This document shows, piece after piece, positions 1 to 64,000 of a stretch of DNA of 64,000 nucleotides. Where the stretch lies: positions 81,105-145,104 of the forward strand of contig JAFQQQ010000005.1 of NCBI GenBank assembly GCA_017410525.1, read 5' to 3'. Under the pieces are notes generated by a model, which was given only the letters and a program-made list of their open reading frames with translations, was not told the origin of the DNA and did not search any database. The translations under genes and the position numbers were made by a program. How positions within the stretch are numbered: the first letter of the stretch is position 1; each line of letters begins with the position of its first letter. This DNA comes from Bacilli bacterium. GTDB lineage: Bacteria > Bacillota_I > Bacilli_A > RF39 > UBA660.

Positions 1-406
1 TTTTTTTAAAGAATGATTGAATTAAATTTTTACATTCTTTTTCACTTATTTGGGAAATAATTTCTACATTTTTTAATAGTTTTGTAGAACCATAATTTTC
101 ATTTTTAACCCCATATACTATTTTTTTTATTCTAGATTGTTCTATTGCACTACTACACATCATACATGGTTCCATTGTTACATATATTTCGCAATCATCT
201 AATCTCCAATTTTTTAATTTTTTACATGCTTTTGATATAGCAATTATTTCTGCATGTTTAGTAACATTTCTTGTTTTTTCTTTTTTATTATATGCTTTAG
301 AAATTACTTTATTATTTTTAACTATTACGGCCCCCACCGGAACTTCTTCATATTTATAAGCTTTTTTTGCTTCTTTTATAGCAATATTCATATAAAATTC
401 ATTCAT
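1..406 (-). CDS. tadA: tRNA-specific adenosine deaminase TadA (N-terminal ~135 codons; 3' end lies beyond window start)
   Basis: Reverse-complement translation gives MNEFYMNIAIKEAKKAYKYEEVPVGAVIVKNNKVI...HAEIIAI...MEPCMMC, matching the CDA-fold zinc motifs H-A-E and PCxxC. GGAGG RBS sits 7 nt upstream of the ATG at 406. Confidence 0.85.
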   Translation of the reverse strand, partial: MNEFYMNIAIKEAKKAYKYEEVPVGAVIVKNNKVISKAYNKKEKTRNVTKHAEIIAISKACKKLKNWRLDDCEIYVTMEPCMMCSSAIEQSRIKKIVYGVKNENYGSTKLLKNVEIISQISEKECKNLIQSFFKK

Positions 407-418
407 TTTAACCTCCAA

Positions 419-434
419 TGTTTCACGTGAAACA
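419..434. promoter_or_regulatory. parS: parS site 1 (exact TGTTTCACGTGAAACA), 13 bp upstream of the tadA start codon
   Basis: Exact 16-mer; matches the Bacillus/general bacterial ParB-binding consensus tGTTtCACGTGAAACa. Confidence 0.8.
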
Positions 435-515
435 TATATTTTTAAATATTTCCCAGGAAATTTTTATATTTATTTTTTTATAAATTAAATATAATAAATA
501 TATTTATATCATCAA

Positions 516-531
516 TGTTTCACGTGAAACA
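516..531. promoter_or_regulatory. parS: parS site 2 (exact), core of a perfect 26-bp palindrome at 511-536
   Basis: Exact 16-mer. Confidence 0.8.
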
Positions 532-635
532 TTGATGTGTTATTAAATTAATATATTGTAAATTTAAATAATTTATAATATTTTTATATTTTTATTTAAT
601 AATTTACTTATATTATATTATGTTATGTTTTGTTA

Positions 636-651
636 TGTTTCACGTGAAACA
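636..651. promoter_or_regulatory. parS: parS site 3 (exact)
   Basis: Exact 16-mer, preceded by a TGTTATGTTT direct duplication. Confidence 0.8.
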
Positions 652-679
652 TTCGTTATTTATAAAAATATATAAAAAA

Positions 680-752
680 GCACACACATTTAGGGATTCT
701 TAAGGCTGCTGTCTTCCAACTCTGACCTGATTCGAATATAAATGTTGTGCAC
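680..752 (-). ncRNA. ffs: Small (4.5S-type) signal recognition particle RNA
   Basis: The minus-strand sequence GUGCACAACAUUUAUAUUCGAAUCAGGUCAGAGUUGGAAGACAGCAGCCUUAAGAAUCCCUAAAUGUGUGUGC contains the conserved SRP domain IV motifs AUCAGGUCAG...GGAA tetraloop...AGCAGCC. The termini pair (GUGCACA-ACAUUUA / UAAAUGU-GUGUGC) and a U-run follows. The flanks are AT-rich and bounded by parS sites, so there is no room for an Alu domain. Confidence 0.7.
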
Positions 753-798
753 TAATAATATATTATAAATAAAAAAAAATATCAATACTTTATTTATA

Positions 799-814
799 TG
801 TTTCACGTGAAATA
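799..814. promoter_or_regulatory. parS: parS site 4 (TGTTTCACGTGAAATA, one mismatch)
   Basis: 15 of 16 match to the consensus. Confidence 0.65.
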
Positions 815-865
815 TATAAATTTTACATATTTTAAAACAGTTTATTTTTATTTAGTTTATATCAA

Positions 866-881
866 TGTTTCACGTGAAACA
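866..881. promoter_or_regulatory. parS: parS site 5 (exact)
   Basis: Exact 16-mer. Confidence 0.8.
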
Positions 882-923
882 TCAATTTTTATTAATTTTA
901 AAATATATATTATGTAAAAAGAA

Positions 924-939
924 TGTTTCACGTGAAACA
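924..939. promoter_or_regulatory. parS: parS site 6 (exact), core of a 22-bp palindrome at 921-942, 8 bp downstream of the gyrA stop
   Basis: Exact 16-mer. Confidence 0.8.
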
Positions 940-946
940 TTCTTTT

Positions 947-3487
947 TTATTCTGCTTTATTTTCTATAGTTTCTTCAGGTATTTGTTGAATTGGTTGTTC
1001 TTCAGACTCATCTTCTGTATGTTCAATAATAGTAATCGTACTTACTTTTTGATTGTCTTTTAAATTGATTAATTTAACTCCTTGTGCTACACGACCAGTA
1101 GAAGATACTTGAGAAAGTGGCAATCTAATAATTATTCCACTATCAGTAATAATCATTAAATCTTCTTCACCATTTACTATTTTAAATGAAACTATATTTC
1201 CATTCTTTTCAGTAACATTAAGTGCTTTGACACCTTTACTTCCTCTGTGTGTCATTCTATATTGATCAATATTTGTCTTTTTACCATAACCTTTTTCAGT
1301 AACAACTAATACATCATCTTTTTCAGAAGATATTTCCATGCCAACAGCTACACCATCACCAACATCAATTCCTCTAACACCTGATGCAGTTCTGCCCATT
1401 ATTCTTACTTCATTTTCGCTAAATCTAATTAATCTACCGTTTGAAGAAGCAATTAAGATTTCCGCATTACCTTCTGTTATCTTAGCTGAAATAAGTTCAT
1501 CTTCTTCTTTTAATGTGATAGCAATTTTACCATTTGTTCTAATATTTTCAAACTCTTTTATGTTTGTTCTCTTAATTATTCCTTTTTGTGTACAAAGTAC
1601 AACATAAGCGGGTTGATCGCTTGGAGTTGCCTTTAACATAACATTAACCTTTTCATCTTTTTCTAAAGGTAATAAATTAATTATTGGTAATCCTTTTGAT
1701 TGTCTATTAAATAAAGGAACTTCATAACCTTTCATTCTATAAACTTTACCTTTGTTAGTAAAGAACATAATATAATCATGTGTTGTCATAGAAAGTATAT
1801 TTTCTACAAAGTCTTCTTCGTTTGTAGTCATTCCTTTTATTCCAACACCTCCTCTATTTTGTGACTTATATGTATCACTTTCAACTCTTTTAATATATCC
1901 TTTGTTTGTTAAAGTAATAACCAAATCTTCAACAGGAATTAATGATTCATCGTCTATATAATCAATAGCTGTCATATCAATAGATGTTCTTCTTTCATCA
2001 TTGTATTTATCTTTAATTTCAAGCATTTCTTGTTTAATTATTTCTAATACTTTGTTTATATCTGCCAAAATTTCTTTATATTCAGCAATAAGTTTTAATA
2101 ATTCTGCTAATTCTGCTTCTATTTTTTCCCTTTCTAAACCAGTTAATCTTCTTAATTTTAATTCTAATATAGCATCTGTTTGTATTTCAGTTAAACCAAA
2201 TCTAGACATCAATTTTTCTTTTGCCTCTACATCACTATTAGCACCTTTAATTATTGCTATTACTTCATCTATATTATCTTGAGCAATTTTATAACCTTCT
2301 AAAATATGAACTCTATTTTCAGCTTTTTCCAAATCAAACTTAGTTCTTCTTATAATAACTTCTTTTTGATGTTCAATATATTTAGCAATTATATCTTTAA
2401 GTCCTAATGTTTTAGGTGTCATATCATCAATCATTAATAATATAATTCCATAATTTACTTGGAAATTAGTATGTTTATATAAATTATTTAAAACTACTTG
2501 AGGATTAGCATCTCTTTTTAAAGTAATAGTAATTTTAACTCCATCTTTTAAATCTGTATGATAATCAGCTATTCCTTCTATTACTTTGTTATGAACAAGT
2601 TCTGCAACTTTATTTTTTAATTCTAAAGTATTTACCCCATAAGGAACCTCAGTGATGACTATATTACTATGATTTCCTTCTTCTTCTATTACAGCTCTAC
2701 TTCTTATAGTAATAGATCCTCTACCTGTTTCATATGCTTTTCTAATACCTGAATTTCCTAATATTATACCACCAGTTGGAAAATCTGGCCCTTTTATATG
2801 TTCCATTAAACCTAAAGTATCTATTTCTGGATTATCTATATAAGCAATACATCCATCTATAACTTCACCTAAATTGTGAGGTGGGATATTTGTTGCCATA
2901 CCAACAGCAATCCCCATAGATCCATTAACAAGAACATTTGGAAATCTTGATGGTAAAACTACTGGTTCTTCAAATAATTCATCGAAGTTAGGTTTCATGT
3001 CAACAGTTTTTTTCTTTATATCTCTTAAAAGTTCTAATGATATTTTAGCAAGTCGTGCTTCAGTATAACGGTAAGCAGCTGCTCCATCTCCCTCAATGTT
3101 ACCAAAGTTACCATGGCCATCCACTAACATATATCTTTGGTTAAAATCTTGTGCTAAACGAACCATAGCATCATAAATACTTGAATCTCCATGTGGATGG
3201 TAATGTCCCATAACATAACCAACTGTAGTAGCTGATTTTTTATGTGGTTTGTCAGGAGTATTACCTTCTTCTAACATTGACCATAAGATCCTTCTATGTA
3301 CAGGTTTTAAACCATCCCTTAAATCAGGAATAGCACGAGATGTAATAACACTCATTGAATAATCAAGAAATGAGTTTTTAACTTCGTTTACTATGTTATT
3401 TTCTGCTACTGTATCTCTTTCGTGGAACGTTCCACCAAATTCTTCTTTTTTTTCTATTTCTTCTGTTACTTTTTCTTCATTTTCCAT
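947..3487 (-). CDS. gyrA: DNA gyrase subunit A
   Basis: 846-aa ORF with the GyrA N-terminal catalytic region (…AAMRYTEARL…, active-site Tyr context) and C-terminal beta-pinwheel repeats. Lies directly downstream of gyrB. Confidence 0.95.
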   Translation of the reverse strand: MENEEKVTEEIEKKEEFGGTFHERDTVAENNIVNEVKNSFLDYSMSVITSRAIPDLRDGLKPVHRRILWSMLEEGNTPDKPHKKSATTVGYVMGHYHPHGDSSIYDAMVRLAQDFNQRYMLVDGHGNFGNIEGDGAAAYRYTEARLAKISLELLRDIKKKTVDMKPNFDELFEEPVVLPSRFPNVLVNGSMGIAVGMATNIPPHNLGEVIDGCIAYIDNPEIDTLGLMEHIKGPDFPTGGIILGNSGIRKAYETGRGSITIRSRAVIEEEGNHSNIVITEVPYGVNTLELKNKVAELVHNKVIEGIADYHTDLKDGVKITITLKRDANPQVVLNNLYKHTNFQVNYGIILLMIDDMTPKTLGLKDIIAKYIEHQKEVIIRRTKFDLEKAENRVHILEGYKIAQDNIDEVIAIIKGANSDVEAKEKLMSRFGLTEIQTDAILELKLRRLTGLEREKIEAELAELLKLIAEYKEILADINKVLEIIKQEMLEIKDKYNDERRTSIDMTAIDYIDDESLIPVEDLVITLTNKGYIKRVESDTYKSQNRGGVGIKGMTTNEEDFVENILSMTTHDYIMFFTNKGKVYRMKGYEVPLFNRQSKGLPIINLLPLEKDEKVNVMLKATPSDQPAYVVLCTQKGIIKRTNIKEFENIRTNGKIAITLKEEDELISAKITEGNAEILIASSNGRLIRFSENEVRIMGRTASGVRGIDVGDGVAVGMEISSEKDDVLVVTEKGYGKKTNIDQYRMTHRGSKGVKALNVTEKNGNIVSFKIVNGEEDLMIITDSGIIIRLPLSQVSSTGRVAQGVKLINLKDNQKVSTITIIEHTEDESEEQPIQQIPEETIENKAE

Positions 3488-3499
3488 GTATTACACCTC

Positions 3500-5425
3500 C
3501 TAAATATCTAAGTTTTCTACAAATTTAGCATTTTCTTCTATAAATGCACGTCTAGGTTCTACTTCATCACCCATTAATCTTTCAAATATAGAATCTGCTG
3601 CCATACAATCATCTACTGTTATTTTTCTAAGTATTCTTTTTTCAATATCCATAGTAGTTTCATTAAGTTCAGAAGCATCCATTTCTCCTAAACCTTTCAT
3701 ACGAGCTATTTCTACTCTACCTCTTACATTATCTGGAAGTGTTGCTAAATATGCTTCTTTTTCTGCTTCATCTAACACATATTTTCTGGTTTTACCATGA
3801 GTAATTCTAAATAATGGTGGTTGAGCTGCATAAACATGTCCTGCCTCTACTATAGGTTTAAAGAATCTATAGAATAAAGTTAATAATAATACGCGAATGT
3901 GTGATCCATCGACATCAGCATCAGTCATGATTATTATTTTGTCATATCTTAATTTTTCTAAATTAAAATCTTCACCAATACCTGTTCCAAAAGCAGTTAT
4001 AATAGTTCTTATTTCTTCATTACCTAAAGCTCTATCAAGTCTTGCTTTTTCTACATTCAAAATCTTACCTCTAAGCGGTAAAATTGCTTGTGTCATAGCA
4101 TCTCTACCTTTTTTAGCACTTCCACCAGCAGAATCCCCTTCGACTATAAATATTTCAGATACTTTTGGATCTTTACTTTTACAATCAGAAAGTTTTCCAA
4201 AAAAATTAGTCATTGCTAAATCACTTTTTCTTGTAATCTCTCTTGCTTTTTTAGCAGCATTTCTAGCACGACATGCTAACATTGCTTTTTCTATAATAAC
4301 TCTTGCTTCATCTGGATTTTCAAATAAAAATTTTTCAAATCCTTCACTAAATACATTATCTGCAAGTTTTCTAACTTCACTATTTCCAAGTCTACCTTTT
4401 GTTTGACCTTCAAATTGTGGATTAGGATGTTTACAAGAAATAATCATTGTTAATCCTTCTTTAACATCATCACCTGTTAAATTTTCATCTTTATCTTTTA
4501 TAATATTAAATTTTCTAGCATAATTATTTATAACACGTGTTAAAGCTCTTTTAACACCTTCTTCATGAGTACCACCATCATGAGTATTAATATTATTAAC
4601 AAAAGAATAAATATTATCGTTATATCCATTTGTATATTGAAGAGCAACTTCAAACACTACATTATCTTCTGTTCCTTCTAAATGAATAATATTTTCATGA
4701 ATAGATGTTTTTTCTTGATTTATAAATTTAACATATTCACTAATACCACCTTCATAAACAAAAGTTTCACCTGTTGTATCTTCTTCATCTCTATCATCTC
4801 TTAAAGTTATTCTTAAACCTTTATTTAAGAAAGCAAGTTCTCTAATTCTTACTTTTAATGTATTATAATCATAAATATCAGTATCAAATATTTTAGGATC
4901 TGGTTTAAATGTTACCCATGTTCCAGTTCTATCAGGTTCGCATTCTCCTATTACTTTTAATGGTTCCGTAGTTTTACCACCATTTTCAAATTTAATATAG
5001 TGTATTTTTCCGTTTTTATAAACTGTTACTTCTACCCAACTAGATAAGGCATTAACTACTGAAGCACCTACGCCATGAAGACCTCCAGATACTTTGTATC
5101 CTCCTCCACCAAATTTTCCTCCAGCATGAAGAACAGTATAAACTGTCTCTACAGTACTCTTTTTAGTTTTTGGGTGTATATCCACTGGAATACCACGACC
5201 ATCATCTTTTACTGTTATTGAATTACCTTTATTTATAATAACTTCAATATCATCACAATATCCTGCTAAAGATTCATCTATAGCATTATCCACGATTTCC
5301 CAAACTAAATGGTGTAACCCTTTAACATCTGTTGTACCAATGTACATACCAGGTCTTTTTCTAACTGCTTCTAATCCTTCTAATACTTGAATATCCGATG
5401 CATCATAATGTGTCTCATTACTCAT
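3500..5425 (-). CDS. gyrB: DNA gyrase subunit B
   Basis: 641-aa ORF with the GHKL ATPase N-terminus (…[15 protein letters not shown]…), TOPRIM motifs (EGDSAGG) and C-terminal …EENAKFV. Overlaps recF by 8 bp. Confidence 0.95.
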
Positions 5426-6545
5426 CTAACTTCACCTCTTTGATCTTTATTATGTTGCCATTATTTATATTAAATAACTTAGATTTCTTAATTAATTTAG
5501 GATCTAAATTATTCAAATCAGTTGTTGTAATAATTGTTTGTATATTTTTACTTATATACTTTAACAAATTATTTTTCTTTTTATCATCTAACTCACTAAA
5601 TATATCATCTAATAATAATATTGGAGTTGATTCTTTATATTTCTTAAATATTTCTATTTCAGCTAATTTTAATGCTAAAACTGCTACTCTTTGTTGTCCT
5701 TGTGAACCATAATATTTTAAGTTTTTATCGCCTAAATAAAACTCAATATCATCTTTATGTGGTCCAATACTAGTTGAACAAAGTTTTATATCATAATCTA
5801 ATTTTTTATCATATTCTTTTTTTAAATATTCTTTTAAATTAGAATCTTTTAAATTTATTTCAATACTCGGTTTATATTTAATACTAAAATCATCTAAATC
5901 CATAATATCTTTATAAATATCTTTACAATATTCATTTACTTTTTTTATAAACTTATCTCTCATTTTATATATCATTATAGATTTATCTATCAAATAACCA
6001 GTTAATATTTCTATATAATTTTTATCAACAGATACTTTTTTATTTATCTTTTTTAAATATTCATTTCTTAATTTTAAAATTTTATTATACTCATTTATAA
6101 GTACAAAATAATTACTATATAACTGAGATAATTCTAAATTAATATATTTTCTTCTATTTATTGGAGATCCTTTAATTAATTCTAAATCATCTGGATAAAA
6201 AATAATTATATTCATTAAAGAAATATAATCACTTATCTTTTTTATAGTATTATTATTAAATTTTAATATTTTAGTTTTATTATCTATATAAATATTAAAT
6301 TTATTATCTATCTTCTCATTATTAACAATACCTTCTATAGTTAAATAATCACCAGTATTATTTATAAGATTATTATCTATAAAACTTCGATGTGATTTTG
6401 TAAGGCCTAAAACATATATACTTTCAAGTAAATTTGTTTTTCCTTGAGCATTTTCTCCATAAATTATATTTATTCCTTTTGTAAGAGTAACATTTAAACT
6501 TTTATAATTTCTAAAATCGTGTAATTTTAACTTTTTTATATACAT
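5418..6545 (-). CDS. recF: DNA replication/repair protein RecF
   Basis: 375 aa with the N-terminal Walker A motif [14 protein letters not shown] and an SMC-like C-terminal signature. Canonical position between dnaN and gyrB. Confidence 0.9.
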
Positions 6546-6654
6546 AATTTCACTTTTTTCATTCTAATCCCCCTATTTTTGATTTTAGTAAGTTTAAGTA
6601 CTCCTATACATCTATATACATTATACCACAATTTTACCTATAAAAAAAGAAAAA

Positions 6655-7113
6655 TTAGTTTTTTTCTTCTAATTTTCTTTCATATAATTTAGATTTTAAC
6701 ATAGTAGCTCGTACAATTTGATTTTCTAATGAATTAATTGAAATATCTAAATCTAATCTATCTTGATTTTTAAATAAAATTTCGCTATTTTGATGCGCTT
6801 TTTTTGATATTTCTTTAATTTTATTTAAAGCAATCCAAGTACTTTGTTTAGTTCTTGTTGAAGAAGTTGGAAAAAATATAATATTTCTACTTTCTTCTAT
6901 TATTATAGGAAACTTAGTTTTTATTCCGGTTAATGTTTTAGTTCCTATACATCTACCTTCATATGAACTTCCATAAAACTCACAATTATCTTTAATAATA
7001 CTATTTGCAGACTTTTGTACAATATATTCATATTCTTCTTCATAAACTTTAGATACTTCATCACCCAAAGGTACTATAGCTAGAGTTGCTGAACTTATTT
7101 CATAATTTTCCAT
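6655..7113 (-). CDS. comK: ComK-family competence transcription factor homolog
   Basis: 152 aa. The stretch EFYGSSYEGRCIGTKTLTGIKTKFPIIIEESRNIIFFPTSSTRTKQSTWIALNKIKEI aligns to B. subtilis ComK RFFGSSYAGRKAGTYEVTKISHKPPIMVDPSNQIFLFPTLSSTRPQCGWISHVHVKEF. The C-terminal ISINSLENQIVRATMLKSKL aligns to ISYNSFENQVYRTAWLRTKF. Confidence 0.75.
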   Translation of the reverse strand: MENYEISSATLAIVPLGDEVSKVYEEEYEYIVQKSANSIIKDNCEFYGSSYEGRCIGTKTLTGIKTKFPIIIEESRNIIFFPTSSTRTKQSTWIALNKIKEISKKAHQNSEILFKNQDRLDLDISINSLENQIVRATMLKSKLYERKLEEKN

Positions 7114-7199
7114 ACTATCCCCCTTTCTTGCTATCTCTTATACACCTTTATTTTGTCGAAATTGATAGAACTATGTCGATAACTAAAAAAATGTACAAA

Positions 7200-7235
7200 A
7201 AAACTACAAATTGTTGATTTTTGTAGTTTTATACG
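7200..7235 (-). terminator. Rho-independent terminator after dnaN
   Basis: Inverted repeat AAACTACAAA / TTTGTAGTTT with a T-run on the minus strand, immediately downstream of the dnaN stop. Confidence 0.5.
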
Positions 7236-7247
7236 CATATTTTTTAA

Positions 7248-8369
7248 TTAATATGTTCTAATTGGTAATATTAATTGCGTTAAATCATCATTATCCACAT
7301 AGTTAATTATAATTGGTTTAATTTCTCCATTAAATGATAATTCAATTTCCTCACTATCAAAAGTTTTAATTGCATCCATCATATATTTTGAACTAAATGA
7401 TATTTTTATATCACTTTCTACATTCTTTTCTATTTTAATTTTTTCTTCTACATTACCTATTTCTGGAATATTTGATGAAATAATCATTATATCTTTTTTA
7501 GTTTCTAATTTAATAATATTTTTTTCTTCTGCATTTGTTAATAGAGATGCTCTATCTATTGCATTAAAGAAATTATCTAAGTTTAATTTTATTTTTAATT
7601 CAAAATTTTCTGGAATTAATTTATTTGTATCTGGATAATTACCATTTATTAATCTAGTCATAACTATTAAATTACCTATTTTAAATATAACTTTATTTGA
7701 GAAAATGTGTAACTCTATTTTTTCTTCATCATCACTCATTAATTTAATTATTTCGTTTAAATTTCTACTTGGAATAATAATATCAATATTATCATCAACT
7801 TTATTATCTAACATAATTCTTTTTTTAGATAATCTGTATGAATCAGTAGCAGTTACTTCCATAATATTTTCATTAATTTTAAAGTTAATACCTGTTAATA
7901 CTGGTCTACTTTCTTGCGTAGACGTAGCAAATATAGTTTGATTAATAGTAGTTTTAAAAACTCTTTTATCAATAAGTACAGGTGTTCCTGTAAATTCTAA
8001 ATCTATACTTGGAAATTCATTAACTTCATTACAATTTAATTTAAATGAAGATGATTCTGTAGTTATTAATACTTGTGAATCAATTATTTCTTCAATGTTT
8101 ATAATTTCATTATTTAATTTTCTTACTATATCATATATATATCTACCTGATATTAATAATTCTCCTTGAACATCTATATTATCAATTTCATTTGCAGGTA
8201 TAAAAGACTTTATAGCAAGCTCATTGTCTGTGCTTAATAAATATAAACCTTCGTTAGTCAATTCAAATTTAATACAGTTTAAAATAGGAATTAAATTTTT
8301 ACTTGATATTCCTCTTATTACGTAGTTTAAGTGCTCCATTAATACTTTTTGTTTAATTGATAATTTCAT
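7248..8369 (-). CDS. dnaN: DNA polymerase III beta sliding clamp
   Basis: 373 aa with the three-domain clamp architecture (MKLSIKQKVLMEHLNYVIRGIS…) and a conserved C-terminus. Directly downstream of dnaA. Confidence 0.95.
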   Translation of the reverse strand: MKLSIKQKVLMEHLNYVIRGISSKNLIPILNCIKFELTNEGLYLLSTDNELAIKSFIPANEIDNIDVQGELLISGRYIYDIVRKLNNEIINIEEIIDSQVLITTESSSFKLNCNEVNEFPSIDLEFTGTPVLIDKRVFKTTINQTIFATSTQESRPVLTGINFKINENIMEVTATDSYRLSKKRIMLDNKVDDNIDIIIPSRNLNEIIKLMSDDEEKIELHIFSNKVIFKIGNLIVMTRLINGNYPDTNKLIPENFELKIKLNLDNFFNAIDRASLLTNAEEKNIIKLETKKDIMIISSNIPEIGNVEEKIKIEKNVESDIKISFSSKYMMDAIKTFDSEEIELSFNGEIKPIIINYVDNDDLTQLILPIRTY

Positions 8370-8419
8370 ATTTTACCTTCTTTCTTAATAAATATTATTA
8401 TTTTTATTAGTGTTCATAA

Positions 8420-8428
8420 TGTGCATAA
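8420..8428. promoter_or_regulatory. DnaA box (TGTGCATAA = TTATGCACA) in the dnaA-dnaN spacer
   Basis: Exact match to the TTATNCACA consensus. Confidence 0.6.
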
Positions 8429-8501
8429 CCCTATTTTATCCTTTATTTTTAATACTTTTTCTAATGTTTATAAAAAGTTTATATTTTTAATTAATTAACA
8501 T

Positions 8502-9857
8502 TTATCTAATTTCATTTAACATTTTTTGTATTTCTCCATTTAAATAATCATCTTTAATTATTTCTTTTTTAATTTTATCAACTGCGTGCATAACTGTTGT
8601 ATGATTTTTACCACCAAATTGAATACCTATTTTAGTTAGATTCTCATCAAGATATACACGACATATATACATAGCTATCATTCTAGGAATTGCTATATCA
8701 TTACTTCTTTTTTTACTTAACAATTCTTCGTTAGTTAAATTATAATGATCACAAACTATTTGAACTACTTGATCCATTTTATTTTTAGATACAATAGTTT
8801 TAACAAAATAATCTCTTAATGCTTCTATAGTTAAATCCATTGTAATATCTGAACCATTCATCATAGTTGCATATGCAAATACTCTTGTAATTGCTCCTTC
8901 AAGTTTTCTAACATCCCCTACACAATTACTAGCTATATATTCTTTGACATCTTCAGGAACTACTCCAGAAAGTTCATTATTTTCTATTTTCTTATTTAAT
9001 ATAGACATTCTAAGTTTAAAATCTGGAGGTAATATATTAACTTGAAGTCCCCAGTTAAATCTTGTTTTTAATCTCTCTTCTAACTTTTTTATATCGTCAG
9101 GTGATCTATCTGATGATATTATTATTTGTTTTTCATTATTATATAGTTCATTAAATGTGTTGAAAAATTCTTGTTGGGCACTTGTAGCCCCTACCAAATT
9201 GTGTATATCATCAATTATTAATACATCTATATCTCTATATTTATTTTTAAATTGTTTAATAGCATCCATATTATTAGAACCTGCATTTTTTCTACAAATA
9301 TCAACAAAATCAGATACAAAATTATCACAAGTTATATATAAAACTTTTTTATTACTATTTTTTATTATATAGTTACCAATTGAGTGCATTAAATGCGTTT
9401 TACCTAACCCACTCGATCCATATATAAATAAAGGATTATACATTTTTCCAGGTTGTTCTGCAACAGCTAAAGCACTCGTTGCAGCAAATTTATTGCTAGG
9501 TCCTACCATAAAATTTTCAAATGAATATTTAGGATCTAGATTAGATTCATATAAATCATTGTTATTAGGAACACCTATTATTTGATTATCTTCAGTTAAA
9601 TTATTTTCTACTTCTTCTTCTATAACATAATTAAATTTAAAGTTACTACCACTAATTTCAGTAAAAACTTCTTCAATTATATCACTGTAATTTTCACTTA
9701 AATTTTTTTTATGTATATGATAAGGAACTAATACAGTAGCTGTTTTATTATTTAAACTAATAAGTTTAGTCTCTGAAAACCAAGTTTCAAAAGCAATATC
9801 TGATATTTGAACTTTAATTTTCTCTAAAAATGAATTCCAAATATTATTTAAATCCAT
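8502..9857 (-). CDS. dnaA: Chromosomal replication initiator DnaA
   Basis: 451 aa with an AAA+ domain (Walker A GSSGLGKTHL) and the C-terminal DNA-binding domain IV (…KNHTTVMHA…). Confidence 0.95.
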   Translation of the reverse strand: MDLNNIWNSFLEKIKVQISDIAFETWFSETKLISLNNKTATVLVPYHIHKKNLSENYSDIIEEVFTEISGSNFKFNYVIEEEVENNLTEDNQIIGVPNNNDLYESNLDPKYSFENFMVGPSNKFAATSALAVAEQPGKMYNPLFIYGSSGLGKTHLMHSIGNYIIKNSNKKVLYITCDNFVSDFVDICRKNAGSNNMDAIKQFKNKYRDIDVLIIDDIHNLVGATSAQQEFFNTFNELYNNEKQIIISSDRSPDDIKKLEERLKTRFNWGLQVNILPPDFKLRMSILNKKIENNELSGVVPEDVKEYIASNCVGDVRKLEGAITRVFAYATMMNGSDITMDLTIEALRDYFVKTIVSKNKMDQVVQIVCDHYNLTNEELLSKKRSNDIAIPRMIAMYICRVYLDENLTKIGIQFGGKNHTTVMHAVDKIKKEIIKDDYLNGEIQKMLNEIR

Positions 9858-10338
9858 ACCGCTTAACCTCCTTAAAACTTATACACCTATATTTTACAAT
9901 ATTTTTTTACTAAAAACAACAAAAATGTGTGCATAAATCAAATAAAACAATATTTTTTTAGTTATGAACATACAATAAGAATATATTTTTTTTATAAACA
10001 TCCTCTTTTTTACTTATAAACACACTTTTTGAACATTTTTATTTCTTTGAAAATAATAAAAATTGATAGTTATTAACATTTTTGTTAATAACTTTACAAA
10101 CATAAACATGTGAACATTTTATATTAAATGTTTATAAGTGTATTATTTTGTTGATAATTTTTATACATATTTAAATTATTAACAAAAATGTGTATAACTT
10201 ATAATTGTTTTTTTTAAAATATTAATAATAATTAAATATATATTATAATTATTTAAAAGATAATAATATTTAATAATATAATAATATAATAATAAACAAT
10301 AAATATTTTAATAAAAGAGAAAAAGAGTTTAAAAATAA
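9858..10338. other. oriC: oriC region: DnaA boxes plus AT-rich DNA unwinding element between dnaA and rpmH
   Basis: Exact DnaA boxes at 9928-9936 (TGTGCATAA) and 10189-10197 (TGTGTATAA). 1-mismatch boxes at 9992-10000, 10014-10022 and 10161-10169. An extremely AT-rich tract at 10200-10330 carries reiterated TAATAATA motifs. Confidence 0.75.
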
Positions 10339-10367
10339 TTGACAAAAAGCTAAAAAAAATATATAAT
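10339..10367 (+). promoter_or_regulatory. Sigma-A type promoter of rpmH (TTGACA-17-TATAAT)
   Basis: TTGACA at 10339-10344, a 17-nt spacer, TATAAT at 10362-10367. Confidence 0.6.
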
Positions 10368-10410
10368 CTATAAAGCAAGCAGAAAAATTATAAGTGATGG
10401 AGGTGTAACG

Positions 10411-10533
10411 ATGAAAAGAACATATCAACCAAATAATCATAGAAAAAGTAAAAAATTAGGATTCATGGCTAGAATGAAAACTAAAATTATTAATAGAAGA
10501 AGAAGAAAAGGACGTAAAGTTTTATCTCATTAA
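10411..10533 (+). CDS. rpmH: 50S ribosomal protein L34
   Basis: [40 protein letters not shown] with a GGAGG RBS. Not in the ORF track (40 codons). Confidence 0.9.
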
Positions 10534-10537
10534 TAAT

Positions 10538-10568
10538 CCACTGATTCGTCAGTGGTTTTATTTTTATA
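10538..10568 (+). terminator. Rho-independent terminator/attenuator after rpmH
   Basis: CCACTGA-TTCG-TCAGTGG hairpin followed by TTTTATTTTT. Confidence 0.65.
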
Positions 10569-10582
10569 AAGTAGGTGAGTAA

Positions 10583-10933
10583 ATGAAAAAAATCAATATT
10601 TTAAAAAATAGTCGAGATTTTGATAGAATAATAAAAGGAAACAAACCATATAAATATAAGGACTATATTATATATATAGAAAGAAACACTAATGATTTAT
10701 ATAAGTTTGGTTTATCAGTAGGAAAGAAGATAGGTAATGCTGTTAATAGAAATAAAGTTAAAAGACAACTAAAATCCATAATTGATAAAAAAGACTATCA
10801 AAATAATTTCAATTGTATTATAATAGTGGGTAAGGGAATTAATGAAAAAAATTATGAAGAAAAAGAAAAAAATTTATTTTTTGCCCTTAATAATTTAAAT
10901 ATAATAAAGGAGAATACAGATGAAAAAAAATAA
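10583..10933 (+). CDS. rnpA: Ribonuclease P protein component
   Basis: 116 aa with the RNR-like motif AVNRNKVKRQLK. Position between rpmH and yidC. Confidence 0.85.
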   Translation: MKKINILKNSRDFDRIIKGNKPYKYKDYIIYIERNTNDLYKFGLSVGKKIGNAVNRNKVKRQLKSIIDKKDYQNNFNCIIIVGKGINEKNYEEKEKNLFFALNNLNIIKENTDEKK

Positions 10934-11915
10934 AAAGTTATTTATAGTAGTAATTTCTTTAATGTTTTTACTTACTGGATGTACTAAACAATTTAAAGAT
11001 GCTGATGGAAAAGTAGTACAAGATCCAACAACAAAACAAACATTAGTAGAAAACATTTTATGTAGACCTGTTAATTTAAAAGGTACTTATGAAACAGCGA
11101 TAGAAGAAAAAAAAGTAGCACTTAAAAAATTATATGAAGATGGAGATTTATCTAAAAAAGAATATAAATCAAAAGTAGATAGTTTACTTAATTTAGAAGA
11201 ACTTCCTGTTTGTACTGAAATGTCTGTAATAGAAGGCGGATATGAATCAATTTGGACAAGTATATTTGTTAAACCTTTAGCTTGGTTGATTATACAATTA
11301 GGAAAATTAGTTAAAAATTATGGTTTAGCAATCATACTTATAACAGTCCTAATTAAAATAATATTATTTCCATTAACTTATAAATCACTAAAACAAAGTG
11401 AAGCTATAAAAAAAGTTCAACCTAAATTAAATAAAATAGAAAAAAAATATGCTGGGAAAACAGATCAAGAATCAATGATGATGAAATCTAACGAAATGAT
11501 GGCATTATATAAAGAACATAAAATTAATCCTATGTCAGGATGTTTAACTAGTTTCTTACAAATACCAATATTTTTTGCATTCTATGAAGCTCTATATCGT
11601 TTACCACTTCTATTCGAAGGTAAGTTCTTAGGTCTTCATATGGGTATGACACCACTTGCAGCAGCAGGACAAGGTGATTGGTATTACTTAATATTACCAC
11701 TAATAGTTGGACTTGTTACATATTTTTCATTCAAAATGAATAAGAATGGACAACCTAATGATCAAATGAAACAAATGAATATGATGTTTAATATAATGGT
11801 AGTAATGATATTTATAACTTCATTTAGTATGTCGGTCGCAATTATTATATATTGGGTAGTTAATAGTTTATTAGGTATAGGTCAAAACTTATTAATTAAG
11901 AAAGGAAGTAAATAA
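10920..11915 (+). CDS. yidC: Membrane protein insertase YidC/SpoIIIJ (lipoprotein-type)
   Basis: 331 aa with a lipobox (LLTGC), the 60-kDa inner-membrane protein core and conserved TM helices. Confidence 0.85.
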   Translation: MKKNKKLFIVVISLMFLLTGCTKQFKDADGKVVQDPTTKQTLVENILCRPVNLKGTYETAIEEKKVALKKLYEDGDLSKKEYKSKVDSLLNLEELPVCTEMSVIEGGYESIWTSIFVKPLAWLIIQLGKLVKNYGLAIILITVLIKIILFPLTYKSLKQSEAIKKVQPKLNKIEKKYAGKTDQESMMMKSNEMMALYKEHKINPMSGCLTSFLQIPIFFAFYEALYRLPLLFEGKFLGLHMGMTPLAAAGQGDWYYLILPLIVGLVTYFSFKMNKNGQPNDQMKQMNMMFNIMVVMIFITSFSMSVAIIIYWVVNSLLGIGQNLLIKKGSK

Positions 11916-11916
11916 T

Positions 11917-12513
11917 ATGGTAAAAGTTTATAAATTTGAAAGTGATACAGAAGAAAACTGTAGAATTAAATGTTTAGAAGAATTAGATGTTTATAATAAT
12001 GAAATCTTAACAAAAGAATATGCAGAAGAAAATACATATTATATGGAAGTAGTTAAAAAATCAGATGTAGAAGAATATATAAATGAATTTTTAACAAAAA
12101 TAACTACAGATATAGGAGTTAATACAAGAATAGAAATATTAGAAGAAGATGGAGTATTTACTGCTAAAATGTTTTCAAATAATAACTCAATATTAATTGG
12201 AAAAGATGGTAGAACTTTAAAATCTTTACAAGTATTACTTAGACAATCACTTAGTAATCAAATTAAATTTAATGTAAAAGTTAATTTAGATGCATCTAAT
12301 TACAAAATAAAAAAAGAAAGATTTTTTGAAAAAGATATTAAAAACATTATAAATGACGTAATGAAATCTAAAGATGAAGTAAAACTTGATCCAATGAATT
12401 CTTATAAAAGAAGAATCGTACATTCAGTAGCTAGTGAATACTACAATATAGAAACTGAAAGTTTCGGTGAAGAACCAGAAAGATATGTAGTAATTAGATA
12501 TGTAGAAAAATAA
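11917..12513 (+). CDS. jag: Jag/KhpB RNA-binding protein (KH + R3H domains)
   Basis: 198 aa with a C-terminal R3H-like motif (…YKRRIVHSVASEY…). Conserved position after yidC. Confidence 0.8.
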   Translation: MVKVYKFESDTEENCRIKCLEELDVYNNEILTKEYAEENTYYMEVVKKSDVEEYINEFLTKITTDIGVNTRIEILEEDGVFTAKMFSNNNSILIGKDGRTLKSLQVLLRQSLSNQIKFNVKVNLDASNYKIKKERFFEKDIKNIINDVMKSKDEVKLDPMNSYKRRIVHSVASEYYNIETESFGEEPERYVVIRYVEK

Positions 12514-12537
12514 TATACCAAAAGGTATATTTTTTTA
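12513..12537 (+). terminator. Rho-independent terminator after jag
   Basis: ATATACC-AAAA-GGTATAT hairpin plus a T7 run. Confidence 0.6.
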
Positions 12538-12575
12538 TTTAAATATGTTAAACTTAATATATAAGAGGGTTTTAT

Positions 12576-12986
12576 ATGAGAAAAGAAGAAAATTTGAATA
12601 AATTAAAATATTTAAGGCACATTTTAATAGATTATTTATTTGAAACTATAGATGACAACAAGCACATTAAAGAATATTTTGATAAGTATTTATTTTATTC
12701 AACATTTGAAATAGATACTTATGAAAAAATAGGTGATTTTGAATATGTACAATTTGATTTAGCAGCACAAAATACTGGAAATATTTTCAAATATAGATAC
12801 GATATAAAAAATGATGAATATAAATTAATAGATAATCCAGTAATATATTCTGCTAAAGTAGATAATTTTGAAATAAAAAAAGAGATATTAAAAGAAATAT
12901 TTGATATAGCTAGAGAAAATAAAGAATTGTTGGCCGCAGAAAAAGTGTTAACCAAAAAATTAATAAAATTAGAAAGTATATCTTAG
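12576..12986 (+). CDS. Hypothetical protein (no recognisable domain) inserted between jag and mnmE
   Basis: 136-aa ORF, K/E/Y-rich. Confidence 0.5.
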   Translation: MRKEENLNKLKYLRHILIDYLFETIDDNKHIKEYFDKYLFYSTFEIDTYEKIGDFEYVQFDLAAQNTGNIFKYRYDIKNDEYKLIDNPVIYSAKVDNFEIKKEILKEIFDIARENKELLAAEKVLTKKLIKLESIS

Positions 12987-13039
12987 GGTATATTTTTTTT
13001 TATTTTTTTGATATTATATACGTGTTGGGAAGTGATTAT

Positions 13040-14389
13040 ATGAATGATACAATAGCTGCCATTTCAACTACTATGGGTGTAGGGGCTATATCTATAATAA
13101 GAGTAAGTGGAAATGAAGCAATAAATATAGTTAATAGAATATTTAAAGGAAAAGATTTAAATATAGTAGATAGTCATACAATAAATTATGGACATATAGT
13201 AGAAAATAAAAATATAATAGATGAAGTTTTAGTAAGTATTATGAAAGCACCTCGTACTTTTACAAGAGAAGATATAGTAGAAATAAATACACATGGTGGT
13301 ATAGCTATAACTAATAAAGTATTAGAACTCTTACTTTTAAATGGTTGTAGACTTGCTGAACCAGGAGAATTCACTAAAAGAGCTTTCTTAAATGGTAGAA
13401 TAGATTTAATAGAAGCAGAAGGAGTAATGGAATTAATTAATTCTAAAACTGAAAAATCTAGAAAGTTAGCTATTAATCAAGTAAATGGAGAAGTATCTAA
13501 ACTTATAAAAGATTTAAGACAAAAAGTAATAGAAATTTTAGCTAACATAGAAGTTAATATAGATTATCCTGAATATGAAGATATTGAAGAAATGACTAAT
13601 AGTATGATTCTTTCTAATATAGATGATATAGAAAAAGAAATAAAAAATATATTAAGTCATTCAGAAAATAGTAAACTAATAAAAGATGGAATTAAAACAA
13701 TAATAATAGGAAGTCCTAATGTAGGAAAAAGTAGTATATTAAATAGACTTCTTAATGAAGAAAAAGCAATTGTAACAGATATTGCAGGGACAACAAGAGA
13801 TATTGTGGAAGGAAATATTCAAATAGATGGTATAGTTCTTAATATGATAGATACAGCAGGTATCAGAGAAACAGACGATTTGGTAGAAAGCATAGGAGTT
13901 AAGAAAAGTCTTGATTTAATAAATGAAGCTGATTTAATATTATATGTTTTAAATAATAATGAAGACTTAACTAAAGAAGAACAAGAAATATTAGATAGAA
14001 TTAAATATAAAAATAATATAATAATAGTTAATAAAACAGATTTAAAAAATAAATTAAATTTAACTTTATTACCGAATTATATAGAAATGTCAGTTAAAAA
14101 TGATATTGGTATAAATGAATTAAGAAATAAAATAAAAGAAATATTTAATTTAGAAAAAATAGAACAAAACGATTATACTTATTTAAGTAGTGCTCGTTCA
14201 ATATCACTTCTAAAAAAATCATTAGAAAGTTTAGATGCAGTAAGAACAGGTATAGAAAACAATATGCCTATAGATATGGTAGAAATAGATTTAAAACAAA
14301 TGTGGTCAACACTTGGAGAAATAATAGGTGAAACATATACCGATGAACTTATAGATCAATTATTTAGTCAATTTTGTTTAGGAAAATAG
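13040..14389 (+). CDS. mnmE: tRNA modification GTPase MnmE
   Basis: MNDTIAAISTTMGVGAISIIRVSG N-terminus, a G-domain (GSPNVGKSS, DTAGIRE) and a C-terminal CxGK tail. Start is taken at the ATG at 13040, not the upstream GTG at 13022. Confidence 0.9.
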   Translation: MNDTIAAISTTMGVGAISIIRVSGNEAINIVNRIFKGKDLNIVDSHTINYGHIVENKNIIDEVLVSIMKAPRTFTREDIVEINTHGGIAITNKVLELLLLNGCRLAEPGEFTKRAFLNGRIDLIEAEGVMELINSKTEKSRKLAINQVNGEVSKLIKDLRQKVIEILANIEVNIDYPEYEDIEEMTNSMILSNIDDIEKEIKNILSHSENSKLIKDGIKTIIIGSPNVGKSSILNRLLNEEKAIVTDIAGTTRDIVEGNIQIDGIVLNMIDTAGIRETDDLVESIGVKKSLDLINEADLILYVLNNNEDLTKEEQEILDRIKYKNNIIIVNKTDLKNKLNLTLLPNYIEMSVKNDIGINELRNKIKEIFNLEKIEQNDYTYLSSARSISLLKKSLESLDAVRTGIENNMPIDMVEIDLKQMWSTLGEIIGETYTDELIDQLFSQFCLGK

Positions 14390-14413
14390 TATACTTAGTG
14401 TATACTTTTTTTA
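14388..14413 (+). terminator. Rho-independent terminator after mnmE
   Basis: AGTATAC-TTAG-TGTATACT hairpin plus a T7 run. Confidence 0.6.
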
Positions 14414-14489
14414 TTTAATAAAATATTTATTGTTAAAATAAAAAAAAGATAGTATAATATCAACAGAAACACGGAAGTTAGGTGATAAA

Positions 14490-16361
14490 ATGTATGAAAT
14501 CATAGTAGTAGGTGGAGGTCATGCAGGCTGTGAAGCAAGTTTAGCTTGTGCGCGTAAAGGACATAAAACACTACTTGTAACAGGTAATATAAAAAATATA
14601 GCAGATATGCCTTGTAATCCATCTATTGGTGGAAGTGCTAAAGGTATAGTAGTAAGAGAAATAGATGCATTAGGCGGAGAAATGGGGCGAAATGCAGATA
14701 AAAGTTTACTACAAATAAAAATGCTTAATAGTGCTAAAGGTCCTGCTGTTAGGGCACTTAGAGCCCAAGCAGATAAAATAACTTATCCTAAAAATATGAT
14801 TGAAACATTAAATAGTACACCTAATTTAGAAATTAAAGAAGCAATTGTAGAAGATTTAATAGTAGAAGATAATATTATTAAAGGAATAAAATTAGAAGAT
14901 GGAACTTCAATATATAGTGAAGTTGTAATACTTACAACAGGAACATATTTAAAAGCAGATATATTGATTGGGGATAAAAGAACTAGGCAAGGACCTCATG
15001 GAGAAAAACCAAGTAATCATTTAAGTGATAAATTAAAAGATTATGGATTTAATATTATTAGACTTAAAACGGGAACTCCTCAAAGAATAGAAAAGAGTTC
15101 AATAGATTATTCTAAAACAAAAGTTGAATATGGTGATGATAGATATTGGACATTTAGTTTTGATAATGAAATATATTATGATAAAGATAAACAAATACCA
15201 TGTCACTTAATATATACACAACCAGAAACTCATGAAATAATAAGAGAAAATTTAAATAAATCAAGTATGTATGGTGGTTTGGATGATATAAAAGGGGTAG
15301 GGCCAAGATACTGTCCATCAATTGAAGATAAGGTAGTAAGATTTGCTGATAAAGAAAGACATCAATTATTTTTAGAACCTGAAAGTATTTATTATGATGA
15401 CATTTATATTCAAGGTTTTTCAACAAGTATGCCTTCATATGTACAAGAAAAAATGGTGCACTCTCTACCAGGACTTGAAAATGCAATAATAAACAAATAT
15501 GCATATGCAATAGAATATGATGCAATTGATTCAAAACAATTAAAACAATCATTAGAAACAAAAGTAATTGAAAATTTATTTACCGCAGGACAAATAAATG
15601 GTACGAGTGGTTATGAAGAAGCAGCTTGTCAAGGTTTAATTGCTGGTATAAATGCTTGTTTAAAGTTAGAAGGAAAAGAACCTTTAGTACTTAAAAGAAA
15701 TGAAGCATATATAGGTGTTTTAATAGATGATTTAGTAACTAAGGGAATAATAGATCCTTATAGATTATTAACTTCACGTGCTGAATATAGATTACTTTTA
15801 AGACATGATAATGCAGATATGAGACTTAGAGATTATGGTTATCAAGTAGGTTTGGTAGATCAAGAAAGATACGATAAGTTTGAAAATAAGAAAAAAGAAA
15901 TAGAAGAATTAACAGAATCTTTGAAAAATATAAAACTTACTCCAAAAGTTGAAACAAATGAATATTTAACAAGTATTGGATTACCTGAATTAAAAGATGG
16001 AATAAGTTTATATAATTTCATAAAAAGACCAGAAGTAAAATTAGAAACTTTAACTAAGTATATAGAAAAAGAATATTCAAATGAAATACTAGAACAAGTA
16101 GAAATAAATATTAAATATGAAGGATATATAAAAAAAGCGGTAGAAGAAGCTAATAAAATGGTTGATTTAGATAATAAAAAAATACCTGAAGATATAGATT
16201 ATGATAGAATACATAATCTTGCTAGTGAAGCAAAACAAAAATTAAATCAAATAAGACCTACCTCAATAGGACAAGCCTTAAGAATAAGTGGTGTTAATCC
16301 AGCAGATATATCGTTATTGATGGTATATATAAAAAAGGAATATTTTTATGAACAAAGATAG
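14490..16361 (+). CDS. mnmG: tRNA uridine 5-carboxymethylaminomethyl modification enzyme MnmG (GidA)
   Basis: 623 aa with an FAD-binding N-terminus (MYEIIVVGGGHAGCEAS). Confidence 0.95.
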   Translation: MYEIIVVGGGHAGCEASLACARKGHKTLLVTGNIKNIADMPCNPSIGGSAKGIVVREIDALGGEMGRNADKSLLQIKMLNSAKGPAVRALRAQADKITYPKNMIETLNSTPNLEIKEAIVEDLIVEDNIIKGIKLEDGTSIYSEVVILTTGTYLKADILIGDKRTRQGPHGEKPSNHLSDKLKDYGFNIIRLKTGTPQRIEKSSIDYSKTKVEYGDDRYWTFSFDNEIYYDKDKQIPCHLIYTQPETHEIIRENLNKSSMYGGLDDIKGVGPRYCPSIEDKVVRFADKERHQLFLEPESIYYDDIYIQGFSTSMPSYVQEKMVHSLPGLENAIINKYAYAIEYDAIDSKQLKQSLETKVIENLFTAGQINGTSGYEEAACQGLIAGINACLKLEGKEPLVLKRNEAYIGVLIDDLVTKGIIDPYRLLTSRAEYRLLLRHDNADMRLRDYGYQVGLVDQERYDKFENKKKEIEELTESLKNIKLTPKVETNEYLTSIGLPELKDGISLYNFIKRPEVKLETLTKYIEKEYSNEILEQVEINIKYEGYIKKAVEEANKMVDLDNKKIPEDIDYDRIHNLASEAKQKLNQIRPTSIGQALRISGVNPADISLLMVYIKKEYFYEQR

Positions 16362-17049
16362 ATTTATAGAAGAAGTGGAAAGTCTTGGTATAGAAATAAC
16401 AGATAAAAAACTAGAGCAACTAGAAAAATATTATGCACTTCTAATTGAATATAACAAAGTTATGAATTTAACTGGAATTACGGAAAAAGAAGAAGTTTAT
16501 TTAAAACACTTTTATGATTCATTAGCAATATCTAAAATAATAGATTTAAATAATGAAAATAGTTTATGTGATTTAGGAAGCGGAGCAGGATTCCCAGGTA
16601 TTGTTATTAAAATATTTTATCCTCAATTAGAAATAGTTTTAGTAGATTCATTGAATAAGAGAATTAACTTTTTAAATACAGTAATAAAAAAATTAGATTT
16701 AGAAAAAATAACTGCTATGCATTCTAGAATAGAAGAATATGCTGTTGAAAACAAAGAACAATTTGATATTGTAACAGCAAGAGCGGTAGCTCCCCTAAAC
16801 ATTCTTTTAGAATTAGGTATTAATTTAGTAAAAGTTGGGAAATATTTTATAGCTATGAAAGGTAATATAGAAAATGAACCTGAGTATAGTAACGCAATAA
16901 AAAAATTAGATTGTTCTCTGGATAATATTGTAAAATTTAGATTACCAATAGAAGAAAGTAATAGAAGTTTAATAAAAATAAGAAAAGAAAAAACAACTTC
17001 AAAACTTTTTCCTAGAAAATATAGTGATATAAAAAAGAAACCTTTATAA
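16348..17049 (+). CDS. rsmG: 16S rRNA m7G527 methyltransferase RsmG (GidB)
   Basis: 233 aa with a SAM-binding motif (DLGSGAGFPG). Confidence 0.9.
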   Translation: MNKDRFIEEVESLGIEITDKKLEQLEKYYALLIEYNKVMNLTGITEKEEVYLKHFYDSLAISKIIDLNNENSLCDLGSGAGFPGIVIKIFYPQLEIVLVDSLNKRINFLNTVIKKLDLEKITAMHSRIEEYAVENKEQFDIVTARAVAPLNILLELGINLVKVGKYFIAMKGNIENEPEYSNAIKKLDCSLDNIVKFRLPIEESNRSLIKIRKEKTTSKLFPRKYSDIKKKPL

Positions 17050-17070
17050 TAGGTTTTCTTTTTGTTTTCA

Positions 17071-17139
17071 ATTATTTCCCAAAAATATTTATAAATATTT
17101 CCCAAACTTATTGCAATATTTCCCAAAATGTTGTAGAAT
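17071..17139 (+). promoter_or_regulatory. Promoter region of the noc-like gene with three direct repeats of ATATTTCCCAAA
   Basis: ATTTCCCAAA repeated at about 17073, 17096 and 17117 (21-23 bp phasing). These overlap a putative -35 TTGCAA (17111-17116), a 17-nt spacer and an extended -10 TGTAGAAT (17131-17139). Confidence 0.45.
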
Positions 17140-17168
17140 GATAGTGAAGAATAAAAAGGAGGGATATC

Positions 17169-18920
17169 ATGTATGATAATTCATCTAGGGTAATAGAAGT
17201 AGATATCAACGAAATATTACCTAATAGATTTCAACCAAGAATACAATTTGATGAAGAAGAAATATTAGAATTATCTGATTCAATAAAAGAACATGGTGTT
17301 ATCCAACCTTTAGTAGTTAGGACTATTGGAGATAAATATGAAATAATTGCTGGAGAAAGAAGATATAAAGCAAGTGTTCTTGCTGGAAAAGAAACGGTAC
17401 CAGTGATTGTTAAAAATTTAAATGATAAAGATAGTGCAGAAATCGCACTTATAGAAAATATACAAAGAAAAAATTTAACACCTATAGAAGAAGCATTAAG
17501 TTATAAAAAAATTCTTGATATGGGATATATAACTCAAGAAAATCTAGCTTCTAAATTAGGTAAAAGTCAATCTGCAGTTGCTAATAAAATAAGATTATTA
17601 AATTTATCTGATGAAGTTCAAGAAGCATTACTTGAAAATAAAATTTCAGAAAGACATGCAAGATCGCTTTTAAAACTTACAACTTCTAAACAACAAAATG
17701 AAATGTTAAATAGAATTATTTCTGAAAGATTAACAGTTAGAAGAGCAGATGAAGAAATAGAGAAAATGAAAAATAACGTAGAGCAGGACAAAAAAGAAGA
17801 TAATCAAATAATCATAGAAAAAGGGGAAATAGATATGAATAATAATATGTTTGGAATGCCTAATGTTCCACAAACTTCACAACCATCAACAGGCTTTGAT
17901 ATATTTGGACCATCAAATCAACAACCAGTACAACCACAACCTGTAGTTAGTGCAATACCAGAGCCTGAGCAACAACTTGTTACTCCAAGTTTTGATATAT
18001 TTGGTGGCTCAGCAACTTTAGAAATGCCTTCGAGTGTACCGGAAGTTGAAGTTCCAACAATGAATATATCAGCAGTGCCAGAAATGCCAGTAATGAGTGA
18101 AATGGGATTTGGAATAAATAATACAGAATCAACAACACCAGAAATATCATCGAGTGTTCCAAAAATTGAAGTTCCAACAATGGATATACCAGCAGTACCA
18201 GAAATGCCAGCAATGAGTGAAATGGGATTTGGAATAAATAATACAGAATCAACAACACCAGAAATATCATCGAGTGTTCCAAAAATTGAAGTTCCAACAA
18301 TGGATATACCAGCAGTACCAGAAATGCCAGCAATGAGCGAAATGGGATTTGGAATAAATAATACAGGATCAACAACACCAGAAATATCATCGAGTGTTCC
18401 AAAAATTGAAGTTCCAACAATGGATATACCAGCAGTACCAGAAATGCCAGCAATGAGCGAAATGGGATTTGGAATAAATAATACAGGATCAACAACACCA
18501 GAAATACCTTCAAGCGTACCAGAAGTTGAAGTTCCAATAATGGAAGTACCAGTTACTTCACCTATTATAGAAACTCCAATAGCTAGTTCTCCAGTAGAGA
18601 TGCCACAACAAATAGAGAATTCATTTAGCTTTGGAAATAATAATATGAATCCTGTTGAAGTATCTACTCCAGCGGTAGAAACACCAGTAGTACCAGAATT
18701 TAAAATACCAGAACCAATTATTGTTACAGATTATTCTAAACAATATGACCCAGTTATGCCACAATATGGACCAGTAGCTCCAGCAGTTGATTTTAAAGAA
18801 GTAATAAATGCAATAAGAGAATGTTCAAATAAAATAGAACAATATGGATTTAAAATAGATGTAGAAGAAATAGATTTAGTAAATTTATATCAAGCAGTAT
18901 TTAAAATAGAGAAACAATAA
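17169..18920 (+). CDS. ParB/Noc-family protein with a long C-terminal 40-aa tandem-repeat region
   Basis: The N-terminal ~200 aa form a ParB-N domain (…IIAGERRYKAS…, HTH). Residues ~285-460 carry 4.4 copies of the repeat PEISSSVPKIEVPTMDIPAVPEMPAMSEMGFGINNTESTT. Sits in the noc position downstream of rsmG. Confidence 0.8.
   Translation: MYDNSSRVIEVDINEILPNRFQPRIQFDEEEILELSDSIKEHGVIQPLVVRTIGDKYEIIAGERRYKASVLAGKETVPVIVKNLNDKDSAEIALIENIQRKNLTPIEEALSYKKILDMGYITQENLASKLGKSQSAVANKIRLLNLSDEVQEALLENKISERHARSLLKLTTSKQQNEMLNRIISERLTVRRADEEIEKMKNNVEQDKKEDNQIIIEKGEIDMNNNMFGMPNVPQTSQPSTGFDIFGPSNQQPVQPQPVVSAIPEPEQQLVTPSFDIFGGSATLEMPSSVPEVEVPTMNISAVPEMPVMSEMGFGINNTESTTPEISSSVPKIEVPTMDIPAVPEMPAMSEMGFGINNTESTTPEISSSVPKIEVPTMDIPAVPEMPAMSEMGFGINNTGSTTPEISSSVPKIEVPTMDIPAVPEMPAMSEMGFGINNTGSTTPEIPSSVPEVEVPIMEVPVTSPIIETPIASSPVEMPQQIENSFSFGNNNMNPVEVSTPAVETPVVPEFKIPEPIIVTDYSKQYDPVMPQYGPVAPAVDFKEVINAIRECSNKIEQYGFKIDVEEIDLVNLYQAVFKIEKQ
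18025..18550 (+). repeat. 120-bp in-frame tandem repeat (~4.4 copies, ~98% identical) inside the ParB/Noc-like gene
   Basis: Period-120 recurrence of ...gaagttccaacaatggatataccagcagtaccagaaatgcc... at 18050, 18170, 18290, 18410 and 18530. Confidence 0.9.
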
Positions 18921-18949
18921 TTCTCTATTTTTTTGCAAAAAAAATGCAA

Positions 18950-19870
18950 TTAATGCAATTTTTTCATAAGTGCTATACCACATAAATCATTACAACCATA
19001 TGCAGCAATAACACTCCCAATATCACTTTCAATTATTTTATCAAAGTATTTAAAAGAATTTAAATAACTTTTTATTTTATCTAAATCAACTTTATCTTTG
19101 TATAAACTTCCTAAGGCAACTAGTCTTTTATCAAAAGACTCAATATTATTTTCATTAACAATATCCCTTACCATTTTTTCCATACCTTGAGAAGTTGAAG
19201 ATCTAAAAAATTTTTTTAAATAAAGTTCACCATTATCATTTAAATCGACCCTAAATTTAAAACATGCAATTTTAGCAAGTTTAGATGTTGTAGATAATAC
19301 GGTATTTTTTAAATTTGATTTAGTTGTATCTCTACCACTACGAACATAACCGTCAATATTAGGAACATAAAAAGCGGTTTTAATACAATGTTTTAAGTGA
19401 TTTAATTTATCAACCAGTTTTTCAGTTGGTAGATTACTGTTAATTATTTCTTTATATGCTAATTCATAAAGCAGCGTTCCACCAGTAGCACCTGTTAATG
19501 AATCAACAATATATACTTTATTTTTATATTCTTCATTAAGTTGTCTTGCAATTAAATTAGCCCCATTAACACTACCTTGACTAATGCTACTTCCGACACT
19601 TAAATGAATTACATCTTTACCTGTATCTAAAATAGAACGAAAAGTATTTTCAAAATCACCTAATAAAGGTGAAGAAGTTTTATAAATTAAACCTTTATTC
19701 ATATCATCTAAAATTTTTTTGTTATCAATATCAATATTATCATAATATGAATTACCATTATTATCCATTATTTGTGTTGGAATAATGATAGAATTATCTT
19801 TTTTTATTATACACATCGCACTATCTGTTGTAAGAACAAAATTTTTCATTATATGCCTCCTTAATTTCAC
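18950..19870 (-). CDS. DegV family (fatty-acid-binding) protein
   Basis: 306 aa with the DegV-type N-terminus (FVLTTDSAMCII…) and a conserved serine region. Confidence 0.7.
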   Translation of the reverse strand: MKLRRHIMKNFVLTTDSAMCIIKKDNSIIIPTQIMDNNGNSYYDNIDIDNKKILDDMNKGLIYKTSSPLLGDFENTFRSILDTGKDVIHLSVGSSISQGSVNGANLIARQLNEEYKNKVYIVDSLTGATGGTLLYELAYKEIINSNLPTEKLVDKLNHLKHCIKTAFYVPNIDGYVRSGRDTTKSNLKNTVLSTTSKLAKIACFKFRVDLNDNGELYLKKFFRSSTSQGMEKMVRDIVNENNIESFDKRLVALGSLYKDKVDLDKIKSYLNSFKYFDKIIESDIGSVIAAYGCNDLCGIALMKKLH

Positions 19871-19996
19871 TATTCATGGTATCATAATTCACGACCGTAA
19901 TCAATTAAATTATACTTAATTTAATTAATTTCATACATAAAAAATTGTTATTTTGTTAGAAATATGTTATTATAAAGATAGTAGGGAGTGATAAAT

Positions 19997-21376
19997 ATGC
20001 AAAATAAAATTTTAAGTAGAATATTTTTAGATGTATATCAAAACTTGCCAATGTTTTATAGTAATAAACCTAAAATCAATATAGAAGATTATGATCTGTT
20101 AGAAGCAACTTTAGAAAATTATTTATTAGAAATATTGGGTTATAAAATAAAATATAATTACGAAGATAATTATAGGGAAATAATAAAACTTTTTGAAAAT
20201 GTTTTTTATAACAGTAGATATAAAAATTATAACAACATAATAGAAAGTATAAATACTTATAAAAAAGAATTAAAGGATAAATTAGAAAATCATAAATATA
20301 CTAGTTTATTTATAGATACATTAAGAAAAATGTATAGCAAATCTTATGATGGGAGAATACTTACTAATACTGAAAAAGATTTAAGTTTTTCTACAATAGC
20401 AATTAGTAACAAAGGAAATTCTTTTATGATAGGAAGAATACCTAGAAAAGAAGAACAAATTCTTCCTTCAATACAAATAAATGATATACAAGAATTTGAA
20501 GCTATATTAAAAAAATATATAGAATCGGTTGTATTATCAGATAGTTTTTATAACATATTTAATAATGTGTATTTTACAAACATTTCGTTTGAAGATAAAG
20601 TAAAAACTCTTATAGAGTGCACGTTATTTAATGCGACAGGAACTGACTTAAGTAATATAGAAAATTTTTTTAGAAAATATACAGATTTTATAAATGATAA
20701 AACATTTGATTTTATAAGAAGACCTAAACATATGGGTAATCTATTTAATGATGATTTATATGTAATGTGTAAAAGGTCAGAACTTGAGTATGAAACGCCT
20801 TACTATTTAGCTTTTATGTTAAATAATAAAAGAGTAGAATTACCAAATATAAGAATGGGGATAGAAAATAAAGAAGAAAAAAAAGTTGCACATATTATTG
20901 CTACTCAATCTGCTCAAACCGTATTAAACCAGGAAACATTTCAAGAAATTCAAAAAGAAATAAAAAATAATTTACCAACAGACGCATATTTTAGATTTTA
21001 TAATCCATCCCATTTAGTTTCTATTTTAATGACTTTCGGATTGCTTAAGGGTATTGGAATAGAGGAAGTAGAAGTAAAAGATTTTTTACCTTTTAGATAC
21101 AACAAAACTGTATTAGATAGACAAATGGATCCGGAAGAATCAGATAATTTCCAGAGAAGGTTAACTAATAAAAACTTAATAACATACATGAGACTTATAT
21201 CTGTAGTAGACGGAATAGATATTATAACTTATCCAGAAATGGATATGAGTTTAAAATTGAAGATAGAAGATAATGTTGTTTGTAAGAATGAATTTTTGCA
21301 AAAAATATATGATATGGGATATAAATTAGGCATAGAAAATAAAAATAATTTAGAACAAAATAAAACAATAAAGTAA
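19997..21376 (+). CDS. Hypothetical protein, no recognisable domain
   Basis: ~460-aa ORF with a GGGAG RBS 8 nt upstream of the ATG at 19997 (the ORF track begins at an upstream GTG at 19988). Asn/Lys-rich. Confidence 0.5.
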   Translation: MQNKILSRIFLDVYQNLPMFYSNKPKINIEDYDLLEATLENYLLEILGYKIKYNYEDNYREIIKLFENVFYNSRYKNYNNIIESINTYKKELKDKLENHKYTSLFIDTLRKMYSKSYDGRILTNTEKDLSFSTIAISNKGNSFMIGRIPRKEEQILPSIQINDIQEFEAILKKYIESVVLSDSFYNIFNNVYFTNISFEDKVKTLIECTLFNATGTDLSNIENFFRKYTDFINDKTFDFIRRPKHMGNLFNDDLYVMCKRSELEYETPYYLAFMLNNKRVELPNIRMGIENKEEKKVAHIIATQSAQTVLNQETFQEIQKEIKNNLPTDAYFRFYNPSHLVSILMTFGLLKGIGIEEVEVKDFLPFRYNKTVLDRQMDPEESDNFQRRLTNKNLITYMRLISVVDGIDIITYPEMDMSLKLKIEDNVVCKNEFLQKIYDMGYKLGIENKNNLEQNKTIK

Positions 21377-21443
21377 GGTAGTTATCTACCTTGTTTTTGT
21401 TAGGTAAAGGTGGTAAAATATAATCAACTGAAAGGAGGCAATT

Positions 21444-21722
21444 ATGTTTGAATTAGTATCAAAATATAGTCCTAGTGGAGATCAACCTCAAGCAATAGCA
21501 AAATTAGTTGAAGGCATTAAAAATGGAGAAAAGCATCAAACTTTAATGGGTGTTACTGGTTCAGGAAAAACTTTTACTATGGCAAATGTAATTGCCAAAG
21601 TTAACAAGCCAACTTTAATTCTTGCTCATAATAAAACTCTTGCAGGTCAATTATACGCAGAGTTTAAAGAATTATTTCCTAATAATAAAGTTTGTTTTTT
21701 TATATCTTATTATAATATCTAG
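21444..21722 (+). pseudogene. Truncated 5' copy of uvrB (92 codons, Walker A retained), diverged paralogous fragment
   Basis: [92 protein letters not shown]. This is ~90% aa and ~80% nt identical to codons 1-92 of the intact uvrB at 23064. It has its own AGGAGG RBS. Confidence 0.8.
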
Positions 21723-21982
21723 TACAAAATAACACATAATAAGATTATTTAGTGTTAACAAGTTCTTATAAAATAAGGCATAAAGTAAAATTTAACACTA
21801 ATCAAAACTAGATGCACGATTATAATTTTGTGACCTAATGCGTTTCAAAATTCATCCCTAAAATTTATAGGAGGAAATTATTATTGAAAGAGTTTATTTT
21901 TCTGACCAAAATGTGAAAAGTACTAAAAAAATATAAGTTGTTGATTCAACATTATGTTATAATTAAATAGAGGTATGATAAT

Positions 21983-22858
21983 ATGTATGAAATTTATTTT
22001 AAAAAAGTAGAAGAGGTATTGGATGCTTTTCCTGTTGATTGTAGAACTAATTATTATGAAAATAAAAAAAGTGTAAAAATAGAAATACAAGATGAACTTT
22101 TTAAAAACTTATATGCAACTTATGACCATGAAAAAAATGAAATAGAACTTTATAGAGAAACTGGGTTACCACATGAATTATTTCATATGGCATTTAGAGA
22201 TAAAAAAAAGGTAGAAAAGAAAATATTTGAAGATTCTGATATTATATATGGAAATGGAATTAGTTATAGTCGTGTACAAGATGGTAAAAAAAATACAGCT
22301 GGAAAAGCGATAACAGAGGGATTTGCAGAATATTTATCGAGAAAATGCAGTGAGGAAAAGGGTCATTTACTTGAATTCTTTTTTACAGATTTGCTTATTT
22401 CCATTTATGGTGAAGAAATAATTTGTTATGCACTAAAAAATAATTCTTTTGAATTTTTTACTGATGAAAGATTTAATGATATAATGTTATTTTCAAGAAC
22501 ACTAGATTCTCTATACGATCTTTCTGGTGCTATACAAACAATATCTAGATTCTCTGACATTTTTAAACAAGTATTCAACTCAAATGATGAAGAGGAAAAA
22601 CGTAAATTATCTCGTTCTATTTTTGAAATAAAACAAGGATTTAAAAATTGTGTAGTTAAATTGTTTGAAGTTATAGTTAACGAATATAATAGTTGCAATA
22701 AACCTAAAATATCAAAAGATGACTTTATTTTAAAATTAGAAGAATTTAGTAAAAACACTGATTATCAACATTTTTATAAGCTAGATGATTCAATAGTAAA
22801 CATGACAAAAGAGATAAATAAAATAATAAAAAGATTTAGTAAAGGTAGGAGTAAATAA
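21983..22858 (+). CDS. Hypothetical protein with an HExxH (zincin-like) motif
   Basis: 291 aa. PHELFHMAF is followed ~47 residues later by EGFAEY, consistent with a putative zinc metallopeptidase motif. Flanked by TTGTGACCTAA-containing direct repeats. Confidence 0.5.
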   Translation: MYEIYFKKVEEVLDAFPVDCRTNYYENKKSVKIEIQDELFKNLYATYDHEKNEIELYRETGLPHELFHMAFRDKKKVEKKIFEDSDIIYGNGISYSRVQDGKKNTAGKAITEGFAEYLSRKCSEEKGHLLEFFFTDLLISIYGEEIICYALKNNSFEFFTDERFNDIMLFSRTLDSLYDLSGAIQTISRFSDIFKQVFNSNDEEEKRKLSRSIFEIKQGFKNCVVKLFEVIVNEYNSCNKPKISKDDFILKLEEFSKNTDYQHFYKLDDSIVNMTKEINKIIKRFSKGRSK

Positions 22859-23063
22859 TTTATAGAAAGTTTAAAAAAAGATAAAAACGAAACCTAGTGA
22901 AGGTTTAAATCTTCCAAAAATGTTAAAAAATCCAAAATACAAATTTGTGACCTAAATTCGTCCCAAGCAAAAAAGTCGTGTATTAACCAAAGTTTTGGGG
23001 ACGAATTTTGATACCAATGGGGACGAATTTTTGGTTAATAGTAATCATAATGAGGTGATATAA

Positions 23064-25007
23064 ATGTTTCATTTAGTGTCAAAATATAAACCTTCTGGAG
23101 ACCAGCCACAAGCAATAAAAAAACTAGTTGAAGGTATTAAGAATGGTGAAAAACACCAGGTTTTAAAAGGGGTTACGGGTTCTGGAAAAACTTTTACAAT
23201 GGCAAATATAATTGCTGAAGTTAATAAACCAACACTTATTCTAGCTCACAATAAAACACTTGCAGGACAACTATATGCAGAGTTTAAAGAATTATTTCCA
23301 AATAATAAAGTATGTTTTTTTATTAGCTACTATGATTATTATCAACCCGAAGCTTATGTCGCAAAAACAGATACATATATAGAAAAAGATGCTGCGATAA
23401 ACGACGAAATAGATGAATTAAGACATGCTGCTACTGCGTCACTTTTAAATTTTAATGATGTAATAGTAGTTGCTTCTGTATCTTGCATATACGGTATAGG
23501 TGAAATGGAAGAATATCAAAAAAAGATGTTAACACTCTTCCAAGGACAAACTATTGATAGAGAAAAAATAATAGAAAAATTAATAGATATGCTTTATGAA
23601 AGAAATGATATAGATTTTAAAAGGGGTACCTTTAGAGCTAAAGGAGATATTATAGATATTGTTCCAATAAATGAACATACTAAAGGTATTAGAATAGAAC
23701 TGTTTGGAGATGAGATAGAATCAATAAAAGAGTTTGATCCTATAACAGGAAGCATAACTTCAAATAAAAAATCAATATCTTTATTTCCTGCTAGTCATTT
23801 TGTAACTAGTCCTGAAAAATTGAATAAAGCTTTAGAAAATATAAGAAAAGAACTAGAAGAAAGGTTAGCTTGTTTTCAAAAAAATAATAAACTTTTAGAA
23901 TATCAAAGGCTTAGTGAAAGAACTAATTATGATTTGGAGATGCTTGAAGAAACAGGTTTCTGTAGGGGAGTAGAAAATTATTCTAGACCACTTGCCTTAA
24001 AAGAACCTGGAGCAACCCCAACAACTCTTATAGATTTCTTTAAAGATGATTTTTTGCTTTTCATAGATGAATCACATGTTACTCTACCACAAGTAAGGGG
24101 TATGTATAATGGGGATAGAGCAAGAAAAGAAGTTCTTGTAGATTATGGATTTAGACTTCCTAGTGCGCTTGACAATAGACCTTTAAAATTTAATGAGTTT
24201 GAAGACAAAATAAATCAAGTTATTTATGTATCTGCTACTCCTGGAGACTATGAGTTAGAACATTCCCCAAAACCAGTAGAACAATTAATTAGACCTACAG
24301 GCTTACTTGATCCTACTATAGAAGTTCATCCGACTAAAAACCAAATAGATGACTTAATTGGTGAAATAAATGAAAGAGTAGAAAATAAAGAAAAGGTACT
24401 TATAACAACATTAACAATTAGAATGGCAGAAGAATTAACACAATACTTAAAAGGATTAGATATAAAGGTTGCTTATCTGCACTCAGAGATTAAATCATTA
24501 GAAAGACTTAAAATAATAAGAGATTTAAGAAAAGGCAAATATGATGTAATAGTTGGAATAAACTTACTTAGAGAAGGTTTAGACATTCCAGAAGTATCTT
24601 TAGTGGCTATTATGGATGCTGACAAACAAGGTTTCTTAAGAAGTGAGAGAAGTTTAATACAAACAATAGGTAGAGCTGCTAGAAATGCTAATGGTAAAGT
24701 TATAATGTATGCAGATTACATTAGTGAATCTATGGATATTGCTATAAAAGAAACAGAAAGAAGAAGACAAATACAAGAAGAATATAATAAACAAAATAAT
24801 ATTGTTCCAAAAACAATAATAAAAGAAATAGCTGATATAGTATCTAATGAAGTAGAAGAAGAAATAAAGTTAGAAAAGATGTCTAAACAAGATAAAGTAA
24901 AACTTATGATAAAATTAGAAAATGAAATGAAAGAAGCAGCCAAGAACTTAGATTTTGAAAGAGCTATGGAACTTAGAGATATTCTATTTGAATTAAAAAG
25001 CGAATAG
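23064..25007 (+). CDS. uvrB: Excinuclease ABC subunit B
   Basis: 647 aa with an N-terminal Walker A (GVTGSGKT), helicase motifs, the beta-hairpin region and a C-terminal UVR domain (…[11 protein letters not shown]…). Confidence 0.95.
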
Positions 25008-25033
25008 GTATATAATTATGTGTAGGTGATAAA

Positions 25034-25429
25034 ATGAAAATAAATAAATATTTAGATTGGTTTATACATATGGTAGGTTATGCCTTAGTACTTATAACTA
25101 TATCTGTAATATTTCAAAAAACAATATATATAGATAATAGAATCTTTGGATTATGGGGACTTATTGCTGTTATTATAGTATTTATACTTAATAGAACAAT
25201 AAAACCAATATTAGTATGGATGACATTACCATTAACCGCACTTACTTTAGGGCTTTTTTATCCTTTAATAAATATATTAATATTGAAAATAACAGATTTT
25301 ATATTAGGTAATCATTTTGAAATAAAAGGAACAATAATGTTATTCTTTGTTTCTATAACAATTTCAATTATGAATGCTATAATGGATAATATTATAATAG
25401 ATAATTTGCTTAAAGGGAGAAAGAAATGA
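25034..25429 (+). CDS. Small integral membrane protein (4 TM; DUF360/holin-superfamily-IV-like)
   Basis: 131 aa, hydrophobic; overlaps the lgt start (ATGA). Confidence 0.5.
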   Translation: MKINKYLDWFIHMVGYALVLITISVIFQKTIYIDNRIFGLWGLIAVIIVFILNRTIKPILVWMTLPLTALTLGLFYPLINILILKITDFILGNHFEIKGTIMLFFVSITISIMNAIMDNIIIDNLLKGRKK

Positions 25430-26205
25430 ATCCAATATTATTAGATTTAGGTTTTATAGAAATTAAATGGTATTCAATATTTGTTTTATTAGCTTTTATA
25501 ATAGGTTATAGACTTGTTATAAGTAGGTGTAAGAAAAAAGGTTTAAATATTTCTAAAATAAGTGATATGTGTTTTTACTTGGTAGTTGTTTGCATATTAG
25601 GGGCAAGGCTATACTACTGCATATTTAATTTAGATTATTATTTAAATAATTTAACAGATATAATTAAACTATGGGAAGGCGGACTTGCAATACATGGTGG
25701 TATAATAGCAGGTATAATATTTATCTTCTTTTATACAAGAAAACATGACATATCCCTACTAGATATTTTAGATATCTTCGCTCCAGCGCTTGTACTTGGA
25801 CAAGCCATAGGTAGATGGGGTAATTTCTTTAATAGTGAAGCATTTGGTCCAGAGACTACATTTGAAATTTTAAAAAACTTAAATATACCTGAGTTTATAA
25901 TAAATGGCATGTATATAGATAATGCATATCAGCACCCAACATTCTTTTATGAGTCGTTAGGGTGCTTACTAATTTTCATAATAGTAATAATTATTAGAAA
26001 TATTAAATCTATTAAAGTAGGTCAAGTTGCTTCAATATACTTAATAGGTTATGGAATACTTAGGTTTTTAATAGAATCTTTAAGACAAGATAGTTTAATG
26101 TTTTTTGGGTTAAAAGTAGCTCAATTAGTATCACTAATAATGATAGTAGTAGGTATAGTTTTATTTATACTTCCATATATTAAAAGACTTCAGAAATCTT
26201 CTTAA
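25426..26205 (+). CDS. lgt: Prolipoprotein diacylglyceryl transferase
   Basis: 259 aa with the lgt signature GRWGNFFNSEAFG, multi-TM. Confidence 0.9.
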   Translation: MNPILLDLGFIEIKWYSIFVLLAFIIGYRLVISRCKKKGLNISKISDMCFYLVVVCILGARLYYCIFNLDYYLNNLTDIIKLWEGGLAIHGGIIAGIIFIFFYTRKHDISLLDILDIFAPALVLGQAIGRWGNFFNSEAFGPETTFEILKNLNIPEFIINGMYIDNAYQHPTFFYESLGCLLIFIIVIIIRNIKSIKVGQVASIYLIGYGILRFLIESLRQDSLMFFGLKVAQLVSLIMIVVGIVLFILPYIKRLQKSS

Positions 26206-26240
26206 GTCTTTTTTTATACATATACTTTACTGGTGATTAA

Positions 26241-27530
26241 ATGTTAAATAGAATAATATGGTTAATCGCAACATCCTTAATAATTATAAGTGGACTTTAT
26301 TTTTCTTTTAAATTAAAGTTTATTCAATTTAGATTTATAAAGATGTTCAAAAGTTTATTTATAAAAAATAAAGAACAAGAAACTATAAAACCTTTTGAAT
26401 CTTTAATGATGGTACTCGCAGGTAGGATCGGTGTAGGAAGTATTGCTGGAATAGCTATATCTATTTATTATGGAGGAGTAGGTAGCATTTTTTGGATGTG
26501 GGTAAGTTCATTACTTGCTACTTCTTTAACATTCGTAGAAACAATACTAGGAATGGTATATCAAAAAAAAGACACTAAACAAGTAAGTAAAGGTGGTCCT
26601 AGCTACTATATAAAATATGGTTTAAATAATAAATTACTAGGGAATATTTATGCATTTATTATAATCCTTACAGATATATTTGGATTTATTAGTATACAGA
26701 CTAATACAATAACTCATTCTATTCAAGAAATAGCAAATATAGATAGTGAGATTATAGGTATTGTACTTAGCATTTTAGTTATAATCATAATCATAGGCGG
26801 GGTTAAAAGGATTGCTAATTTCTCAAGCAAGATGGTTCCTACTATGACATTATTATATCTATTTATTTGTTTAATAATAATTATTATTAATGTGGATAAA
26901 CTACCTAATATATTTTTAACGATATTTAAAAGTGCTTTTGAGTTTAAATCAATTAGTGGTGGCATATTAGGTAGTATGATTATAGGAATACAAAGGGGAA
27001 TATTTTCAAACGAAGCAGGTATAGGTACAGGAGCAATCGCATCTGCTGCCACTAAAACTTCATCAACAGAAGAGAAACTTGCTCAAGGTTATACTCAAAT
27101 GTTAGGAGTATATATAACTACATTTTTAATATGTACATCAACTGCTTTAATACTTTTGACTACAAAAATATCAAACCTAAACATAAATAATTTAAACGGA
27201 ATAGAAATAGTTCAATATGCATACACTAATCATTTAGGAACTATAGGCAATTACTTTGTTTTTATAATAATATTCCTATTTGCTTTTACTACAATTCTTT
27301 CTAGTTATTATAATGGAGAATCTTCGCTAAAATACTTTATAGAAAATCCTAAAAAAATATTGAAGGTTTTAAAAATACTAACTTGTATATCAATAATAAT
27401 AGGGGCAATATCTAAATCAAACATTATATGGAACTTTATAGATGTTTTTGTAGGAATACTCGCTATTATAAATATATATGCTTTGATAAAATTAAAAGAT
27501 GATGTAATAAATTTATTAAATAAGAGATAA
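26241..27530 (+). CDS. Alanine/glycine:cation symporter (AGCS family)
   Basis: 429 aa with the AGCS signature GGVGSIFWMWVSSLLA…E..LG and ~11 TM helices. Confidence 0.8.
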   Translation: MLNRIIWLIATSLIIISGLYFSFKLKFIQFRFIKMFKSLFIKNKEQETIKPFESLMMVLAGRIGVGSIAGIAISIYYGGVGSIFWMWVSSLLATSLTFVETILGMVYQKKDTKQVSKGGPSYYIKYGLNNKLLGNIYAFIIILTDIFGFISIQTNTITHSIQEIANIDSEIIGIVLSILVIIIIIGGVKRIANFSSKMVPTMTLLYLFICLIIIIINVDKLPNIFLTIFKSAFEFKSISGGILGSMIIGIQRGIFSNEAGIGTGAIASAATKTSSTEEKLAQGYTQMLGVYITTFLICTSTALILLTTKISNLNINNLNGIEIVQYAYTNHLGTIGNYFVFIIIFLFAFTTILSSYYNGESSLKYFIENPKKILKVLKILTCISIIIGAISKSNIIWNFIDVFVGILAIINIYALIKLKDDVINLLNKR

Positions 27531-27559
27531 ATTTGTGATAAAATGTAAGTGGTGGTAGT

Positions 27560-28210
27560 ATGATAAATAAAAAATGGGATGTAATTTTAAAAGATGAATT
27601 TGAAAAAGAATACTTTAAAAACTTAGGTATATTTGTAAAAAACGAATATAAAACTAAAGCAGTATTTCCAGCCTATGAAAATATATTTGATGCATTAAGA
27701 TTTACCGACTATGATGAAGTTAAAGTTGTAATATTAGGTCAAGATCCATACCACGGATTAGGTGAAGCACACGGCCTTTCGTTTTCCGTAAGAGAAGGAG
27801 TAAAAATGCCACCATCACTACTTAATATATTTAAAGAACTTTATAGTGATTTAGGTATAAAAAGAACTAAAAGTGATTTAACTGATTGGGCTAAAGAAGG
27901 CGTATTACTTTTAAATTCAATAATGACCGTAGTAAAAGATACCCCATTATCTCATAAAAATAAAGGTTGGGAAATATTTACTGATACAGTTATTTCTAAA
28001 TTAAATGATAGAGAAGAACCAGTAATATTCTTACTATGGGGAAGTTTTGCTAGAAGTAAAAAAGAACTAATAACAAATAAAAGACATAAAATTATAGAAT
28101 CGGTTCATCCGTCTCCCTTATCTGCAAGTCGCGGATTCTTTGGAAGTAAACCATTTAGTAAAATAAATAACTATTTAAAAGATATGAATAAAGAAGAAAT
28201 AAAGTGGTAA
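27560..28210 (+). CDS. ung: Uracil-DNA glycosylase (family 1)
   Basis: 216 aa with GQDPYHG and HPSPLS motifs. Confidence 0.9.
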   Translation: MINKKWDVILKDEFEKEYFKNLGIFVKNEYKTKAVFPAYENIFDALRFTDYDEVKVVILGQDPYHGLGEAHGLSFSVREGVKMPPSLLNIFKELYSDLGIKRTKSDLTDWAKEGVLLLNSIMTVVKDTPLSHKNKGWEIFTDTVISKLNDREEPVIFLLWGSFARSKKELITNKRHKIIESVHPSPLSASRGFFGSKPFSKINNYLKDMNKEEIKW

Positions 28211-28268
28211 TTATTTCTTCTTTTTGTATAAAATAAAAAATATTGTTCAATATTAAATAGGTGATTAA

Positions 28269-28799
28269 ATGAAAAAAACAATATTTTTACTTTTTGGAAT
28301 AATAATAGCTTATATATTAATTGGTAATATTGTAAGTGCGAATGATATAATACCAGATGATGCAATAAGGATAAGAGTGATTGGCAATTCTAATAGTGAA
28401 TACGATCAAGAAATAAAATATAAAGTTAAAGATATAGTGGAGTATGATATGTATAATTTATTAAAAAGTACAACTGATTTAAGGGTTGCTAGAGAGTTAA
28501 TAAAAGGTAATTTACCTAACTTAGAAAATAATATTTACACTACTTTACAAAAAGAAGAGTATAAATTACCTTTTTCTGTTAATTTTGGATTAAATTACTT
28601 TCCTGAAAAGGAATACAAAGGCATAATTTATGAAGAAGGATACTATGAATCAGTAGTTGTCACTTTAGGAGAAGGTTTAGGTGATAATTGGTGGTGCGTA
28701 TTATTCCCACCTTTATGTATGTTAGAAGCAGAAGATACTAATACTACTGATGTTGAATACACAACACTTGTAAAAACTATAATAGATAAATATTTTTAA
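28269..28799 (+). CDS. spoIIR: Stage II sporulation protein R
   Basis: 176 aa with a signal peptide. IPDDAIRIRVIGNSNSEYDQ… and GDNWWCVLFPPLCM match B. subtilis SpoIIR IPDQAIRLRILANSDSDQDQ… and GANWWCVLFPPLCF. Confidence 0.85.
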   Translation: MKKTIFLLFGIIIAYILIGNIVSANDIIPDDAIRIRVIGNSNSEYDQEIKYKVKDIVEYDMYNLLKSTTDLRVARELIKGNLPNLENNIYTTLQKEEYKLPFSVNFGLNYFPEKEYKGIIYEEGYYESVVVTLGEGLGDNWWCVLFPPLCMLEAEDTNTTDVEYTTLVKTIIDKYF

Positions 28800-28830
28800 A
28801 AATAATGAGTATTATTTTATAGGTGAAACT

Positions 28831-29364
28831 ATGAATATAATACTCATTTTTATTATAGCTGTTAGTTTAAGCATGGATGCATTTTCATTGTCTTTAGCTT
28901 ATGGTACTATTTCTATGTCAAAAAAAGAGATAAGGTTATTATCTATTATAGTAGGTATATACCACTTCTTTATGCCTATACTTGGAATGTTAATAGGTAA
29001 GTTTATTTTTAATATAATGCATATAAGTGGTGATTTAATTGTTCTAATTATATTTAGTTTTATAGGAATAAATATGATTATAGAAAGTTTAAAAAAAGAA
29101 GAAAAAGTAAAGAAAATGAAATTAGGAGAAATGATTTTATTTGGTTTAGCAGTTAGTATAGATAGTTTCTCAGTTGGTATTGGAATAAATAATATAAGTG
29201 ATAATTTTATAATGTGTTCAAGTATATTTTCTATTACTAGTTTTATGTTTACTTATATAGGGTTAAAACTTGGTAATAAATTAAATCAGTTAATAGGTAA
29301 GATTTCTACAATAGTAGGTGGTGTAGTACTTATATTATTTGGTTTAATTTATATAATAAAATAG
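28831..29364 (+). CDS. mntP: Manganese efflux pump MntP (DUF204)
   Basis: 177 aa with two DUF204 half-repeats (SMDAFSLSLAYG… and SIDSFSVGIG…). Confidence 0.8.
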   Translation: MNIILIFIIAVSLSMDAFSLSLAYGTISMSKKEIRLLSIIVGIYHFFMPILGMLIGKFIFNIMHISGDLIVLIIFSFIGINMIIESLKKEEKVKKMKLGEMILFGLAVSIDSFSVGIGINNISDNFIMCSSIFSITSFMFTYIGLKLGNKLNQLIGKISTIVGGVVLILFGLIYIIK

Positions 29365-29375
29365 AAAATAGTTAA

Positions 29376-30680
29376 CTATTTTCTATCTATGTTTGCAAGT
29401 GAACTGTTTTTATAATTTACATCATCAGTTACTTCTTTAATCACTTTTAATTTGTCTGGGAATGTTATTTCTTGATTTTCGTTATTTAATTCAATTTCAA
29501 CAATTGCTTTATCATTCCAAAATGGATAAATATCAATTTCAAAATATTGATTTTTATAAATTAGACAATATCTAGTCTTTCTTATCTGTTGTTTTGTTAT
29601 ATCAGCATTCATAAGTAAACTTAAGTATTCATCTTTAGATAATCTTTTTTCTATTTCTATTCTTTTTAAATTGTTAATATTTTTCTTTATAGTTTTAGTA
29701 TAGATATAATTTCCATCTATACCTCTTTGTCTTACTCTAATTTCTTCATCGTTATTAGAGTTTAAATAAGTTTGAATAATTTGTAATTTTTTACAATTTT
29801 TATTTAGCCAATTTATATCAGGGTATTCAATTAAGAACTTTCTTTCTATTTCATATGGTTCTGGTTCTCCTAAGAATAGAGAGATCTCTTTTATTAGTTT
29901 TTTCATTTTATTATCAAAGTTAGTTGAATTATCTATTACCCTAAAATGTGGATGTCCGTTCCAAACATTTATTAATTTATCATCTGATAAAATGGCTTCT
30001 TTCACTGTTTCTGATCTAGCAGAATTATTTTCTGTTGTGTAGAACTCTTCTGCGCCTTTAGCGGCTGTTACTAAGTGAAATACAGCATCGTAGTTATCTC
30101 TAAGTTCTATTTCGTTTTTGTTTAATTCATTTAATATTGTTGAAAATTCTAAGTTTGAGAGATAGGCTTTACTATCCATAATACCTCGATCACAAAAAAT
30201 TAGTATTTTTTTATTTTTGCTAGTTTTAGCAGCTTCTTCATAAATACCTTCTCTTTCAAGTTGAAGTTTCATAAGTGCGGTTTGAAAGTCAACAACGCTA
30301 TTACAAGTAATACCGGATATACCCGCGGTTATTAGTTCAGTTGCGCATTCGGGAACAAATATTACATGATAACCTAAATCAGTAAATGCATTTTGTATCC
30401 AACTCATTGCAGTAGTTTTACCTGCGCATGGACCACCAGTTATTACTATTTTAATAATTTCTTTTTTTTGCTCAGTTTTCAATTGTAATAATTTTTCGAT
30501 AGGAACATTAAATAAAATAGATATTTTTTTTAATGTATCCGTATTAGGTTTTGCTTTTCCATTTTCCCACTTTGATATTGCTTTATTAGTAACTCCTAAC
30601 TTGATTGCTAATTCACTTTGAGTTAATTTAGATTTAGTTCTTAACTCACATAATAAGTTGCCAAAATCATAATCATTCAT
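29376..30680 (-). CDS. Three-domain protein: XRE-type HTH + P-loop NTPase (NadR/RNK-like, AAA_28-type) + C-terminal CYTH triphosphate-tunnel domain
   Basis: 434 aa. N-terminal LTQSELAIKLGVTNKAISKWENGK is an HTH_3 domain. Walker A VITGGPCAGKTT follows. The C-terminal EIERKFLIEYP… is the CYTH ExExK signature. Confidence 0.75.
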   Translation of the reverse strand: MNDYDFGNLLCELRTKSKLTQSELAIKLGVTNKAISKWENGKAKPNTDTLKKISILFNVPIEKLLQLKTEQKKEIIKIVITGGPCAGKTTAMSWIQNAFTDLGYHVIFVPECATELITAGISGITCNSVVDFQTALMKLQLEREGIYEEAAKTSKNKKILIFCDRGIMDSKAYLSNLEFSTILNELNKNEIELRDNYDAVFHLVTAAKGAEEFYTTENNSARSETVKEAILSDDKLINVWNGHPHFRVIDNSTNFDNKMKKLIKEISLFLGEPEPYEIERKFLIEYPDINWLNKNCKKLQIIQTYLNSNNDEEIRVRQRGIDGNYIYTKTIKKNINNLKRIEIEKRLSKDEYLSLLMNADITKQQIRKTRYCLIYKNQYFEIDIYPFWNDKAIVEIELNNENQEITFPDKLKVIKEVTDDVNYKNSSLANIDRK

Positions 30681-30891
30681 AGAGATCCCGCCTTCAACAA
30701 TATTATATAAAAATATTATTTATAGTTCAATAAAAAGAAGTCGAAAGTAGGTAGAAATAAAAATGTAAATAAACTAAATTATAAATATATAATAATTTAC
30801 AACACTAAATATAAATGTTATAATTGTAATGACAACTACTAAACACCAATTTAGGCAAAATACATAATATATAGTAGTTTTGGAGGTATAA

Positions 30892-32145
30892 ATGAAACAG
30901 ATAATAATACAAGGCGGGAATAAATTAAGTGGAACAATAAAAATAAGTGGGGCAAAAAACAGTGCAGTTGCTTTAATACCAGCATCTATTTTAGCAGACG
31001 ATGTAGTTAAAATTGATAATGTTCCAAATATTTCAGATATAGAAGCACTCAATGAAATCTTAGAGTTTTTAGGTGCTAAAGTTTCTATAGAAGATGGATT
31101 AATGACTATTAATCCAAAATCTATAAAAAATAAAGATATACCAAAAGAAGTATCAAGTAAATTAAGAGCTTCATATTATTTTATGTCTGCTTTGCTAGGT
31201 AAATATAAACAAGTTCAAATGTATTTTCCAGGCGGATGTAAGATAGGGGCTAGACCTATAGATCAAACTTTAAAAGGTTTTAAAGCCCTTGGAGCGACTG
31301 TAGAAGAAAAAGATAATAAGTTTAAAATAACTGCAGAAGAACTTGTTGGTGGTCACGTATATTTAGATATGCCTAGTGTAGGAGCAACTATCAATACTAT
31401 GTTAGTAGCAGTTAAAGCAAAGGGAACAACAATAATAGAGAATGCTGCTAAAGAACCAGAAATAGTAAATGTTGCTACATTTTTAAATAATATGGGAGCT
31501 AAAATAACTGGAGCAGGAACAAGTGAAATAAGAATAAAAGGTGTGGAATCTTTAAAAGGTTGTTTCACAGAAGTTATTCCAGATAGAATAGAAACAGGGA
31601 CTTATATAATAGCAGGTGCTCTTTTAGGGGAAAATTTAAAAATAGATAATATAATTCCAGAACATGTAGAATCTCTAACTCTAAAATTAAAAGAAATGGG
31701 AGTAGATATAAAAATTGGAAATAATTATGCTATAGTTAATAGTTGTAAGGATTTAAAACATGTTGACTTAAGAACTCTAGGTTATCCAGGATTCCCAACA
31801 GATTTACAACAACCAGTAACTACTCTTTTAACACAATGTAGAGGTTTATCTATCTTAGAGGAAACAATATATGAAAATAGATTTCAAAATGTGCCATATT
31901 TAAATAAAATGGGGGCTAATATAAAAATAGTAGGTAAAAAAATTAGAATAAAAGGGCCTACTAAATTAAAAGGTAAAAAAGTAGTAGCAACAGATCTTAG
32001 AGCAGGTGCTTGCTTAGTTCTTGCTGGGCTTGCTGCTCAAGGTAAAACTACTATAACAAATATAGAACACGTACTTCGTGGCTATGAAAATATAATAGAA
32101 AAATTAACAAATGTAGGTGCTAAAATATCACTTGAAGAAATATAA
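30892..32145 (+). CDS. murA: UDP-N-acetylglucosamine 1-carboxyvinyltransferase
   Basis: 417 aa with the EPSP-synthase-like fold and a catalytic Cys context (…GGCKIGARPID…). Confidence 0.95.
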   Translation: MKQIIIQGGNKLSGTIKISGAKNSAVALIPASILADDVVKIDNVPNISDIEALNEILEFLGAKVSIEDGLMTINPKSIKNKDIPKEVSSKLRASYYFMSALLGKYKQVQMYFPGGCKIGARPIDQTLKGFKALGATVEEKDNKFKITAEELVGGHVYLDMPSVGATINTMLVAVKAKGTTIIENAAKEPEIVNVATFLNNMGAKITGAGTSEIRIKGVESLKGCFTEVIPDRIETGTYIIAGALLGENLKIDNIIPEHVESLTLKLKEMGVDIKIGNNYAIVNSCKDLKHVDLRTLGYPGFPTDLQQPVTTLLTQCRGLSILEETIYENRFQNVPYLNKMGANIKIVGKKIRIKGPTKLKGKKVVATDLRAGACLVLAGLAAQGKTTITNIEHVLRGYENIIEKLTNVGAKISLEEI

Positions 32146-32180
32146 TTAAAGTAGCTTATGCTACTTTTTTAGGTGATAAA

Positions 32181-32840
32181 ATGAAAAAAATAATATTTAC
32201 TGTTTTAGTTTTTTTAATTACATTCTTAATATATTTTTTTAATAGAAGTGAAAAAATATACTACTTATCTTTAGGAGATTATTTATCTTATGGTATAAAT
32301 AATTTTAATACAGTTAATAATAGTTATAGTAATAATATAAAAGAACACTATAAAGAAAATTTAGATAATTATGTTAATTATTCTACTTATGATGATTATA
32401 GAGTAATGGATTTAATAAATGATATAAATTATAATAAAGTAGTTGAGTATGATAAAAAAGAATATAAACTTCAAAACGTATTAATAAAGGCTAATTTAAT
32501 AACTATATCTATAGGTATGAATGATTTAATATATAAAAGTAAGTTTGAAACTAATTTATATGAATATACAGATGATTTAATAAATGATATAGAAAAACTT
32601 TTGGGACTTGTTAGAAAATATAATAAAGATGCTATATATTTGTTAGGTTTTTATAATGTAATAAATAATGATAGTTTAATTGATTATGCTAATAAAAGAT
32701 TAGAAATTATTTGCAAAAAAAATAAAATAAAGTTTGTAAATATAGAAGAATTAACTAACTATATAGTTAGTGGAGTATATCCTACAAATGATGGATATAA
32801 ATATATAACAAATAAGATATTAGAATTTACAAAAAAGTAA
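32181..32840 (+). CDS. Putative SGNH/GDSL-like hydrolase family protein
   Basis: 219 aa with an N-terminal TM/signal and the GDSL-like block YLSLGDYLSYG. Confidence 0.4.
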   Translation: MKKIIFTVLVFLITFLIYFFNRSEKIYYLSLGDYLSYGINNFNTVNNSYSNNIKEHYKENLDNYVNYSTYDDYRVMDLINDINYNKVVEYDKKEYKLQNVLIKANLITISIGMNDLIYKSKFETNLYEYTDDLINDIEKLLGLVRKYNKDAIYLLGFYNVINNDSLIDYANKRLEIICKKNKIKFVNIEELTNYIVSGVYPTNDGYKYITNKILEFTKK

Positions 32841-32858
32841 AAATATTATATAATTAAT

Positions 32859-33518
32859 ATGGGTGATATAATGATAGAGAGTAATAAATTATTTTCAAAA
32901 GTGTTTATGTGGATGTTTGTAGGACTCGCTATAACATTTGGTATTGGATACTATGTATCAGTAAATCCAAATATGTTATTTAATATATTTGGTAGTTATT
33001 ATTGGCTTTTAATAATAGCTGAATTTGTTGTGGTTATATGGTTAAGTGCTAGAATAAGAAAGATGCCACCTACAACAGCAAAACTTTTATTCTGTGCATA
33101 TTCTTTTCTAACAGGTCTCACTTTTTCATCTATATTTGTTATATATGAAATAACTTCAATAATATATGTATTTGGAATAACTGCTGTATTATTCTTAATA
33201 TTTGCTTTAATTGGTTATTTTACAAAAATAGATTTAACTAAAATAGGTATATATCTATTTATGGCGTTACTTGGAGTTATTATTTGCAGTATTATAAATA
33301 TGTTTGTAGGTAGTGAAACTTTTAATCTTGGAATTACAATTGTTTGTTTAATAGTATTTATAATATATATTGCTTATGATATACAAGTAATTAAAAGAAA
33401 CCTATATTTAATTCCAGAAGAAGATAATTTAGCAATTTATGGAGCGCTTCAATTATATTTAGACTTCATCAATATCTTCTTAAGATTGATTCAATTATTT
33501 GGAAGAGCTAGGGATTAG
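32859..33518 (+). CDS. Integral membrane protein, Bax-inhibitor-1/YccA-like (7 TM)
   Basis: 219 aa with seven hydrophobic segments; size and topology fit the BI-1 family. Confidence 0.45.
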   Translation: MGDIMIESNKLFSKVFMWMFVGLAITFGIGYYVSVNPNMLFNIFGSYYWLLIIAEFVVVIWLSARIRKMPPTTAKLLFCAYSFLTGLTFSSIFVIYEITSIIYVFGITAVLFLIFALIGYFTKIDLTKIGIYLFMALLGVIICSIINMFVGSETFNLGITIVCLIVFIIYIAYDIQVIKRNLYLIPEEDNLAIYGALQLYLDFINIFLRLIQLFGRARD

Positions 33519-33562
33519 TAGTAAAGTGCTACTTTTCTTTTAATATTTATTATAAAAACACT

Positions 33563-33591
33563 TGCAAAATCTAAAAATATTTGATAAACTA
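33563..33591 (+). promoter_or_regulatory. Putative promoter of rpmE (TTGCAA-17-TAAACT) followed by an ATGACT-TGAATT-AGTCAT leader hairpin
   Basis: Spacing and hexamers seen directly. The hairpin at 33612-33629 abuts the RBS GGAGGAG. Confidence 0.4.
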
Positions 33592-33647
33592 TGTGAGTAA
33601 TGAAATTTCTATGACTTGAATTAGTCATGGCGGGAGGAGAGTTAAGT

Positions 33648-33866
33648 ATGAAAAAATCAATTCATCCAGAATACCAAGAAACTAAAGTAACTTGTGCTTG
33701 TGGAAATACTTTCACAGTTAATTCTAATAAAGAAGAGTTACACTTAGAAGTTTGTAATGAATGTCATCCATTCTACAAAGGTGGAAAAGATGCAGGTATG
33801 GTTTCTAAAACTGGACGTGTAGAAAAATTCAATCGTAAGTATGGATTTAATCAAGAAGCTAAATAA
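33648..33866 (+). CDS. rpmE: 50S ribosomal protein L31 (Zn-ribbon type)
   Basis: MKKSIHPEYQETKVTCACGNTF…CNECHPFYKG. Start taken at the ATG at 33648, downstream of the GGAGGAG RBS; the ORF track starts 21 nt earlier. Confidence 0.9.
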   Translation: MKKSIHPEYQETKVTCACGNTFTVNSNKEELHLEVCNECHPFYKGGKDAGMVSKTGRVEKFNRKYGFNQEAK

Positions 33867-33924
33867 TGCTTCTTTTTTGTATATTAATCTAAAATTTTGA
33901 AATACTAATATTGGTGATTAGTAT

Positions 33925-34647
33925 ATGAATATAGATTTTAAAGAGTTGTTGGATGTAACTATAAGAGCAATCTCATCTTTAGTAACTTTATTTCTAGTAA
34001 CTAAAATGTTAGGTAAAAAACAAGTATCTCAGTTATCTTTGTTTGATTATGTAATAGGCATATCAATTGGTAACTTTGCTGCTGAAATGACAATTAATCT
34101 TGAATCAAAAGAAATAAATGGAATTTGGGCTGTAGTTTTATTTGGACTTTTTGCTTATCTCATTTCTTATTTAACAATGAAGAGTATCGTACTTAGAAGA
34201 TTTTTTATGGGCACTCCTACAATACTAATACAGGATGGTAAAATACTTGAAAATAATTTAAAGAAAATGAAATTTGATATAAATGATATGTTAGAAGAAA
34301 TTAGGAGTGCGGGATACTTTGATTTATCACAAGTAGAGTATGCGATACTAGAAGCAAATGGAGAAGTTAGTATTTTGCCTAAAGCAGAATATAGACCTTT
34401 AACACCTAAAGATATGAAAGTAAAAGTAGATAAAGAAGGTCTTTGTTGTAACTTGATAATAGATGGAAAAATAATGCACAATAACTTAAAAAACATAAAC
34501 AAAAATGAAAAATGGTTAGATAAAGCTCTAAAAGTTAAAGGATATGGTGATATTTCAAAAATCTTACTTGCGACCGTTGATATTAATGAAAAAATAGTCG
34601 TGTATGAAAGAAATTTAAATGACAATCCTAAAGATGTATTAGAATAA
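33925..34647 (+). CDS. DUF421 (YetF-like) membrane protein
   Basis: 240 aa with the YetF-type N-terminus (…KMLGKKQVSQLSLFDYVIGISIGNFAA…) and a C-terminal DUF421 region. Confidence 0.7.
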   Translation: MNIDFKELLDVTIRAISSLVTLFLVTKMLGKKQVSQLSLFDYVIGISIGNFAAEMTINLESKEINGIWAVVLFGLFAYLISYLTMKSIVLRRFFMGTPTILIQDGKILENNLKKMKFDINDMLEEIRSAGYFDLSQVEYAILEANGEVSILPKAEYRPLTPKDMKVKVDKEGLCCNLIIDGKIMHNNLKNINKNEKWLDKALKVKGYGDISKILLATVDINEKIVVYERNLNDNPKDVLE

Positions 34648-34735
34648 TGTGTAAAGAAATGTAAAAAAACACAAAATAAAAAGAATATTTGTGACATTTG
34701 ATTTTGTTTTTGATATAGTATAATTGGGTGGTACT

Positions 34736-35182
34736 ATGAAAAGACATTTTTGCGCATCTGCTTTTGTTGTTGATCCATATACAAAAAAAATATTGCTAAT
34801 TAAGCATAAAAAAAATGGTAGATGGACTCAACCTGGAGGACATATTGAAGATGATGAAACTCCAGAAGAAGCAGCACTTAGAGAAGTATATGAAGAAACA
34901 GGACTTCATGTTAGGTTGTTGGGGGAAAAATTTCCTAGAGAAGAAGATTTTATTAGACCTTTAGGTATACAAAAAAATAGAAGAACAATGTCAGATGGAG
35001 AGATGCATATGCATGTAGACATAATATATGCTGCTGTCCCAAATGATGATAGTAAAGAGCAATTAAATAAAGATGAAAGTGATGATATTGCATGGTTTTC
35101 AAGAGAAGAATTAGAAGATATAAATTGCTTTCCTGATATAAAGATAACTATGGATTATATTTTAAAAAATATAATAAAATAA
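34736..35182 (+). CDS. NUDIX hydrolase
   Basis: Nudix box [24 protein letters not shown]. Confidence 0.85.
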
Positions 35183-35186
35183 GAGA

Positions 35187-35837
35187 TTACCTGAATCTCT
35201 TTTTTATTTGTTTCTTTATTTCTTTATTCACTTCTTTTTTAACTTTATTTCTTGATTTAGTGCTAGCTGCACACATAATAATAGCAATTCCTGCAAATAT
35301 TATAATCTTTTTATAGTTCTTCTTTTCAACAATCTCAACATCTTTTTCTTGTTGTTTGTTTTCTGATTCTTCATTAGACCATATACCAAGTTTATTATTT
35401 TCGGCATCTTGTTCTACTTCTTCTAATTCATCGGTATATTTATAATTTCCATAAAGATAAGCAACACTCGCATAACCTTTACTTACTAATTTTTTTTGAA
35501 GTAATTCTCCATCGACAAACACCCATACTAAGTGCCTATTATATTTATCTAGTTTATCAGAATCTTCATCATACTCTAATTCAATTGCCTCAGCGTTTCT
35601 AATTTTATTGCAAGTATACTCACTAGCTTCCTTTCCATATGGTTCCTCTTCTTTATTAGGGTGAACTGTTTCGGGAGTATCAATAGCTAGAAATCTAGCG
35701 GTTATTTCTTCTTTCTTATAAATAAATTTTGCGGTGTCCCCATCAACACACTCGCTAAATTTTACTTCTATAGTTTTAGCAGATATGTCAATTAATCCAA
35801 TAAAAAGAAAAATGAGTGTTAAAAACAATTTTTTCAT
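35187..35837 (-). CDS. Secreted/membrane-anchored thermonuclease (SNase-like)
   Basis: 216 aa with a signal peptide, the SNase motif …DGDTAKF…ARFLAIDTPE… and a C-terminal hydrophobic anchor. Confidence 0.75.
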   Translation of the reverse strand: MKKLFLTLIFLFIGLIDISAKTIEVKFSECVDGDTAKFIYKKEEITARFLAIDTPETVHPNKEEEPYGKEASEYTCNKIRNAEAIELEYDEDSDKLDKYNRHLVWVFVDGELLQKKLVSKGYASVAYLYGNYKYTDELEEVEQDAENNKLGIWSNEESENKQQEKDVEIVEKKNYKKIIIFAGIAIIMCAASTKSRNKVKKEVNKEIKKQIKKRFR

Positions 35838-35941
35838 GCTATCACCTATAACAATTATATAATAAAAAATAAAAATAAATAATTTGCATTTTTATGATTA
35901 TGTGTTATAATGATAAGCGTGTTTCAAAGGAAGTGTATAAT

Positions 35942-37756
35942 ATGAATAAAAGAAATATAGCAATCATTGCTCACGTAGACCATGGCAAAACTACTCTTGT
36001 AGACAAACTTTTACAAGCGAGTGGCACATTTAGAGATAATGAAGAAGTACAAGAAAGAGTAATGGATTCTAATGATATAGAAAAAGAAAGAGGAATAACA
36101 ATACTTGCTAAAACAACAGCAATCAATTATAAAGATTATAGAATTAACATTCTAGATACTCCAGGACACGCTGACTTTGGTGGAGAAGTAGAAAGAATAG
36201 TTAATATGGTTGATGGTGTATTGCTTGTTGTTGATGCTTATGAAGGAACAATGCCTCAAACTAGATTTGTTCTTAAAAAAGCGCTAGATGCAGGTGTTAA
36301 ACCAATAGTAGTAGTAAATAAAATAGATAAAGAGTCTGCTAGACCTAAAGAAGTAATAGATGAAGTAATGGATTTATTTATAGAATTAGGTGCTGATATA
36401 GATGATTTAGATTTTCCAATTGTTTATGTATCTGCTATTAATGGGACTTCAAGTTTTAACGATGATTTAAGTACGCAGGAACCTGATATGACAAAAATAC
36501 TTGATATGATTATAGAAAATATTCCTGCCCCTAAAAATGAAGAAGGTTCATTACAATTCCAACCTGCACTTTTAGATTATAATGATTTCGTAGGTAGAAT
36601 TGGTATAGGACTTGTTAAAAGAGGGAATATTAAAGTTAATCAAATGGTTTCTTGCTGCAGAACGGATGGAACCGTTAAACAATTTAGAATAGCTAAAATG
36701 TATGGTTTCTTAGGACTTAAGAGGGTAGAAATAACTGAAGCATTTGCTGGAGATATAATTGCTATAGCTGGACTTCCTGATATTTCAGTAGGAGAAACAG
36801 TATGTGAAATAGGATTTGAAGATCCGCTACCATTACTTAGAATAGATGAACCAACACTTCAAATGACATTTGGAGTTAATACTTCGCCATTCTGTGGTAG
36901 AGAAGGTAAAATAGTTACTGCTAGAAAAATAGAAGAAAGATTATCAAAAGAAACAGAAAGGGATGTATCTTTAAAAGTTGCACCTGTTCCAAATGACGGA
37001 GAATCGTTTATAGTATCTGGTCGTGGTGAGTTACATCTTTCAATTCTTATAGAAAATATGAGAAGAGAAGGATTTGAACTTCAAGTATCTAAACCGGCTA
37101 TAATAAGAAAAGAAATAGATGGTATTATGTGTGAACCTTTTGAAGATGTTCAAATAGATGTTCCAGAAGAGTTTGTAGGTTCAGTAATAGAAGCTTTAGG
37201 CAATAGAGAAGGTGTTATGGAAAATATGACAAGTAGTGAAAATCAAGTAAAACTTCACTATACAGTTCCAACTAGAGGTTTAATTGGCTTTTCAACTGAG
37301 TTTATGACTATGACTAAAGGATATGGTATATTAAATCACACTTTTAAAGAATATAGAAAAGAAGCGGGCTCTACTGTGGGAGCCAGAAAAAATGGTGTTT
37401 TAGTTTCTATGGAAAATGGAAAAGCTACAGCTTATTCATTAGGAAATCTTGAAGATAGAGGTGTTATGTTTATTGAACCTGGTACAGAAGTTTACGAAGG
37501 TATGATAGTTGGTGAAAATAATCATGACAATGACCTTGCTGTAAACGTAGTAAAAGGTAAAAACTTAACAAATACGCGTTCATCTAGTAAAGACCACACA
37601 GTAGTATTAAAAAGACCAAGAACTATGAGTCTAGAAATATGTTTAGATTATATAAATGATGATGAACTTGTAGAAGTAACTCCTGTAAGTTATAGAATGA
37701 GAAAGAAAATATTAAATACAGAAATGAGAAAAAAACAAGATGCTAAAAAGATGTAG
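35942..37756 (+). CDS. typA: Translational GTPase TypA/BipA
   Basis: [22 protein letters not shown]-domain with EF-G-like domains. Start taken at the ATG at 35942, which has a plausible RBS. Confidence 0.9.
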
Positions 37757-37796
37757 AATTAACTACATCTTTTTCTAGATAAAAAGATAGCAAGAA

Positions 37797-38060
37797 TTAT
37801 TTCTTGCTATCTTTCATTACATCTCTATCAAAGAAATCTCTTATATCACATTCAAGAACTAAAGCAATATCTTCTAATGTATCTATTGAAATTGTTTGGT
37901 GAGTAATTGATTCTAATTTTGCGATAAAACTATCACTTAAATATAACGCTTCAGCAAGTTCTCTTTGTTTAAGACCTTTTCTTTTTCGATATTTTTTAAT
38001 GTTTTTACCAATGACATTATATATATCAGATTGCTTTTTTTCTGCCATATCTATCACCAA
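37797..38060 (-). CDS. XRE-family HTH transcriptional regulator (small)
   Basis: 87 aa with the HTH …KGLKQRELAEALYLSDSFIAKLE…. Confidence 0.7.
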   Translation of the reverse strand: MVIDMAEKKQSDIYNVIGKNIKKYRKRKGLKQRELAEALYLSDSFIAKLESITHQTISIDTLEDIALVLECDIRDFFDRDVMKDSKK

Positions 38061-38105
38061 CTTAATTTTCTCATATATTATCGTTTTATTTTATAGATAA
38101 ATAAT

Positions 38106-39071
38106 CTATATATTTAATAGTTTTGTAATAATTTCTTTAAAACATATGCCTTCATTATTTATAAGCTTAGGATACATACTTATTTTGGTAAATCCTGGCA
38201 TTGTATTGATTTCATTAAAATATAACTTTTTATTATCTAAATCATAAAGAAAATCAACTCTACTTAAGCTATTACATCCTAATATATTAAATATTTTTTT
38301 AGAATAATTTTTGATATCATTTTTTATATTTTGATCAATATTAGAAATAAGTGTATTGCTTTCACTAATATATTTAGCATTATAATCATACCAATTGCCA
38401 TTATTTATTATTTCACCAACATCAGAAATTATAAGTTTTTTATTATCTTCCAATATTGCGCATTCTAGTTCTCTATTATTTTTTATATACTTTTCAATTA
38501 AAATATTTTTGTCATACTTTTTAGCAATCTTTAAATATTTTCTTAATTCTTTTTTATTATTAGCTATATTTATGCCTATAGAAGAACCACATTTGCAAGG
38601 CTTAATAATAACAGGATATTCTACTATATCTAAATTAAGATTATCATTATAAATTATATAAGGAACTTGTGGAATAGAGTATTTTTCTAAAAATATTTTA
38701 GTTAACAGCTTATCGTAACAAATAATACTGCTATAAGAATTACACCCTACATATTTTATGTCATATAATTCGAATAAACTTTGTAATTTACCATCTTCAC
38801 CTGTGTTACCATGAATTATAGGTAAAACTACATCAAAATCTTTACAATATTCAATTATATTATCAACTTTTGTTAAATTGTTTTTCCCCCAATTTTTATT
38901 TATTTTGTCTATATTATTTATTTCATACCACTCATTATTATAATCGATTCCTACTAATTTATAATTAAACTTGCTAGTATCAATATTATCAATTATAAAG
39001 TTAACTGATTTACATGATATCTCGTGTTCATAAGAGTTTCCACCAAATAAAATTAAAATTTTTTTCAACAT
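38106..39071 (-). CDS. ddl: D-alanine--D-alanine ligase
   Basis: ATP-grasp. The N-terminus MLKKILILFGGNSYEHEIS taken from the ATG at 39071 matches Ddl; the ORF track began at an upstream TTG. Confidence 0.85.
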   Translation of the reverse strand: MLKKILILFGGNSYEHEISCKSVNFIIDNIDTSKFNYKLVGIDYNNEWYEINNIDKINKNWGKNNLTKVDNIIEYCKDFDVVLPIIHGNTGEDGKLQSLFELYDIKYVGCNSYSSIICYDKLLTKIFLEKYSIPQVPYIIYNDNLNLDIVEYPVIIKPCKCGSSIGINIANNKKELRKYLKIAKKYDKNILIEKYIKNNRELECAILEDNKKLIISDVGEIINNGNWYDYNAKYISESNTLISNIDQNIKNDIKNYSKKIFNILGCNSLSRVDFLYDLDNKKLYFNEINTMPGFTKISMYPKLINNEGICFKEIITKLLNI

Positions 39072-39182
39072 ACCACCCAATAAATTTTATGAAAATAAAT
39101 TTTAAAATATAATTGAAAATAATAATATTGAAAATAATAATGTAATATGCTATGATATAATAGACTAAGGAGGAATACATAA

Positions 39183-40985
39183 ATGAAACAAAGGGGATTT
39201 ACATTAATAGAGTTATTATCTGTAATAGTGATTCTTGCAATCATCGCACTAATAGCAACGCCCATAATATTAGATATAATAAATGAATCAAAAGAGAAAG
39301 CATATGGTAATAGTGTAGAAAGTATAATGCATGCAGCTAAAATATATAATACAAAGAGTCAATTTAAAAATCCTTTAGTAATGGATCAAAACGTATATAG
39401 CGAAGTAATGGAAATGGTAGATGGAGAAAAACCTGAATCAGGTAATTTGTATATAAATGCAGATGGTGAAATTGCGTTTGCGTTTCAATATGGAGAATTG
39501 TGTTATAGTAAAAGCTATGAGGATGATACATATACAAAGGAAAAAACTAATGTGTGCAATGTACCTTTTTATTATTTGAAATCAGTATCTGCACAAACAA
39601 ATGGAGATGACAACCCTTTTTTAGAAAATACATATGGTATATCAAAGGCAAAAATAGAAGAGATAATAACAGTAAATAGCAATAAAGTGTCTGATGATGC
39701 AATATATAGTTGGGAAGTAACAGATCAGGAGAATGTCAAAGAAGAGTATAAAGTAATGGCTTGGTGTCTAGATGTAGATAAAGATGGATTATATGAAGTA
39801 TATATAGGTCAAAATGGCGGGGTAAAAGCAAACCCAAATTCCTCAAAATTATTTGCTTATTTAACAAATGTAACAAAAATAGATTTAAAAAATTTTGATA
39901 CATCAAATGTGACAACGATGATGGGAATGTTTAATTATTGTAAAAATTTACAAATACTAGATTTAAGTAATTTTAATACTAGCAAAGTAACAACAATGGC
40001 AGGAATGTTCCAACAATGTAATTCTTTAATAGAGTTGAATTTAAGTAGCTTTGATACATCAAATGTGACAGACATTTCTTATATGTTTAACAAATGCTAT
40101 GCATTGACAAAGTTAAATTTAAGTAAATTTAACACTAGCAAAGTAACAACGATGGTTGCAATGTTCCAATACTGTGAATCTTTAACAAAATTAAATTTAA
40201 GTAATTTTGATACATCAAATGTAACAACAATGGCAGGAATGTTTAATTGTTGTAAAAATTTACAAACATTAAATTTAAGTAATTTTGATACATCAAATGT
40301 AACAACAATGTCAATGATGTTTCAACAATGTAATTCTTTAATAGAACTAGATTTAAGTAGCTTTAATACATCAAAAGTGGAAAATATGGAATTAATGTTT
40401 AATAATTGCTATGCATTGACAAAGCTAGATTTAAGTAAATTTAATACTAGCAAAGTAACAACAATGGCAGGAATGTTCCAACAATGTAAATCCTTAAAAG
40501 AGCTAAATCTAAGTATCTTTAATACATCAAAAGTGGAAAATATGGCAGGAATGTTTAGTGGTTGTGAAATATTGACAAAGCTAGATTTAAGTAATTTTAA
40601 TACAAGTAATGTAATAAAAATGAGTGGAATGTTTCAAAATTGTTATAATTTGAAAGAATTAAATCTAAATAAGTGGAATACATCGAAAGTAACAACGATG
40701 TCACATATGTTTAACAATTGTAAAGCTTTAACAGAATTAGATTTAAGCACTTTTGATACGTCAAAAGTAGAATATATTTCTTATATGTTTAATAATTGTC
40801 AATCCTTGAAACAAATAAACTTAAAACAAGCAACATTTGAAAGTATCAAGGAAAACGAATATAACAAAGTTTTTAATGGGGCAACTACTTTAAATAAAAT
40901 AATTGTAGAAGATGATGAAGCAATAACCTGGTTGCAAGCAAGGATAAATGATAATGGATTAACAGCATTAGTATCAAAAACATAA
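39183..40985 (+). CDS. Protein with a type IV prepilin-like N-terminal signal fused to ~17 DUF285/BspA-type leucine-rich repeats
   Basis: N-terminal MKQRGFTLIELLSVIVILAIIALIATPI is the class III prepilin cleavage/methylation motif (G-F-T-L-I-E). Then come reiterated ~26-aa units LxLSxFDTSxVTxMxxMFxxCxxL. Confidence 0.8.
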   Translation: MKQRGFTLIELLSVIVILAIIALIATPIILDIINESKEKAYGNSVESIMHAAKIYNTKSQFKNPLVMDQNVYSEVMEMVDGEKPESGNLYINADGEIAFAFQYGELCYSKSYEDDTYTKEKTNVCNVPFYYLKSVSAQTNGDDNPFLENTYGISKAKIEEIITVNSNKVSDDAIYSWEVTDQENVKEEYKVMAWCLDVDKDGLYEVYIGQNGGVKANPNSSKLFAYLTNVTKIDLKNFDTSNVTTMMGMFNYCKNLQILDLSNFNTSKVTTMAGMFQQCNSLIELNLSSFDTSNVTDISYMFNKCYALTKLNLSKFNTSKVTTMVAMFQYCESLTKLNLSNFDTSNVTTMAGMFNCCKNLQTLNLSNFDTSNVTTMSMMFQQCNSLIELDLSSFNTSKVENMELMFNNCYALTKLDLSKFNTSKVTTMAGMFQQCKSLKELNLSIFNTSKVENMAGMFSGCEILTKLDLSNFNTSNVIKMSGMFQNCYNLKELNLNKWNTSKVTTMSHMFNNCKALTELDLSTFDTSKVEYISYMFNNCQSLKQINLKQATFESIKENEYNKVFNGATTLNKIIVEDDEAITWLQARINDNGLTALVSKT

Positions 40986-41028
40986 TAAAATTTAAACTTA
41001 GTAATTACATATTGATATATATCTAGTG

Positions 41029-41070
41029 AACAAATTTGTTTGCTAGATTTTTAATTTATTTATAAAAATA
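41029..41070 (+). terminator. Near-perfect 28-bp palindrome (ATCTAGTGAACAAA/TTTGTTTGCTAGAT) followed by a T-rich tract
   Basis: Seen directly. Likely a terminator of the preceding gene and/or an operator upstream of soj. Confidence 0.4.
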
Positions 41071-41157
41071 AATTTTAACTATATCTAATATAGATTTATT
41101 TAAAAAAATGTGTTAAACTATTTATATATATAAAAGAAAAATGAAAAAGGTGAAAAT

Positions 41158-41943
41158 ATGGGAAAGGTAATAGCATTCGTAAATCAAAAGGGTGGAGTTG
41201 GAAAAACAACTTCAAGTATCAATTTAGCGGCTTCCCTAGGACTTTTAGGAAAAAAGACTTTATTAGTAGACTTAGACCCGCAAGGTAATAGTACTACTGG
41301 TGTAGGAGTTAATAAAGGCGATTTGGAAAGTAGTATATATGAACTTTTAGTAGATAGAGCAGAAGTAAAGAAAGTAGTTGCTAAAACAAAGTTTAAAAAC
41401 TTATATTTAATACCAGCCTCAATAAACTTGGCAGGTGTTGATATGGAACTTATGGAAATAGCAAGACAAAATCCAGAGTTTATTCCACAATTACAATTAA
41501 AAAAATATTTAGGGGAAATAAAAGAAGTATTTGATTATATAATTCTAGATTGTCCACCATCACTTGGACTAATAACAACAAATGCTCTTGCAGCTTCTAA
41601 TTCAGTAATAATCCCGGTACAATGTGAGTTTTTCGCACTTGAAGGAATTATGCAACTCTTGAATTCAATTATGATTGCTCAAAAGAAATTAAATCCAAGC
41701 CTAGATATAGAAGGCGTATTATTAACAATGCTTGATAATCGTACTAATTTAGGACTTGAAGTAGTAGAAGAAATTAAAAGTTACTTTAAAGAAAAAGTAT
41801 ATGATACTATAATACCAAGACTTGTTAGACTATCAGAAGCACCAAGTCATGGTAAACCAATTCATGCATATGATCCAAGAAGTAGAGGAACAGAAGCATA
41901 TATTAATTTAGCTAAAGAGGTGATTGAGAGAAATGGAAACTAA
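41158..41943 (+). CDS. soj: Chromosome partitioning ATPase ParA/Soj
   Basis: Deviant Walker A KGGVGKTT; 261 aa. Confidence 0.9.
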   Translation: MGKVIAFVNQKGGVGKTTSSINLAASLGLLGKKTLLVDLDPQGNSTTGVGVNKGDLESSIYELLVDRAEVKKVVAKTKFKNLYLIPASINLAGVDMELMEIARQNPEFIPQLQLKKYLGEIKEVFDYIILDCPPSLGLITTNALAASNSVIIPVQCEFFALEGIMQLLNSIMIAQKKLNPSLDIEGVLLTMLDNRTNLGLEVVEEIKSYFKEKVYDTIIPRLVRLSEAPSHGKPIHAYDPRSRGTEAYINLAKEVIERNGN

Positions 41944-42808
41944 GAAAAGAGCTTTAGGTAGAGGTTTAGAACAATTATTTAACAATGAAAACTTAGACTT
42001 AAATAGTTTTGAGCAAAAAGTTTATGAAACAGCAACTAATGAAGAAATAATAGATATAAACTTGAGTGATTTAAGAGCAAATCCGTATCAACCTCGTAAG
42101 GTATTTAATGATGAAGCATTAAATGACTTAGCTGAATCAATAAAAGAACATGGCGTTTTTCAACCAATCATTGTTAAAAAAAGTATAAAAGGTTATGAAA
42201 TAATTGCAGGAGAAAGAAGAGTTAGAGCGTCTAAACTTGCTGGGCTTGAAAAAATTCCAGCAATCATTCGTAATTTAAATGATGAACAAATGATGGAAAT
42301 AGCACTTTTAGAAAACTTACAAAGAGAAAACTTAAGTGCGATAGAAGAAGCAGTTGCTTATAAATCTATGATAGAAAAATTAAATCTAACGCAAGAGGAA
42401 TTAAGTAAAAAAGTAGGTAAAAGTAGAAGTCATATAACTAATATTTTAGGATTACTTAGACTTCCAAAAGAAGTTCAAGAAATGGTTGCGCATAATAAAC
42501 TTAGCATGGGACATGCCAGAGTATTAAGTAAGTTAGAAGATAATGAAAAAATACTTGAAATGGCAAGACAAATAGTTGAAAGAAAAATACCGGTAAGAGA
42601 ACTTGAACAACAAGCAGAAGATAAGGCTAAAAAAGTAAAAATAGAAAGACACGCTAAATCAGTTAATAACGATTTTAAATATGTTGAAGAATTATTAAGA
42701 GAAAAATTAGATACAAAAGTAAAAATAAAAGATAAAAAAATAGAAATAGCGTTTACAAATGTTGCAGATTTAAATAGAATACTAGAAGTATTAAATGTAA
42801 GAGAATAG
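41924..42808 (+). CDS. spo0J: Chromosome partitioning protein ParB/Spo0J
   Basis: 294 aa with GERRVRAS and HTH motifs; overlaps soj. Confidence 0.9.
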   Translation: MREMETKKRALGRGLEQLFNNENLDLNSFEQKVYETATNEEIIDINLSDLRANPYQPRKVFNDEALNDLAESIKEHGVFQPIIVKKSIKGYEIIAGERRVRASKLAGLEKIPAIIRNLNDEQMMEIALLENLQRENLSAIEEAVAYKSMIEKLNLTQEELSKKVGKSRSHITNILGLLRLPKEVQEMVAHNKLSMGHARVLSKLEDNEKILEMARQIVERKIPVRELEQQAEDKAKKVKIERHAKSVNNDFKYVEELLREKLDTKVKIKDKKIEIAFTNVADLNRILEVLNVRE

Positions 42809-42824
42809 CATAGGTGGTCACATA

Positions 42825-43010
42825 ATGGATAAGGAATATAAATTAGGAAGTGTAGTAATGATGAAAAAGGAGCACCCATGTGGAACTAATGAATGGGAAG
42901 TTACTAGATTAGGTGCTGATATAAAAATTAAATGCATTAAATGTGGAAGATCAATTATGTTACCAAGAATAGATTTCAATAAGAAATTAAAGAAAGTAAT
43001 AAATTATTAG
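42825..43010 (+). CDS. DUF951 small protein (YyzM-like) following spo0J
   Basis: 61 aa; the conserved position and size match the DUF951 family. Confidence 0.6.
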   Translation: MDKEYKLGSVVMMKKEHPCGTNEWEVTRLGADIKIKCIKCGRSIMLPRIDFNKKLKKVINY

Positions 43011-43019
43011 GAGGCATTT

Positions 43020-44507
43020 GTGAAGAGAAAAAAAAGAACCATGGGACCTGTTGTAGAAATAATACTTTTTTGTGCTATAGTGGCTCTCTTTTGTTTTATA
43101 TTTAGTTTAACAGGGGCAAGTGGTTATATAACAGAGGGTGGAACATTTGAAACTACTCTAGTAGTATTAAATAATTTCTTTAGTACTGCAGGAATAAAAC
43201 ATATAGTAAATAACTCTTTAGTTAATTTTCAAACTTTAGAGCCTTTAGTGTTTGTAATACTATCTTTAATAGCGGTTTCAATATTAGAAGCTAGTGGACT
43301 TTTAAAACAAATATTTACACCCTTTAAAAAGATAAAAACTATATATGTAACTGCAATAGTTATGTTTATGGGCATAATATCTACGATAACAGGTGATTAT
43401 AGTTATGGACTTTTATTACCACTAGCAGGGATTCTATATAAATATATAGGAAGAAATTCTAGTTTAGGTGTGCTAACTATGTTTATCGCAATAACAATAG
43501 GATATGGTACTGGCATAATTTATAATTATCAAATGTATGAATTAGGAGATATAACGGAGCTAGCTACACAAAGTATAATAACAGGATATAATTATGAATT
43601 ATTGTCTAATATATTCTTACTTATTGCATCTACATTTATACTTACAGTAGCAGGAACAATAGTATTAGAAAAGTTTTCTAAAAAGTTTACAAGAAATGAA
43701 GAAACAGATAATTTAAATATATCTAAAAAAGCTGCTAAAGCAACCTCAATAACATTTATAGTTATGGCTTTATTATTTATATATTGTTTAATACCTGGAT
43801 TACCAAAATCAGGATTACTACTAGATAAAACACAACCTACGTACATAGGTAAATTATTTGGTGGAGAATCTCCATTAAATCAAGGATTTATGTTCTTAAT
43901 AATAGGGATACTTATGGTATGTGGATTTGTATATGGTACCGTATCTAGAAATATAAAAAATACAGAAGATTATAGTAAAGCACTTACTAAAACATTTGAA
44001 GGAACAGGATATATATTTGTACTATTATTCTTTATGTCTATATTATATGAAATAATAGATTGGACTAATTTCTCAACAGTTATTTCCACAAAAATAATAG
44101 ATTTCATAGGAACAACAAATATATCAGGCGTAATATTGGTAGTATTAGTATTCTTATCAATAGTGCTAATTTCTATATTTATACCAGGAAGTATTGCTAA
44201 ATGGAACTTAATTGCTCCCATTTATGTACCGCTTCTGATGAGAGCAAACATTGCGCCATCATTCACACAAGCAATCTTTTTAGCAGCTGATTCAGTTGGT
44301 AAGTTATTCTCACCAATATATTTATGGTTAATAGTTGCTATAGGATTTATGTATAAATATGAAAAAAATACAAACTTAAGTATAATGGGAACAATGAAAA
44401 AGATTATGCCCGTAATACTAATATTAAGTTTAGTATGGATAGTTATAATTGTTGGATGGTATCTAATAGGGCTTCCAATAGGAATAAACACAAATATTAC
44501 ATTATAA
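43020..44507 (+). CDS. Polytopic membrane transporter (family uncertain; AbgT/YfcC-like size and topology)
   Basis: 495 aa with >10 TM helices; AGGAGG-6-GTG start. Confidence 0.5.
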   Translation: MKRKKRTMGPVVEIILFCAIVALFCFIFSLTGASGYITEGGTFETTLVVLNNFFSTAGIKHIVNNSLVNFQTLEPLVFVILSLIAVSILEASGLLKQIFTPFKKIKTIYVTAIVMFMGIISTITGDYSYGLLLPLAGILYKYIGRNSSLGVLTMFIAITIGYGTGIIYNYQMYELGDITELATQSIITGYNYELLSNIFLLIASTFILTVAGTIVLEKFSKKFTRNEETDNLNISKKAAKATSITFIVMALLFIYCLIPGLPKSGLLLDKTQPTYIGKLFGGESPLNQGFMFLIIGILMVCGFVYGTVSRNIKNTEDYSKALTKTFEGTGYIFVLLFFMSILYEIIDWTNFSTVISTKIIDFIGTTNISGVILVVLVFLSIVLISIFIPGSIAKWNLIAPIYVPLLMRANIAPSFTQAIFLAADSVGKLFSPIYLWLIVAIGFMYKYEKNTNLSIMGTMKKIMPVILILSLVWIVIIVGWYLIGLPIGINTNITL

Positions 44508-44511
44508 AAGA

Positions 44512-44535
44512 AAGCAAGAAGTTCTTGCTTTTTAC
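44512..44535 (+). terminator. Rho-independent terminator
   Basis: AAGCAAGAAC/GTTCTTGCTT hairpin plus a T5 run. Confidence 0.65.
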
Positions 44536-44585
44536 ATTTCTTTACACAATCTCAAACATTTTTTATAAAAAAATAATATAATTAA

Positions 44586-44614
44586 TTGACCCTAAAAAAA
44601 TACTATTTTATAAT
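44586..44614 (+). promoter_or_regulatory. Sigma-A promoter (TTGACC-17-TATAAT) ~210 nt upstream of ychF
   Basis: Hexamers and spacing seen directly. Confidence 0.55.
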
Positions 44615-44825
44615 AAAATTGTAATATCGTAGGAGATATTATGTGAGTGGTTCTATTATTAGAATAAAAGGGCAAAATAAAAAGCAATGATTGGCAATAT
44701 CGCTTTACATTGTTTTTTATTTTTGTGATTTTTTAAAAATATTACTCTTGAGATAAACGTAGGAATATTTAATTCTTGTATTTTAAATTAAATTATAGTA
44801 AACTATAAATGGAAGAGGTGTATTT

Positions 44826-45929
44826 ATGAGTTTAACAGCAGGTATAGTAGGACTTCCTAATGTAGGAAAAAGCACATTATTTAATGCAATAACAAAAAAA
44901 AATATTTTGGCAGCTAACTACCCATTCGCCACTATAGATCCGAATGTAGGAGTAGTTATAGTACCCGATGAAAGATTAGATTATTTAAATGGTTTATATA
45001 AACCAAAGAGTTTAGTGCCAACTACATTTGAGTTTACAGATATAGCAGGACTAGTTAAAGGAGCTTCAAATGGTGAAGGTTTAGGAAATAAATTTTTATC
45101 TCATATAAGAGAAGTGGATGCTGTATGTGAAGTTGTTAGATGTTTTGAAAATAACGATATAATACATGTAGAAAATGCAGTTGATCCTGTAAGAGATATA
45201 GAGATAATAGAGGTTGAATTAATTCTTGCAGATTTAGAAGTAGTAGAAAATAGATTTAATAAAATAGGAAAGAAAGCTAGTCTATCTAAAGATAAAGAAA
45301 TACAAAAAGAAGCAGCAATCTTAACTAAATTAAAAGAAACTTTAGAACAAAATATTCCTATAAGAAGAATAGAATTAACTGATGATGAAAAGTTATATAT
45401 AAAACCATTTAACTTACTTACGAGTAAACCTATAATATATGTAGCTAACGTATCAGAAGATGATTTATTAGTGGGAGATAATAAATATTTAGAAGAGTTG
45501 AAGAGATATGCCTTTCAAAAAGATAATGCTGAAGTAGTTGTAATATGTGCTAAAGTTGAATCTGATTTATGTGATATGGATAAAGACGAAAAAAATATGT
45601 TCTTAAGTGAACTTGGAGTAAGTGAAAGTGGCATAGATAAACTTATAAAAGCATCTTATAAATTATTAGGTTTAAAAACTTTCTTTACTGCGGGAGAGGA
45701 TGAATGTAGAGCTTGGACTTTTAAAGATGGAATGAAAGCACCACAGTGTGCAGGGATAATACACACAGATTTTGAAAGAGGATTCATAAAAGCAGAAATT
45801 ATGAGTTATGAGGATTTAAAACAAAACGGTAGTGAAAAAGCAGTAAAAGAAGCAGGCCGTATGAGACTCGAAGGAAAAGAATATATAATGCAAGATGGAG
45901 ATATATGTTATTTTAGATTTAATGTATAA
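44826..45929 (+). CDS. ychF: Ribosome-binding ATPase YchF
   Basis: MSLTAGIVGLPNVGKSTLFNAIT, an Obg-family G domain and a TGS C-terminus. Confidence 0.9.
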   Translation: MSLTAGIVGLPNVGKSTLFNAITKKNILAANYPFATIDPNVGVVIVPDERLDYLNGLYKPKSLVPTTFEFTDIAGLVKGASNGEGLGNKFLSHIREVDAVCEVVRCFENNDIIHVENAVDPVRDIEIIEVELILADLEVVENRFNKIGKKASLSKDKEIQKEAAILTKLKETLEQNIPIRRIELTDDEKLYIKPFNLLTSKPIIYVANVSEDDLLVGDNKYLEELKRYAFQKDNAEVVVICAKVESDLCDMDKDEKNMFLSELGVSESGIDKLIKASYKLLGLKTFFTAGEDECRAWTFKDGMKAPQCAGIIHTDFERGFIKAEIMSYEDLKQNGSEKAVKEAGRMRLEGKEYIMQDGDICYFRFNV

Positions 45930-45934
45930 GGAGA

Positions 45935-46645
45935 ATGAAAATGAAGTTTTTTTGTGAATATTGTGGTAATAGAATAGATGCTGAGAAAGATTCTAAATGT
46001 CCAAATTGTGGAGCATCTTATAAAAAAAATCAAACTTTCATTAAATTAGAAGCAGAAAAGAAAAAGCAAATACAAGCAAGTCAAGAAAATGCCCAAAAAA
46101 TATTTAATCATGTTTTTGGAATATTTAAGTTTTCTAGAATAATATTTTTTATGCCTGTAATATTTTTTATAATTATATTTGTTGCATCAATTATAATGAT
46201 TTCAAATAATGACAAAAAAGAACCAAATTATGGCGATAATAATTTGGATGAAATATTTGAAGAATCAATCGCAGAAAAAGAAGAACAAAAAACTATTGTT
46301 GTTGGTTTAGATGAATATGGAGAAACAAAAGAATATAAAGTTAAGGTAATTAAATATGAAGTAGAAAAAGATAAATTTAATAGATTAGATGATGATTATG
46401 AATACGTTGAATTTCAGTTATTAGTAGAAAATCTAAGTGATTATGGTATATCAAAAGAAGATGTTCACTGTGTTGTAGATGGAATAGCGCAAACTAATTA
46501 TTATTCATCTGGTTATTCAGATCTTCCTATGTTTATAAATAAAGGTTTAACGGTTAAAGGAACTGCTACTTTTGAAGTTCCTAAAGATGCAAGCAGTTAT
46601 GAAATAAAATATGGAGATTATGTAACTATAAAAATAAGCAAATAA
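45935..46645 (+). CDS. Hypothetical zinc-ribbon / single-TM / C-terminal beta-rich (DUF4352-like) protein
   Basis: CEYCGN…CPNCG zinc ribbon, one TM, then an extracytoplasmic domain. Confidence 0.45.
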   Translation: MKMKFFCEYCGNRIDAEKDSKCPNCGASYKKNQTFIKLEAEKKKQIQASQENAQKIFNHVFGIFKFSRIIFFMPVIFFIIIFVASIIMISNNDKKEPNYGDNNLDEIFEESIAEKEEQKTIVVGLDEYGETKEYKVKVIKYEVEKDKFNRLDDDYEYVEFQLLVENLSDYGISKEDVHCVVDGIAQTNYYSSGYSDLPMFINKGLTVKGTATFEVPKDASSYEIKYGDYVTIKISK

Positions 46646-46660
46646 AAAAGCAACTTCATT

Positions 46661-46915
46661 CTAGCAGTTGCTTTTTATTTCTTGTTTATATTCTACAAGA
46701 TCTTCAATAGTACAGTCTAAATAATCACAAACTCTAGCCAGTACAAATATATCTATTTTCACTAATTCTCCTGTTATCAATCTTTTTATTACTTTAAAAT
46801 CTGTGTTAGTATCTCTTGATATTTTATTGATACTTATATTTTTGTCTTTTAATATATTATTTAATTTAAATAGATAAACTCCATTTTCAATTTTTACTTT
46901 TGAAATACTACTCAT
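46661..46915 (-). CDS. Small Cro/CI-type HTH regulator (YozG-like)
   Basis: 84 aa; the HTH ISRDTNTDFKVIKRLITGE is paired with the downstream small membrane protein. Confidence 0.55.
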   Translation of the reverse strand: MSSISKVKIENGVYLFKLNNILKDKNISINKISRDTNTDFKVIKRLITGELVKIDIFVLARVCDYLDCTIEDLVEYKQEIKSNC

Positions 46916-46969
46916 AAAGCTACCTCCATAATTATATTTTAACTTTAATAGTGGATAAATAACTACTGG

Positions 46970-47470
46970 TCATGCAACCTTAATGAATAAAGTTATTATT
47001 ACATCTATAATAAATAGCCCAATTAAAATATAAATAACAATTTTTGGTATACTTTTAATGATTTTATCACTTATAGGTTTAATGAAATAGATCAAAAGAA
47101 TGCTACTAAGTCCCCATATAAGAGACATCTCAAGTGAGGCATATTTATCTATATTAAATCTATGATTAGTATAATTCCAAAGTTCTATATTGAATATCCA
47201 TTTTATTAAATAACCACCAATAGCCTCTATTGTAGATAAAACAATCGAACTAAAAAGAAATAAGTATAATACTTTTAAAATCTCACTAACATTAAATTTA
47301 TTTATCCATTTATTTATTAATAATATGATAATAGCGCCTATACCGTATATAGGAGTCCAATAACTTAGTAATATTCCACTGTCACCATTTACATAAAAAA
47401 TCGATTCAATAAAATGACCTAGTATAGAAAAAATAATAAAACATTTTAAATAATACATAAATTTCACCAC
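46970..47470 (-). CDS. Small membrane protein (DUF2975-like partner of the YozG-type regulator)
   Basis: 166 aa with 4-5 TM helices. Confidence 0.45.
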   Translation of the reverse strand: MVKFMYYLKCFIIFSILGHFIESIFYVNGDSGILLSYWTPIYGIGAIIILLINKWINKFNVSEILKVLYLFLFSSIVLSTIEAIGGYLIKWIFNIELWNYTNHRFNIDKYASLEMSLIWGLSSILLIYFIKPISDKIIKSIPKIVIYILIGLFIIDVIITLFIKVA

Positions 47471-47539
47471 TATTATTATCTCTAATTATGTAAAAATTTA
47501 TACAAAAAATAATTTTTAAAAAATATAATTAAAATAAGG

Positions 47540-47568
47540 TTTACAAACTAAAAAAAGTTTGTTATAAT
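47540..47568 (+). promoter_or_regulatory. Sigma-A promoter of the rpsF-ssb-rpsR operon (TTTACA-17-TATAAT)
   Basis: Hexamers at 47540-47545 and 47563-47568. Confidence 0.55.
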
Positions 47569-47633
47569 CAATGTCGAGTGAAGAAATTTACTCCTTGCTC
47601 GAGAGAGCCAAAGACCATAAGGAGGTGTAGAAA
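47569..47633 (+). promoter_or_regulatory. Putative structured rpsF leader (candidate S6:S18-binding autoregulatory element)
   Basis: GTCGAGTGAAGAAATTTACTCCTTGCTCGAGAG hairpin (CTCGA…TCGAG) directly upstream of the RBS AAGGAGG. Confidence 0.35.
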
Positions 47634-47936
47634 ATGAGAAATTATGAAATTATGTTCATTGTAAGACCTACATTAGGAGAAGATGAAATTAAAAAAGTTG
47701 CATCTAACTTCCAAAAAACATTAGAAACTAATGGTGCTAAAGTTACAGGCGTTGATGCTTGGGGACAAAAATCATTAGCTTATGAGATCAAAGTAGGAAG
47801 CAATACTTACAAAAGCGGATATTACTTCGTAGTTAATATTGAAGCAGGAGACGACAAAGCTGTTAAAGAATTTGATCGTTTAGCTTTAATAAGCCAAGAT
47901 GTTATAAGACATATAATTATAAATAAGGAAGACTAA
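47634..47936 (+). CDS. rpsF: 30S ribosomal protein S6
   Basis: MRNYEIMFIVRP…. Confidence 0.9.
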   Translation: MRNYEIMFIVRPTLGEDEIKKVASNFQKTLETNGAKVTGVDAWGQKSLAYEIKVGSNTYKSGYYFVVNIEAGDDKAVKEFDRLALISQDVIRHIIINKED

Positions 47937-47947
47937 GAGGTGAATCT

Positions 47948-48403
47948 ATGAATAAAGTAGTATTAGTAGGAAGATTAACTGCTAAACCAGAGCTACGTTA
48001 TACACCACAAAACACAGCATACACAAGATTCAGTGTCGCAGTAAATAGATCATTTACAAATGCAGATGGAAAAAGGGATGCTGATTTTATAAATGTAGTA
48101 GCATGGCGTAAACAAGCAGAAACAATTTCAAAATATTTTGATAAAGGAAATTTAATTGCCCTTGAGGGTAGATTACAAACTGGAAGTTATGATGACAAAG
48201 ATGGAAACAAAAGATACACGGTTGATGTTGCTTTAGATAACTTTGAATTCGTAGAAAGCAAAGCTTCAAGAGAGTCTAGTGCAAATGCTTCGACTCCATA
48301 TGATTATCAAAACGATAATAGTATGCCAGAAGTAAATGTAGAAAATGATCCATTTGCTGAGTTTGGTGATAGTGTTTCTATAGATGATAACTTCCTAGAA
48401 TAA
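47948..48403 (+). CDS. ssb: Single-stranded DNA-binding protein
   Basis: OB-fold N-terminus [11 protein letters not shown]…PELRYT and an acidic C-terminal tail. Confidence 0.9.
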
Positions 48404-48417
48404 TAGGAGGATTAATA

Positions 48418-48636
48418 ATGGCAGAATTTTATAGAAAAAAGAAAAAAGTTTGTCAAATGTGCGCTGGTAAAGATATTGATTACAAAAATATAGAAGTAAT
48501 TAAAAAATATGTAAGTGCAGATAAAGGCAAAATTTTACCAAGAAGAATTACGGGTGCTTGTGCTAAACACCAAAGACATATAGCTACTCAAGTTAAGTAT
48601 GCTAGACATATGGCACTTATACCATTCGTTAAATAA
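48418..48636 (+). CDS. rpsR: 30S ribosomal protein S18
   Basis: 72 aa, …[17 protein letters not shown]…. Confidence 0.9.
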
Positions 48637-48659
48637 GATAGTACTAACTATCTTTTTTT
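48637..48659 (+). terminator. Rho-independent terminator after rpsR
   Basis: GATAGT-ACTA-ACTATC hairpin plus a T7 run. Confidence 0.6.
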
Positions 48660-48665
48660 ATTAAT

Positions 48666-48694
48666 TTGACAAAACACCTTTTTTTTGCTACTAT
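48666..48694 (+). promoter_or_regulatory. Sigma-A promoter of sigA (TTGACA-17-TACTAT, extended -10 TGC)
   Basis: Hexamers seen directly. Confidence 0.5.
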
Positions 48695-48718
48695 ACTTTA
48701 ATGCAAAGGGGGATTACT

Positions 48719-49774
48719 GTGGAAAATGTAGAAAAAATAATAGAAAAAGCTTATAAAAACAATAAAAAAATATTAATAGACGAGATTTTAAAATTAGGTT
48801 TAAAAGACGAGGAGTTTGAAATTGTTATAGAATCTTTAAAAGTTGCCGGAATAAAAGTAGAAGAACCTAAAGAATCTTTTGAAGAAAAAGCAGAAATTGT
48901 TGTGACAGATAGCGCAGTAAAAGATTATCTAAAACAAATAGGCAAAATTCCTTTATTAACTCCGAAAGAAGAAGTAGAAATAGCTAAAAGAGTATTAGCT
49001 GGAGATAATGAAGCAAAAAGAATTATGATAGATTCAAATTTACGTTTAGTAGTGAGTATAGCAAAAAGATATATAAATAGAGGAACGAGTTTTGAAGACT
49101 TAATACAAGAAGGTAATTTAGGCCTTATAAAAGCTGTTGAAAAATTTGATGTTAATAAAGGCTTTAAATTTTCAACTTATGCAACATGGTGGATAAGACA
49201 AACAATAACAAGATCTGTTTGCGATCATTCGCGCACAATACGTATACCGGTATATGCTAATGAAGTTATAAATTCAATTAAAAGATTTGAAACTAGTTTT
49301 GGAAATGAACATGGAAGGGAACCATCTATACAAGAAATAAGCGATGCATTAGGATATTCTTTAGAGAAGATAATAAAATGTAAAAAAGCATTTCAAGATA
49401 TAATCAGTTTGGACTCACCAGTTGGAATCGAAGGAGATCATGAAACATTTTTAAAAGATTTTGTTGCAGATGAACAAAATATGGAAGAATCAGTAATGAA
49501 GAGAATAGGTTATAAAAAAATTGTTGAAATTGTGAAAACAAAATTAACAGAAAGAGAGGCTAAAGTAATAACTCTTAGATTTGGCTTAACGAATGTAAGA
49601 CCAAAAACATTAGAACAAGTTGGAGAAGTATTACATATAACTAGGGAAAGAGTTAGACAAATAGAGGCGAGAGCCTTAAGAAGGTTAAGTTGTTATGTAA
49701 AAAGAGAAATAGAAGAAGATTTTGAAATAAATAACAAAGTTGACAGCAAAACAAAAAGTTTATTAAAAAAATAA
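48719..49774 (+). CDS. sigA: Primary RNA polymerase sigma factor (sigma-70/SigA family)
   Basis: Regions 2-4 are present: DLIQEGNLGLIKAVEKFD, FSTYATWWIRQ, …TLEQVGEVLHITRERVRQIE…. Start taken at the GTG at 48719 after the RBS AGGGGGA; the ORF track starts at an ATG at 48701 inside the predicted -10/+1 region. Confidence 0.8.
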   Translation: MENVEKIIEKAYKNNKKILIDEILKLGLKDEEFEIVIESLKVAGIKVEEPKESFEEKAEIVVTDSAVKDYLKQIGKIPLLTPKEEVEIAKRVLAGDNEAKRIMIDSNLRLVVSIAKRYINRGTSFEDLIQEGNLGLIKAVEKFDVNKGFKFSTYATWWIRQTITRSVCDHSRTIRIPVYANEVINSIKRFETSFGNEHGREPSIQEISDALGYSLEKIIKCKKAFQDIISLDSPVGIEGDHETFLKDFVADEQNMEESVMKRIGYKKIVEIVKTKLTEREAKVITLRFGLTNVRPKTLEQVGEVLHITRERVRQIEARALRRLSCYVKREIEEDFEINNKVDSKTKSLLKK

Positions 49775-49963
49775 ACTTTTTTTAATTTTTATAAAAAAAA
49801 GCTTGATTTTTTTAGGAAAATATCATATAATTTTGTATGTGTGACTGCGGAGATGTGTGAGGTTGCTGATACACCAGGTTAAGTTGTTATATAATTTAAA
49901 CTGAAAATCAGGTTTTTACACGGAGCAAGTCTATACTGGATATAGACGAAGGGAGGATACAAG

Positions 49964-50272
49964 ATGTCAAAAACTAAAATTCGTATCAAATTAAAAGCGT
50001 TTGAACATAAAAGTTTAGACAAAGCTTGCGCTAAAATCGTTGAAACAGTAAAAAGAAATGGTGGTACAGTTGTTGGACCAGTTCCACTACCAACTGAAAT
50101 AGAAAAAATCACTATTCTAAGAGCTGTTCATAAATACAAAGATTCACGTGAGCAATTTGAAAGAAGAACACACAAAAGACTTGTAGATATCGTTGATCCA
50201 TCTAAGGAAACTATTGAAGCATTAGCTCATTTAGATATTCCAAGTGGTGTAGATATCAAAATTATTAAATAA
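49964..50272 (+). CDS. rpsJ: 30S ribosomal protein S10
   Basis: [19 protein letters not shown]…. Confidence 0.95.
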
Positions 50273-50286
50273 TAGGAGGAGAAAGT

Positions 50287-51054
50287 ATGAAAGGAATCTT
50301 AGGTCGTAAAATTGGAATGACTCAAGTATTTACAGAATCCGGTAAATTAATTCCTGTAACTGTTGTTGAAGTTGAGAAAAATGTAGTTACTCAAATCAAA
50401 ACTAAAGAAAACGATGGTTATGAAGCAATTCAATTAGGATTTGGAAATACAAGAGAAAAGCTAGCGACTAAAGCTTCTGCTGGACATGCAGCAAAAGCAC
50501 AAACTACACCTAAGCGCTTCTTTAGAGAAATAAAAGGTGTAGATATCAATTCATATACTCTAGGGCAAGAAATATCAGCAGATATTTTCGCTCCAGGAGA
50601 AGTGGTTGATGTAACTGGAACTACTAAAGGTAAAGGGTTCCAAGGTGTTATTAAAAGACACGGGCAAGCAAGAGGACCTATGGGACATGGTTCACATTAT
50701 CATAGAAGACCAGGTTCAATGGGAACAATGAGACCAATGCGTGTTTTCAAAGGCAAAAAACTAGCTGGTCATATGGGGACACTTACAGTAACTATTCAAA
50801 ATCTTGAAGTTGTTGCTGTAGATACTGAAAACAATGTAATATTAATAAGTGGTAATATACCAGGGCCTAAAAAAGGTTTAGTAATTATTAAGAGTGCTGT
50901 TAAAGCAAATGGAAAAATCAATGAAATGGAAAACTTAGTTTCTTATGAAGTTGAAGAACCAATTGTTGAAACAGCAGAAAAAGTAGTTATAGAAGAAACA
51001 CCAGTGGTTGAAGAAGTTGCTGAAGCAGCTGAAACTACTAAGGAAGAAAATTAG
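50287..51054 (+). CDS. rplC: 50S ribosomal protein L3 (with a ~45-aa acidic C-terminal extension)
   Basis: [15 protein letters not shown]…; the extra C-terminus is [38 protein letters not shown]. Confidence 0.9.
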
Positions 51055-51071
51055 TAGGGAGGATACATAAT

Positions 51072-51695
51072 ATGGCAAAATTAAATGTATTAAACACAAA
51101 TGGTGAAAAAGTAAAAGATATTACATTAAATAAAGAAGTATTTGGTATAGTTCCAAACGATGCGGTATTATACGATGCAGTTAAACTTGCTCAAAATAAT
51201 GCTCGTCAAGCTACAAAAGGTGTTAAAGGACGTTCTGATGTATCTGGTGGTGGAAGAAAACCATGGAGACAAAAAGGAACTGGACGTGCTCGTCAAGGTT
51301 CTACAAGAGCGCCACACTGGTATCATGGTGGTTGGGCATTTGGTAACCAATCAAGAAATTATGAGGTTAAACAAAATAGAAAAGAAAGAGCTTTAGCTTT
51401 AAAATCTGCTTTAGCTTACAAAGTTATCAATAAAGAATTAGTTGTTATTGATTCATTAAATGTTGAATCTAACAAAACAAAAGATATGAAAAATGTCTTA
51501 GCTAATTTCAAAATTGAAAGAAACGTTTTAATAGTTGTTTCTGAATTAAATGAAAATTTAGTTTTAGCTACTCGTAACTTAAACAATGTTTTATTACTTG
51601 AAGCTAGTGAAATAAATGTATTAGATTTAGTTTCTGCTAACTTAGTAATAGTAGAAGAATCTGCTATGAAAGAAATAGAGGAGGCTTTAGTATAA
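51072..51695 (+). CDS. rplD: 50S ribosomal protein L4
   Basis: 207 aa, conserved L4 core. Confidence 0.9.
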
Positions 51696-51976
51696 TGAAT
51701 AATTATAGAGATGTTATAAAAGCTCCGATTATTACTGAAAAATCTGCAACTTTAAGTGAAAATGGAAACATTATTACTTTAAGTGTAGATCCAAAAGCAA
51801 ATAAAACACAAATTAAACAAGCTGTAGAAAAAATCTTCAATGTTAAAGTTGAAAAAGTTAATACAGTTAATGTTAAACCAAAAACTAAAAGAGTTGGACG
51901 TTATACAGGATTAACTAACAGAAAGAAAAAAGCTATAGTTAAATTAAAAGAAGGAAGTTCAATAGAACTTAACTAA
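51695..51976 (+). CDS. rplW: 50S ribosomal protein L23
   Basis: 93 aa. Confidence 0.9.
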
Positions 51977-51994
51977 TCTAAGGGAGGAAATACA

Positions 51995-52825
51995 ATGGCA
52001 ATCAAAAGTTATAAATCAACAACTAATGGTAGACGTGGTATGACTACTTTAGATAATAGTGGATTAACTAAAGTAGCACCAGAGAAATCACTACTTGTTA
52101 CATTAAAGAAAAATGGTGGACGTAATAATCAAGGTAAAATAACTGTTCGTCATCAAGGCGGAGGAGCTAAAAGAAAATATCGTATTATCGATTTCAAAAG
52201 AATTAAAGATGGTGTTGTTGGTACAGTGGCATCTATCGAATACGATCCAAATAGAACAGCTAATATTGCTTTAATTAAATACGCTGATGGAGAAAAAGCT
52301 TATATAATTGCTCCAAAAGGATTAAAAGTTGGAGATAAAGTTGAAAGTGGAGCAAATGCAGATATCAAAATTGGTAACTGTTTACCACTTGCAAATATTC
52401 CAGAAGGTACTTTGGTTCACAATGTTGAATTAAAGGCTGGAAAAGGAGCACAAATGGCTCGTTCTGCAGGATCAAGTGTTCAAATACTTGGACTTGAAGG
52501 AAAATATGCACTACTTCGTTTAGCTAGTGGTGAAGTTCGTAAAGTATTAAGTACTTGCCGTGCAACTATTGGTGAAGTAGGAAATGAAGATCATGAATTA
52601 GTAAATTTAGGTAAAGCTGGTCGTAAAAGACATATGGGTATCAGACCTACTGTTCGCGGATCAGTTATGAACCCTAATGATCACCCTCATGGTGGTGGTG
52701 AAGGTAGAGCACCTATCGGACGTAGTGGTCCAGTTACACCTTGGGGTAAACCTGCACTTGGATATAAAACTCGTAAAGGTAAAAAACAATCAGATGACTT
52801 AATAGTACATCGCCGTAAAAAATAG
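51995..52825 (+). CDS. rplB: 50S ribosomal protein L2
   Basis: 276 aa, …HPHGGGEGR…. Confidence 0.95.
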
Positions 52826-52841
52826 GAAAGGATGGTAGAAA

Positions 52842-53114
52842 ATGGCTAGAAGTTTAAAAAAGGGACCTTTCATTGACAAAAGTCTAATGAAAAAAGTTCA
52901 AAAAGTAAATGAATCTGAGAAAAAAGAAGTTATAAAAACTTGGTCACGCCGTTCAACAATATTTCCTGAATTTATAGGTAACACATTTGCTGTTCATAAT
53001 GGAAAAGAATTTGTTCCAGTTTATGTTACTGAAGATATGGTAGGACATAAATTAGGTGAATTTGCTCTTACTCGTAAATTCGGTGGTCACGGTGATCAAA
53101 AAGGTAAAAAATAA
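52842..53114 (+). CDS. rpsS: 30S ribosomal protein S19
   Basis: [12 protein letters not shown]…. Confidence 0.95.
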
Positions 53115-53138
53115 AAAACCTAGGAAGGATGAATTATA

Positions 53139-53474
53139 ATGGAAGCAAAAGCAATCGCAAGGGGACTTAGAATCCCTCCACGTAAAGCACGTTTAATGAT
53201 TGATTTAGTTCGTGGAAAAAACGTGGCAGAAGCAGATAGAATTTGTAGAAACTACAATAGTAAAGCTGCTAGATTAACTTTAAAAGTGTTAACTTCTGCT
53301 GTAGCAAATGCTGAAAACAACTTAGGTTTAGATAAAACTAAATTATATGTTAGTAAGGCATATGTTGATGAAGGACAAACATTAAAAAGAATGAAATTTG
53401 GTTCTCGTGGACACGTAGATCCAATCAAAAAAAGAACAAGTCATATTACAATTGTTGTAAGTGAAAGAAACTAA
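53139..53474 (+). CDS. rplV: 50S ribosomal protein L22
   Basis: 111 aa. Confidence 0.9.
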   Translation: MEAKAIARGLRIPPRKARLMIDLVRGKNVAEADRICRNYNSKAARLTLKVLTSAVANAENNLGLDKTKLYVSKAYVDEGQTLKRMKFGSRGHVDPIKKRTSHITIVVSERN

Positions 53475-53492
53475 GGTAAAGGAGGAAAACTT

Positions 53493-54170
53493 GTGGGTCA
53501 AAAAGTTAGTCCAGTCGGACTTAGAATAGGCGTTAACAAATCTTGGCAATCAAATTGGTATGCTGAAGGAAAAGACAATGCTAAATTTATCAATAACGAT
53601 AACAAGATTCGTAAAATGTTAGAGAAAAAACTAAAAGACGCATCAGTTTCAAGTATTCTTATTGAAAGAGACACTAAGAAGACTAATGTTGTTATAAATA
53701 CAGCTAAACCTGGAGTAGTTATCGGACACGGTGGAGATGAAATTGAAAAATTAAAAAAAGAATTAACTAAATTAGTTAATGAAAATATTCAAATCTCTAT
53801 TAAAGAAGTTAAAAACCCAGATTTAGATGCTGCACTAGTTGCAGAAAATATTGCACGTCAAATTGAAGGTCGTGTATCATTCAGAATCGCTCAAAAAAGA
53901 GCTATTAGAAATACTATGAAAGCAGGAGCAAAAGGAATTACAACTGCTGTATCTGGACGTTTAGGAGGAGCTGATATGGCTCGTACTGAAGGTTATACAG
54001 AAGGTAGTGTTCCAAGACATACTTTAAGATCTGATATTGATTATGCTCATAAAGAAGCAGATACAACTTATGGAAAAATAGGTGTAAAAGTATGGATCTG
54101 TAAAGGTGAAATACTTCCTGCCAAAAATAAGGGAGGTAATGAAGATGGCCGTAATTCCAAAAAGAACTAA
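53493..54170 (+). CDS. rpsC: 30S ribosomal protein S3
   Basis: GTG start after the GGAGG RBS; [13 protein letters not shown]…, KH domain. Confidence 0.9.
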
Positions 54171-54576
54171 ATATCGTAATGTACATCGTCTTCCTTATGA
54201 TGGAAAAGCAAAAGGAAATACTAAAGTTAACTTTGGTGAATATGGTTTAATGGCAATGGAAGGAGCTTGGATCACAGATAGACAAATCGAAGCAGCTAGA
54301 ATTGCTATGACTCGTTATATGAAACGTGGAGGAAAGGTTTGGATAAACATATTCCCACACTTATCATTAACTAAAAAACCACTTGAAACTCGTCAAGGTA
54401 AAGGTAAAGGTTCTCATGATGCATGGGTTGCAGTAGTTAAACAAGGAAAAGTTATGTTTGAAATTGCTGGAGTTAGTGAAGAAATTGCAAGAGAAGCATT
54501 AAGACTTGCTATGCATAAACTTCCAATCAAATGTAAATTTGTAAAGAAAGAAGAAAGTGGTGAAAGTAATGACTAA
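54145..54576 (+). CDS. rplP: 50S ribosomal protein L16
   Basis: [12 protein letters not shown]… from the ATG at 54145 (GGGAGG RBS); the ORF track began 39 nt upstream. Confidence 0.85.
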
Positions 54577-54763
54577 TAAAGAAATAAGAGAATTATCTAA
54601 TGAGGAAATACTTTCAAAAATTGAAGAATCAAAAGAAGAATTATTTAACTTACGTTTCCAACAAGCAACAGGATCTTTAGAAAAACCTTCAAGAATTACT
54701 GAATTAAGAAAATTAGTTGCACGTATGAAAACAATCTTACGTGAAAGAGAATTAACTAAATAA
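54569..54763 (+). CDS. rpmC: 50S ribosomal protein L29
   Basis: [31 protein letters not shown]… from the ATG at 54569. Confidence 0.85.
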
Positions 54764-54775
54764 TAGGAGGAAATT

Positions 54776-55036
54776 ATGGAAGAAAAAAGAACTCACGAAT
54801 TAGTTGGAACTGTTGTAAGTGACGTTAACGATAAAACTATTACAGTTTTAGTTGAAACTTACAAAAATGATAGTTTATACCACAAAAGAGTTAAATATTC
54901 AAAAAAATATACTGCACATGATGAAAAAAATGAAGCTAAAAAAGGAGACAAAGTTCTTATAGCTGAAACAAGACCATTATCAAAAACTAAACATTTCCGT
55001 TTAGTAAAAGTAATAGAAAAAGCAATTATTTTATAA
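54776..55036 (+). CDS. rpsQ: 30S ribosomal protein S17
   Basis: 86 aa. Confidence 0.9.
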
Positions 55037-55061
55037 TTGAACGAGTGAAGGAGGATAAAAT

Positions 55062-55430
55062 ATGATTCAACAAGAAAGCCGTTTAAAAGTAGCTGACAAC
55101 TCTGGAGCAAAAGAATTAAATGTAATTCGTGTTCTAGGGGGGTCAAAAGTTAAAACTGGAAATATCGGTGATATAGTAGTTGCTTCAGTAAAGAAAGCAA
55201 CACCTAATGGAACTGTTGGAAAAGGTAAAGTTGTTAAAGCAGTTATCGTTAGAAGTAAATTTGGTCTAAGAAGAGAAGATGGATCATACATCAAATTTGA
55301 TGACAATGCAGCCTGCATTATTAAAGATGATAAGAGTCCAATCGGAACTCGTGTATTTGGACCAGTAGCTCGTGAATTACGTGATTTAGGATTTAACAAA
55401 ATCATTTCACTTGCTAAAGAAGTGTTATAA
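55062..55430 (+). CDS. rplN: 50S ribosomal protein L14
   Basis: [17 protein letters not shown]…. Confidence 0.95.
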
Positions 55431-55450
55431 GAGAGTTTGGAGGAATGAAA

Positions 55451-55759
55451 ATGAACTTTAAAACTGGAGATAAAGTAGTTGTCATTTCTGGTAAGGACAA
55501 AGGAAAAGAAGGAAAAATTACTCACGTATTACGTGCTGAAAACAGAGTTGTAGTTGAAGGTGTTAACATAGTTAAAAAACATGTTAAAGGAAACGGACAA
55601 ACTGCAGGATCTATAAATGAGGTAGAAGCTCCAATTCATGCATCTAATGTAATGATAATTGATCCAAAAACTAAAAAACCTACTAGAATAGGACATAGTG
55701 TAAACAAAGACGGTAAGAAAATTAGAGTTGCAAAAAAATCTAATTCAAGTCTTGATTAA
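55451..55759 (+). CDS. rplX: 50S ribosomal protein L24
   Basis: [19 protein letters not shown]… from the ATG at 55451, 7 nt after GGAGG. Confidence 0.85.
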
Positions 55760-55776
55760 TTGGAAGGAGGGTATAT

Positions 55777-56316
55777 ATGAACCGCCTAAAAGAAAAATAT
55801 GAAAAAACAATCGTATCCGATTTAATGAGTAAACATAACTATAAAAATGTTATGGAAGTACCTAAATTAGAAAAAATCGTAGTAAATATTGGTTGTGGAG
55901 ATGCTACTACTAATTCTAAATTATTAGAAGCAGCTATGAAAGACCTTGAAACGATTACAGGTCAAAAACCAGTAGCTACTAAAGCTAAAAAATCAATAGC
56001 TGGATTCAAATTAAGAGAAGGTCAAGCAATTGGTTGTAAAGTAACATTACGTGGGGAAAATATGTATAACTTCTTAGATAAATTAATTAGTATTACATTA
56101 CCTCGTGTAAGAGACTTTAGAGGTATATCTAATAAAGCATTTGATGGTAGAGGAAACTATACATTGGGATTAACAGAACAATTAATATTCCCAGAAATCG
56201 AATATGATGATGTTGTTAAAGTGCGTGGTATGGATATAGTTTTTGTTACAAGTGCAAAAACTAACGAAGAAGCGTTTGATCTCTTAAAAGGTTTCGGAAT
56301 GCCATTTAAGAAATAA
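55777..56316 (+). CDS. rplE: 50S ribosomal protein L5
   Basis: 179 aa. Confidence 0.95.
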
Positions 56317-56331
56317 TATAGGAGGCAAATT

Positions 56332-56517
56332 ATGGCTAAGAAAAGCATGAAAGTAAAAGCTAGTCGCGAACCTAAATTTGAAGTACGTAGATATACACGT
56401 TGCAGTCGTTGTGGTAGACCACATGCTGTACTTAAAAAATACGGAATTTGTAGAATTTGTTTCCGTGAGTTAGCTTATAAGGGACAAATACCAGGAATGA
56501 AAAAATCAAGCTGGTAA
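56332..56517 (+). CDS. rpsN: 30S ribosomal protein S14 (type Z, zinc-binding, 61 aa)
   Basis: [23 protein letters not shown] Cys4 motif. Confidence 0.9.
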
Positions 56518-56539
56518 TTGATAAGAGAAGGAGGATATT

Positions 56540-56932
56540 ATGGTAACAGATCCAATAGCAGATATGCTTACGAGAATTCGTAATGCAAATCAAATGCGTT
56601 ATAAAGAAGTTGAAGTCCCAGCTTCAAAAATGAAAAATGAAATCGCTAGAATATTAAAATCTGAAGGATTTATAGTTGACTATAAAGTTAAGAAAAATAA
56701 TATTCAAGATATCCTTGTTTTATCATTAAAATATGTAGACAAGGAACGCGTGATTACTGGACTTAAGAGAATCTCTAAACCAGGATTACGTGTATATGTA
56801 AAAGCTGAAGAAGTTCCATCTGTATTAAATGGATTAGGAATAGCTATTATCTCAACATCTAAAGGTGTTATGACTGATAAAGAAGCTAGAGCAAATTCAT
56901 TAGGTGGAGAAGTATTAGCTTACATTTGGTAG
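56540..56932 (+). CDS. rpsH: 30S ribosomal protein S8
   Basis: 130 aa. Confidence 0.95.
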
Positions 56933-56947
56933 AAAGGAAGAAACTTA

Positions 56948-57481
56948 ATGAGTCGTGTTGGAAATAGAAAATTAGAAATACCAACTGGAGTAACTGTAAC
57001 AGTTGAAGGAAATATTGTTTCAGTAAAAGGACCTAAAGGTGAACTTTCTACTGAAATAAATGAAAACATTACTGTTAATATTAGTGAAAATGAAATAACA
57101 TTAACAAGAAAAAATGATAATTTTAAAAACTTCCATGGAACAGCAAATGCTAACATAAGAAATATGATAGTAGGTGTTACTGAAGGATTTGAAAAAAAAT
57201 TAGAATCTGTAGGTGTTGGATATCGTTTTCAATTAAAAGGTACAGAATTAGTTGTAACTGCTGGATATTCTCATCCTGTTAATGTTGCTATTCCTGAAGG
57301 AATTAAATTAGAAGTTCCAAGTAATACAGAATTATTTGTAAGAGGAATAGATAAACAATTAGTAGGTGAATTTGCAGCAAACGTAAGAAAAATTAGAAAA
57401 CCTGAACCATATAAAGGAAAAGGTATTCGTTATGCTGACGAACATATTCGTCGTAAAGAAGGAAAGAAAGCTTCTAAATAA
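56948..57481 (+). CDS. rplF: 50S ribosomal protein L6
   Basis: 177 aa. Confidence 0.95.
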   Translation: MSRVGNRKLEIPTGVTVTVEGNIVSVKGPKGELSTEINENITVNISENEITLTRKNDNFKNFHGTANANIRNMIVGVTEGFEKKLESVGVGYRFQLKGTELVVTAGYSHPVNVAIPEGIKLEVPSNTELFVRGIDKQLVGEFAANVRKIRKPEPYKGKGIRYADEHIRRKEGKKASK

Positions 57482-57502
57482 TTAGAGTAAAGGAGAAAAG
57501 TT

Positions 57503-57865
57503 ATGATCAAAAAAATAGACCGTAATAAAGCACGTGCTGCTAGACATACACGTGTTAGAAACAAAGTAACTGGTACATCAAACGTTCCTAGATTAAATGT
57601 ATTTAGATCAAACAGTAATATTTTTGCTCAAATCATTGATGATGAAGCTTCTAAAACATTAGTAAGTGCTTCTTCTATAGATAAAGAGTTAAAACTTGAA
57701 AACGGCGGAAACACTGAAGCCGCTGAAAAAGTAGGAGAATTACTTGCTAAAAGAGCTAAAAAAGCAAAAATATCAAAAGTTGTTTTCGATAGAGGTGGAT
57801 ACCTTTATCATGGACGTGTAAAAGCTCTAGCTGAATCTGCACGCGAAAACGGACTAGAATTCTAA
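57503..57865 (+). CDS. rplR: 50S ribosomal protein L18
   Basis: 120 aa. Confidence 0.9.
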
Positions 57866-57878
57866 TAGGAGGGTAATG

Positions 57879-58469
57879 ATGGAAAAGGAAATCGAAAAAG
57901 TAGAAGAAGTTAAAACTACTGAAAAAGTAGAAAAAACTGAAAGAAAACCTCGTAAATCAAATGATAAAAAACAACCTAGACAAAGACAACAAAAACTTTA
58001 TGAAGAAGAAGTAATTTCTATCGGTCGTGTTACAAAAGTAACAAAAGGTGGACGTCATTTCCGCTTCTCTGCAGTAGTAGTTGTAGGAGATAGAAAAGGT
58101 AAGGTTGGACTTGGTACTGGAAAATCTAACGAAGTTCCAGATGCAATTAAAAAAGCAAGTCAAGCTGCTATTAAAAATATAGTTAAAGTTTCAATAGTTG
58201 AAGACCGAACTATCCCACATGAAGCAACTGGTGTATGTGGAGCTAGTAAAGTTATGTTAAAACCTGCTGCTAAAGGTACAGGAGTTAAAGCTGGTGGTCC
58301 AGTAAGAGCTGTACTTGAAATGGCTGGTGTTAAAGACATTTTATCTAAATCATTAGGATCAAGTACAAAAGTAAATATGGCAACAGCAACACTTAATGCA
58401 TTAAAGTCACAAAGAACAATAGAAGAAGTAGCACGTTTACGTGGTAAAAAAGTAGAGGAGATAAGATAA
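57879..58469 (+). CDS. rpsE: 30S ribosomal protein S5 (with a Lys/Glu-rich N-terminal extension)
   Basis: …[23 protein letters not shown]…; start taken at the second ATG, 5 nt after AGGAGGG. Confidence 0.9.
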
Positions 58470-58470
58470 T

Positions 58471-58914
58471 ATGAAACTACATGAATTAAGACCTAGTGAA
58501 GGTGCATTCCAGACTAAAAAAAGAGTTGGACGTGGTGTTGGTTCTGGGCTTGGTAAAACAAGTGGTAAAGGACACAAAGGACAAAATGCAAGAAGTGGTG
58601 GAGGAGTTAGACCTGGGTTTGAAGGTGGACAATTACCATTATTCAGACGTTTACCAAAAAGAGGTTTCTCTAATGCTATGTTTAAAGTTGAATATGCTAC
58701 AATAAATGTAAGTGATTTAGAAAAATTTGAAGATGGAGCAGTTGTTACTCCAGAATTATTAAAAGAAATGGGAATTTTAAAGAAACAATTAGCTGGTGTT
58801 AAAGTTTTAGGTAATGGAAACTTAACTAAAAAATTAACAGTTAAAGCTAATAAATTCTCTCAATCTGCAGTAGAAAAAATAGAAACGATAGGTGGAAAAG
58901 CTGAGGTGATTTAA
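58471..58914 (+). CDS. rplO: 50S ribosomal protein L15
   Basis: 147 aa. Confidence 0.9.
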
Positions 58915-58915
58915 T

Positions 58916-60169
58916 ATGTTTGCAACAGTTAAGCAAATATTTAATCCAAAAAATCGTGATTTATTAAAACGAATTTTATTCACTTTAGCTGCCTTATTCG
59001 TGTTTAAAATAGGAACATCAATTATTGTTCCTGGTGTTAATGCCAATACTTCTGGAATGAAATTTCTAGAAATATTAGATGCAATGAGTGGTGGAGCTTT
59101 TGCTAATGCATCAATCTTTGCTTTAGGTGTTTCACCTTATATTACCGCATCAATTGTAATTCAGTTATTGTGTGCTGATATAGTTCCATATTTATCTGAA
59201 TTAAAAAAGCAAGGTGGCGTAGGTAGAAAAAAATTAGATCAAATAACAAGAATTGTAGGAATTGGTTTAGCATTCTTACAAGGTTATTTATATTCATATG
59301 CATACATTGGAAATGGAAATGCTATGGATTATATGTTGTATTCATTAATTCTTACAGCTGGTACTGCGTTAGTTATGTGGATTGCAGATCAAATAACAGC
59401 AAAAGGAATTGGAAATGGTATGTCATTAATAATAATGGCGGGGATAATAAGTGTGTTGCCAAATATGTTTAAAAATCTTTGGGTAGAATTATTTGCTAAA
59501 GGATTTTTAGGAATAGCTATATTTGTAGCATTCGTATTAGTATTTATAGCAATCATAGTAGGAGTTATCTATGTTGAATCAGCAGAAAGAAGAATTCCTA
59601 TTCAATATGCTAATAAATCAACTAGTACATTAGGTAAACAATCTTATATACCATTCAAACTAAATAGTTCGGGAGTTATGCCAGTAATTTTTGCATCAGC
59701 TCTACTTTCAATTCCGCAAATACTTGCATCAGTATTTAAGAAAGAAGGTTTTACACTTTTTGTACAGAAATATCTTTCTTATACTAACGGAATCGGGTTA
59801 ATTATATATGTAATATTGATTTTGCTATTTGCTTACCTTTACACATTTATGCAACTTAAACCGAGCGAGATGTCAGAAAGTTTAAATAAGAATGGTGGAT
59901 ATATCCCAGGTATAAGACCAGGAAAAGATACAACAGAATATGTAAAGACTGTGTTGAAAAGAATAACAATTGTTGGTGCTGTCTTTTTAGCAACACTAGC
60001 AATTCTTCCAATAGTATTTGATAAGGTTTCAAATCTAACAACTTCAATCACTATAAGTGGTACAGGATTATTAATCGTTGTAGGAGTTGCTTTGGAAACT
60101 TACAAACAAATTGAGAGTCAATTAGTAAATAGAACCTATACAAAAGGTAGAAAGGGAAGAAGAAGGTAA
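58916..60169 (+). CDS. secY: Preprotein translocase subunit SecY
   Basis: 417 aa with 10 TM helices and a conserved C-terminal basic tail. Confidence 0.95.
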   Translation: MFATVKQIFNPKNRDLLKRILFTLAALFVFKIGTSIIVPGVNANTSGMKFLEILDAMSGGAFANASIFALGVSPYITASIVIQLLCADIVPYLSELKKQGGVGRKKLDQITRIVGIGLAFLQGYLYSYAYIGNGNAMDYMLYSLILTAGTALVMWIADQITAKGIGNGMSLIIMAGIISVLPNMFKNLWVELFAKGFLGIAIFVAFVLVFIAIIVGVIYVESAERRIPIQYANKSTSTLGKQSYIPFKLNSSGVMPVIFASALLSIPQILASVFKKEGFTLFVQKYLSYTNGIGLIIYVILILLFAYLYTFMQLKPSEMSESLNKNGGYIPGIRPGKDTTEYVKTVLKRITIVGAVFLATLAILPIVFDKVSNLTTSITISGTGLLIVVGVALETYKQIESQLVNRTYTKGRKGRRR

Positions 60170-60822
60170 TGAAAAGTGTTATTCTAATTGCTGCTCCAGC
60201 TGCTGGAAAGGGAACTGAAGCTGCATACTTAAAAGATCAATACAATATGCCACATATCTCAACAGGAGATATGCTTAGAGAAAAAGCGCAAGAAGATTCT
60301 GATTTAGGAAGAGATATCAATCATAAAATTAACAATGGAATATTTGTTAGTGATGAATTAATAATCGAAATCTTAAAACAAAGAATTATGCAAGAAGATT
60401 GCAATAATGGTTACATTTTAGATGGATTTCCACGTAATGTAGCACAAGCTGAGGCTTATCAAGATATGCTTAAAGAATTAGGTAAAGATTTAGGTGTAGT
60501 TATAGTTTTAGATATAGATAAAAATTTAGCTGCATCAAGAATTGCTGGTAGAATTTCTTGCCCAGAGTGCAAAGAAGTTTATAATACAAGCAATGAAGAA
60601 ATGAAACCTAAAACTGAGGGAATTTGTGATAAGTGTGGTACTGAACTTGTTAAGAGAGCAGATGATAACGAAGAAACATATATGGAAAGATATAATACAT
60701 ATATAGAAAAAACTTCTCCATTGATTGATTTCTATGAAAAACAAGGCGTTGTTTATCATGTAGATGGAAATAATGGTAGAGAAGAAACTCATAAACAAGT
60801 TGTAAAAATTCTAGGAGAATAA
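60169..60822 (+). CDS. adk: Adenylate kinase (zinc-lid type)
   Basis: GAPAAGKGT P-loop and a CPEC…CDKCG lid. Confidence 0.95.
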   Translation: MKSVILIAAPAAGKGTEAAYLKDQYNMPHISTGDMLREKAQEDSDLGRDINHKINNGIFVSDELIIEILKQRIMQEDCNNGYILDGFPRNVAQAEAYQDMLKELGKDLGVVIVLDIDKNLAASRIAGRISCPECKEVYNTSNEEMKPKTEGICDKCGTELVKRADDNEETYMERYNTYIEKTSPLIDFYEKQGVVYHVDGNNGREETHKQVVKILGE

Positions 60823-60823
60823 T

Positions 60824-61570
60824 ATGATAAACATTAAAACTCCCAGAGAGATTGAATTAATGCGTGTAGCTGGTGAAATAGTAGGGGATACCCACAAATA
60901 TATAATTCCATTTTTAAAACCTGGAATTACGACTAAAGAAATAGATTCACTAGCTCGCGATTATATCATCAAAAGAGGAGCAACTCCATCTTGTTATAAT
61001 TATGATGGATATCCTGGTAATATCTGTATTTCTATAAACGAAGAAGTTGTACACGGTATTGCAGGATCAAGAAAGTTATGTGATGGTGATATAGTTACTT
61101 TAGATATATGTGCTTGCTATAAAGGATATCACGGCGATAGTGCTTGGACATATCCGATTGGAAATATATCTGAAGAAAAACAATATTTACTAGAACATAC
61201 TGAACAAGCTTTATATGAAGGATTAAAACAAGTTAAGGCAGGAGCTAGAATTGGTGATATAGGAGAGGCAGTACAAACTTATGCTGAATCTCATAATTTA
61301 GGAGTGGTTAAAGAACTTGTTGGACACGGTATAGGAAATGACCTACACGAAGCTCCAGATGTTCCAAACTATGGTAAAAAAAATACTGGACCTATATTAA
61401 AAGAAGGAATGGTTATTGCAGTAGAACCTATGATAAATTTAGGTACTGCAGATGTATATTTATTAGATGATGATTGGACAGTAGTTACTGCTGACCAAGA
61501 GCCTTCAGCTCACTTTGAACATACAGTGTTAATTACCAAAGATGGGTATGAAATATTAACGAAGAGGTGA
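60824..61570 (+). CDS. map: Methionine aminopeptidase type I
   Basis: 248 aa. Confidence 0.95.
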
Positions 61571-61574
61571 AATA

Positions 61575-61915
<341 letters not shown>

Positions 61916-61929
61916 TAGGAGGTGTTTTA

Positions 61930-62295
61930 ATGGCACGTATTAAAGGTGTAGATATACCAAATAATAAAAGAATTGAAATTTCACTTACTTATGTATATGG
62001 AATCGGAAGAAGTCTTTCAAATACTATTTTAAGTGATGCTAAAATTGACCCTAATAAAAAAGCTGGGGACTTAACAAACGAAGAATTAAATGCTATTCGT
62101 GATGAAGTTAACAAATATATGACTGAAGGAGATCTTCGTCGTGAAGTTAATATGAATATTAAAACTAAAATGGAAATTAATTCATATGAAGGAACTCGTC
62201 ACAAAAGAGGTTTACCTGTAAGAGGACAAAGAACAAATAGAAATGCTCGTACTCGTAAAGGTAAAGGTAAAGTAGTTGCTAATAAGAAAAAATAG
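61930..62295 (+). CDS. rpsM: 30S ribosomal protein S13
   Basis: 121 aa. Confidence 0.95.
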
Positions 62296-62318
62296 TTGTG
62301 ATTAAAGGAGGATAGATT

Positions 62319-62702
62319 ATGGCTTATAAATCAAGAAAAAGAAAAGTTAAGAAAAATGTACCAGAAGGTAAAGCTTATATACATTCAACATTTAACAATA
62401 CTATCGTAACACTTTGTGATAATGATGGTAATGCAATAAGTTGGGCTTCTGCTGGAACTCTAGGTTTCAAAGGAAGTAAAAAATCAACTCCATTCGCAGC
62501 TGGAATGAGTGCTGAAGCAGCAGGTAAAGCAGCTTACGATATGGGAATGAGAAAAGTTGAAGTTTTTGTTAAAGGTTTAGGATCAGGTAAAGAAACAGCA
62601 ATCCGTTCATTACAAACAGCAGGTTTAGAGATTACATCTATATCTGATGTTACACCTATACCACACAATGGATGTCGTCCACCAAAACGTCCACGTGGAT
62701 AA
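62319..62702 (+). CDS. rpsK: 30S ribosomal protein S11
   Basis: 127 aa. Confidence 0.95.
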
Positions 62703-62719
62703 GAAGGAGGGAATGGAAT

Positions 62720-63670
62720 ATGTTAAATTTTGAAAAACCAATATATAAAATAACTGAATATGTAGAAAATAAAAATTACGGTAAATTTGAATTAGAACCT
62801 CTTGAAAGAGGTTTTGGTACTACTCTTGGTAATGCACTTAGAAGAATTATGTTATCTAGTATGCCAGGAAGTGCTATAGTTGCTGTAAAAATTGATGGAG
62901 TTATGCATGAATTCCAAACTATGGAAGGAATTGTAGAAGACGTTACAACAATTGTATTAAATCTTAAAAATATCGTTGTAAAAAACAATACTAAAGAAGA
63001 AGTAATTTTAAAATTATTTGCTGATAGAGAAGGTGTTGTTACTGCAGCAGATATAGAAGAAAATGCAGATGTTGAAATTATTAATAAAGATCAAGTAATA
63101 GCTACAATAGCTAAAGGTGGAAAACTTGATATGGAATTAATAGTTGCTAATGGTCGTGGATATGTACCATCAAATGAAAATAAAAAATATATTGAAAATC
63201 AAAAAATCGGATTTATTCCAATTGATGCATTATATTCACCAATTGAAAGAATTAGCTATGAAATAGATAATGCTCGTGTTGGACAAGATGCTAGCTATGA
63301 TAAGTTAATTATGGAAGTATTTACAAATGGTTCAATTAAACCAGAAGAAGCTATGGCTTTAGCGGCTAAAATAATGATTGAACATTTAAATATTGTTACT
63401 AATTTGAGTGAAATAGCTGATGTTACAGGAATAATGAATGCAAAACAAGAAGATAGTAAAACTAAAAAATTAGAAACATCAATAGATGATTTAGATTTCT
63501 CTGTTAGAGCCTACAACTGTTTAAAAAGAGCGGGTGTTAATACTCTTGGAGATTTAACTGCTAAATCAGAAGTTGAAATGATGAAAATTCGTAACTTAGG
63601 TAAAAAGTCTTTAAAAGAAGTAATCGAAAAGGTTAGAGATATGGGACTTAGATTCCGCGAAGACGATTAA
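62720..63670 (+). CDS. rpoA: DNA-directed RNA polymerase subunit alpha
   Basis: [14 protein letters not shown]… from the ATG at 62720 (GGAGGG RBS); the ORF track began 48 nt upstream. Confidence 0.9.
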
Positions 63671-63687
63671 TAGTTAGGAGGAATATT

Positions 63688-64000
63688 ATGGCTTATAGAA
63701 AATTAGGACGTACAAATAAACATAGAAGAAGTATGCTTGCTAATTTAACTAAGAACGTTATCATGAATGAAAAAATTGAAACAACTGAAACAAGAGCTAA
63801 AGAAGTTCGTAAATTCGCAGATAAAATGATTTCTTATGGTAAAGATGGTTCTTTAGTAGCAAGAAGAAAAGCATTGGCTTTCCTACATAATGACACAGTA
63901 GCAGTTAAAAAAATTTTTGATGAATTAGCTCCTCGTTATGCTAACCGTAACGGTGGATATACAAGAATCTTAAAATTAACTGAACGTCGTGGAGACGATG
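63688..64000 (+). CDS. rplQ: 50S ribosomal protein L17 (partial; 3' end beyond window)
   Basis: [20 protein letters not shown]…. Confidence 0.9.

Follow-up and report, generated by a model that had tools for sequence, protein, structure and literature searches.

Organisation of the gyrA-tadA spacer

In the 64-kb stretch of DNA analysed here (the window), the minus-strand genes gyrA (947-3487) and tadA (1-406; the gene starts at 406 and runs off the window) are separated by a 540-bp gap, which holds six parS palindromes and the minus-strand ffs gene for the small bacterial SRP RNA (665-760; Rfam RF00169, 56.4 bits against a gathering score of 40). Read along the minus strand, the order is dnaA, dnaN, comK, recF, gyrB, gyrA, three parS, ffs, three parS, tadA and, in the source contig, dnaX; gyrA and tadA thus form the upstream and downstream boundaries of the array, and all three flanking genes are those named in the first-pass annotation. 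The GC skew changes sign at ~10 kb, by dnaA (8502-9857, minus strand) and rpmH-rnpA, and this flip together with the position of dnaA places oriC in the region of dnaA and its upstream intergenic sequence (8502-10582), 8.9 kb from the nearest palindrome, parS6. The array is therefore origin-proximal, with oriC ~9 kb away. The array itself was also considered as an origin element and rejected, as no DnaA boxes were found in it.

The palindrome TGTTTCACGTGAAACA is the parS consensus and matches the chromosomal parS site tGTTNCACGTGAAACa. Five exact copies are present, parS1 (419-434), parS2 (516-531), parS3 (636-651), parS5 (866-881) and parS6 (924-939), and the sixth, parS4 (799-814), reads TGTTTCACGTGAAATA, with a single mismatch to the consensus that falls at a specificity position. 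The six sites span 521 bp (419-939), are embedded in a common 18-mer, A-parS-T, and at positions 2 and 7 have the G and the A specific to parS. In dinucleotide-preserving shuffles only 0.01 sites are expected by chance at up to 2 mismatches, and 0 of 100 shuffles reached six. No further parS was found in the window outside 419-939, even at 3 mismatches, and none lies inside spo0J (41924-42808). The source contig, a 75-kb metagenome contig (ENA ERZ28019288 k141_850616; loci L001 and L258), likewise has no more parS beyond the window, and the array is the only such locus in ~74 kb. The number, positions and exactness of the sites, as well as their confinement to this gap, had all been proposed from a first inspection of the DNA and were reproduced here. 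The spacings of 97, 120, 163, 67 and 58 bp are irregular, and the spacers consist of unrelated, unique AT-rich sequence. No tandem period was detected in the array by TRF, and the fixed-period direct repeats of a plasmid-type array are thus absent, which argues that the window array is not a recent tandem duplication, unlike those of two relatives described below.

Several of the sites are extended into longer palindromes, as the first-pass annotation had noticed, although not of the 22-26 bp it gave. The palindrome around parS2 is perfect over 28 bp (510-537), that at 792-821 covers 30 bp with one mismatch, and that around parS6, AAAAAGAA-parS6-TTCTTTTT, is perfect over 32 bp (916-947) and begins at the gyrA stop codon. 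The other three sites are 18-bp palindromes with weak folds (-6 kcal/mol, z ~ -1.3). Terminator-like elements with stable folds were called at 510-537 and 916-947, of which the latter forms a predicted hairpin of -15 kcal/mol (z = -5.0) that ends in TTTTT. The outermost sites, parS1 and parS6, lie 12 nt from the tadA ATG and 7 nt from the gyrA stop, equal within counting convention to the 13 and 8 bp given earlier.

Between parS1 and parS2 there is one more palindrome, TATTTCCCAGGAAATT (447-462), which resembles the Noc-binding site NBS (tATTTCCCGGGAAATa), with 2 mismatches to the 16-mer and 1 to its 14-mer core. Each of its half-sites has the bases specific to NBS (A2 and C7), and a C is changed to T at the centre relative to NBS. 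It is the only NBS-type site in the window, is 100% conserved in 5 close relatives and is conserved in 6 relatives in all; perfect NBS motifs stand separately in the flanks of relatives.

Conservation and probable RNA signals in related genomes

A GyrA-based scan, taking one genome per species, yielded 80 loci, ~45 of which have 63-96% GyrA identity to the window and derive from uncultured gut metagenome-assembled genomes (MAGs) of sheep, deer, rabbit, mouse and human, labelled Bacilli, Tenericutes or Erysipelotrichaceae. In the 45 related loci (744 kb), 194 parS sites were found at up to 1 mismatch; every one of them is in the 2.1 kb downstream of gyrA, and none in the other 674,624 bp. Over these loci the palindrome is thus not a dispersed generic repeat, and the sites are conserved under selection. 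A comparison of the tadA-ffs-gyrA spacer across relatives, suggested from the outset, reveals a variable number of sites, with a median of 5 per locus and a range of 0-9 over the 45 loci; several relatives hold 0-2. These counts are lower bounds, since 14 of 46 related contigs break off within the array.

Alignment of the locus with those of five close relatives gives a pairwise identity of 96.5% for the parS columns against 77.9% for the spacers, with large indels between the sites and differing site numbers. The orthologue of parS4, the sole imperfect site of the window, has decayed in one relative (L003), which suggests that individual copies are redundant. Tandem expansions are seen as well: two relatives carry arrays of 39 bp x 9.2 (L016) and 39 bp x 7.1 (L027), others have further periodic parS spacings, and in L010 a unit of parS, promoter and ffs is duplicated. 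Three Erysipelotrichaceae-type loci, L047 (labelled Thomasclavelia), L049 and L052, have 2-3 sites in the spacer downstream of gyrA, and the Bacillaceae and Clostridia loci of the scan have no parS in this spacer. Together, the comparative data show that the 16-mer is under purifying selection, keeps one chromosomal address and turns over quickly in copy number.

The placement of individual sites relative to the neighbouring genes is also conserved. A probable ffs promoter, TTGATA-17-TATATT (757-785, minus strand; 10/12 matches), is kept in relatives, and its assignment rests mainly on this conservation and on its position. Within 300-1100, promoter-like matches number 8 where 9.2 would be expected by chance, and no tadA promoter is therefore proposed. 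In the window's subclade one parS, corresponding to parS4, which ends 38 nt upstream of the ffs 5′ end, sits just before this conserved promoter and ends 37-38 nt upstream of ffs in nine loci and 33 nt in a tenth (L020), and another lies within ~15 nt of the ffs 3′ end (parS3, 13 nt downstream, in the window). The last parS ends 10-13 nt ahead of the tadA ATG in 12 loci and abuts the Shine-Dalgarno sequence, as parS1 adjoins GGAGG in the window, and the junction ACAttGGAGG is conserved in relatives. Three relatives with just two sites (L007, L008 and L053) retain exactly the pair that brackets ffs, and in more distant members of the clade every parS is located between gyrA and ffs, with none at tadA. 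An effect of bound ParB on expression of tadA and ffs and on termination of gyrA, as anticipated in the first-pass annotation, is plausible; what the comparison shows is that the positions are conserved.

At the gyrA end a parS probably overlaps with an RNA signal. In ~19 loci the gyrA-proximal parS lies 0-17 nt past the stop codon, usually inside a longer palindrome, and its flanks differ between genomes yet stay complementary. In an ungapped alignment of 20 gyrA-proximal sites, 86.9% of the cells are paired, compared with 44-58% in slid registers, and 58 double-sided changes are observed against 27 +/- 3.5 in shuffles, none of 500 of which reached 58. An extension of at least 5 bp combined with a T-tract is present at 12 of 42 first (gyrA-proximal) sites and at 1 of 156 others; in a few relatives the A/T tracts of this hairpin occur in the reverse order. 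The 916-947 element thus has, on sequence grounds, the stem-loop, U-tract and compensatory changes of an intrinsic (rho-independent) terminator, and the parS6 copy probably doubles as the bidirectional intrinsic terminator of gyrA. Across the clade, at least 5 bp of extra palindromic flank are found at 28% of the sites, a 12-fold excess over the 2.3% obtained with shuffled flank pairings, and this excess is beyond what recognition of the 16-mer by ParB explains. This probable use of parS as a terminator stem illustrates how a compact genome can superimpose an RNA signal on a palindrome bound by protein.

Partition proteins and the role of the array

The window encodes both a ParA partner and a ParB with parS-type specificity. 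The plus-strand genes soj/parA (41158-41943), with the deviant Walker A motif KGGVGKT, and spo0J/parB (41924-42808) are separated from the array by 41 kb and by oriC, and the array is therefore not adjacent to its own parAB operon. The 294-aa Spo0J carries the ParA-contact motif LGRGL, the CTP motif GERRVRA and the sequence GKSR...GHAR, and its best match among proteins of solved structure is B. subtilis Spo0J (6SDK, E = 4e-64). A second ParB homologue, the 583-aa product of a plus-strand gene adjoining rsmG (17169-18920), is of the Noc type. Discrimination between parS and NBS is set by four residues; R173 and G201 (Caulobacter numbering) are invariant in ParB and contact parS, whereas Noc is defined by Q173, K179/K184 and R201, a set with which NBS comes to be preferred over parS (Jalal et al. 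2020, PMC7383237). Aligned to solved ParB/Noc structures, Spo0J reads GKSR-SHITN-I-LGLL-R...M-G-HAR and has R173 and G201, and the paralogue reads GKSQ-SAVAN-K-IRLL-N...E-R-HAR (GKSQ..NK..RHAR) and has Q173, K179 and R201. These residues make Spo0J the predicted reader of the six parS sites and the paralogue the predicted reader of NBS-type sites, so that Spo0J is presumed to read the array of the window and the paralogue the 447-462 palindrome, not parS. The alignment of the paralogue begins at about Noc residue 26, without the N-terminal membrane-targeting helix region of B. subtilis Noc, and the protein has a repetitive linker of ~300 aa with a Pro/Glu-rich 40-aa repeat. Matches of its C-terminal part to leucine-rich repeat (LRR) proteins in the PDB (YopM, IpaH) were rejected as artefacts of this repeat.

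Taken together, the array is very probably the chromosome's origin-proximal centromere and ParB loading centre. The first-pass reading of the six palindromes as a ParB/Spo0J parS array near the origin that brackets ffs is strongly supported by indirect evidence, namely the consensus, the cognate proteins, oriC at 9 kb and the 45 relatives. By analogy with the established B. subtilis and Caulobacter systems, from which binding, clamp loading, spreading and SMC recruitment are carried over, a Spo0J/ParB dimer would bind each 16-mer, close as a CTP-dependent clamp and slide onto the flanking DNA, and with six sites in 520 bp the loading of ParB would be concentrated in a single zone, 9 kb from oriC. 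The partition complex would be moved by Soj/ParA and, as in B. subtilis, would be expected to recruit SMC. The highly transcribed ffs is a potential roadblock, and one may speculate that having parS before and after it lets ParB load on each side. A single parS is often enough for segregation (review, PMC7333895), and the density of six sites may thus reflect drift or tandem slippage instead of function.

All other explanations considered are much less likely than a ParB loading centre, in that the core of the sites is invariant while only their flanks covary, and the specificity residues point to Spo0J. If the array served mainly for transcriptional control of SRP RNA, TadA and gyrase by ParB, with segregation secondary, ParB would act at the UP-element position of ffs, the 5′ leader of tadA and the gyrA terminator. 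The conserved distances at ffs (ten loci) and tadA (12 loci) and the two-site relatives that keep just the ffs-bracketing pair would fit such a role, and ParB-dependent repression beside parS is reported for P. aeruginosa (PMC5521831). Positional conservation is, however, explained equally well by descent and scarce intergenic space, the distant clade members have no site at tadA, and in L003 the site upstream of ffs has decayed with the promoter intact. In B. subtilis, moreover, the spreading of Spo0J barely affects transcription, and control as the main role is considered unlikely. It is also very improbable that the palindromes have been selected as hairpins, be it terminators, RNA-stability or insulator elements or DNA cruciforms, and resemble parS only incidentally. 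The 12-fold excess of extended palindromes, the covarying gyrA-proximal flanks and the two stable terminator-like folds do speak for hairpins, but the 16-bp core is essentially invariant over ~200 sites and the flanks alone covary; hairpin selection tolerates compensatory change, and an invariant core is therefore the signature of protein recognition. The core is, besides, the cross-phylum parS consensus with a cognate ParB encoded in the window, half of the window sites are 18-bp palindromes with weak folds, and extensions with a T-tract are nearly restricted to the gyrA-proximal copies.

The sites could further be read by the Noc-like paralogue and not by Spo0J, forming a nucleoid-occlusion platform and not a centromere, given that the paralogue is encoded 16 kb away and that a Noc-type palindrome lies inside the array. 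The paralogue nevertheless has the residues that confer a preference for NBS over parS (PMC7383237), the six sites have the G2 and A7 specific for parS, and the relatives hold separate perfect NBS motifs in their flanks, all of which leaves this reading with very little probability. An array with no dedicated function, arising from misassembly or as a mobile or dispersed repeat, appears least probable. The sequence does come from a metagenome assembly, and the breaks of 14 of 46 related contigs in the array indicate that assembly is perturbed there, but arrays recur in the same syntenic position in separately assembled sequences from sheep, deer, rabbit, mouse and human samples, no copies were found in the 675 kb of sequence around them, and there is neither a transposase nor a terminal-repeat structure, the spacers being unique.

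Alongside the preferred role as a ParB loading centre, a secondary layer is moderately supported, in which some parS copies also act at the RNA level because intergenic space is scarce. The gyrA-proximal copy would top the gyrA terminator hairpin, two copies bracket ffs at fixed distances, and the conserved Noc-type site stands beside the last parS. A further-reaching version, in which centromere and a small transcription unit have become one in this genome-reduced gut lineage and the parS sites are both ParB loading sites and RNA-level elements, with a conserved Noc-type site within the same 500 bp, is conceivable but rather doubtful. The RNA elements would then be the gyrA terminator stem, boundary and leader hairpins of an ffs-tadA transcript, as well as one occupying the UP position of the ffs promoter, and the compensated long palindromes (28% of the sites) would reflect hairpin or cruciform selection atop ParB recognition. 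If this were so, occupancy by ParB, and possibly by Noc, would couple the segregation state of the origin to the production of gyrase, SRP RNA and TadA.

Comparison with other parS clusters

Among the closest known systems is that of B. subtilis, whose Spo0J-parS is the founding chromosomal centromere of the Firmicutes. The two share an identical 16-bp palindrome (tGTTNCACGTGAAACa), an origin-proximal position, Soj and Spo0J, and a Noc paralogue by rsmG. In B. subtilis the parS sites are dispersed singly and one of them is inside spo0J, whereas the window has six sites in 521 bp and none in spo0J, with soj-spo0J 41 kb off across oriC. The Noc-NBS system of nucleoid occlusion has its likeness in the single NBS-type site at 447-462 and in the paralogue with Noc specificity residues, but the six main sites are of the parS type and the paralogue differs in its missing N-terminal helix region and its ~300-aa repetitive linker. 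Plasmid centromere arrays resemble the array in having multiple partition-protein sites close together, and the fixed 39-bp period of L016 and L027 brings these relatives nearer still. The sopC of the F plasmid, for instance, consists of 12 x 43-bp repeats. The parS repeats of pSM19035 are another plasmid centromere array (PMC9499535). The window array, by contrast, is spaced irregularly at 58-163 bp, uses the chromosomal consensus, has a distant par operon and is located on a chromosome beside oriC.

Chromosomes are reported to carry from one to ~23 parS, with 20-23 in Streptomyces and Listeria, and their clustering is regarded as an open question (Jalal and Le review, PMC7333895). Myxococcus xanthus has 24 parS upstream of parAB, ~30 kb from the origin (Harms et al. 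2013, PMC3778016), and clusters of three to six parS have been reported in Neisseriaceae symbionts. As in the window, many repeated parS make up one origin-proximal chromosomal centromere in M. xanthus, but its cluster adjoins parAB, whereas the window array is far from parAB, has fewer copies and overlaps the signals of RNA genes. Scanning metagenomes for pairs of exact parS at a distance of 25-55 bp gave at least 120 loci with closely paired consensus sites, and 12 of the matches listed have five or more sites per 600 bp. Examples are L192, with 10 parS in ~550 bp upstream of parAB, and L102, with 15 parS, the first 14 within 0.9 kb and 10 within 600 bp, at 1 kb from dnaA; L152 and L125 are other dense arrays. 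These four have the same consensus 16-mer at comparable or higher density and are likewise found by origin-region genes, but they belong to other lineages (GC 35-55%), their neighbours are parAB, rsmG and dnaA, and none of the best listed arrays is at gyrA-ffs. With these arrays and the published clusters, dense consensus-parS arrays are seen to be recurrent in nature. The density in the window is high compared with model organisms, though not unique, and the initial description of it as unusual was overstated in view of the equally dense metagenome loci and the 24-site Myxococcus cluster.

What is particular here is the gyrA-ffs-tadA address 41 kb from soj-spo0J, the conservation throughout the clade and the overlap with RNA signals, and no earlier account of such an arrangement was found in the literature linking parS to gyrA, ffs, tadA or terminators. 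The locus leaves the current picture of ParABS unchanged and extends it to an unstudied lineage, as a natural example of an extremely compact chromosomal centromere with six sites in 0.5 kb, and in relatives as many as nine, repeated every 39 bp, kept at a fixed syntenic position across an uncultured gut lineage while its copy number turns over quickly. Why parS number varies and what drives parS clustering are listed as open questions in the ParABS review (PMC7333895), and for both a comparative series is offered by this clade, in which the number at a single locus runs from none to nine or more. The paired-parS pattern is also present in 56 viral contigs, with up to 8 sites.

A candidate Noc-binding site within the parS array

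The parS array between gyrA and tadA harbors, judged by its sequence, a candidate Noc-binding site (NBS), the palindrome TATTTCCCAGGAAATT at positions 447-462, which is the sole NBS-type palindrome in the 64-kb window. The palindrome is 100% conserved at the same position in the gyrA loci L002, L003, L004, L006 and L010 of related uncultured gut Bacilli, where it lies 8-12 bp ahead of the last, tadA-proximal parS. The related locus L025 carries it as well, and perfect NBS motifs are found scattered in the flanks of the relatives' loci.

Extended palindromes and tandem repeats in the clade

Extension of the parS palindromes is a recurrent feature of the clade, as at least 5 bp of extra, perfectly complementary flank is present at 28% of the 198 parS sites in the gyrA loci (L001-L044, L053 and L076), compared to 2.3% of shuffled flank pairings. 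The complementary flanks differ in sequence from site to site, and among the extended palindromes T-tracts are confined to the gyrA-proximal copies.

Several of the related arrays are built of tandem repeats. In L010 (12682-13025), a parS-promoter-ffs unit is tandemly duplicated, and the SRP RNA gene is therefore present twice, the copies being separated by 164 bp and each having parS on both sides. Fixed-period tandem parS arrays are present in L016 (12574-12940; 39 bp, 9.2 copies) and L027 (12478-12749; 39 bp, 7.1 copies), and also in L023, L037, L038, L042 and L076, with periods of 28, 122, 57 and 63 bp. The variants TGTTCCACGTGAAACA or TGTTTCACGTGGAACA are frequent in these tandem arrays, which frequently reach the contig end. 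In the window itself, a (TTATG)x6.4 microsatellite at 608-639 lies directly against parS3 (636-651).

Dense parS arrays outside the clade

Among the matches listed, consensus parS arrays denser than that of the window occur in the unrelated metagenome contigs L102, L192, L152, L125 and L185. The L102 array (1044-1964) has 15 sites, 10 of them within 600 bp, and is located 1 kb from dnaA, the L192 array (1693-2240) lies upstream of parAB and packs 10 sites into 550 bp, and one array of the L152, L125 and L185 set comprises 17 parS across 9.7 kb around parAB-rsmG. Closely paired consensus chromosomal parS are also present in 56 IMG/VR viral contigs (L202-L257), of which L248 has eight sites at 6137-6460, spaced mostly by 38 bp, with no detectable ParB across its 7.9 kb. 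Such contigs may represent phage or plasmid elements that borrow the host ParB.

The Noc-type paralogue and the gene order of the origin region

A Noc-type ParB paralogue of 583 aa (17169-18920, forward strand) adjoins rsmG and carries the specificity residues Q173, K179 and R201 (Caulobacter ParB numbering). Unlike B. subtilis Noc, it lacks the N-terminal amphipathic-helix region; it has a Pro/Glu-rich linker of about 300 aa, containing four repeats of about 40 aa each, followed by a short C-terminal domain. An LRR identity based on PDB matches was rejected, since the matches are repeat artefacts. While soj-spo0J adjoins rsmG-noc in B. subtilis, in the window soj-spo0J (41158-42808) is separated from rsmG-noc (16348-18920), lying about 22 kb beyond it on the right replichore and 41 kb from the parS array.

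The origin gene cluster also contains a comK homologue (6655-7113, reverse strand; Pfam ComK, E = 1e-42) between recF and dnaN. A 600-aa protein (39183-40985, forward strand) combines an N-terminal type-IV-pilin methylation motif with DUF285/LRR repeats, and an agr-like module of AgrB, a LytTR regulator and an HATPase_c_5 kinase is found immediately past the right end of the window (11849-14677 of the source-contig sequence L258).

Follow-up and report, generated by a model that had tools for sequence, protein, structure and literature searches.

A probable Noc orthologue of uncultured gut Bacilli with a long, repeat-bearing disordered linker and no N-terminal membrane helix

The 583-aa ParB-family protein encoded at bp 17169-18920 (ATG start) of the window, the whole 64-kb stretch of DNA that was analysed, is probably an orthologue of Noc, in a variant form that occurs throughout a clade of uncultured low-GC gut Bacilli. 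Taken as a whole, this is the best explanation of the data. (Features below lie on the + strand unless another is given.) The ribosome-binding site AGGAGG (17157-17162) lies 6 nt 5' of the ATG. The same arrangement of ribosome-binding site and start is kept in related loci, and this conserved site fixes the short N-terminus of the protein. The gene order in the window is dnaA, mnmE, mnmG, rsmG and then the 583-aa ParB gene, with rsmG (gidB) directly upstream, the place near oriC that is typical of noc; each of the 21 loci whose 5' flank is intact has the order mnmE-mnmG-rsmG-noc, as does B. subtilis (L024). On the opposite strand, an ORF of 185 aa (17980-18537, - strand) was rejected as a gene. 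Its translation is periodic, a by-product of the repeat described below, and neither a family match nor conservation supports it.

The first-pass annotation had called the gene a second ParB paralogue in the Noc position, with the reservation that its N-terminal domain might fail ParB profiles. Profile searches bore the call out. The ParB N-terminal (CTP-binding) domain (aa 8-99; 17190-17465) matched Pfam PF02195 (E 1e-32), the HTH DNA-binding domain (aa 101-202; 17469-17774) matched PF17762 (HTH_ParB, E 5e-32), and TIGR00180 (cut-off 58.45 bits) gave 182.7 bits. Residues 6-210 were modelled by AF2 with pLDDT values of 80-95, and Foldseek found ParB and Noc structures with E values of 1e-17 to 1e-20. 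The protein is a member of the ParB/Spo0J superfamily with ParB_N and HTH domains. Weak Pfam matches to DUF1685, GmrSD_N, RepB, KorB and others fell under the cut-offs and were discarded as noise or superfamily echoes.

Within the superfamily, Noc is the nearest relative. The best PDB matches in both sequence and fold were Noc structures (7NG0, 7NFU and 7OL9), and Foldseek superimposed the model on the Noc DBD-NBS complex 6Y93 with a TM score of 0.89-0.93 and an rmsd of 1.3-1.8 A. The best-scoring family was NCBIfam nucleoid_noc (TIGR04285), with 286.8 bits over model positions 2-217; the Spo0J of the window scored 239 bits with this model. Removal of the linker in silico raised the score to 293.7 bits and extended the match end-to-end (positions 2-255 of 255), the protein staying under the curated cut-off of 315 bits with or without linker. 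Genes of this family, below the Noc model cut-off, are currently annotated by the generic name 'ParB/RepB/Spo0J family partition protein'.

The predicted CTP and clamp motifs read from the sequence are Q46, G62-E-R-R65-Y-K67 (GERRYKA) and E96-N-I-Q-R100, and the motifs (Q, GERR, ENxQR) are invariant in 72 family members. The Q46 and GERR residues map to Q68, G86, R88 and R89 of B. subtilis Noc, and the E96-N97 region presumably to E120-N121. The sole clamp-motif change in the 583-aa protein is R91 to K (B. subtilis Noc numbering), at a position where the alanine mutant of B. subtilis Noc retained function (PMC4331003). The DNA-specificity residues are Q134, K140, N145 and R162; three of the four match Q173, K179, K184 and R201 (Caulobacter ParB numbering), with N in place of K184. 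Q173 and R201 together with a K at 179 or 184 are enough for binding of the Noc-binding site (NBS) (PMC7383237), and the 583-aa protein has Q, R and one permissive K, from which NBS specificity is predicted. The combination was QKNR in 127 and QKKR in 7 members of the long-linker family, against QKKR in 118 of 118 canonical Noc proteins.

The C-terminus, earlier described as a conserved tail, is better read as a Noc-type C-terminal (dimerisation) domain (CTD; aa 541-583; 18789-18917), recognised by hhalign, TIGR04285 and AF2, the AF2 models giving a helix (542-559) plus a beta-hairpin (561-582). Profile alignment by hhalign of the family CTD with the canonical Noc CTD covered 44 of 44 columns (probability 93%, E 3.5e-7), and the CTD alone had TIGR04285 (positions 211-255, E 0.048) as its sole NCBIfam match. 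The profile alignment establishes homology with the Noc CTD, and dimerisation is predicted. Searches of the PDB with the CTD profile (best E 0.33) and by Foldseek with a CTD-only model (best E 0.47) gave nothing meaningful, which is why the homology rests on profile-profile comparison; the fold is unmatched in the PDB because every solved Noc structure is C-terminally truncated.

The N-terminus departs from that of Noc. In 120 canonical Noc proteins, all of which start MKH[PS]FSR[FL]FG.GEKE, the motif NRFQPR lies near residue 48, whereas the 583-aa protein begins MYDNSSRVIEV and has NRFQPR at residue 19. About 29 N-terminal residues are missing and with them the membrane-targeting amphipathic helix, as the first-pass annotation had noticed; the helix is missing from the entire long-linker family. 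In B. subtilis, NocNdelta10 does not function (PMC4331003), so nucleoid occlusion by the known mechanism should not be assumed for the 583-aa protein. A motif conserved among the linkers, N(S/L)FSFG (aa 484-489; 18618-18635), also seen as LFSFG, looks like the core of the membrane helix of canonical Noc (MKHPFSRLFSFGEKE in G. thermoleovorans), a resemblance that is statistically weak. With a PSSM of the canonical helix, the linker of the window scored no better than shuffled linkers (p = 0.24), and 24% of the family members had p < 0.05. These figures lend weak support to the idea that linker motifs may stand in for the lost helix; the strong acidity of the linker is unfavourable for binding to anionic membranes.

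In contrast to what the first-pass annotation had supposed, the length of the protein was not created by the repeat array. The closest relative (P0002/L003) contains a single homologous unit and is already 477 aa long. The best 120 homologues were all 359-652 aa, orthologues of 476-643 aa were present in 23 GTDB species genomes, and the CTD profile retrieved about 500 representative protein clusters, whose longest full-length members reach 885 aa. Family members thus range from 359 to 885 aa (median about 540 aa) and their linkers from 113 to 634 aa; among 172 proteins, no full-length member with a linker under 113 aa was found. Orthologues of about 280 aa, which had been considered possible, were not among them. 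Among the carriers found, the architecture was confined to uncultured gut Bacilli, represented by MAGs labelled Bacilli or Tenericutes. The long linker is old and clade-wide, and the earlier description of the protein as atypical is right by comparison with characterised Noc but not within the clade, where this form is the norm. No description of a long-linker or anchor-less Noc was found in the literature covered, which was incomplete.

The earlier suggestion of a disordered spacer between the DNA-binding domain and the conserved C-terminus agrees with the AF2 models, in which aa 212-519 (17802-18725) have pLDDT values below 50 and no secondary structure. The linker is rich in Pro, Ser, Thr, Glu and Val; aa 205-509 consist of 15% Pro, 14% Asp+Glu and 2% Lys+Arg, compared to 2.9% Pro and 12.1% Lys+Arg in neighbouring proteins, and the net charge of aa 222-509 is about -33. 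The G + C content is 36% for the linker DNA, 27% for the parts of the gene on either side of it and 27.5% for the genome; the composition is held against the mutational (AT) bias. Two copies of the motif FDIFG (aa 243-247, 17895-17909; aa 275-279, 17991-18005) are 80-90% conserved in the family, and in family linkers the pairs Phe-Gly and Phe-Asp exceed the frequency expected from composition about 5-fold. Directly before the CTD lies the near-invariant motif EFKIPEPIIVTDYSKQYDPVMPQ (aa 510-532; 18696-18764), for which AF2 predicts no secondary structure and in which I517, I518, T520, D521, K524, Y526, D527, P528 and P531 are invariant in 72 sequences. Its invariant part can be written in short form as EPIIVTDYSKQYDPVMP. 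A search of every other ORF in the window for FDIFG and TDYSKQYDP, as a hint of a shared partner, found neither. What the linkers of the family have in common is that they are disordered and acidic, do not fall below a minimum length and carry a few short motifs centred on Phe as well as the invariant pre-CTD motif.

These features suggest how a variant Noc might work. The protein would load as a CTP-gated clamp at NBS-like DNA, and the linker would be a long flexible tether whose short motifs are offered to the membrane or a partner and which so makes up for the lost N-terminal anchor. Alternatively, occlusion could be independent of the membrane: DNA-bound clamps would coat the nucleoid with a long, acidic, disordered brush or condensate bearing Phe motifs, and FtsZ or the divisome would be kept out by steric hindrance or by phase behaviour, no membrane anchor being needed, and changes in repeat number would tune the thickness of the brush. 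The absence of the helix across the family, the minimum linker length and conserved composition, and the excess of Phe-Gly and Phe-Asp, a sticker-and-spacer pattern, speak for such a brush, and canonical Noc is reported to phase-separate (PMC9606368). However, the net charge of the linker opposes self-association unless counter-ions or partners are present, and the conserved islands resemble partner-binding motifs more than generic stickers. We regard occlusion by a brush as possible, though not likely.

The region upstream of the Noc-like gene contains a candidate DNA target. Three direct exact copies of TATTTCCCAAA (17073-17127; starts at 17073, 17096 and 17117) are candidate operator or loading sites; they include TATTTCCC, the 8-nt half-site of the 16-bp NBS TATTTCCCGGGAAATA. 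A consensus scan predicted a sigma-70-like promoter, TTGCAA-17 nt-TAGAAT (17111-17139), in a block conserved in related loci. The third half-site falls within the promoter spacer and the second directly upstream of the -35 hexamer. In the 150 nt 5' of 22 orthologous genes, TATTTCCC occurred 51 times on the + strand, at the fixed offsets -52, -73 and -85 to -96, an enrichment of 186-fold over the background of the same 22 loci; none was found in the B. subtilis noc promoter. The 8-mer was seen ten times in the 64-kb window where 2.4 were expected (about 4-fold over-representation), and no comparable cluster was found at any other promoter of the window. The sole near-palindromic NBS-like site in the 64 kb, TATTTCCCAGGAAATT, lies at 447-462, and 14 relatives have TATTTCCCAG[G/A]AAATA at the 3' end of rsmG. 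The three promoter half-sites would be among the loading sites of the protein, with autoregulation as the consequence.

The same sites can be read differently. Having lost the membrane anchor, the protein could be a neofunctionalised, KorB-like CTP-dependent repressor of transcription or clamp that acts mainly at TATTTCCC operators, including those of its own promoter, and not in division control. The overlap of three exact half-sites with the -35/-10 region, their enrichment and fixed positions, and the excess of the 8-mer in the window are all in keeping with this, as is KorB itself, a repressor and clamp of the ParB family that contains disordered regions (PMC11790492, PMC5577506). Yet autoregulation is common in ParB-family proteins and compatible with a Noc role, and other promoters of the window have no such cluster. 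For autoregulation as for this reading, a difficulty is that ParB-family dimers normally need palindromic sites, whereas the promoter TATTTCCC copies are direct half-sites; the sites could also belong to another regulator. A mainly transcriptional role is, in our judgement, unlikely.

In the Noc-like protein, the repeats would tune the length of the linker rather than add a specific function. Tandem Repeats Finder placed the 120-bp in-frame array at 18030-18552, close to the 18025-18550 reported earlier, with 4.4 copies of the 40-aa unit SSVPKIEVPTMDIPAVPEMPAMSEMGFGINNTESTTPEIS (period 120, 95% matches, 0 indels, score 892), the fifth copy being partial (about 33 nt). Within the linker the array occupies the hypervariable core, and the frame is kept into the conserved C-terminal domain that follows. 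Copies 2 and 3 and copies 3 and 4 are 98.3% identical, copies 2 and 4 96.7%, and copy 1 is 90-93% identical to copies 2-4; the identity of about 98% given in the first-pass annotation is accurate for adjacent interior copies (97-98%) and too high for copy 1 and for the array as a whole (95%). The near-identity of the interior copies of the 40-aa unit fits the recent in-frame expansion that had been proposed, and comparison with the closest relative shows a young amplification from about 1.4 to 4.4 units. As the long-linker architecture is shared clade-wide, the array accounts for only about 120 aa (about 3 units) of the extra length. Multiplication of a functional GFG motif by the repeat was rejected as a conserved feature; the unit of the closest relative reads NIG.

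Variation in copy number had been predicted as well. In sister lineages there are alleles that outside the repeats are 98-100% identical and whose lengths differ by whole numbers of the unit that they repeat, namely by 37 and 74 aa; 40; 50; 27; 2x32; and 7x24, although collapse of metagenome alleles in short-read assemblies could mimic such differences at least partly. This supports VNTR-like behaviour of the linker repeats in the family. For the source species the prediction did not find its counterpart: no second allele of the array was found among the homologues, and an exact 28-mer of the repeat unit had no matches in JGI metagenome contigs. Arrays of unrelated units occupy the same place of the linker in many relatives; across the family, the linker core evolves as tandem units unrelated to one another arise, expand and contract. 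Alleles with 2, 3 or 4 units, otherwise identical, form a natural length series.

A reading in which misassembly created the array, or its copy number, and in which the linker is neutral junk that two domains tolerate between them is very improbable. Over 117 nt, copy 3 does not differ from copy 4, a stretch within which short reads cannot count copies, so the exact copy number is unverifiable from the assembly alone; the missing 28-mer and the differences in repeat sequence between species could be taken in the same sense. Nevertheless, the presence of at least three distinct copy variants shows that the array as such was not created by the assembly, and the kept frame, the unrelated arrays at the same place, the minimum of 113 aa in 172 proteins, a composition opposed to the AT bias of the genome and the conservation of several linker motifs to more than 80-90% all argue against neutral junk.

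The partition loci lie where they had been placed before: six parS sites, five of them perfect, at 419-939 (0.1 expected by chance), about 17 kb away, and the canonical pair soj (41158-41943) and spo0J (41924-42808), together 41158-42808, about 22 kb on. The dense parS array and the distance of soj-spo0J, which is adjacent in B. subtilis, lend mild support to the unusual partition layout that had been claimed. That the 583-aa protein, as a ParB family member, is a second centromere-binding ParB acting on these parS sites and not a Noc is hardly credible, given its Noc-type Q134 and R162 where all ParB carry R and G, the coexisting Spo0J with R...G and its Soj partner, the lack of an N-terminal ParA-interacting peptide and the best matches to Noc.

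The reading as a Noc orthologue bears on the current model, in which Noc occlusion rests on CTP-regulated DNA-membrane tethering and the helix is regarded as essential and universal. Here a large natural family has kept the CTP-switch motifs, the NBS-type residues and the CTD, has lost the helix and has gained a long linker that looks selectively maintained. The family is a natural experiment on the model: targeting may have moved into the linker, or Noc may be used differently. The allele series of 2, 3 and 4 units offers a handle on how linker length affects a ParB-type clamp, and the conserved half-site array of the promoter is a concrete candidate DNA target. Tentatively, the clade may have rebuilt Noc as an anchor-free CTP clamp with the linker (100-600 aa) as effector, either a nucleoid-coating brush or condensate or a multivalent tether to a division or membrane partner, with coding repeats that tune its length at the level of strains and with loading and autoregulation at half-site direct repeats instead of palindromes. 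If true, Noc-based nucleoid occlusion would exist in a second form with a mechanism of its own; the full proposal is doubtful at present.

Compared to known systems, the 583-aa protein shares most with Noc of B. subtilis, G. thermoleovorans and Staphylococcus aureus (TIGR04285): ParB_N with GERR and ENxQR, an HTH with Q, K and R, a homologous CTD of helix plus hairpin, a gene adjacent to rsmG and coexisting Soj-Spo0J. It differs from them by the lost helix (about 29 residues), by N where they have K184, by a TIGR04285 score under the curated family cut-off and by its linker: in place of the basic connector of Noc, which is about 15 aa long (KPKPRRKAFSRD), family members have 113-634 aa of acidic disordered sequence with tandem repeats. 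Its promoter has NBS half-site direct repeats, unlike that of B. subtilis noc, and soj-spo0J, next to noc in B. subtilis, is not adjacent in the window. ParB/Spo0J has the same two N-terminal domains, the CTP-clamp architecture and a flexible linker before a dimerising CTD, but carries R173 and G201, binds parS and possesses an N-terminal ParA-activating peptide, another CTD (Pfam ParB_C) and a linker of about 20 aa. KorB of plasmid RK2, a CTP clamp and repressor, is a distant homologue (E 4e-14) that is likewise substantially disordered and binds promoter operators; it differs in its palindromic OB operators, KorA partner, SH3-like CTD and lack of a tandem-repeat linker, and, should the promoter half-sites be in use, the likeness would amount to an analogy of function. 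The C-terminal linker of FtsZ, a protein unrelated to the 583-aa protein, offers an analogy only: it is disordered, variable in length and sequence, and joins a conserved core to a conserved terminal module, its length and disorder outweighing its sequence.

The noc-like gene (17169-18920, + strand) encodes a protein of 583 aa that is a Noc homologue by descent; its ATG lies 6 nt after AGGAGG. Its top NCBIfam family was nucleoid_noc (286.8 bits, model positions 2-217 of 255), under the curated cut-off of 315 bits but over the 239 bits of the Spo0J of the window. When the linker was removed in silico, the Noc model was matched full-length (positions 2-255). The closest solved structures, by sequence and fold, were Noc of G. 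thermoleovorans and B. subtilis, and the predicted DNA-binding domain could be superposed on the Noc DBD-NBS complex 6Y93 (TM 0.89-0.93). In the structure model, the C-terminal 43 residues fold into a helix and a beta-hairpin, and the family C-terminal profile aligned end to end with the canonical Noc CTD profile (hhalign, probability 93%, E 3.5e-7). The order mnmE-mnmG-rsmG-noc is that of B. subtilis, and the only other ParB-family gene in the window is the canonical spo0J, which adjoins soj (41158-42808).

A canonical Noc set (n = 120, 265-298 aa) without exception started with MKH[PS]FSR[FL]FG.GEKE and had NRFQPR at about residue 48, whereas the noc-like protein starts with MYDNSSR and has NRFQPR at residue 19. 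Two claims of the first-pass annotation were borne out: the N-terminal amphipathic membrane helix is missing, and profile searches found the expected ParB domains (N-terminal, aa 8-99; HTH, aa 101-202). This helix was described as extremely conserved, predicted in every Noc homologue examined and required, NocNdelta10 being non-functional (Adams et al. 2015, PMC4331003). Because the helix is absent and the curated cut-off is missed, we do not file the protein as a functional Noc equivalog.

The linker that joins the DNA-binding domain to the CTD has AF2 pLDDT values below 50 and no secondary structure (aa 212-519). It consists of 15% Pro, 11% Glu, 11% Ser and 2% Lys+Arg (aa 205-509), compared to 2.9% Pro and 12% Lys+Arg in the surrounding proteins, and its net charge is about -33 (aa 222-509). 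The G + C content of the linker DNA (36%) is higher than that of the window and of the remaining parts of the gene (27%). Since composition and G + C content are unlike those of the surroundings, this composition is held against the mutational bias of the genome. Sequence and structure prediction together thus describe a long, disordered, repeat-prone linker with short conserved motifs that is maintained by selection.

Among 5.8 billion proteins searched, the best 120 homologues were all 359-652 aa and shared its N- and C-terminal domains, so the orthologs are not all about 280 aa. A CTD profile search of 1.84 billion representatives gave about 500 clusters at E <= 1e-3, with full-length members of up to 885 aa; the shorter entries inspected were 5'-truncated fragments. 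Orthologues of 476-643 aa with conserved synteny were present in 23 GTDB species genomes, all MAGs, with sample names pointing to the gut (rabbit, sheep, deer, mouse, human). All are labelled uncultured Bacilli or Tenericutes except one Bacteroidaceae bin. This bin (L017, CAVEJT010000001.1, 'Bacteroidaceae bacterium') has a family member of the usual type in complete mnmE-mnmG-rsmG synteny, and is probably mislabelled or contaminated. In 172 full-length members the linker measures 113-634 aa (median 294), with a mean composition of 2.8% K+R, 13.5% D+E, 14% P and 33% N/Q/S/T. NRFQPR is found at residue 16-27 in family members, and the canonical N-terminal extension is thus absent from all of them. 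The protein had been regarded as an atypical paralogue with a disordered repeat spacer; it is indeed unlike canonical Noc, but within its clade it is a typical family member. Existing annotation of these proteins is generic ParB/RepB/Spo0J only. In the literature searched we found no description of an anchor-less, long-linker Noc.

Tandem Repeats Finder detected one strong coding array (18030-18552; period 120, 4.4 copies, 95% matches, no indels) with an in-frame unit of 40 aa. Identity is 98.3% between adjacent interior copies, 96.7% between copies 2 and 4, and 90-93% between copy 1 and the rest; the fifth copy is partial. Over 117 nt, copies 3 and 4 do not differ at all, and only reads could therefore verify the exact number of copies, but the presence of three distinct copy variants means that the array itself is real. 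The first-pass annotation thus described the repeat accurately, but not its contribution: expansion accounts for only about 3 units (120 aa) of the 583 aa, as the closest genome relative (P0002, locus L003), with one homologous unit, is already 477 aa. The N-terminal region of this relative is essentially identical, with only a single change among the first 190 residues. Around half of the relatives carry arrays of their own at the matching linker position, with unrelated units (periods 15-77 aa, up to 9.9 copies). Several groups of alleles recovered from different samples share 98-100% identity except for one gap whose length is an exact multiple of the unit. A 37-aa unit is present four times in P0008, three times in P0011 and twice in P0012, and the gap is 40 aa in P0001 versus P0004, 50 aa in P0007 versus P0009, 27 aa in P0025 versus P0024, 2 x 32 aa in P0041 versus P0045 and 7 x 24 aa in P0082 versus P0072. 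Such a pattern is expected if slippage or unequal recombination changes the copy number, but collapse in short-read assembly could mimic it. The suggested VNTR may have a counterpart in sister lineages; no second allele of the window's own species was found among the best 120 homologues or by repeat 28-mer in JGI metagenome contigs.

Conservation mapping revealed islands in the otherwise free linker sequence: GEIDMNNNMFG (aa 218-229), two copies of FDIFG (aa 243-247 and 275-279), P.T.PIIE.P (aa 461-470), N(L/S)FSFG (aa 484-489) and the near-invariant EPIIVTDYSKQYDPVMP immediately before the CTD. Gly or Asp comes after Phe in the linkers of the family about five times as often as expected from composition. 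The FSFG island is similar to the central part of the membrane helix of G. thermoleovorans Noc, MKHPFSRLFSFGEKE, and more distant members have SFGRFFD and GKFF motifs. However, a canonical-helix PSSM scan of the window linker was weak (p = 0.24), the Phe motifs lack flanking basic residues, and the GFG of the repeat unit is not kept in the closest relative; that the membrane anchor has moved into the linker is thus a lead and not an established finding. We propose that the noc-like protein would load at NBS-like DNA and then spread, the linker being a flexible tether whose motifs could be offered to the membrane or to a partner, with a length possibly tuned by the repeats. A less likely rival reading is a membrane-independent brush or condensate, in which the disordered linker would need no anchor.

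Noc and ParB are separated by four residues, Q173, K179, K184 and R201 in Noc, with R and G at positions 173 and 201 in ParB; for NBS binding it is enough to have Q, R and a lysine at 179 or 184, as reported by Jalal et al. 2020 (PMC7383237). The noc-like protein has Q134, K140, N145 and R162, and the Spo0J of the window R...G. Q134/K140/R162 agree with the rule of Q, R and one lysine, and NBS-type specificity is thus predicted. Overall, recognition residues and CTD are Noc-type, and the ParB core is CTP-clamp-type with intact motifs, as judged from sequence and structure prediction.

Upstream of the gene, 17073-17127 (55 bp) contains three exact direct copies of TATTTCCCAAA. The 8-nt half-site TATTTCCC matches one half of the 16-bp NBS TATTTCCCGGGAAATA exactly and contains both bases discriminating NBS from parS (compared with PMC7383237). 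Half-site copies bracket and enter the predicted promoter TTGCAA-17-TAGAAT. Across 22 orthologous loci, the 150 nt ahead of the start codon contain 51 occurrences of the 8-mer. All lie on the coding strand at fixed offsets (-52, -73, -85 to -96), and their density is 186-fold that of the background; the B. subtilis noc promoter has none. The window has 10 copies (2.4 expected from base composition), most followed by A. Isolated half-sites lie at 52, 16837, 17824, 20175, 27969 and 41513, all on the - strand; one of them falls within the noc-like gene and another within soj. A further NBS-like site, some 130 bp ahead of the noc-like start, occurs in 14 relatives among the loci L001-L019 and L023 (for example L009 4362 and L011 4475). 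There the rsmG 3' end (codons LFPRKY) reads as the near-palindromic TATTTCCCAG[G/A]AAATA, which differs from the NBS by 1-2 mismatches. The proline codon CCC is used in it, which would be expected to be rare at 27% GC. The window copy (~17008-17023) is degenerate, having decayed to TTTTTCCTAGAAAATA. We infer that the promoter half-sites are putative binding or loading sites for the noc-like protein, in which case it would regulate itself; alternatively, they may serve a different regulator. A KorB-like regulator, to which promoter sites would be suited, is a further, less likely reading. Neutral junk or artefact, for which the repeats might be taken, is poorly supported against the composition and conserved islands of the linker, as is a second parS-binding ParB, since the R and G of ParB are present in Spo0J and not in the noc-like protein.

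Downstream of gyrA, an intergenic region (419-939) holds six parS sites within 520 bp, five perfect TGTTTCACGTGAAACA and one with a single mismatch (0.1 expected by chance), an unusually dense centromere array. Between its first two sites lies the near-palindromic TATTTCCCAGGAAATT (447-462; 2 mismatches to the 16-bp NBS), a putative Noc-type site embedded in the array. A small SRP RNA gene (665-760, - strand; Rfam RF00169, 56.4 bits) is located between the third and fourth sites. Downstream of the noc-like gene, a 462-aa ORF (19988-21376, + strand) has no Pfam or NCBIfam match; a 49%-identical homologue directly follows the noc-like gene in locus L010. A 273-nt direct repeat (21444-21716 and 23064-23336, 82% identity) reflects a uvrB 5' fragment (92 aa) duplicated 1.6 kb upstream of full uvrB (23064-25007). 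The duplicated segments flank a 291-aa ORF (21983-22858) without Pfam match, and the duplication may be the scar of an insertion. A 600-aa protein (39183-40985, + strand) has a prepilin-type N-terminal cleavage/methylation signal and 12 PARCEL repeats of Listeria/Mycoplasma lipoprotein type; its DNA (39857-40769) shows nested tandem periodicities of 78, 156 and 312 bp. An S10-Clostridia ribosomal-protein leader (RF03136, 42.5 bits; 49842-49949, + strand) precedes the ribosomal protein operon.

In B. subtilis, soj-spo0J follows noc with a single small gene in between (locus L024, 4591-6193), whereas in the window it lies 22 kb downstream of the noc-like gene, indicating that the ancestral noc-soj-spo0J cluster was split. 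Canonical Noc has an N-terminal membrane helix and a basic connector of ~15 aa between DNA-binding domain and CTD; the noc-like protein is without the N-terminal anchor and has ~300 residues in place of the connector.

Follow-up and report, generated by a model that had tools for sequence, protein, structure and literature searches.

Organization of the uvrB Locus

The window, by which we mean the whole 64-kb stretch of DNA that was analyzed, encodes an intact uvrB (positions 23064-25007, plus strand, 647 aa) in which all UvrB Pfam domains are present. Three open reading frames precede it on the same strand: ORF459 (19997-21376), a 92-codon ORF that repeats the beginning of uvrB (21444-21722; here uvrB'), and ORF291 (21983-22858), all at the coordinates given in an earlier note on this DNA. 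Outside the insert described below, the window comprises core genes and no prophage was detected in it. A recombinase or integrase was found neither in the insert nor elsewhere in the 64-kb window.

Alignment of uvrB' with the start of uvrB (23064-23342) revealed 226 matches among 279 nucleotides (81%) and 83 identities among 92 residues. Over the 92 codons the copies differ by 32 synonymous and nine non-synonymous changes plus the stop codon of uvrB', close to the ~30 and ~9 estimated in the earlier note. The duplication that the note had described was confirmed, although not its extent: uvrB' was thought to copy codons 1-92 and to end where homology ends, whereas homology stops at nt 270 and the stop codon occupies nt 277-279. 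The repeated part therefore comprises uvrB codons 1-90 (81% nucleotide identity), and a comparison of the two copies detected no similarity upstream or downstream of it. Within these 90 codons, 32 synonymous versus seven non-synonymous differences indicate divergence at a time when each copy belonged to a functional uvrB, as had been argued. Pfam profiles matched only a ResIII/DEAD N-terminal piece in the first ~90 residues of uvrB', which lacks the full UvrB set of domains 1a, 1b, 2, 3, and the C-terminal UVR.

The Empty Site and the Ancestry of the Two uvrB 5' Ends

In two metagenome contigs (L013 and L014), which come from a strain that is 97-99% identical, a 67-bp spacer separates ORF459 from a uvrB without interruption, and the flanks are 96.7-99.5% identical to those of the window. 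The insertion is thus polymorphic among close relatives and has a precise empty site, as is characteristic of site-specific integrative elements. In all, five empty-site contigs have ORF459 at the same place, 67 bp before a continuous uvrB (98% amino acid identity in L013/L014, 89% in L015, and 78% in L001/L002). Because ORF459 lies beside an uninterrupted uvrB in L013/L014, it is a chromosomal resident outside the insert and not part of the cargo, to which it had been assigned in the earlier note. From its position in the five contigs, the empty-site order is degV - ORF459 - uvrB, and not degV directly next to uvrB as had been anticipated.

The ORF459 family comprised 94 clusters, and no significant match was obtained in Pfam, PADLOC, PHROG, or NCBIfam scans. 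An AF2 model of ORF459 (pLDDT 87.8) gave weak matches to the GNAT fold (NatD, probability 0.91, E 0.015), and Foldseek searches of PDB and BFVD returned nothing beyond such GNAT-like matches. The native spacer between ORF459 and uvrB (21377-21424, plus strand; 97% identical to L013) comprises a hairpin with a T-run (stem flagged at 21375-21392) followed by a promoter-like site, TTGTTA-16-TATAAT (21397-21424), that scores 10/12. By consensus matches only, this site and an RBS now precede, and may drive, the 92-aa ORF. The promoter scan found 14 sites versus 12.2 expected in shuffles and so showed no enrichment; promoter assignments are therefore suggestions only.

Comparison with the empty-site allele established which 5' end is foreign. 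Nucleotides 1-270 of uvrB' (21444-21713) match the L013 uvrB at 265 of 270 positions (98.1%) and specify identical residues in codons 1-90, while codons 91-92 and the stop codon come from the left end of the insert. Nucleotides 1-270 of the intact gene (23064-23333, plus strand) share 83.0% identity with the empty-site allele, compared with 96.8% for the remainder of the gene (23334-25007, plus strand; nt 271-1743 compared with L013). The last clustered mismatch is at nt 267, placing the switch in ancestry at nt 267/268, the same point where homology to the fragment ends. The acquired piece is thus nt 1-270 of the now-intact uvrB, and the fragment is the native, displaced end; of the two origins that the earlier note had allowed for the fragment, acquisition or displacement, only the second holds. 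In situ tandem duplication was also considered and was rejected, since the copies differ in ancestry (98% versus 83% identity to the empty allele).

Boundaries and Arms of the Insert

The insert comprises 1620 bp (21714-23333) and consists of a left arm, the cargo gene ORF291, a right arm, and the replacement uvrB codons 1-90. It lies between uvrB nt 270 and 271, right after Ser-Tyr-Tyr codons. On the left, similarity to the empty allele ends at nt 270 with TATTAT (attL junction, 21708-21713, plus strand; codons 89-90) and the element begins at 21714; on the right, the replacement codons end in TACTAT (attR junction, 23328-23333). The conserved element ends (att arms) flank a short common core, TAYTAT. 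The predicted attP junction would read ATTAGCTACTAT followed by AATATCTAGTACAAAATAAC, and the native attB junction TCTTATTAT followed by GATTATTATCAACC.

The left, or P', arm (~160 bp; 21714-21870, plus strand) contains ATTTAGTGTTAAC and TTTGTGACCTAATGCGT (21827-21843) and, on the minus strand, GGGATGAATTT (21848-21858). It is 88-92% identical to the left arms of three elements with other host fragments and/or other cargo (L069, L072, and L016) and aligns with the left ends of conjugative-type elements (L029, L035, and L036) and of cassettes (L032 and L057). The right, or P, arm (~120 bp) together with the putative element-borne uvrB promoter and RBS spans 22944-23063 on the plus strand. It contains TTTGTGACCTAAATTCGT (22944-22961), a minus-strand GGGACGAATTT (22954-22964), and two direct GGGGACGAATTTT repeats (22997-23009 and 23019-23031). 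It shares ~97% identity with its L072 counterpart and aligns with the sequence that precedes uvrB in L032, L057, and L016 and with the interval between tandem integrases and uvrB in L049/L051.

Both arms of elements in this family share the motifs TTTGTGACC and GGGACGAATTT. In the window, TTGTGACCTAA occurs only at 21828 and 22945, a count that is not significant for an 11-mer (46 of 100 shuffles give at least two); the longer motif TTTGTGRC-N3-6-ATKCGT occurs twice, at 21827 and 22944, versus 0.00 expected. GGGACGAATTT has four copies in the 64 kb, all within 21848-23030, versus 0.5 expected, and those at 21848-21858 and 22954-22964 lie on the strand opposite to the two upstream of uvrB. The arm motif was restricted to loci with uvrB elements, always in the orientation of uvrB. 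The TTTGTGRCC and GGGACGAAT repeats in both arms are probably arm-type binding sites for the tyrosine recombinases of related elements.

These data bear on several claims of the earlier note. The TTGTGACCTAA repeats that it saw bracketing the cargo are conserved features of the element and not genome-wide promoter elements. The GGGACGAATTT copies that it placed upstream of uvrB at 23003-23035 are present but lie ~5 nt further left, and the two opposite-strand copies had been missed. As for the GGGGACGAATTTT repeats, they are not confined to this locus but are part of a right arm/promoter region that is conserved across the whole element family.

Two other identities were rejected. GGGACGAATTT is not a LexA/SOS box, given that it is confined to element arms and is absent upstream of element-free uvrB genes. 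Nor is the insert an integron gene cassette: its arms carry motifs in direct orientation and include 270 nt of uvrB, and it does not show the attC imperfect inverted repeat or the IntI integrase with attI platform of such systems.

Related Elements at the uvrB Site

A junction just after Ser-Tyr-Tyr was identified in at least eight host backgrounds, namely the window and L016, L029, L032, L035, L057, L069, and L072, all of which share the attL break point; the conjugative-type elements (L029 and L035) as well as L032 and L057 break at the same codon as the window. Likewise, 74 of the 120 best-scoring short UvrB N-terminal proteins break directly after YY. Host fragments of L016, L069, and L072 are only 73-79% identical to that of the window, and genes upstream of L069 and L072 differ from those in the window. 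The same target nucleotide is thus occupied in independent host backgrounds, as is characteristic of site-specific integrative elements. The earlier note had compared the layout to the scar of a site-specific integration into the uvrB 5' end or to a small accessory cassette, and both views are supported: an accessory cassette of small size has integrated here in a site-specific manner.

Between near-identical arms the cargo varies: the window and L016 carry ORF291, L069 encodes a protein of 212 aa, and L072 one of 253 aa. With 1686 bp, L072 represents a complete unit built like the window element. In L016, the left arm and ORF291 are common to the window, but the sequence after ORF291 is unrelated (62%), and transfer of a whole unit between the two hosts is therefore not demonstrated. 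As a separate observation, the element-borne uvrB 5' end of the window is mosaic with respect to that of L072, being 97% identical over nt 1-150 and 72% identical over nt 151-270.

Elements also accrete in tandem. L032 comprises three fragments and an intact uvrB, and L035 a 29-codon fragment, RhuM, a 102-codon fragment, and then a conjugative-type element. Older fragments in such arrays are shortened to 29-47 codons (29, 39, and 47), and the C-terminal tails of UvrB-N fragments follow the inserted element (NI, NC, NV, or 12-residue tails).

L049 and L051 are 100% identical over at least 5.5 kb through uvrB nt ~260 and then ~70% identical, indicating one element in two hosts. Directly upstream of the conserved right arm, this element encodes two tyrosine recombinases (PF00589; 399 and 432 aa in L049) that are tandem paralogs of the heterobivalent type, 25% identical to each other, with scores of 42 and 23 bits, far below an integron-integrase cut-off of 265. 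The pair was seen only at the right end of L049/L051, the end of this element that was recovered; the conjugative-type elements L029 (on the 111-kb ERZ28654512 scaffold_416) and L035 are covered by their left 10 kb. Overall, the family ranges from 1.6 kb to >20 kb and includes one-gene cassettes, tandem arrays, elements with a recombinase pair, and large conjugative-type elements. Viral contigs scanned for the right-arm pattern and for integrase 2 yielded nothing relevant.

The Cargo Gene ORF291

The product of ORF291 comprises a putative gluzincin-type zinc metallopeptidase domain and, after it, a helical domain. The HExxH motif, first reported in the earlier note, is real and nearly invariant across 50 homologs. 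In the alignment of these 50, H64, E65, H68, E112, G113, and E116 are invariant or nearly so, with E65 and E112 invariant and H64, H68, and E116 at least 90% conserved. By sequence conservation, ORF291 thus combines HExxH with a downstream Glu as a candidate third zinc ligand, the signature of gluzincins (MA clan), and it likely belongs to this type of metallopeptidase. The AF2 model (pLDDT 94.6) gave weak Foldseek matches to minigluzincins (selecase, probability 0.93, E 0.3), MATCAP, IrrE, and SprT-like proteins, and searches of PDB and BFVD returned nothing stronger than such peptidase-like matches. Scans of Pfam, PADLOC, PHROGs, and NCBIfam gave no significant match, and a PDB profile search with the ORF291 alignment gave none.

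Similar to minigluzincins and other MA-clan enzymes (selecase and jannalysin), which gave its best Foldseek matches, ORF291 has a small alpha/beta N-terminal domain and an HExxH motif with a conserved ExxxE (EGFAEY) ~45 residues further on. Unlike minigluzincins, it matches no Pfam or NCBIfam peptidase profile, its structural matches have E-values of 0.3 or worse and low TM-scores, and its 170-residue helical C-terminal domain is without counterpart among them.

A scan of reference genomes with the ORF291 profile recovered only distant homologs (≤41% identity), elsewhere on chromosomes, away from uvrB and without arm motifs, which therefore gave no help in locating elements; such placement was seen for homologs in 12 reference genomes and on several metagenome contigs. 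In L006, a homolog that is 49% identical to ORF291 lies two genes upstream of uvrB, without arm motifs.

Origin and Mobility of the Insert

As in CIMEs, attL and attR are kept in the window while genes for integration and transfer are absent; ORF291 is the sole gene and both arms are conserved. We consider it very likely that 21714-23333 is a 1620-bp non-autonomous, CIME-like mini-element that integrated site-specifically at uvrB nt 270/271 and was inserted or mobilized by the recombinases of a relative. Site-specific recombination would have placed the mini-element between nt 270 and 271 and displaced the host uvrB 5' end, which would persist as the 92-codon ORF behind its native promoter. 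The element-borne 5' end would at the same time have been joined in frame to host codons 91-647, leaving an intact UvrB that is transcribed from the element promoter; uvrB would still work because the element supplies its own promoter and the first 90 codons. We infer that the tyrosine recombinases of a related element inserted the window element, and possibly moved it again, either in trans or in cis after accretion.

The lack of an integrase in the window could also reflect decay. Large conjugative-type elements with homologous left arms occupy the same site, and a documented route to CIMEs without an integrase is the decay of ICEs and IMEs (PMC5704250). The insert may accordingly be what internal deletion left of a full-size integrative/conjugative element, two ends and one gene, and may never have been mobile as a 1.6-kb unit. 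We regard this as rather unlikely, given that left arms that are 88-92% identical are joined directly to single cargo genes in at least four loci (the window, L016, L069, and L072) with different uvrB backgrounds, and that L072 is a complete unit of the same design; independent deletions are not expected to generate the same minimal architecture repeatedly. Taken on its own, a recurrent minimal design with swapped cargo is compatible with decay as well as with a dedicated cassette.

Short UvrB-N ORFs are very common, and uvrB' has kept its native promoter-like site, RBS, and Walker A motif and shows zero non-synonymous changes relative to the empty-site allele. The arrangement might thus be maintained for the 92-aa ORF itself, as a selected decoy or regulator of nucleotide excision repair. 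However, only five nucleotides differ from L013, hence there is no power to detect selection; the C-terminal tail is determined by the inserting element; older array fragments are cut to 29, 39, and 47 codons; and, going by Pfam, a helicase fold cannot be built from 90 residues of domain 1a. A function as a UvrB-N decoy, which the earlier note had floated, is accordingly very unlikely, and the fragments are better described as a by-product of every insertion.

The homology between the two 5' copies (81%) and the clearly foreign donor end would also be expected if a donor with ORF291 and a uvrB 5' end had been taken up and had recombined with the host through one homologous crossover in uvrB and one illegitimate joint, and L006, with its ORF291 homolog near uvrB, indicates that such a donor arrangement could exist. 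Homology-facilitated illegitimate recombination or allelic replacement of this kind is nonetheless highly improbable: both joints fall at one nucleotide (nt 267-271), the joint recurs in many unrelated host alleles, all occupied alleles that were examined switch at nt ~261-279, the conserved arms are shared with recombinase-bearing elements, and the arm motifs are missing from L006. Finally, it is scarcely credible that ORF291, despite being the sole gene of the element and without an annotated family, is itself the mobility enzyme, homing into uvrB as a new recombinase or nuclease of HExxH type, since near-identical arms carry unrelated cargo elsewhere, its homologs in reference genomes and on several metagenome contigs are located apart from uvrB and from any arm motifs, and both its conserved motif and the hints from its fold point to a zinc peptidase.

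We tentatively suggest that the uvrB 5' site might serve as a cassette platform, where the recombinase pair of larger elements inserts, stacks, and shuffles integrase-less mini-elements upstream of uvrB. Each mini-element would consist of conserved arms and one exchangeable cargo gene, the enzymes would be the heterobivalent tyrosine recombinase pair, and these two proteins would use TTTGTGRCC and GGGACGAAT as arm sites. Every insertion would then give the incoming promoter control over the expression of nucleotide excision repair.

Comparison With Known Integrative Elements

PMC5704250, which summarizes Pavlovic (2004) and Bellanger (2011), describes CIMEs and tandem accretion at ICE/IME att sites, for example at the fda 3' end of Streptococcus thermophilus, where islands related to ICESt1/ICESt3 reside. 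The window element resembles CIMEs in that it lacks an integrase, keeps attL and attR, and has full-size counterparts at the same site. It differs from the fda CIMEs in its target: insertion is not at a 3' end but in the 5' part of a gene, after 270 nt of uvrB coding sequence, such that each element must bring a promoter and 90 replacement codons. Moreover, the subfamily with near-identical arms and different single cargo genes resembles a cassette system more than random decay.

Tyrosine integrases of streptococcal ICEs target the 5' end of ftsK, rbgA, or ebfC, where direct repeats of 12-54 bp lie at or overlap the start codon, the N-terminus is unchanged, and the upstream promoter is sometimes replaced (PMC4701971). 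The uvrB elements likewise integrate into the 5' end of a conserved gene and retain the N-terminus. In contrast, they replace 270 nt of coding sequence that has diverged from the host copy (81% identity), and the recombinase-bearing member encodes two tandem paralogs (25% identical) where these ICEs encode one integrase.

In staphylococci, SCC and pseudo-SCC elements form arrays at the 3' end of rlmH (orfX), and recombinase-less cassettes rely on the recombinase pair of a related element. SCC encodes a pair of large serine recombinases (CcrAB) and uses a 3'-end site with short repeats. The uvrB cassettes are similar in being recombinase-less and in forming arrays at one gene-end site; they differ from SCC in having tyrosine recombinases as candidate enzymes and a site that lies within 5' coding sequence. 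Tn554-like transposons encode two tyrosine recombinases plus TnpC and use a single preferred site, and the L049/L051 element, with two tyrosine recombinases and one gene target, presumably resembles Tn554. Our literature search recovered neither a report of attachment at uvrB nor an account of these elements, and a family that targets one uvrB nucleotide in many uncultured gut Bacilli thus appears to be previously undescribed.

Implications

Public protein sets include short UvrB N-terminal ORFs (~92-102 aa), of which some carry the annotation 'DEAD/DEAH box helicase family protein' or 'excinuclease ABC subunit B,' and these ORFs are explained as by-products of integration. Such an ORF marks the left end of an element and allows clean delimitation of mobile DNA in MAGs. 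The arms and the recombinase pair could be developed into a compact tool for site-specific integration in low-GC Gram-positive bacteria.

For the biology of these organisms, the findings point to the uvrB 5' region as an overlooked integration hot spot in a universally conserved DNA-repair gene of uncultured gut and rumen Bacilli. Cassettes of arms plus one gene, with swappable cargo and tandem recombinases in relatives, raise the question of mobilization in trans; a cassette platform, if it exists, would amount to integron-like gene capture on lambda-type att arms combined with replacement of the 5' end of a gene. By swapping the promoter and 90 codons of its target, each element leaves UvrB functional, and regulation of uvrB may be rewired in the process.

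The window and the genes around uvrB

The window (27.5% G+C) spans the origin region of a MAG from an uncultured member of the Bacilli (gyrA/B, dnaN, dnaA, mnmE/G, rsmG, a ParB-like gene, and degV) and, apart from the segment upstream of uvrB, comprises core genes. The open reading frames named in the earlier note were confirmed at their coordinates: ORF459 (19997-21376), a 92-aa uvrB fragment (21444-21722), ORF291 (21983-22858), and intact uvrB (23064-25007). The fragment matches uvrB codons 1-92 at 226 of 279 nt and 83 of 92 aa, with 32 synonymous and nine non-synonymous codon differences plus a stop; the match spans 270 nt and the flanks are dissimilar on both sides. Neither ORF459 nor ORF291 matched Pfam, PADLOC, PHROG, or NCBIfam models, and the family of each (94 and 78 clusters, respectively, each down to ~30% identity) is conserved and comes from Bacilli metagenome bins.

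Elsewhere in the window, a ParB/Noc-like protein (17169-18920, plus strand; ParB_N and HTH_ParB; 497-583 aa across relatives) has a long C-terminal extension that contains about four ~40-residue repeats in tandem (…SSVPKIEVPTMDIPAVPEMPAMSEMGFGINNT…); a canonical ParA/ParB pair is encoded separately at 41158-42808. A 600-aa protein (39183-40985, plus strand) resembles a type IV pilin at its N-terminus (MKQRGFTLIELL…) and then carries many leucine-rich repeats of ~23 residues (LNLSNFDTSNVTTM type).

Empty sites and the polarity of the insertion

Database contigs fetched for close ORF459 homologs, L013 and L014 (98% amino acid identity), L015 (89%), and L001/L002 (78%), all have the order degV (minus strand), ORF459, a 67-bp spacer, and uninterrupted uvrB, and lack the fragment and ORF291; the insertion is thus polymorphic. 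Because these contigs carry ORF459 beside uninterrupted uvrB, ORF459 is a resident gene and not cassette cargo as the earlier note had supposed, and it and the spacer stand between degV and uvrB, which the note had asked about as possible direct neighbors.

Identity to L013 is 99.5% for the degV side of the window, 96.7% (nucleotide) for ORF459, 97% for the spacer, and 98.1% for the fragment (265 of 270 nt, amino acids identical), whereas in intact uvrB it drops to only 83.0% over nt 1-270 before returning to 96.8% over nt 271-1743. By these identities the fragment is the displaced 5' end of the host gene and not, as had been proposed, a horizontally acquired piece. Similarity of the fragment to L013 stops at nt 270, and the last clustered mismatches of intact uvrB fall at nt 262-267. 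The inserted DNA is therefore 21714-23333 (1620 bp), of which the final 270 nt are foreign uvrB codons 1-90, in frame with host codon 91. Both joints occupy one nucleotide position, preceded by TAT TAT in the fragment and by TAC TAT in intact uvrB. Point insertion predicts such coincident joints; neither a homologous crossover nor an illegitimate joint does.

Beyond uvrB, L001 and L002, which share the same 78%-identical ORF459 homolog, differ downstream of lgt, with a phage-like block (ERF, SSB) in L001 (10473-14566) and a diversity-generating-retroelement pair (bAvd, reverse transcriptase) in L002 (9097-9729) after a Na/Ala symporter and UDG. Strains thus seem to differ at further places near the origin. 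ORF459 itself gave weak GNAT-fold matches and nothing stronger. In more distant genomes its homologs are not linked to uvrB (L003, 4073-5677); a 534-aa version in L003-L005 sits between infC-rpmI-rplT and a D12-class methyltransferase.

Recurrent use of one site

The same junction recurs across host backgrounds, which, together with the conserved arms and the empty site, bears out the suggestion of site-specific integration into the uvrB 5' end. In L016, ORF291 (96.4% nucleotide identity) and the left end (90%) resemble those of the window, but the uvrB fragment is only 73% identical, is cut at the same codon, and ends SYYNC* versus SYYNI* in the window; the two part ways after ORF291. Among the 120 best fragment matches listed in a protein search, all short (88-160 aa), 74 break directly after YY (residues 89-90) and 11 one or two codons past it. 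Tails fall into classes ending in NI, NC, or NV (92 aa), a 12-residue tail (102 aa), DYDL (94 aa), and EIWPILGLFC (100 aa), and contigs of 100-400 kb hold several short matches. Because each tail depends on the element and fragments decay with age, the 92-aa ORF is most simply read as a by-product, and probably not the decoy-like protein suggested earlier.

Cargo is exchanged between near-identical ends. L069 and L072 have 92-codon fragments 78-79% identical to the window's, preceded by different genes and followed by a window-type left arm (88-92% identical), yet their cargo proteins (212 and 253 aa, respectively) are unlike the window's. L072 is a complete 1686-bp unit and agrees with the window at 97% both in the right arm and over the first 150 nt of uvrB. 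Between the element-borne 5' ends of the window (23064-23333) and L072 (6560-6829), nt 1-150 are 97% but nt 151-270 only 72% identical, and neither half matches the respective host fragment. This mosaic suggests that different element lineages recombined within the replacement segment.

Larger and composite insertions also occur. In L029-31 and L035-37, a conjugative-type element, seen here from its left end, comes after the fragment and has genes for ParA, a ParB-N protein, a SpaA-repeat surface protein, a sortase, and a ~2390-aa SNF2-type helicase. Tandem arrays occur in L032, where three fragments (47, 102, and 39 codons), with cargo after every one, stand upstream of intact uvrB, and in L035, where a 29-codon fragment, RhuM, a 102-codon fragment, and the large element follow one another. 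L057 runs from a 102-codon fragment through a HAD hydrolase and an MFS transporter to uvrB. The RhuM-family gene (L035, 8818-9942; also L036 and L037), between the 29- and 102-codon fragments, looks like an older cassette accreted with the large element. The L032 array (8496-13244; also L033) encodes two paralogs (377 and 378 aa, ~85% identical) without a family match; a 385-aa homolog occurs in L057, and this protein type may be recurrent cargo.

Conserved arms and captured cargo

Left ends align across all uvrB elements, as do right ends. The left ends (arm at 21714-21870 in the window) share a TAYTAT core, a TATTTAGTGTTA box ~40 bp inside, and AAATTTGTGRCY-N3-4-ATTCGTCCC at about +115 to +135 bp, with a further ATTCGTCCC after it in most. 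The right ends (arm at 22944-23063 in the window) share AATTTGTGGCCGAnATTCGTGTCC, a ~40 bp spacer, two direct GGAcACGAATTTT repeats 21-22 bp apart, TGGTTGA, AATCATAAT, an RBS, and the uvrB ATG. The two TTGTGACCTAA repeats reported to flank ORF291 (21827 and 22944) hold up as the innermost conserved boxes of the two arms and hence bracket the variable cargo. GGGACGAATTT, described earlier as direct repeats just upstream of uvrB, is a second arm motif with two copies per strand, four in all. Two matches to the combined motif TTTGTGRC-N3-6-ATKCGT fall in the window versus 0.00 expected; among the 68 loci fetched by then, the motif was confined to uvrB-element loci, always in uvrB orientation, which argues against a genome-wide promoter element. 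The arm motifs are probably arm-type binding sites.

The combined motif is absent at loci with distant ORF291 homologs; ORF291 is hence captured cargo and lies outside the mobility apparatus. In ORF291, E65 and E112 are invariant and H64, H68, and E116 nearly so (HELFH … EGFAEY), and the predicted structure (pLDDT 94.6) weakly resembles minigluzincins, MATCAP, IrrE, and SprT-type peptidases over the N-terminal ~110 residues only. The HExxH motif noted earlier is thus borne out, and the likeliest reading of ORF291 is a zinc metallopeptidase whose C-terminal domain is helical. In L006 (5998-10270), a 49% identical homolog lies two genes upstream of uvrB, separated from it by a Flg_new/dockerin protein; L006 has no uvrB fragments or arm motifs, and the proximity may be coincidence or hint at the place of cargo-gene capture.

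Candidate recombinases and a proposed mechanism

Scanning metagenome contigs with the right-arm pattern identified L049 and L051, in which two adjacent genes (399 and 432 aa), preceded by a PemK/MazF toxin gene, sit immediately before the right arm and uvrB. Both proteins match Phage_integrase (PF00589; E = 3e-20 and 2e-16), are paralogs (25% identical), and have N-terminal SAM-like domains; their N-termini, read by eye, resemble arm-binding domains of heterobivalent integrases. L049 and L051, which represent the right end of an element, share 100% identity for at least 5.5 kb, up to uvrB nt ~260, and ~70% beyond; one element was thus captured in two different host uvrB genes, and the switch falls where the window's does. 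Recombinases of this type probably catalyze the recombination, and no homolog of either is encoded in the 64-kb window.

An excised circle would carry attP, consisting of the right arm, promoter, uvrB nt 1-270, TAYTAT, and left arm. Recombination with uvrB at nt ~265-275 would give the observed layout, with the host 5' end reduced to a short ORF that follows its native promoter-like site (TTGTTA-16-TATAAT) and full-length chimeric uvrB expressed from the element's promoter. Because the window's mini-element lacks recombinases, it would borrow those of a related element, in trans or after adjacent accretion, and is presumably trans-mobilized. It would share this dependence with integrase-less CIMEs, which, like gene-end-targeting ICEs/IMEs and tandem accretion, are well described (PMC5704250).

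Tyrosine integrases seldom insert elements at 5' gene ends, and such cases involve repeats of 12-54 bp (PMC4701971). A literature search found no description of this uvrB-targeting type of element. Unlike the known 5'-end elements, uvrB elements target uvrB 270 nt inside the coding sequence, carry a 90-codon replacement segment and promoter, include a recombinase-bearing member with a tandem recombinase pair, and comprise a subfamily with near-identical arms and interchangeable single-gene cargo.

Follow-up and report, generated by a model that had tools for sequence, protein, structure and literature searches.

An XRE-type regulator fused to a P-loop kinase and a triphosphate tunnel domain, with a conserved predicted operator and an ECF transporter link, in gut and rumen Bacillota

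What could a DNA-binding domain, a P-loop kinase and a triphosphate tunnel metalloenzyme (TTM, or CYTH) domain accomplish within one polypeptide? The question arises from a gene in the 64-kb stretch of Bacilli bacterium DNA analyzed here (hereafter, the window). The original prediction, made from the sequence alone, had described a single protein of 434 amino acids with XRE-type helix-turn-helix (HTH), P-loop kinase and CYTH domains, an architecture borne out by our domain scans, a PDB match and an AF2 model. The coding sequence and its ribosome-binding site are located as follows:

29376..30680, minus strand: complete coding sequence of the HTH, P-loop kinase and TTM fusion, 434 amino acids (ORF list, public copies and AF2 model)
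30687..30695, minus strand: ribosome-binding site GAAGGCGGG, 6 nt 5' of the ATG (read from the sequence)

The fused gene is real and intact. Its start codon is an ATG (ORF list), and an AGGAGG-like ribosome-binding site lies at the equivalent place in homologous loci. Public collections hold eight contigs with the identical protein, labelled only 'AAA family ATPase [Bacilli bacterium]', and the AF2 model of the fused protein is confident (pLDDT 95.4, pTM 0.87). The probability that an open frame of 1305 nt with three independent domain matches arose by chance in a genome of 26% GC is negligible. The position of the gene is steady within the lineage and its neighbors in the window and in related loci are housekeeping genes (e.g., murA, mntP, lysS and ftsW). 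The gene map of the window agrees with the original prediction that mntP is convergent with the fused gene (the gap is 11 nt) and murA divergent.

The N-terminal part of the protein carries the DNA-binding domain:

30477..30668, minus strand: XRE-type HTH DNA-binding domain, residues ~5–68 (Pfam HTH_3 and HTH_19; PDB 7t8i)

Pfam HTH_3 matches residues 12–64 (E 4e-15, 56 bits versus a cut-off of 23) and HTH_19 also scores above its threshold (E 1.8e-11, 44 bits versus 30). A PDB search matched the domain to the ImmR-type Xre regulator 7t8i (E 1e-6), and the AF2 model places five helices within residues 4–69, with a linker of ~8 residues to the P-loop domain (Pfam limits and model). PADLOC and NCBIfam also returned HTH_VI, RmrA and antitoxin-type XRE families, which would suit a toxin-antitoxin or anti-phage module that joins an antitoxin-like XRE HTH to an effector depleting nucleotides. 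However, these matches are limited to the HTH; no defence family matches the kinase or the tunnel, and phages and plasmids contain practically no members of the family. The housekeeping neighborhood, the steady position in the lineage and a recurring partner that is a nutrient transporter subunit (see below) also speak against a defence role, which we regard as extremely improbable and rejected.

Upstream of the fused gene, we identified two elements with potential roles in its regulation:

30702..30730, minus strand: sigma-70-type promoter TTGAAC-17-TATAAT of the fused gene (consensus scan, 10 of 12 positions)
30740..30755, minus strand: predicted operator TCTACCTACTTTCGAC, 9 nt upstream of the -35 box (cross-species conservation)

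In such AT-rich DNA, a search of the intergenic region by itself for inverted repeats was uninformative, and the operator was revealed only by cross-species comparison. Its pattern, TCTAC-N5-kTmGA (15–16 bp), occurs at the fused gene in about 40 species. The left half (TCTAC) is invariant and is separated by five variable positions from the right half (GTAGA or TTCGA), which can also be read as part of a direct repeat, TCTAC-N6-TC[G/T]AC. The site lies 57–72 nt 5' of the ATG in nearly all of ~30 related species, and in 9 further species it precedes the first gene of the operon. In the related loci it is always 9–10 nt upstream of a -35-like hexamer, and the -35 and -10 elements (consensus matches) are at an equal distance from it. 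The predicted operator is centered near -54, an unusual position for a simple XRE repressor.

The pattern is almost confined, across ~775 kb of related loci, to the region upstream of the fused gene or its operon. Positions 30740–30755 are its sole perfect match in the 64-kb window, in which no second operator was found and one-mismatch matches occur at chance level; the fused gene itself is the only detectable target of the predicted operator in the window. Scanning metagenome contigs for the exact 16-mer yielded mostly random matches and no recurrent further target: among 100 sites with a downstream open reading frame, 85 preceded unrelated genes, 13 the fused gene (two of these, e.g., L205, being HTH-only matches) and 2 operons that start with the S-component gene described below. 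The conserved predicted operator at the gene's own promoter is new here. It backs the original proposal of a transcription factor coupled to a nucleotide- or triphosphate-processing module, which is still the best reading of the protein.

We also identified a recurring genomic partner of the fused gene, a gene for an ECF transporter S component, adjacent and on the same strand in 12 of the 46 HTH-fused loci versus 1 of the 34 unfused loci. The stop and start codons of the two genes overlap in several loci, and the S component matches PF07155 (E 1e-11 to 1e-14). The association also holds in the reverse direction: of three S-component homologues on long contigs, whose neighborhoods all differed, all three lay directly downstream of a 434-aa HTH-AAA_28-CYTH gene. 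Also new here is a dedicated S component that, judging by this arrangement, is transcribed together with the fused gene in roughly one in four of the related species. The original prediction had the gene without operon partners, which is true of the window, where it stands alone, but not of those 12 of 46 related species. The absence of the S component from the 64-kb window means that the transport link is borrowed from other species. None of the 13 S-linked loci has a riboswitch at Rfam gathering thresholds, so control is probably exerted by the fused protein. As for specificity, PF07155 is the only family that the S component matches above the curated cut-off (NCBIfam RibU and FolT fell below theirs), the PDB offers only a very weak FolT match (E 1.3), and the source names of the S components are generic.

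We tentatively interpret the fused gene as encoding an autoregulated enzyme-regulator that would sense and trap a nutrient through its kinase and tunnel domains with NadR/PnuC-like logic, a reading to which we give somewhat less than an even chance. The XRE HTH would bind positions 30740–30755 just upstream of its own -35 box, as the conservation across species suggests, and the sensor would be a two-enzyme unit made of a P-loop phosphotransferase and a NeuTTM-type tunnel enzyme. The kinase may phosphorylate, and thus trap, a nucleoside- or vitamin-type compound that is either imported or made by the cell. DNA binding could then depend on whether the kinase or tunnel sites are filled by the substrate or its (tri)phosphorylated product, so that production of the enzyme, and of the importer in species that have it, would be tuned. 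In the quarter or so of related species with a dedicated ECF S component, the same predicted operator would drive the operon that contains it. NadR/PnuC and BirA would offer precedents for this logic, although not for the parts that carry it out.

Central to the enzyme-regulator model is the predicted phosphotransferase:

29865..30461, minus strand: P-loop phosphotransferase domain, residues ~74–272, Pfam AAA_28 (AAA_28, Foldseek and conserved residues)
30414..30437, minus strand: Walker A GGPCAGKT, residues 82–89 (read from the sequence)

Pfam AAA_28 matches residues 77–256 (E 1.5e-23, 84 bits versus a cut-off of 27), and the NCBIfam dTMP kinase model also matches, at an E value (3.8e-6) that leaves it under its cut-off. 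For the kinase domain, the best Foldseek matches are thymidylate and deoxynucleoside kinases (TMK, dCK/dNK; TM ~0.7). From the model, the fold appears closest to that of these kinases, with a putative role in phosphotransfer. The hallmarks of P-loop kinases, which in this class sit on a five-stranded parallel sheet, are present, including the Walker A motif, a DRx (Walker B) motif (CDRG) and the LID arginine R222. Nearly all of 210 members keep G82, G87, K88, T/S89, E111, D164, R165, D169 and R222; in the family alignment G82 and K88 are invariant, P84 is kept in 91% and G166, the last residue of IFCDRG (residues 161–166, with DRG at 164–166), is nearly invariant. We also considered PPK3, a polyphosphate kinase derived from thymidylate kinase, as a relative and rejected it, as nothing connects PPK3 to the kinase-TTM family.

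The kinase had originally been labelled NadR/RNK-type, yet that label goes back only to the broad Pfam family, AAA_28, that the two proteins share. The family profile aligned with E. coli NadR over just 27 P-loop columns (hhalign, probability 42%) and pairwise BLAST found nothing beyond the P-loop. The P-loop was likewise all that aligned with E. coli Tmk, so a comparison of profile and single sequence is uninformative for subfamily placement, and we placed the kinase by fold search (Foldseek) instead. None of the best 50 matches, for the whole protein or the kinase domain alone, was a NadR structure. The adenylyltransferase is indeed missing, as the original prediction stated, with no NMN adenylyltransferase (NMNAT) domain between the HTH and the kinase (Pfam and model). 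We therefore rejected NadR membership, given the lack of an NMNAT domain, the P-loop-only alignment and the absence of NadR from the best 50 Foldseek matches.

The same results make it improbable that the kinase is a ribosylnicotinamide kinase in a protein that regulates or assists NAD salvage from nicotinamide riboside (NR), imported via the ECF S component rather than PnuC. Such a function would agree with the best sequence-family match, AAA_28, which includes the NadR RNK domain, and with a layout of HTH, kinase and vitamin-type transporter that mirrors NadR/PnuC. Furthermore, the RNK domain of NadR is also thymidylate-kinase-like (PMC7221760), so the TMK-like fold is compatible with it. 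However, neither the window nor 80 related loci have pnuC or NAD genes near the fused gene, its sole recurring partner being the ECF S component, and the guanylate-kinase and RelA/SpoT fusions of the family (see below) point to purine nucleotides and not pyridines. In addition, the predicted operator differs from the NadR box, which is of the TGTTTA type, and we know of no role for a triphosphatase in NR salvage.

The C-terminal third of the protein is the tunnel domain:

29388..29858, minus strand: CYTH/triphosphate tunnel metalloenzyme domain, residues ~275–431, NeuTTM-like (PDB, Foldseek and model)
29838..29852, minus strand: ExExK motif EIERK, residues 277–281, metal-binding acidic patch (read from the sequence)

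NeuTTM (2fbl/3typ) matches residues 277–429 with an E value of 6e-7 for the single sequence and 1e-16 for the family profile, and it is the top Foldseek match (E 1e-9). Pfam CYTH (PF01928) does not match the window protein at E<=1; homologues at 65–90% identity have precomputed PF01928 matches, and the protein P0148 scores 30 bits. In the AF2 model, eight beta strands between residues 277 and 398 are followed by a C-terminal helix. The acidic (E277, E279, E342, E344, E381, D383, E395 and E397) and basic (K281, R315, R317, K332, K368 and R370) tunnel residues are all present, the roles of the ExExK acidic patch and of other tunnel residues having been described (PMC4641920). Hence, sequence, NeuTTM alignment and family alignment confirm that the ExExK motif and acidic tunnel residues are intact. 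With its full set of metal-binding and basic residues, the tunnel domain probably hydrolyzes inorganic triphosphate or a nucleoside-triphosphate-like ligand in a Mg/Mn-dependent reaction. Of 53 fused members, 41 share all 14 tunnel residues with the window protein, as do 113 of the 157 unfused ones; among representatives, E277 is conserved in 81%, E279 in 78% and K281 in 90%. The loss of the ExExK acidic residues in ~15–23% of lineages suggests that hydrolysis in the tunnel is dispensable in some.

How widely the architecture is distributed bears on its function. Kinase-TTM fusions are found in invertebrates (TTD14) and plants (AtTTM1/2) as well as in bacteria, and to our knowledge no member has a defined substrate. 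The two-domain kinase-TTM core (~365 aa) defines a very large family, with matches to at least 1493 clusters at 50% identity. Dozens of Bacillota species of the gut and rumen carry the HTH-fused form, for which 'AAA family ATPase' is the only annotation. Thus, the architecture flagged in the original prediction is widespread and not rare, but it is unnamed. In other members the core is joined to a genuine guanylate kinase, to an HD phosphohydrolase or to a RelA/SpoT-like domain. Fusions of a kinase to CYTH have in themselves been on record from 2002 onward, according to a citation in PMC8233210. The literature tying CYTH to NadR or ECF transporters, or ECF transporters to nucleoside kinases or nicotinamide riboside, yielded no description of this system.

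Most of the family is unfused and has neither an S component nor conserved neighbors, so its core function must be independent of that transporter. This pattern favors a function without salvage, in which the P-loop domain would be a nucleotide switch or an NTPase and the tunnel would bind or hydrolyze inorganic triphosphate, a short polyphosphate or an alarmone-like ligand, reporting the energy or phosphate state of the cell to the gene's own promoter; the S component would then be a lineage-specific addition to a core far more widespread than the S-linked form. Consistent with such a switch, the closest solved relative, NeuTTM, is an inorganic triphosphatase, and fusions to HD and RelA/SpoT-like domains exist. 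Furthermore, Drosophila TTD14 has the same P-loop and CYTH layout and binds GTP, with no known kinase activity (PMC4624897), and the tunnel of AtTTM1, which has basic residues, has been proposed to regulate its kinase (PMC9582702). However, the near-invariant DRG, E111, D169 and LID R222 and the TMK/dNK-like fold are features of phosphotransfer to an acceptor, not of a protein that only switches. Without a transported substrate, it is also hard to explain why the link to an importer subunit, which is substrate-specific, should be so tight in both directions. We consider a switch without salvage unlikely.

Extending the enzyme-regulator model, the HTH-kinase-TTM protein and its dedicated S component may form an unrecognized micronutrient or nucleoside salvage system of gut and rumen Firmicutes, a doubtful but possible scenario. 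Its S component would have a new specificity, its kinase would be a new salvage enzyme corresponding in bacteria to TTD14, and its tunnel domain would work as the ligand sensor of an XRE regulator. If so, knowing the substrate would for the first time assign a biochemical function to the kinase-TTM proteins as a whole, the animal protein TTD14 among them. The HTH-fused branch offers three handles on it: a predicted operator, a predicted promoter arrangement and a dedicated importer subunit, whose substrate should equal that of the kinase. They make the old question of what kinase-TTM fusions do approachable in simple in vitro and heterologous systems, and the answer may show that gut and rumen Firmicutes, which are abundant and mostly uncultured, depend on a particular nutrient. 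Even an ordinary substrate, such as a common nucleoside, would help to annotate thousands of entries now called 'AAA family ATPase'.

Several known systems share parts or logic with the fused protein. Like NadR of E. coli, Salmonella and Haemophilus (HTH, NMNAT and RNK), it is a predicted enzyme-regulator with an N-terminal HTH and an AAA_28 kinase on its C-terminal side and, in some relatives, with a functional link to a vitamin-type importer. Unlike NadR, it has a CYTH/TTM domain and no NMNAT, and its partner in relatives is an ECF S component and not PnuC. BirA-type enzyme-repressors similarly combine an enzyme for a vitamin-type substrate with an HTH that regulates supply genes, an analogy only, as their folds and chemistry are unrelated.

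Among solved structures, the tunnel domain is closest to NeuTTM (NE1496; 29% identity over ~160 aligned columns), with which the ExExK, RxR, K, ExE, KxR, ExD and ExE motifs all align. NeuTTM and CthTTM are, however, stand-alone, single-domain bacterial triphosphatases, whereas the window protein has its tunnel as part of a fusion. The plant proteins AtTTM1 and AtTTM2 share the tandem kinase-TTM module; the AtTTM1 structure 7z67 is Foldseek match 5 (E 9e-8) and spans both domains, although it superposes poorly on the window protein (TM 0.25, rmsd 23 A). The plant tunnels are catalytically dead, whereas the tunnel residues of the window protein are intact; a minority of bacterial members have likewise lost the ExExK glutamates. 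AtTTM1/2 also differ in having a uridine/cytidine-kinase-like kinase, no HTH and a mitochondrial tail anchor.

TTD14, compared here by published motif positions only, has the order and spacing of parts of the bacterial core. Its Walker A motif (GxPxxGKT) has a functionally essential proline at the third position and is followed ~79 residues later by an hhhhDxG motif, with the CYTH domain ~200 residues past the P-loop (PMC4624897). The counterparts in the window protein are GGPCAGKT (residues 82–89), IFCDRG (161–166) and the CYTH domain from residue 277. TTD14 differs in being eukaryotic, lacking an HTH, binding phospholipids as well and acting in TRPL channel trafficking.

The fused gene lies in the core chromosome of a 26% GC Bacilli MAG, and the dnaA-dnaN-recF-gyrB-gyrA origin region is also within the window. 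The features concerned are as follows:

window 29376-30680, minus strand: HTH-kinase-TTM (triphosphate tunnel metalloenzyme) gene, an unbroken open frame of 434 codons with an ATG start
window 947-9857, minus strand: gyrA, gyrB, recF, dnaN and dnaA, the chromosomal origin region
window 10583-18920, plus strand: mnmE, mnmG and a parB-like gene, facing the gyrA-dnaA set across a gap at ~9.9-10.6 kb

As originally predicted, the fused gene is convergent with mntP (11-nt gap) and divergent from murA. Beyond these neighbors lie spoIIR, ung, an alanine symporter gene and lgt on one side, and genes for a GDSL lipase and a Bax-inhibitor protein plus rpmE on the other. Eight public contigs encode an identical protein, which NCBI names only 'AAA family ATPase [Bacilli bacterium]', and the neighborhood is the same on those contigs that were read. 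The gene is ~20 kb from the origin region and is transcribed opposite to the plus-strand neighbors of the origin. One of these, the ParB-like ORF (window 17169-18920, plus strand), encodes 583 aa, with ParB N-terminal and HTH matches only in the first ~200 residues and a long C-terminal extension. The presence of a gene for SpoIIR (stage II sporulation protein R; window 28269-28799, plus strand) suggests that the lineage is spore-forming.

The proposed three-domain make-up was borne out by Pfam matches well over cut-off to HTH_3 (residues 12-64, E 4e-15) and AAA_28 (residues 77-256, E 1.5e-23) and by the alignment of the C-terminus to a known tunnel enzyme. The Pfam CYTH model did not match this region; residues 277-429 align over their full length with NeuTTM, an inorganic triphosphatase of solved structure (2fbl/3typ; E 6e-7 from the single sequence, 1e-16 from a family profile of 78 sequences) across the motifs ExExK, RxR, K, ExE, KxR, ExD and ExE. 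The AlphaFold2 model built from the 78-sequence alignment is very confident (pLDDT 95.4, pTM 0.87) and comprises a five-helix HTH domain, a five-stranded P-loop domain with a LID segment, and a tunnel of eight strands followed by a C-terminal helix. Fold searches with the whole model ranked NeuTTM first and the kinase-TTM module of Arabidopsis AtTTM1 (7z67) fifth, with mainly thymidylate and deoxynucleoside kinases and a few interspersed TTM enzymes at lower ranks. The kinase domain alone (pLDDT 97) retrieved thymidylate kinases (TM ~0.7), dCK, dGK and dNK. All 14 tunnel residues, the integrity of which the original prediction had set out as a check, are present and would fully equip the tunnel for catalysis; as read from the sequence, the catalytic motifs of both enzyme domains are intact.

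The NadR/RNK-type label given to the kinase did not hold. When the family profile is compared with E. coli NadR, just 27 P-loop columns align (probability 42%), BLAST against the same protein found nothing beyond the P-loop alignment, and no NadR chain is among the top 50 fold-search matches of the kinase domain. The RNK domain of NadR is itself thymidylate-kinase-like (PMC7221760), so what the two kinase domains have in common is limited to a fold class and a broad Pfam family. A true nicotinamide-riboside system is an improbable reading. As the window protein also has no NMN adenylyltransferase domain, we rejected its filing as a NadR variant.

An exhaustive profile-free search recovered at least 1493 clusters of relatives (50% identity, E<=1e-30), the majority of them ~365-aa proteins that span only residues ~73-430, the kinase-TTM core, and have no HTH. 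Other N-terminal partners of this core are a bona fide guanylate kinase (P0161; 204 bits versus a cut-off of 160), a YedJ-like HD phosphohydrolase (P0235) and a RelA/SpoT-like domain (P0244), fusions that point to nucleotide chemistry, especially of guanine nucleotides, or to alarmone chemistry. A defense or toxin-antitoxin module is very improbable, because defense models match only the HTH and phages and plasmids essentially lack the family. Across 210 members, the kinase signature (G82, G87, K88, T/S89, E111, D164, R165, D169 and R222) is almost invariant, and the ExExK glutamates are lost in ~15-23% of family clusters, which argues that the kinase is the family's invariant catalytic core. 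Of the HTH-fused members, 41 of 53 share the full 14-residue tunnel set of the window protein, as do 113 of 157 unfused members; the tunnel thus usually has its catalytic equipment, but not in every member. Clusters with ExExK replacements (e.g., QLQRK, ESQKK, YVEKK) retain every kinase motif and tunnel residues K368 and R370.

Searching a single genome for each species yielded 80 loci, 46 encoding the full three-domain protein and 34 unfused. The fusion is carried by Bacilli, Lachnospiraceae, Ruminococcus, Oscillospiraceae, Anaerovoracaceae, Mogibacterium and 'Mollicutes/Tenericutes' MAGs. Gut or rumen samples account for nearly all of these, and the fusion is therefore common in such MAGs. 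When the upstream regions are aligned, an invariant TCTAC is followed by five variable bases and a right half that reads GTAGA in several Bacilli/Tenericutes lineages and TTCGA, at times TTCTA, in Clostridia and the window's lineage. The right half can alternatively be parsed as part of a direct repeat, TCTAC-N6-TC[G/T]AC. In the window, GAAGGCGGG and a promoter-like element (TTGAAC-17-TATAAT) precede the fused gene, and cross-species conservation marks one site:

window 30740-30755, minus strand: predicted operator TCTACCTACTTTCGAC

This is the sole perfect match in the 64 kb window, where one-mismatch matches are no more frequent than chance. In almost every motif-bearing locus the site ends 57-72 nt ahead of the start codon. 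Strict versions of the pattern, run over ~775 kb of related DNA, fall almost only at this distance from the fused gene or, where the regulator is not first, upstream of the operon's first gene. Both in the window and in relatives, the site precedes a -35-like hexamer by 9-10 nt, which centers it near -54. The cross-species comparison is good evidence for a functional HTH and for autoregulation of the fused gene, in a direction (activation or repression) that it does not fix.

Individual loci show variations on this arrangement. L062 has two inverted-repeat operators (1509-1523 and 1591-1605), one of which precedes a TTGACA -35 box by 9 nt; the other, 21 nt ahead of the start codon, is placed as would suit repression. 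In two Tenericutes/Bacillales MAGs (L064:2417-3329 and L083:4375-4972) the operator precedes an extra small gene ahead of the HTH-kinase-TTM gene; the products are a coiled-coil-like protein of 278 aa and a Cys-rich protein of 174 aa, one in each MAG. An HTH-less copy (L041:538-1653) retains the operator upstream (396-411) and HTH-coding remnants (tblastn match from residue 53), a pattern suggestive of a recently lost DNA-binding domain. In L205, the identical 16-mer TCTACCGATATTCGAC (854-869) lies 29 nt upstream of a gene (899-1642, plus strand) for a 247-aa protein with an XRE HTH 48% identical to that of the window protein, a Cys-rich zinc-ribbon-like segment and membrane spans; hence, regulators with other C-terminal modules may share the predicted operator. 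In L026, an additional perfect inverted repeat, TCTACTGGTAGTAGA (7023-7037), is found 0.7 kb past the fused gene, with a divergent XRE-plus-membrane gene on one side and two DegV-family genes on the other; this repeat may be a further target or may belong to a paralogous regulator.

Clustering the neighbors of all 80 loci identified a single recurrent family, a ~175-aa protein with several membrane spans that matches the substrate-specific (S) component of ECF transporters (PF07155, E 1e-11 to 1e-14). Its scores against the RibU and FolT models are under the cut-offs, its PDB match to FolT is very weak, and the source annotation is just 'ECF transporter S component'. The gene occurs at 13 loci (12 of 46 HTH-fused, 1 of 34 unfused), next to the kinase-TTM gene on the same strand, upstream or downstream, with overlapping stop and start codons in several. 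In operons that open with the S gene, the operator precedes that gene. In a reverse look-up, all three S-component homologues on long contigs with distinct neighborhoods were immediately downstream of a 434-aa HTH-AAA_28-CYTH gene. Judged from gene order, the fused gene is co-transcribed with a substrate-specific importer subunit in a quarter of the relatives. No riboswitch was found in the 13 S-linked operons, and the 64 kb window holds no S-component gene.

Our preferred, still tentative, reading is a salvage package in which the kinase would phosphorylate a nucleoside- or vitamin-type compound imported by the S component, the tunnel would bind or hydrolyze a triphosphate (inorganic PPPi, an NTP or a triphosphorylated form of the product), and ligand occupancy would control DNA binding. 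A pure nucleotide- or triphosphate-sensing switch with no salvage role is less probable. Judged by the literature searched, the HTH-fused branch, the operator and the dedicated S component are all new; together they make the function of the family experimentally tractable. As the architecture is known and the gene common and generically annotated, this is not a new kind of system.

By reported layouts, the kinase-TTM family is common to bacteria, animals and plants. Drosophila TTD14 has the P-loop and CYTH layout of the bacterial core, with a conserved proline at the third position of Walker A, an hhhhDxG motif ~79 residues beyond it and a CYTH domain beginning ~200 residues past the P-loop, and binds GTP (PMC4624897). 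Plant AtTTM1/2 are an analogous kinase-TTM pair but with a dead tunnel (PMC9582702), which the loss of ExExK in some bacterial clusters parallels. 'Nucleotidyl kinase'-CYTH fusions have been on record since 2002 (as cited in PMC8233210). The core architecture is therefore known, though functionally uncharacterized. The package proposed for the HTH-fused branch would follow the logic of NadR/PnuC, the NAD-salvage regulator and importer pair, or of BirA, with different parts.
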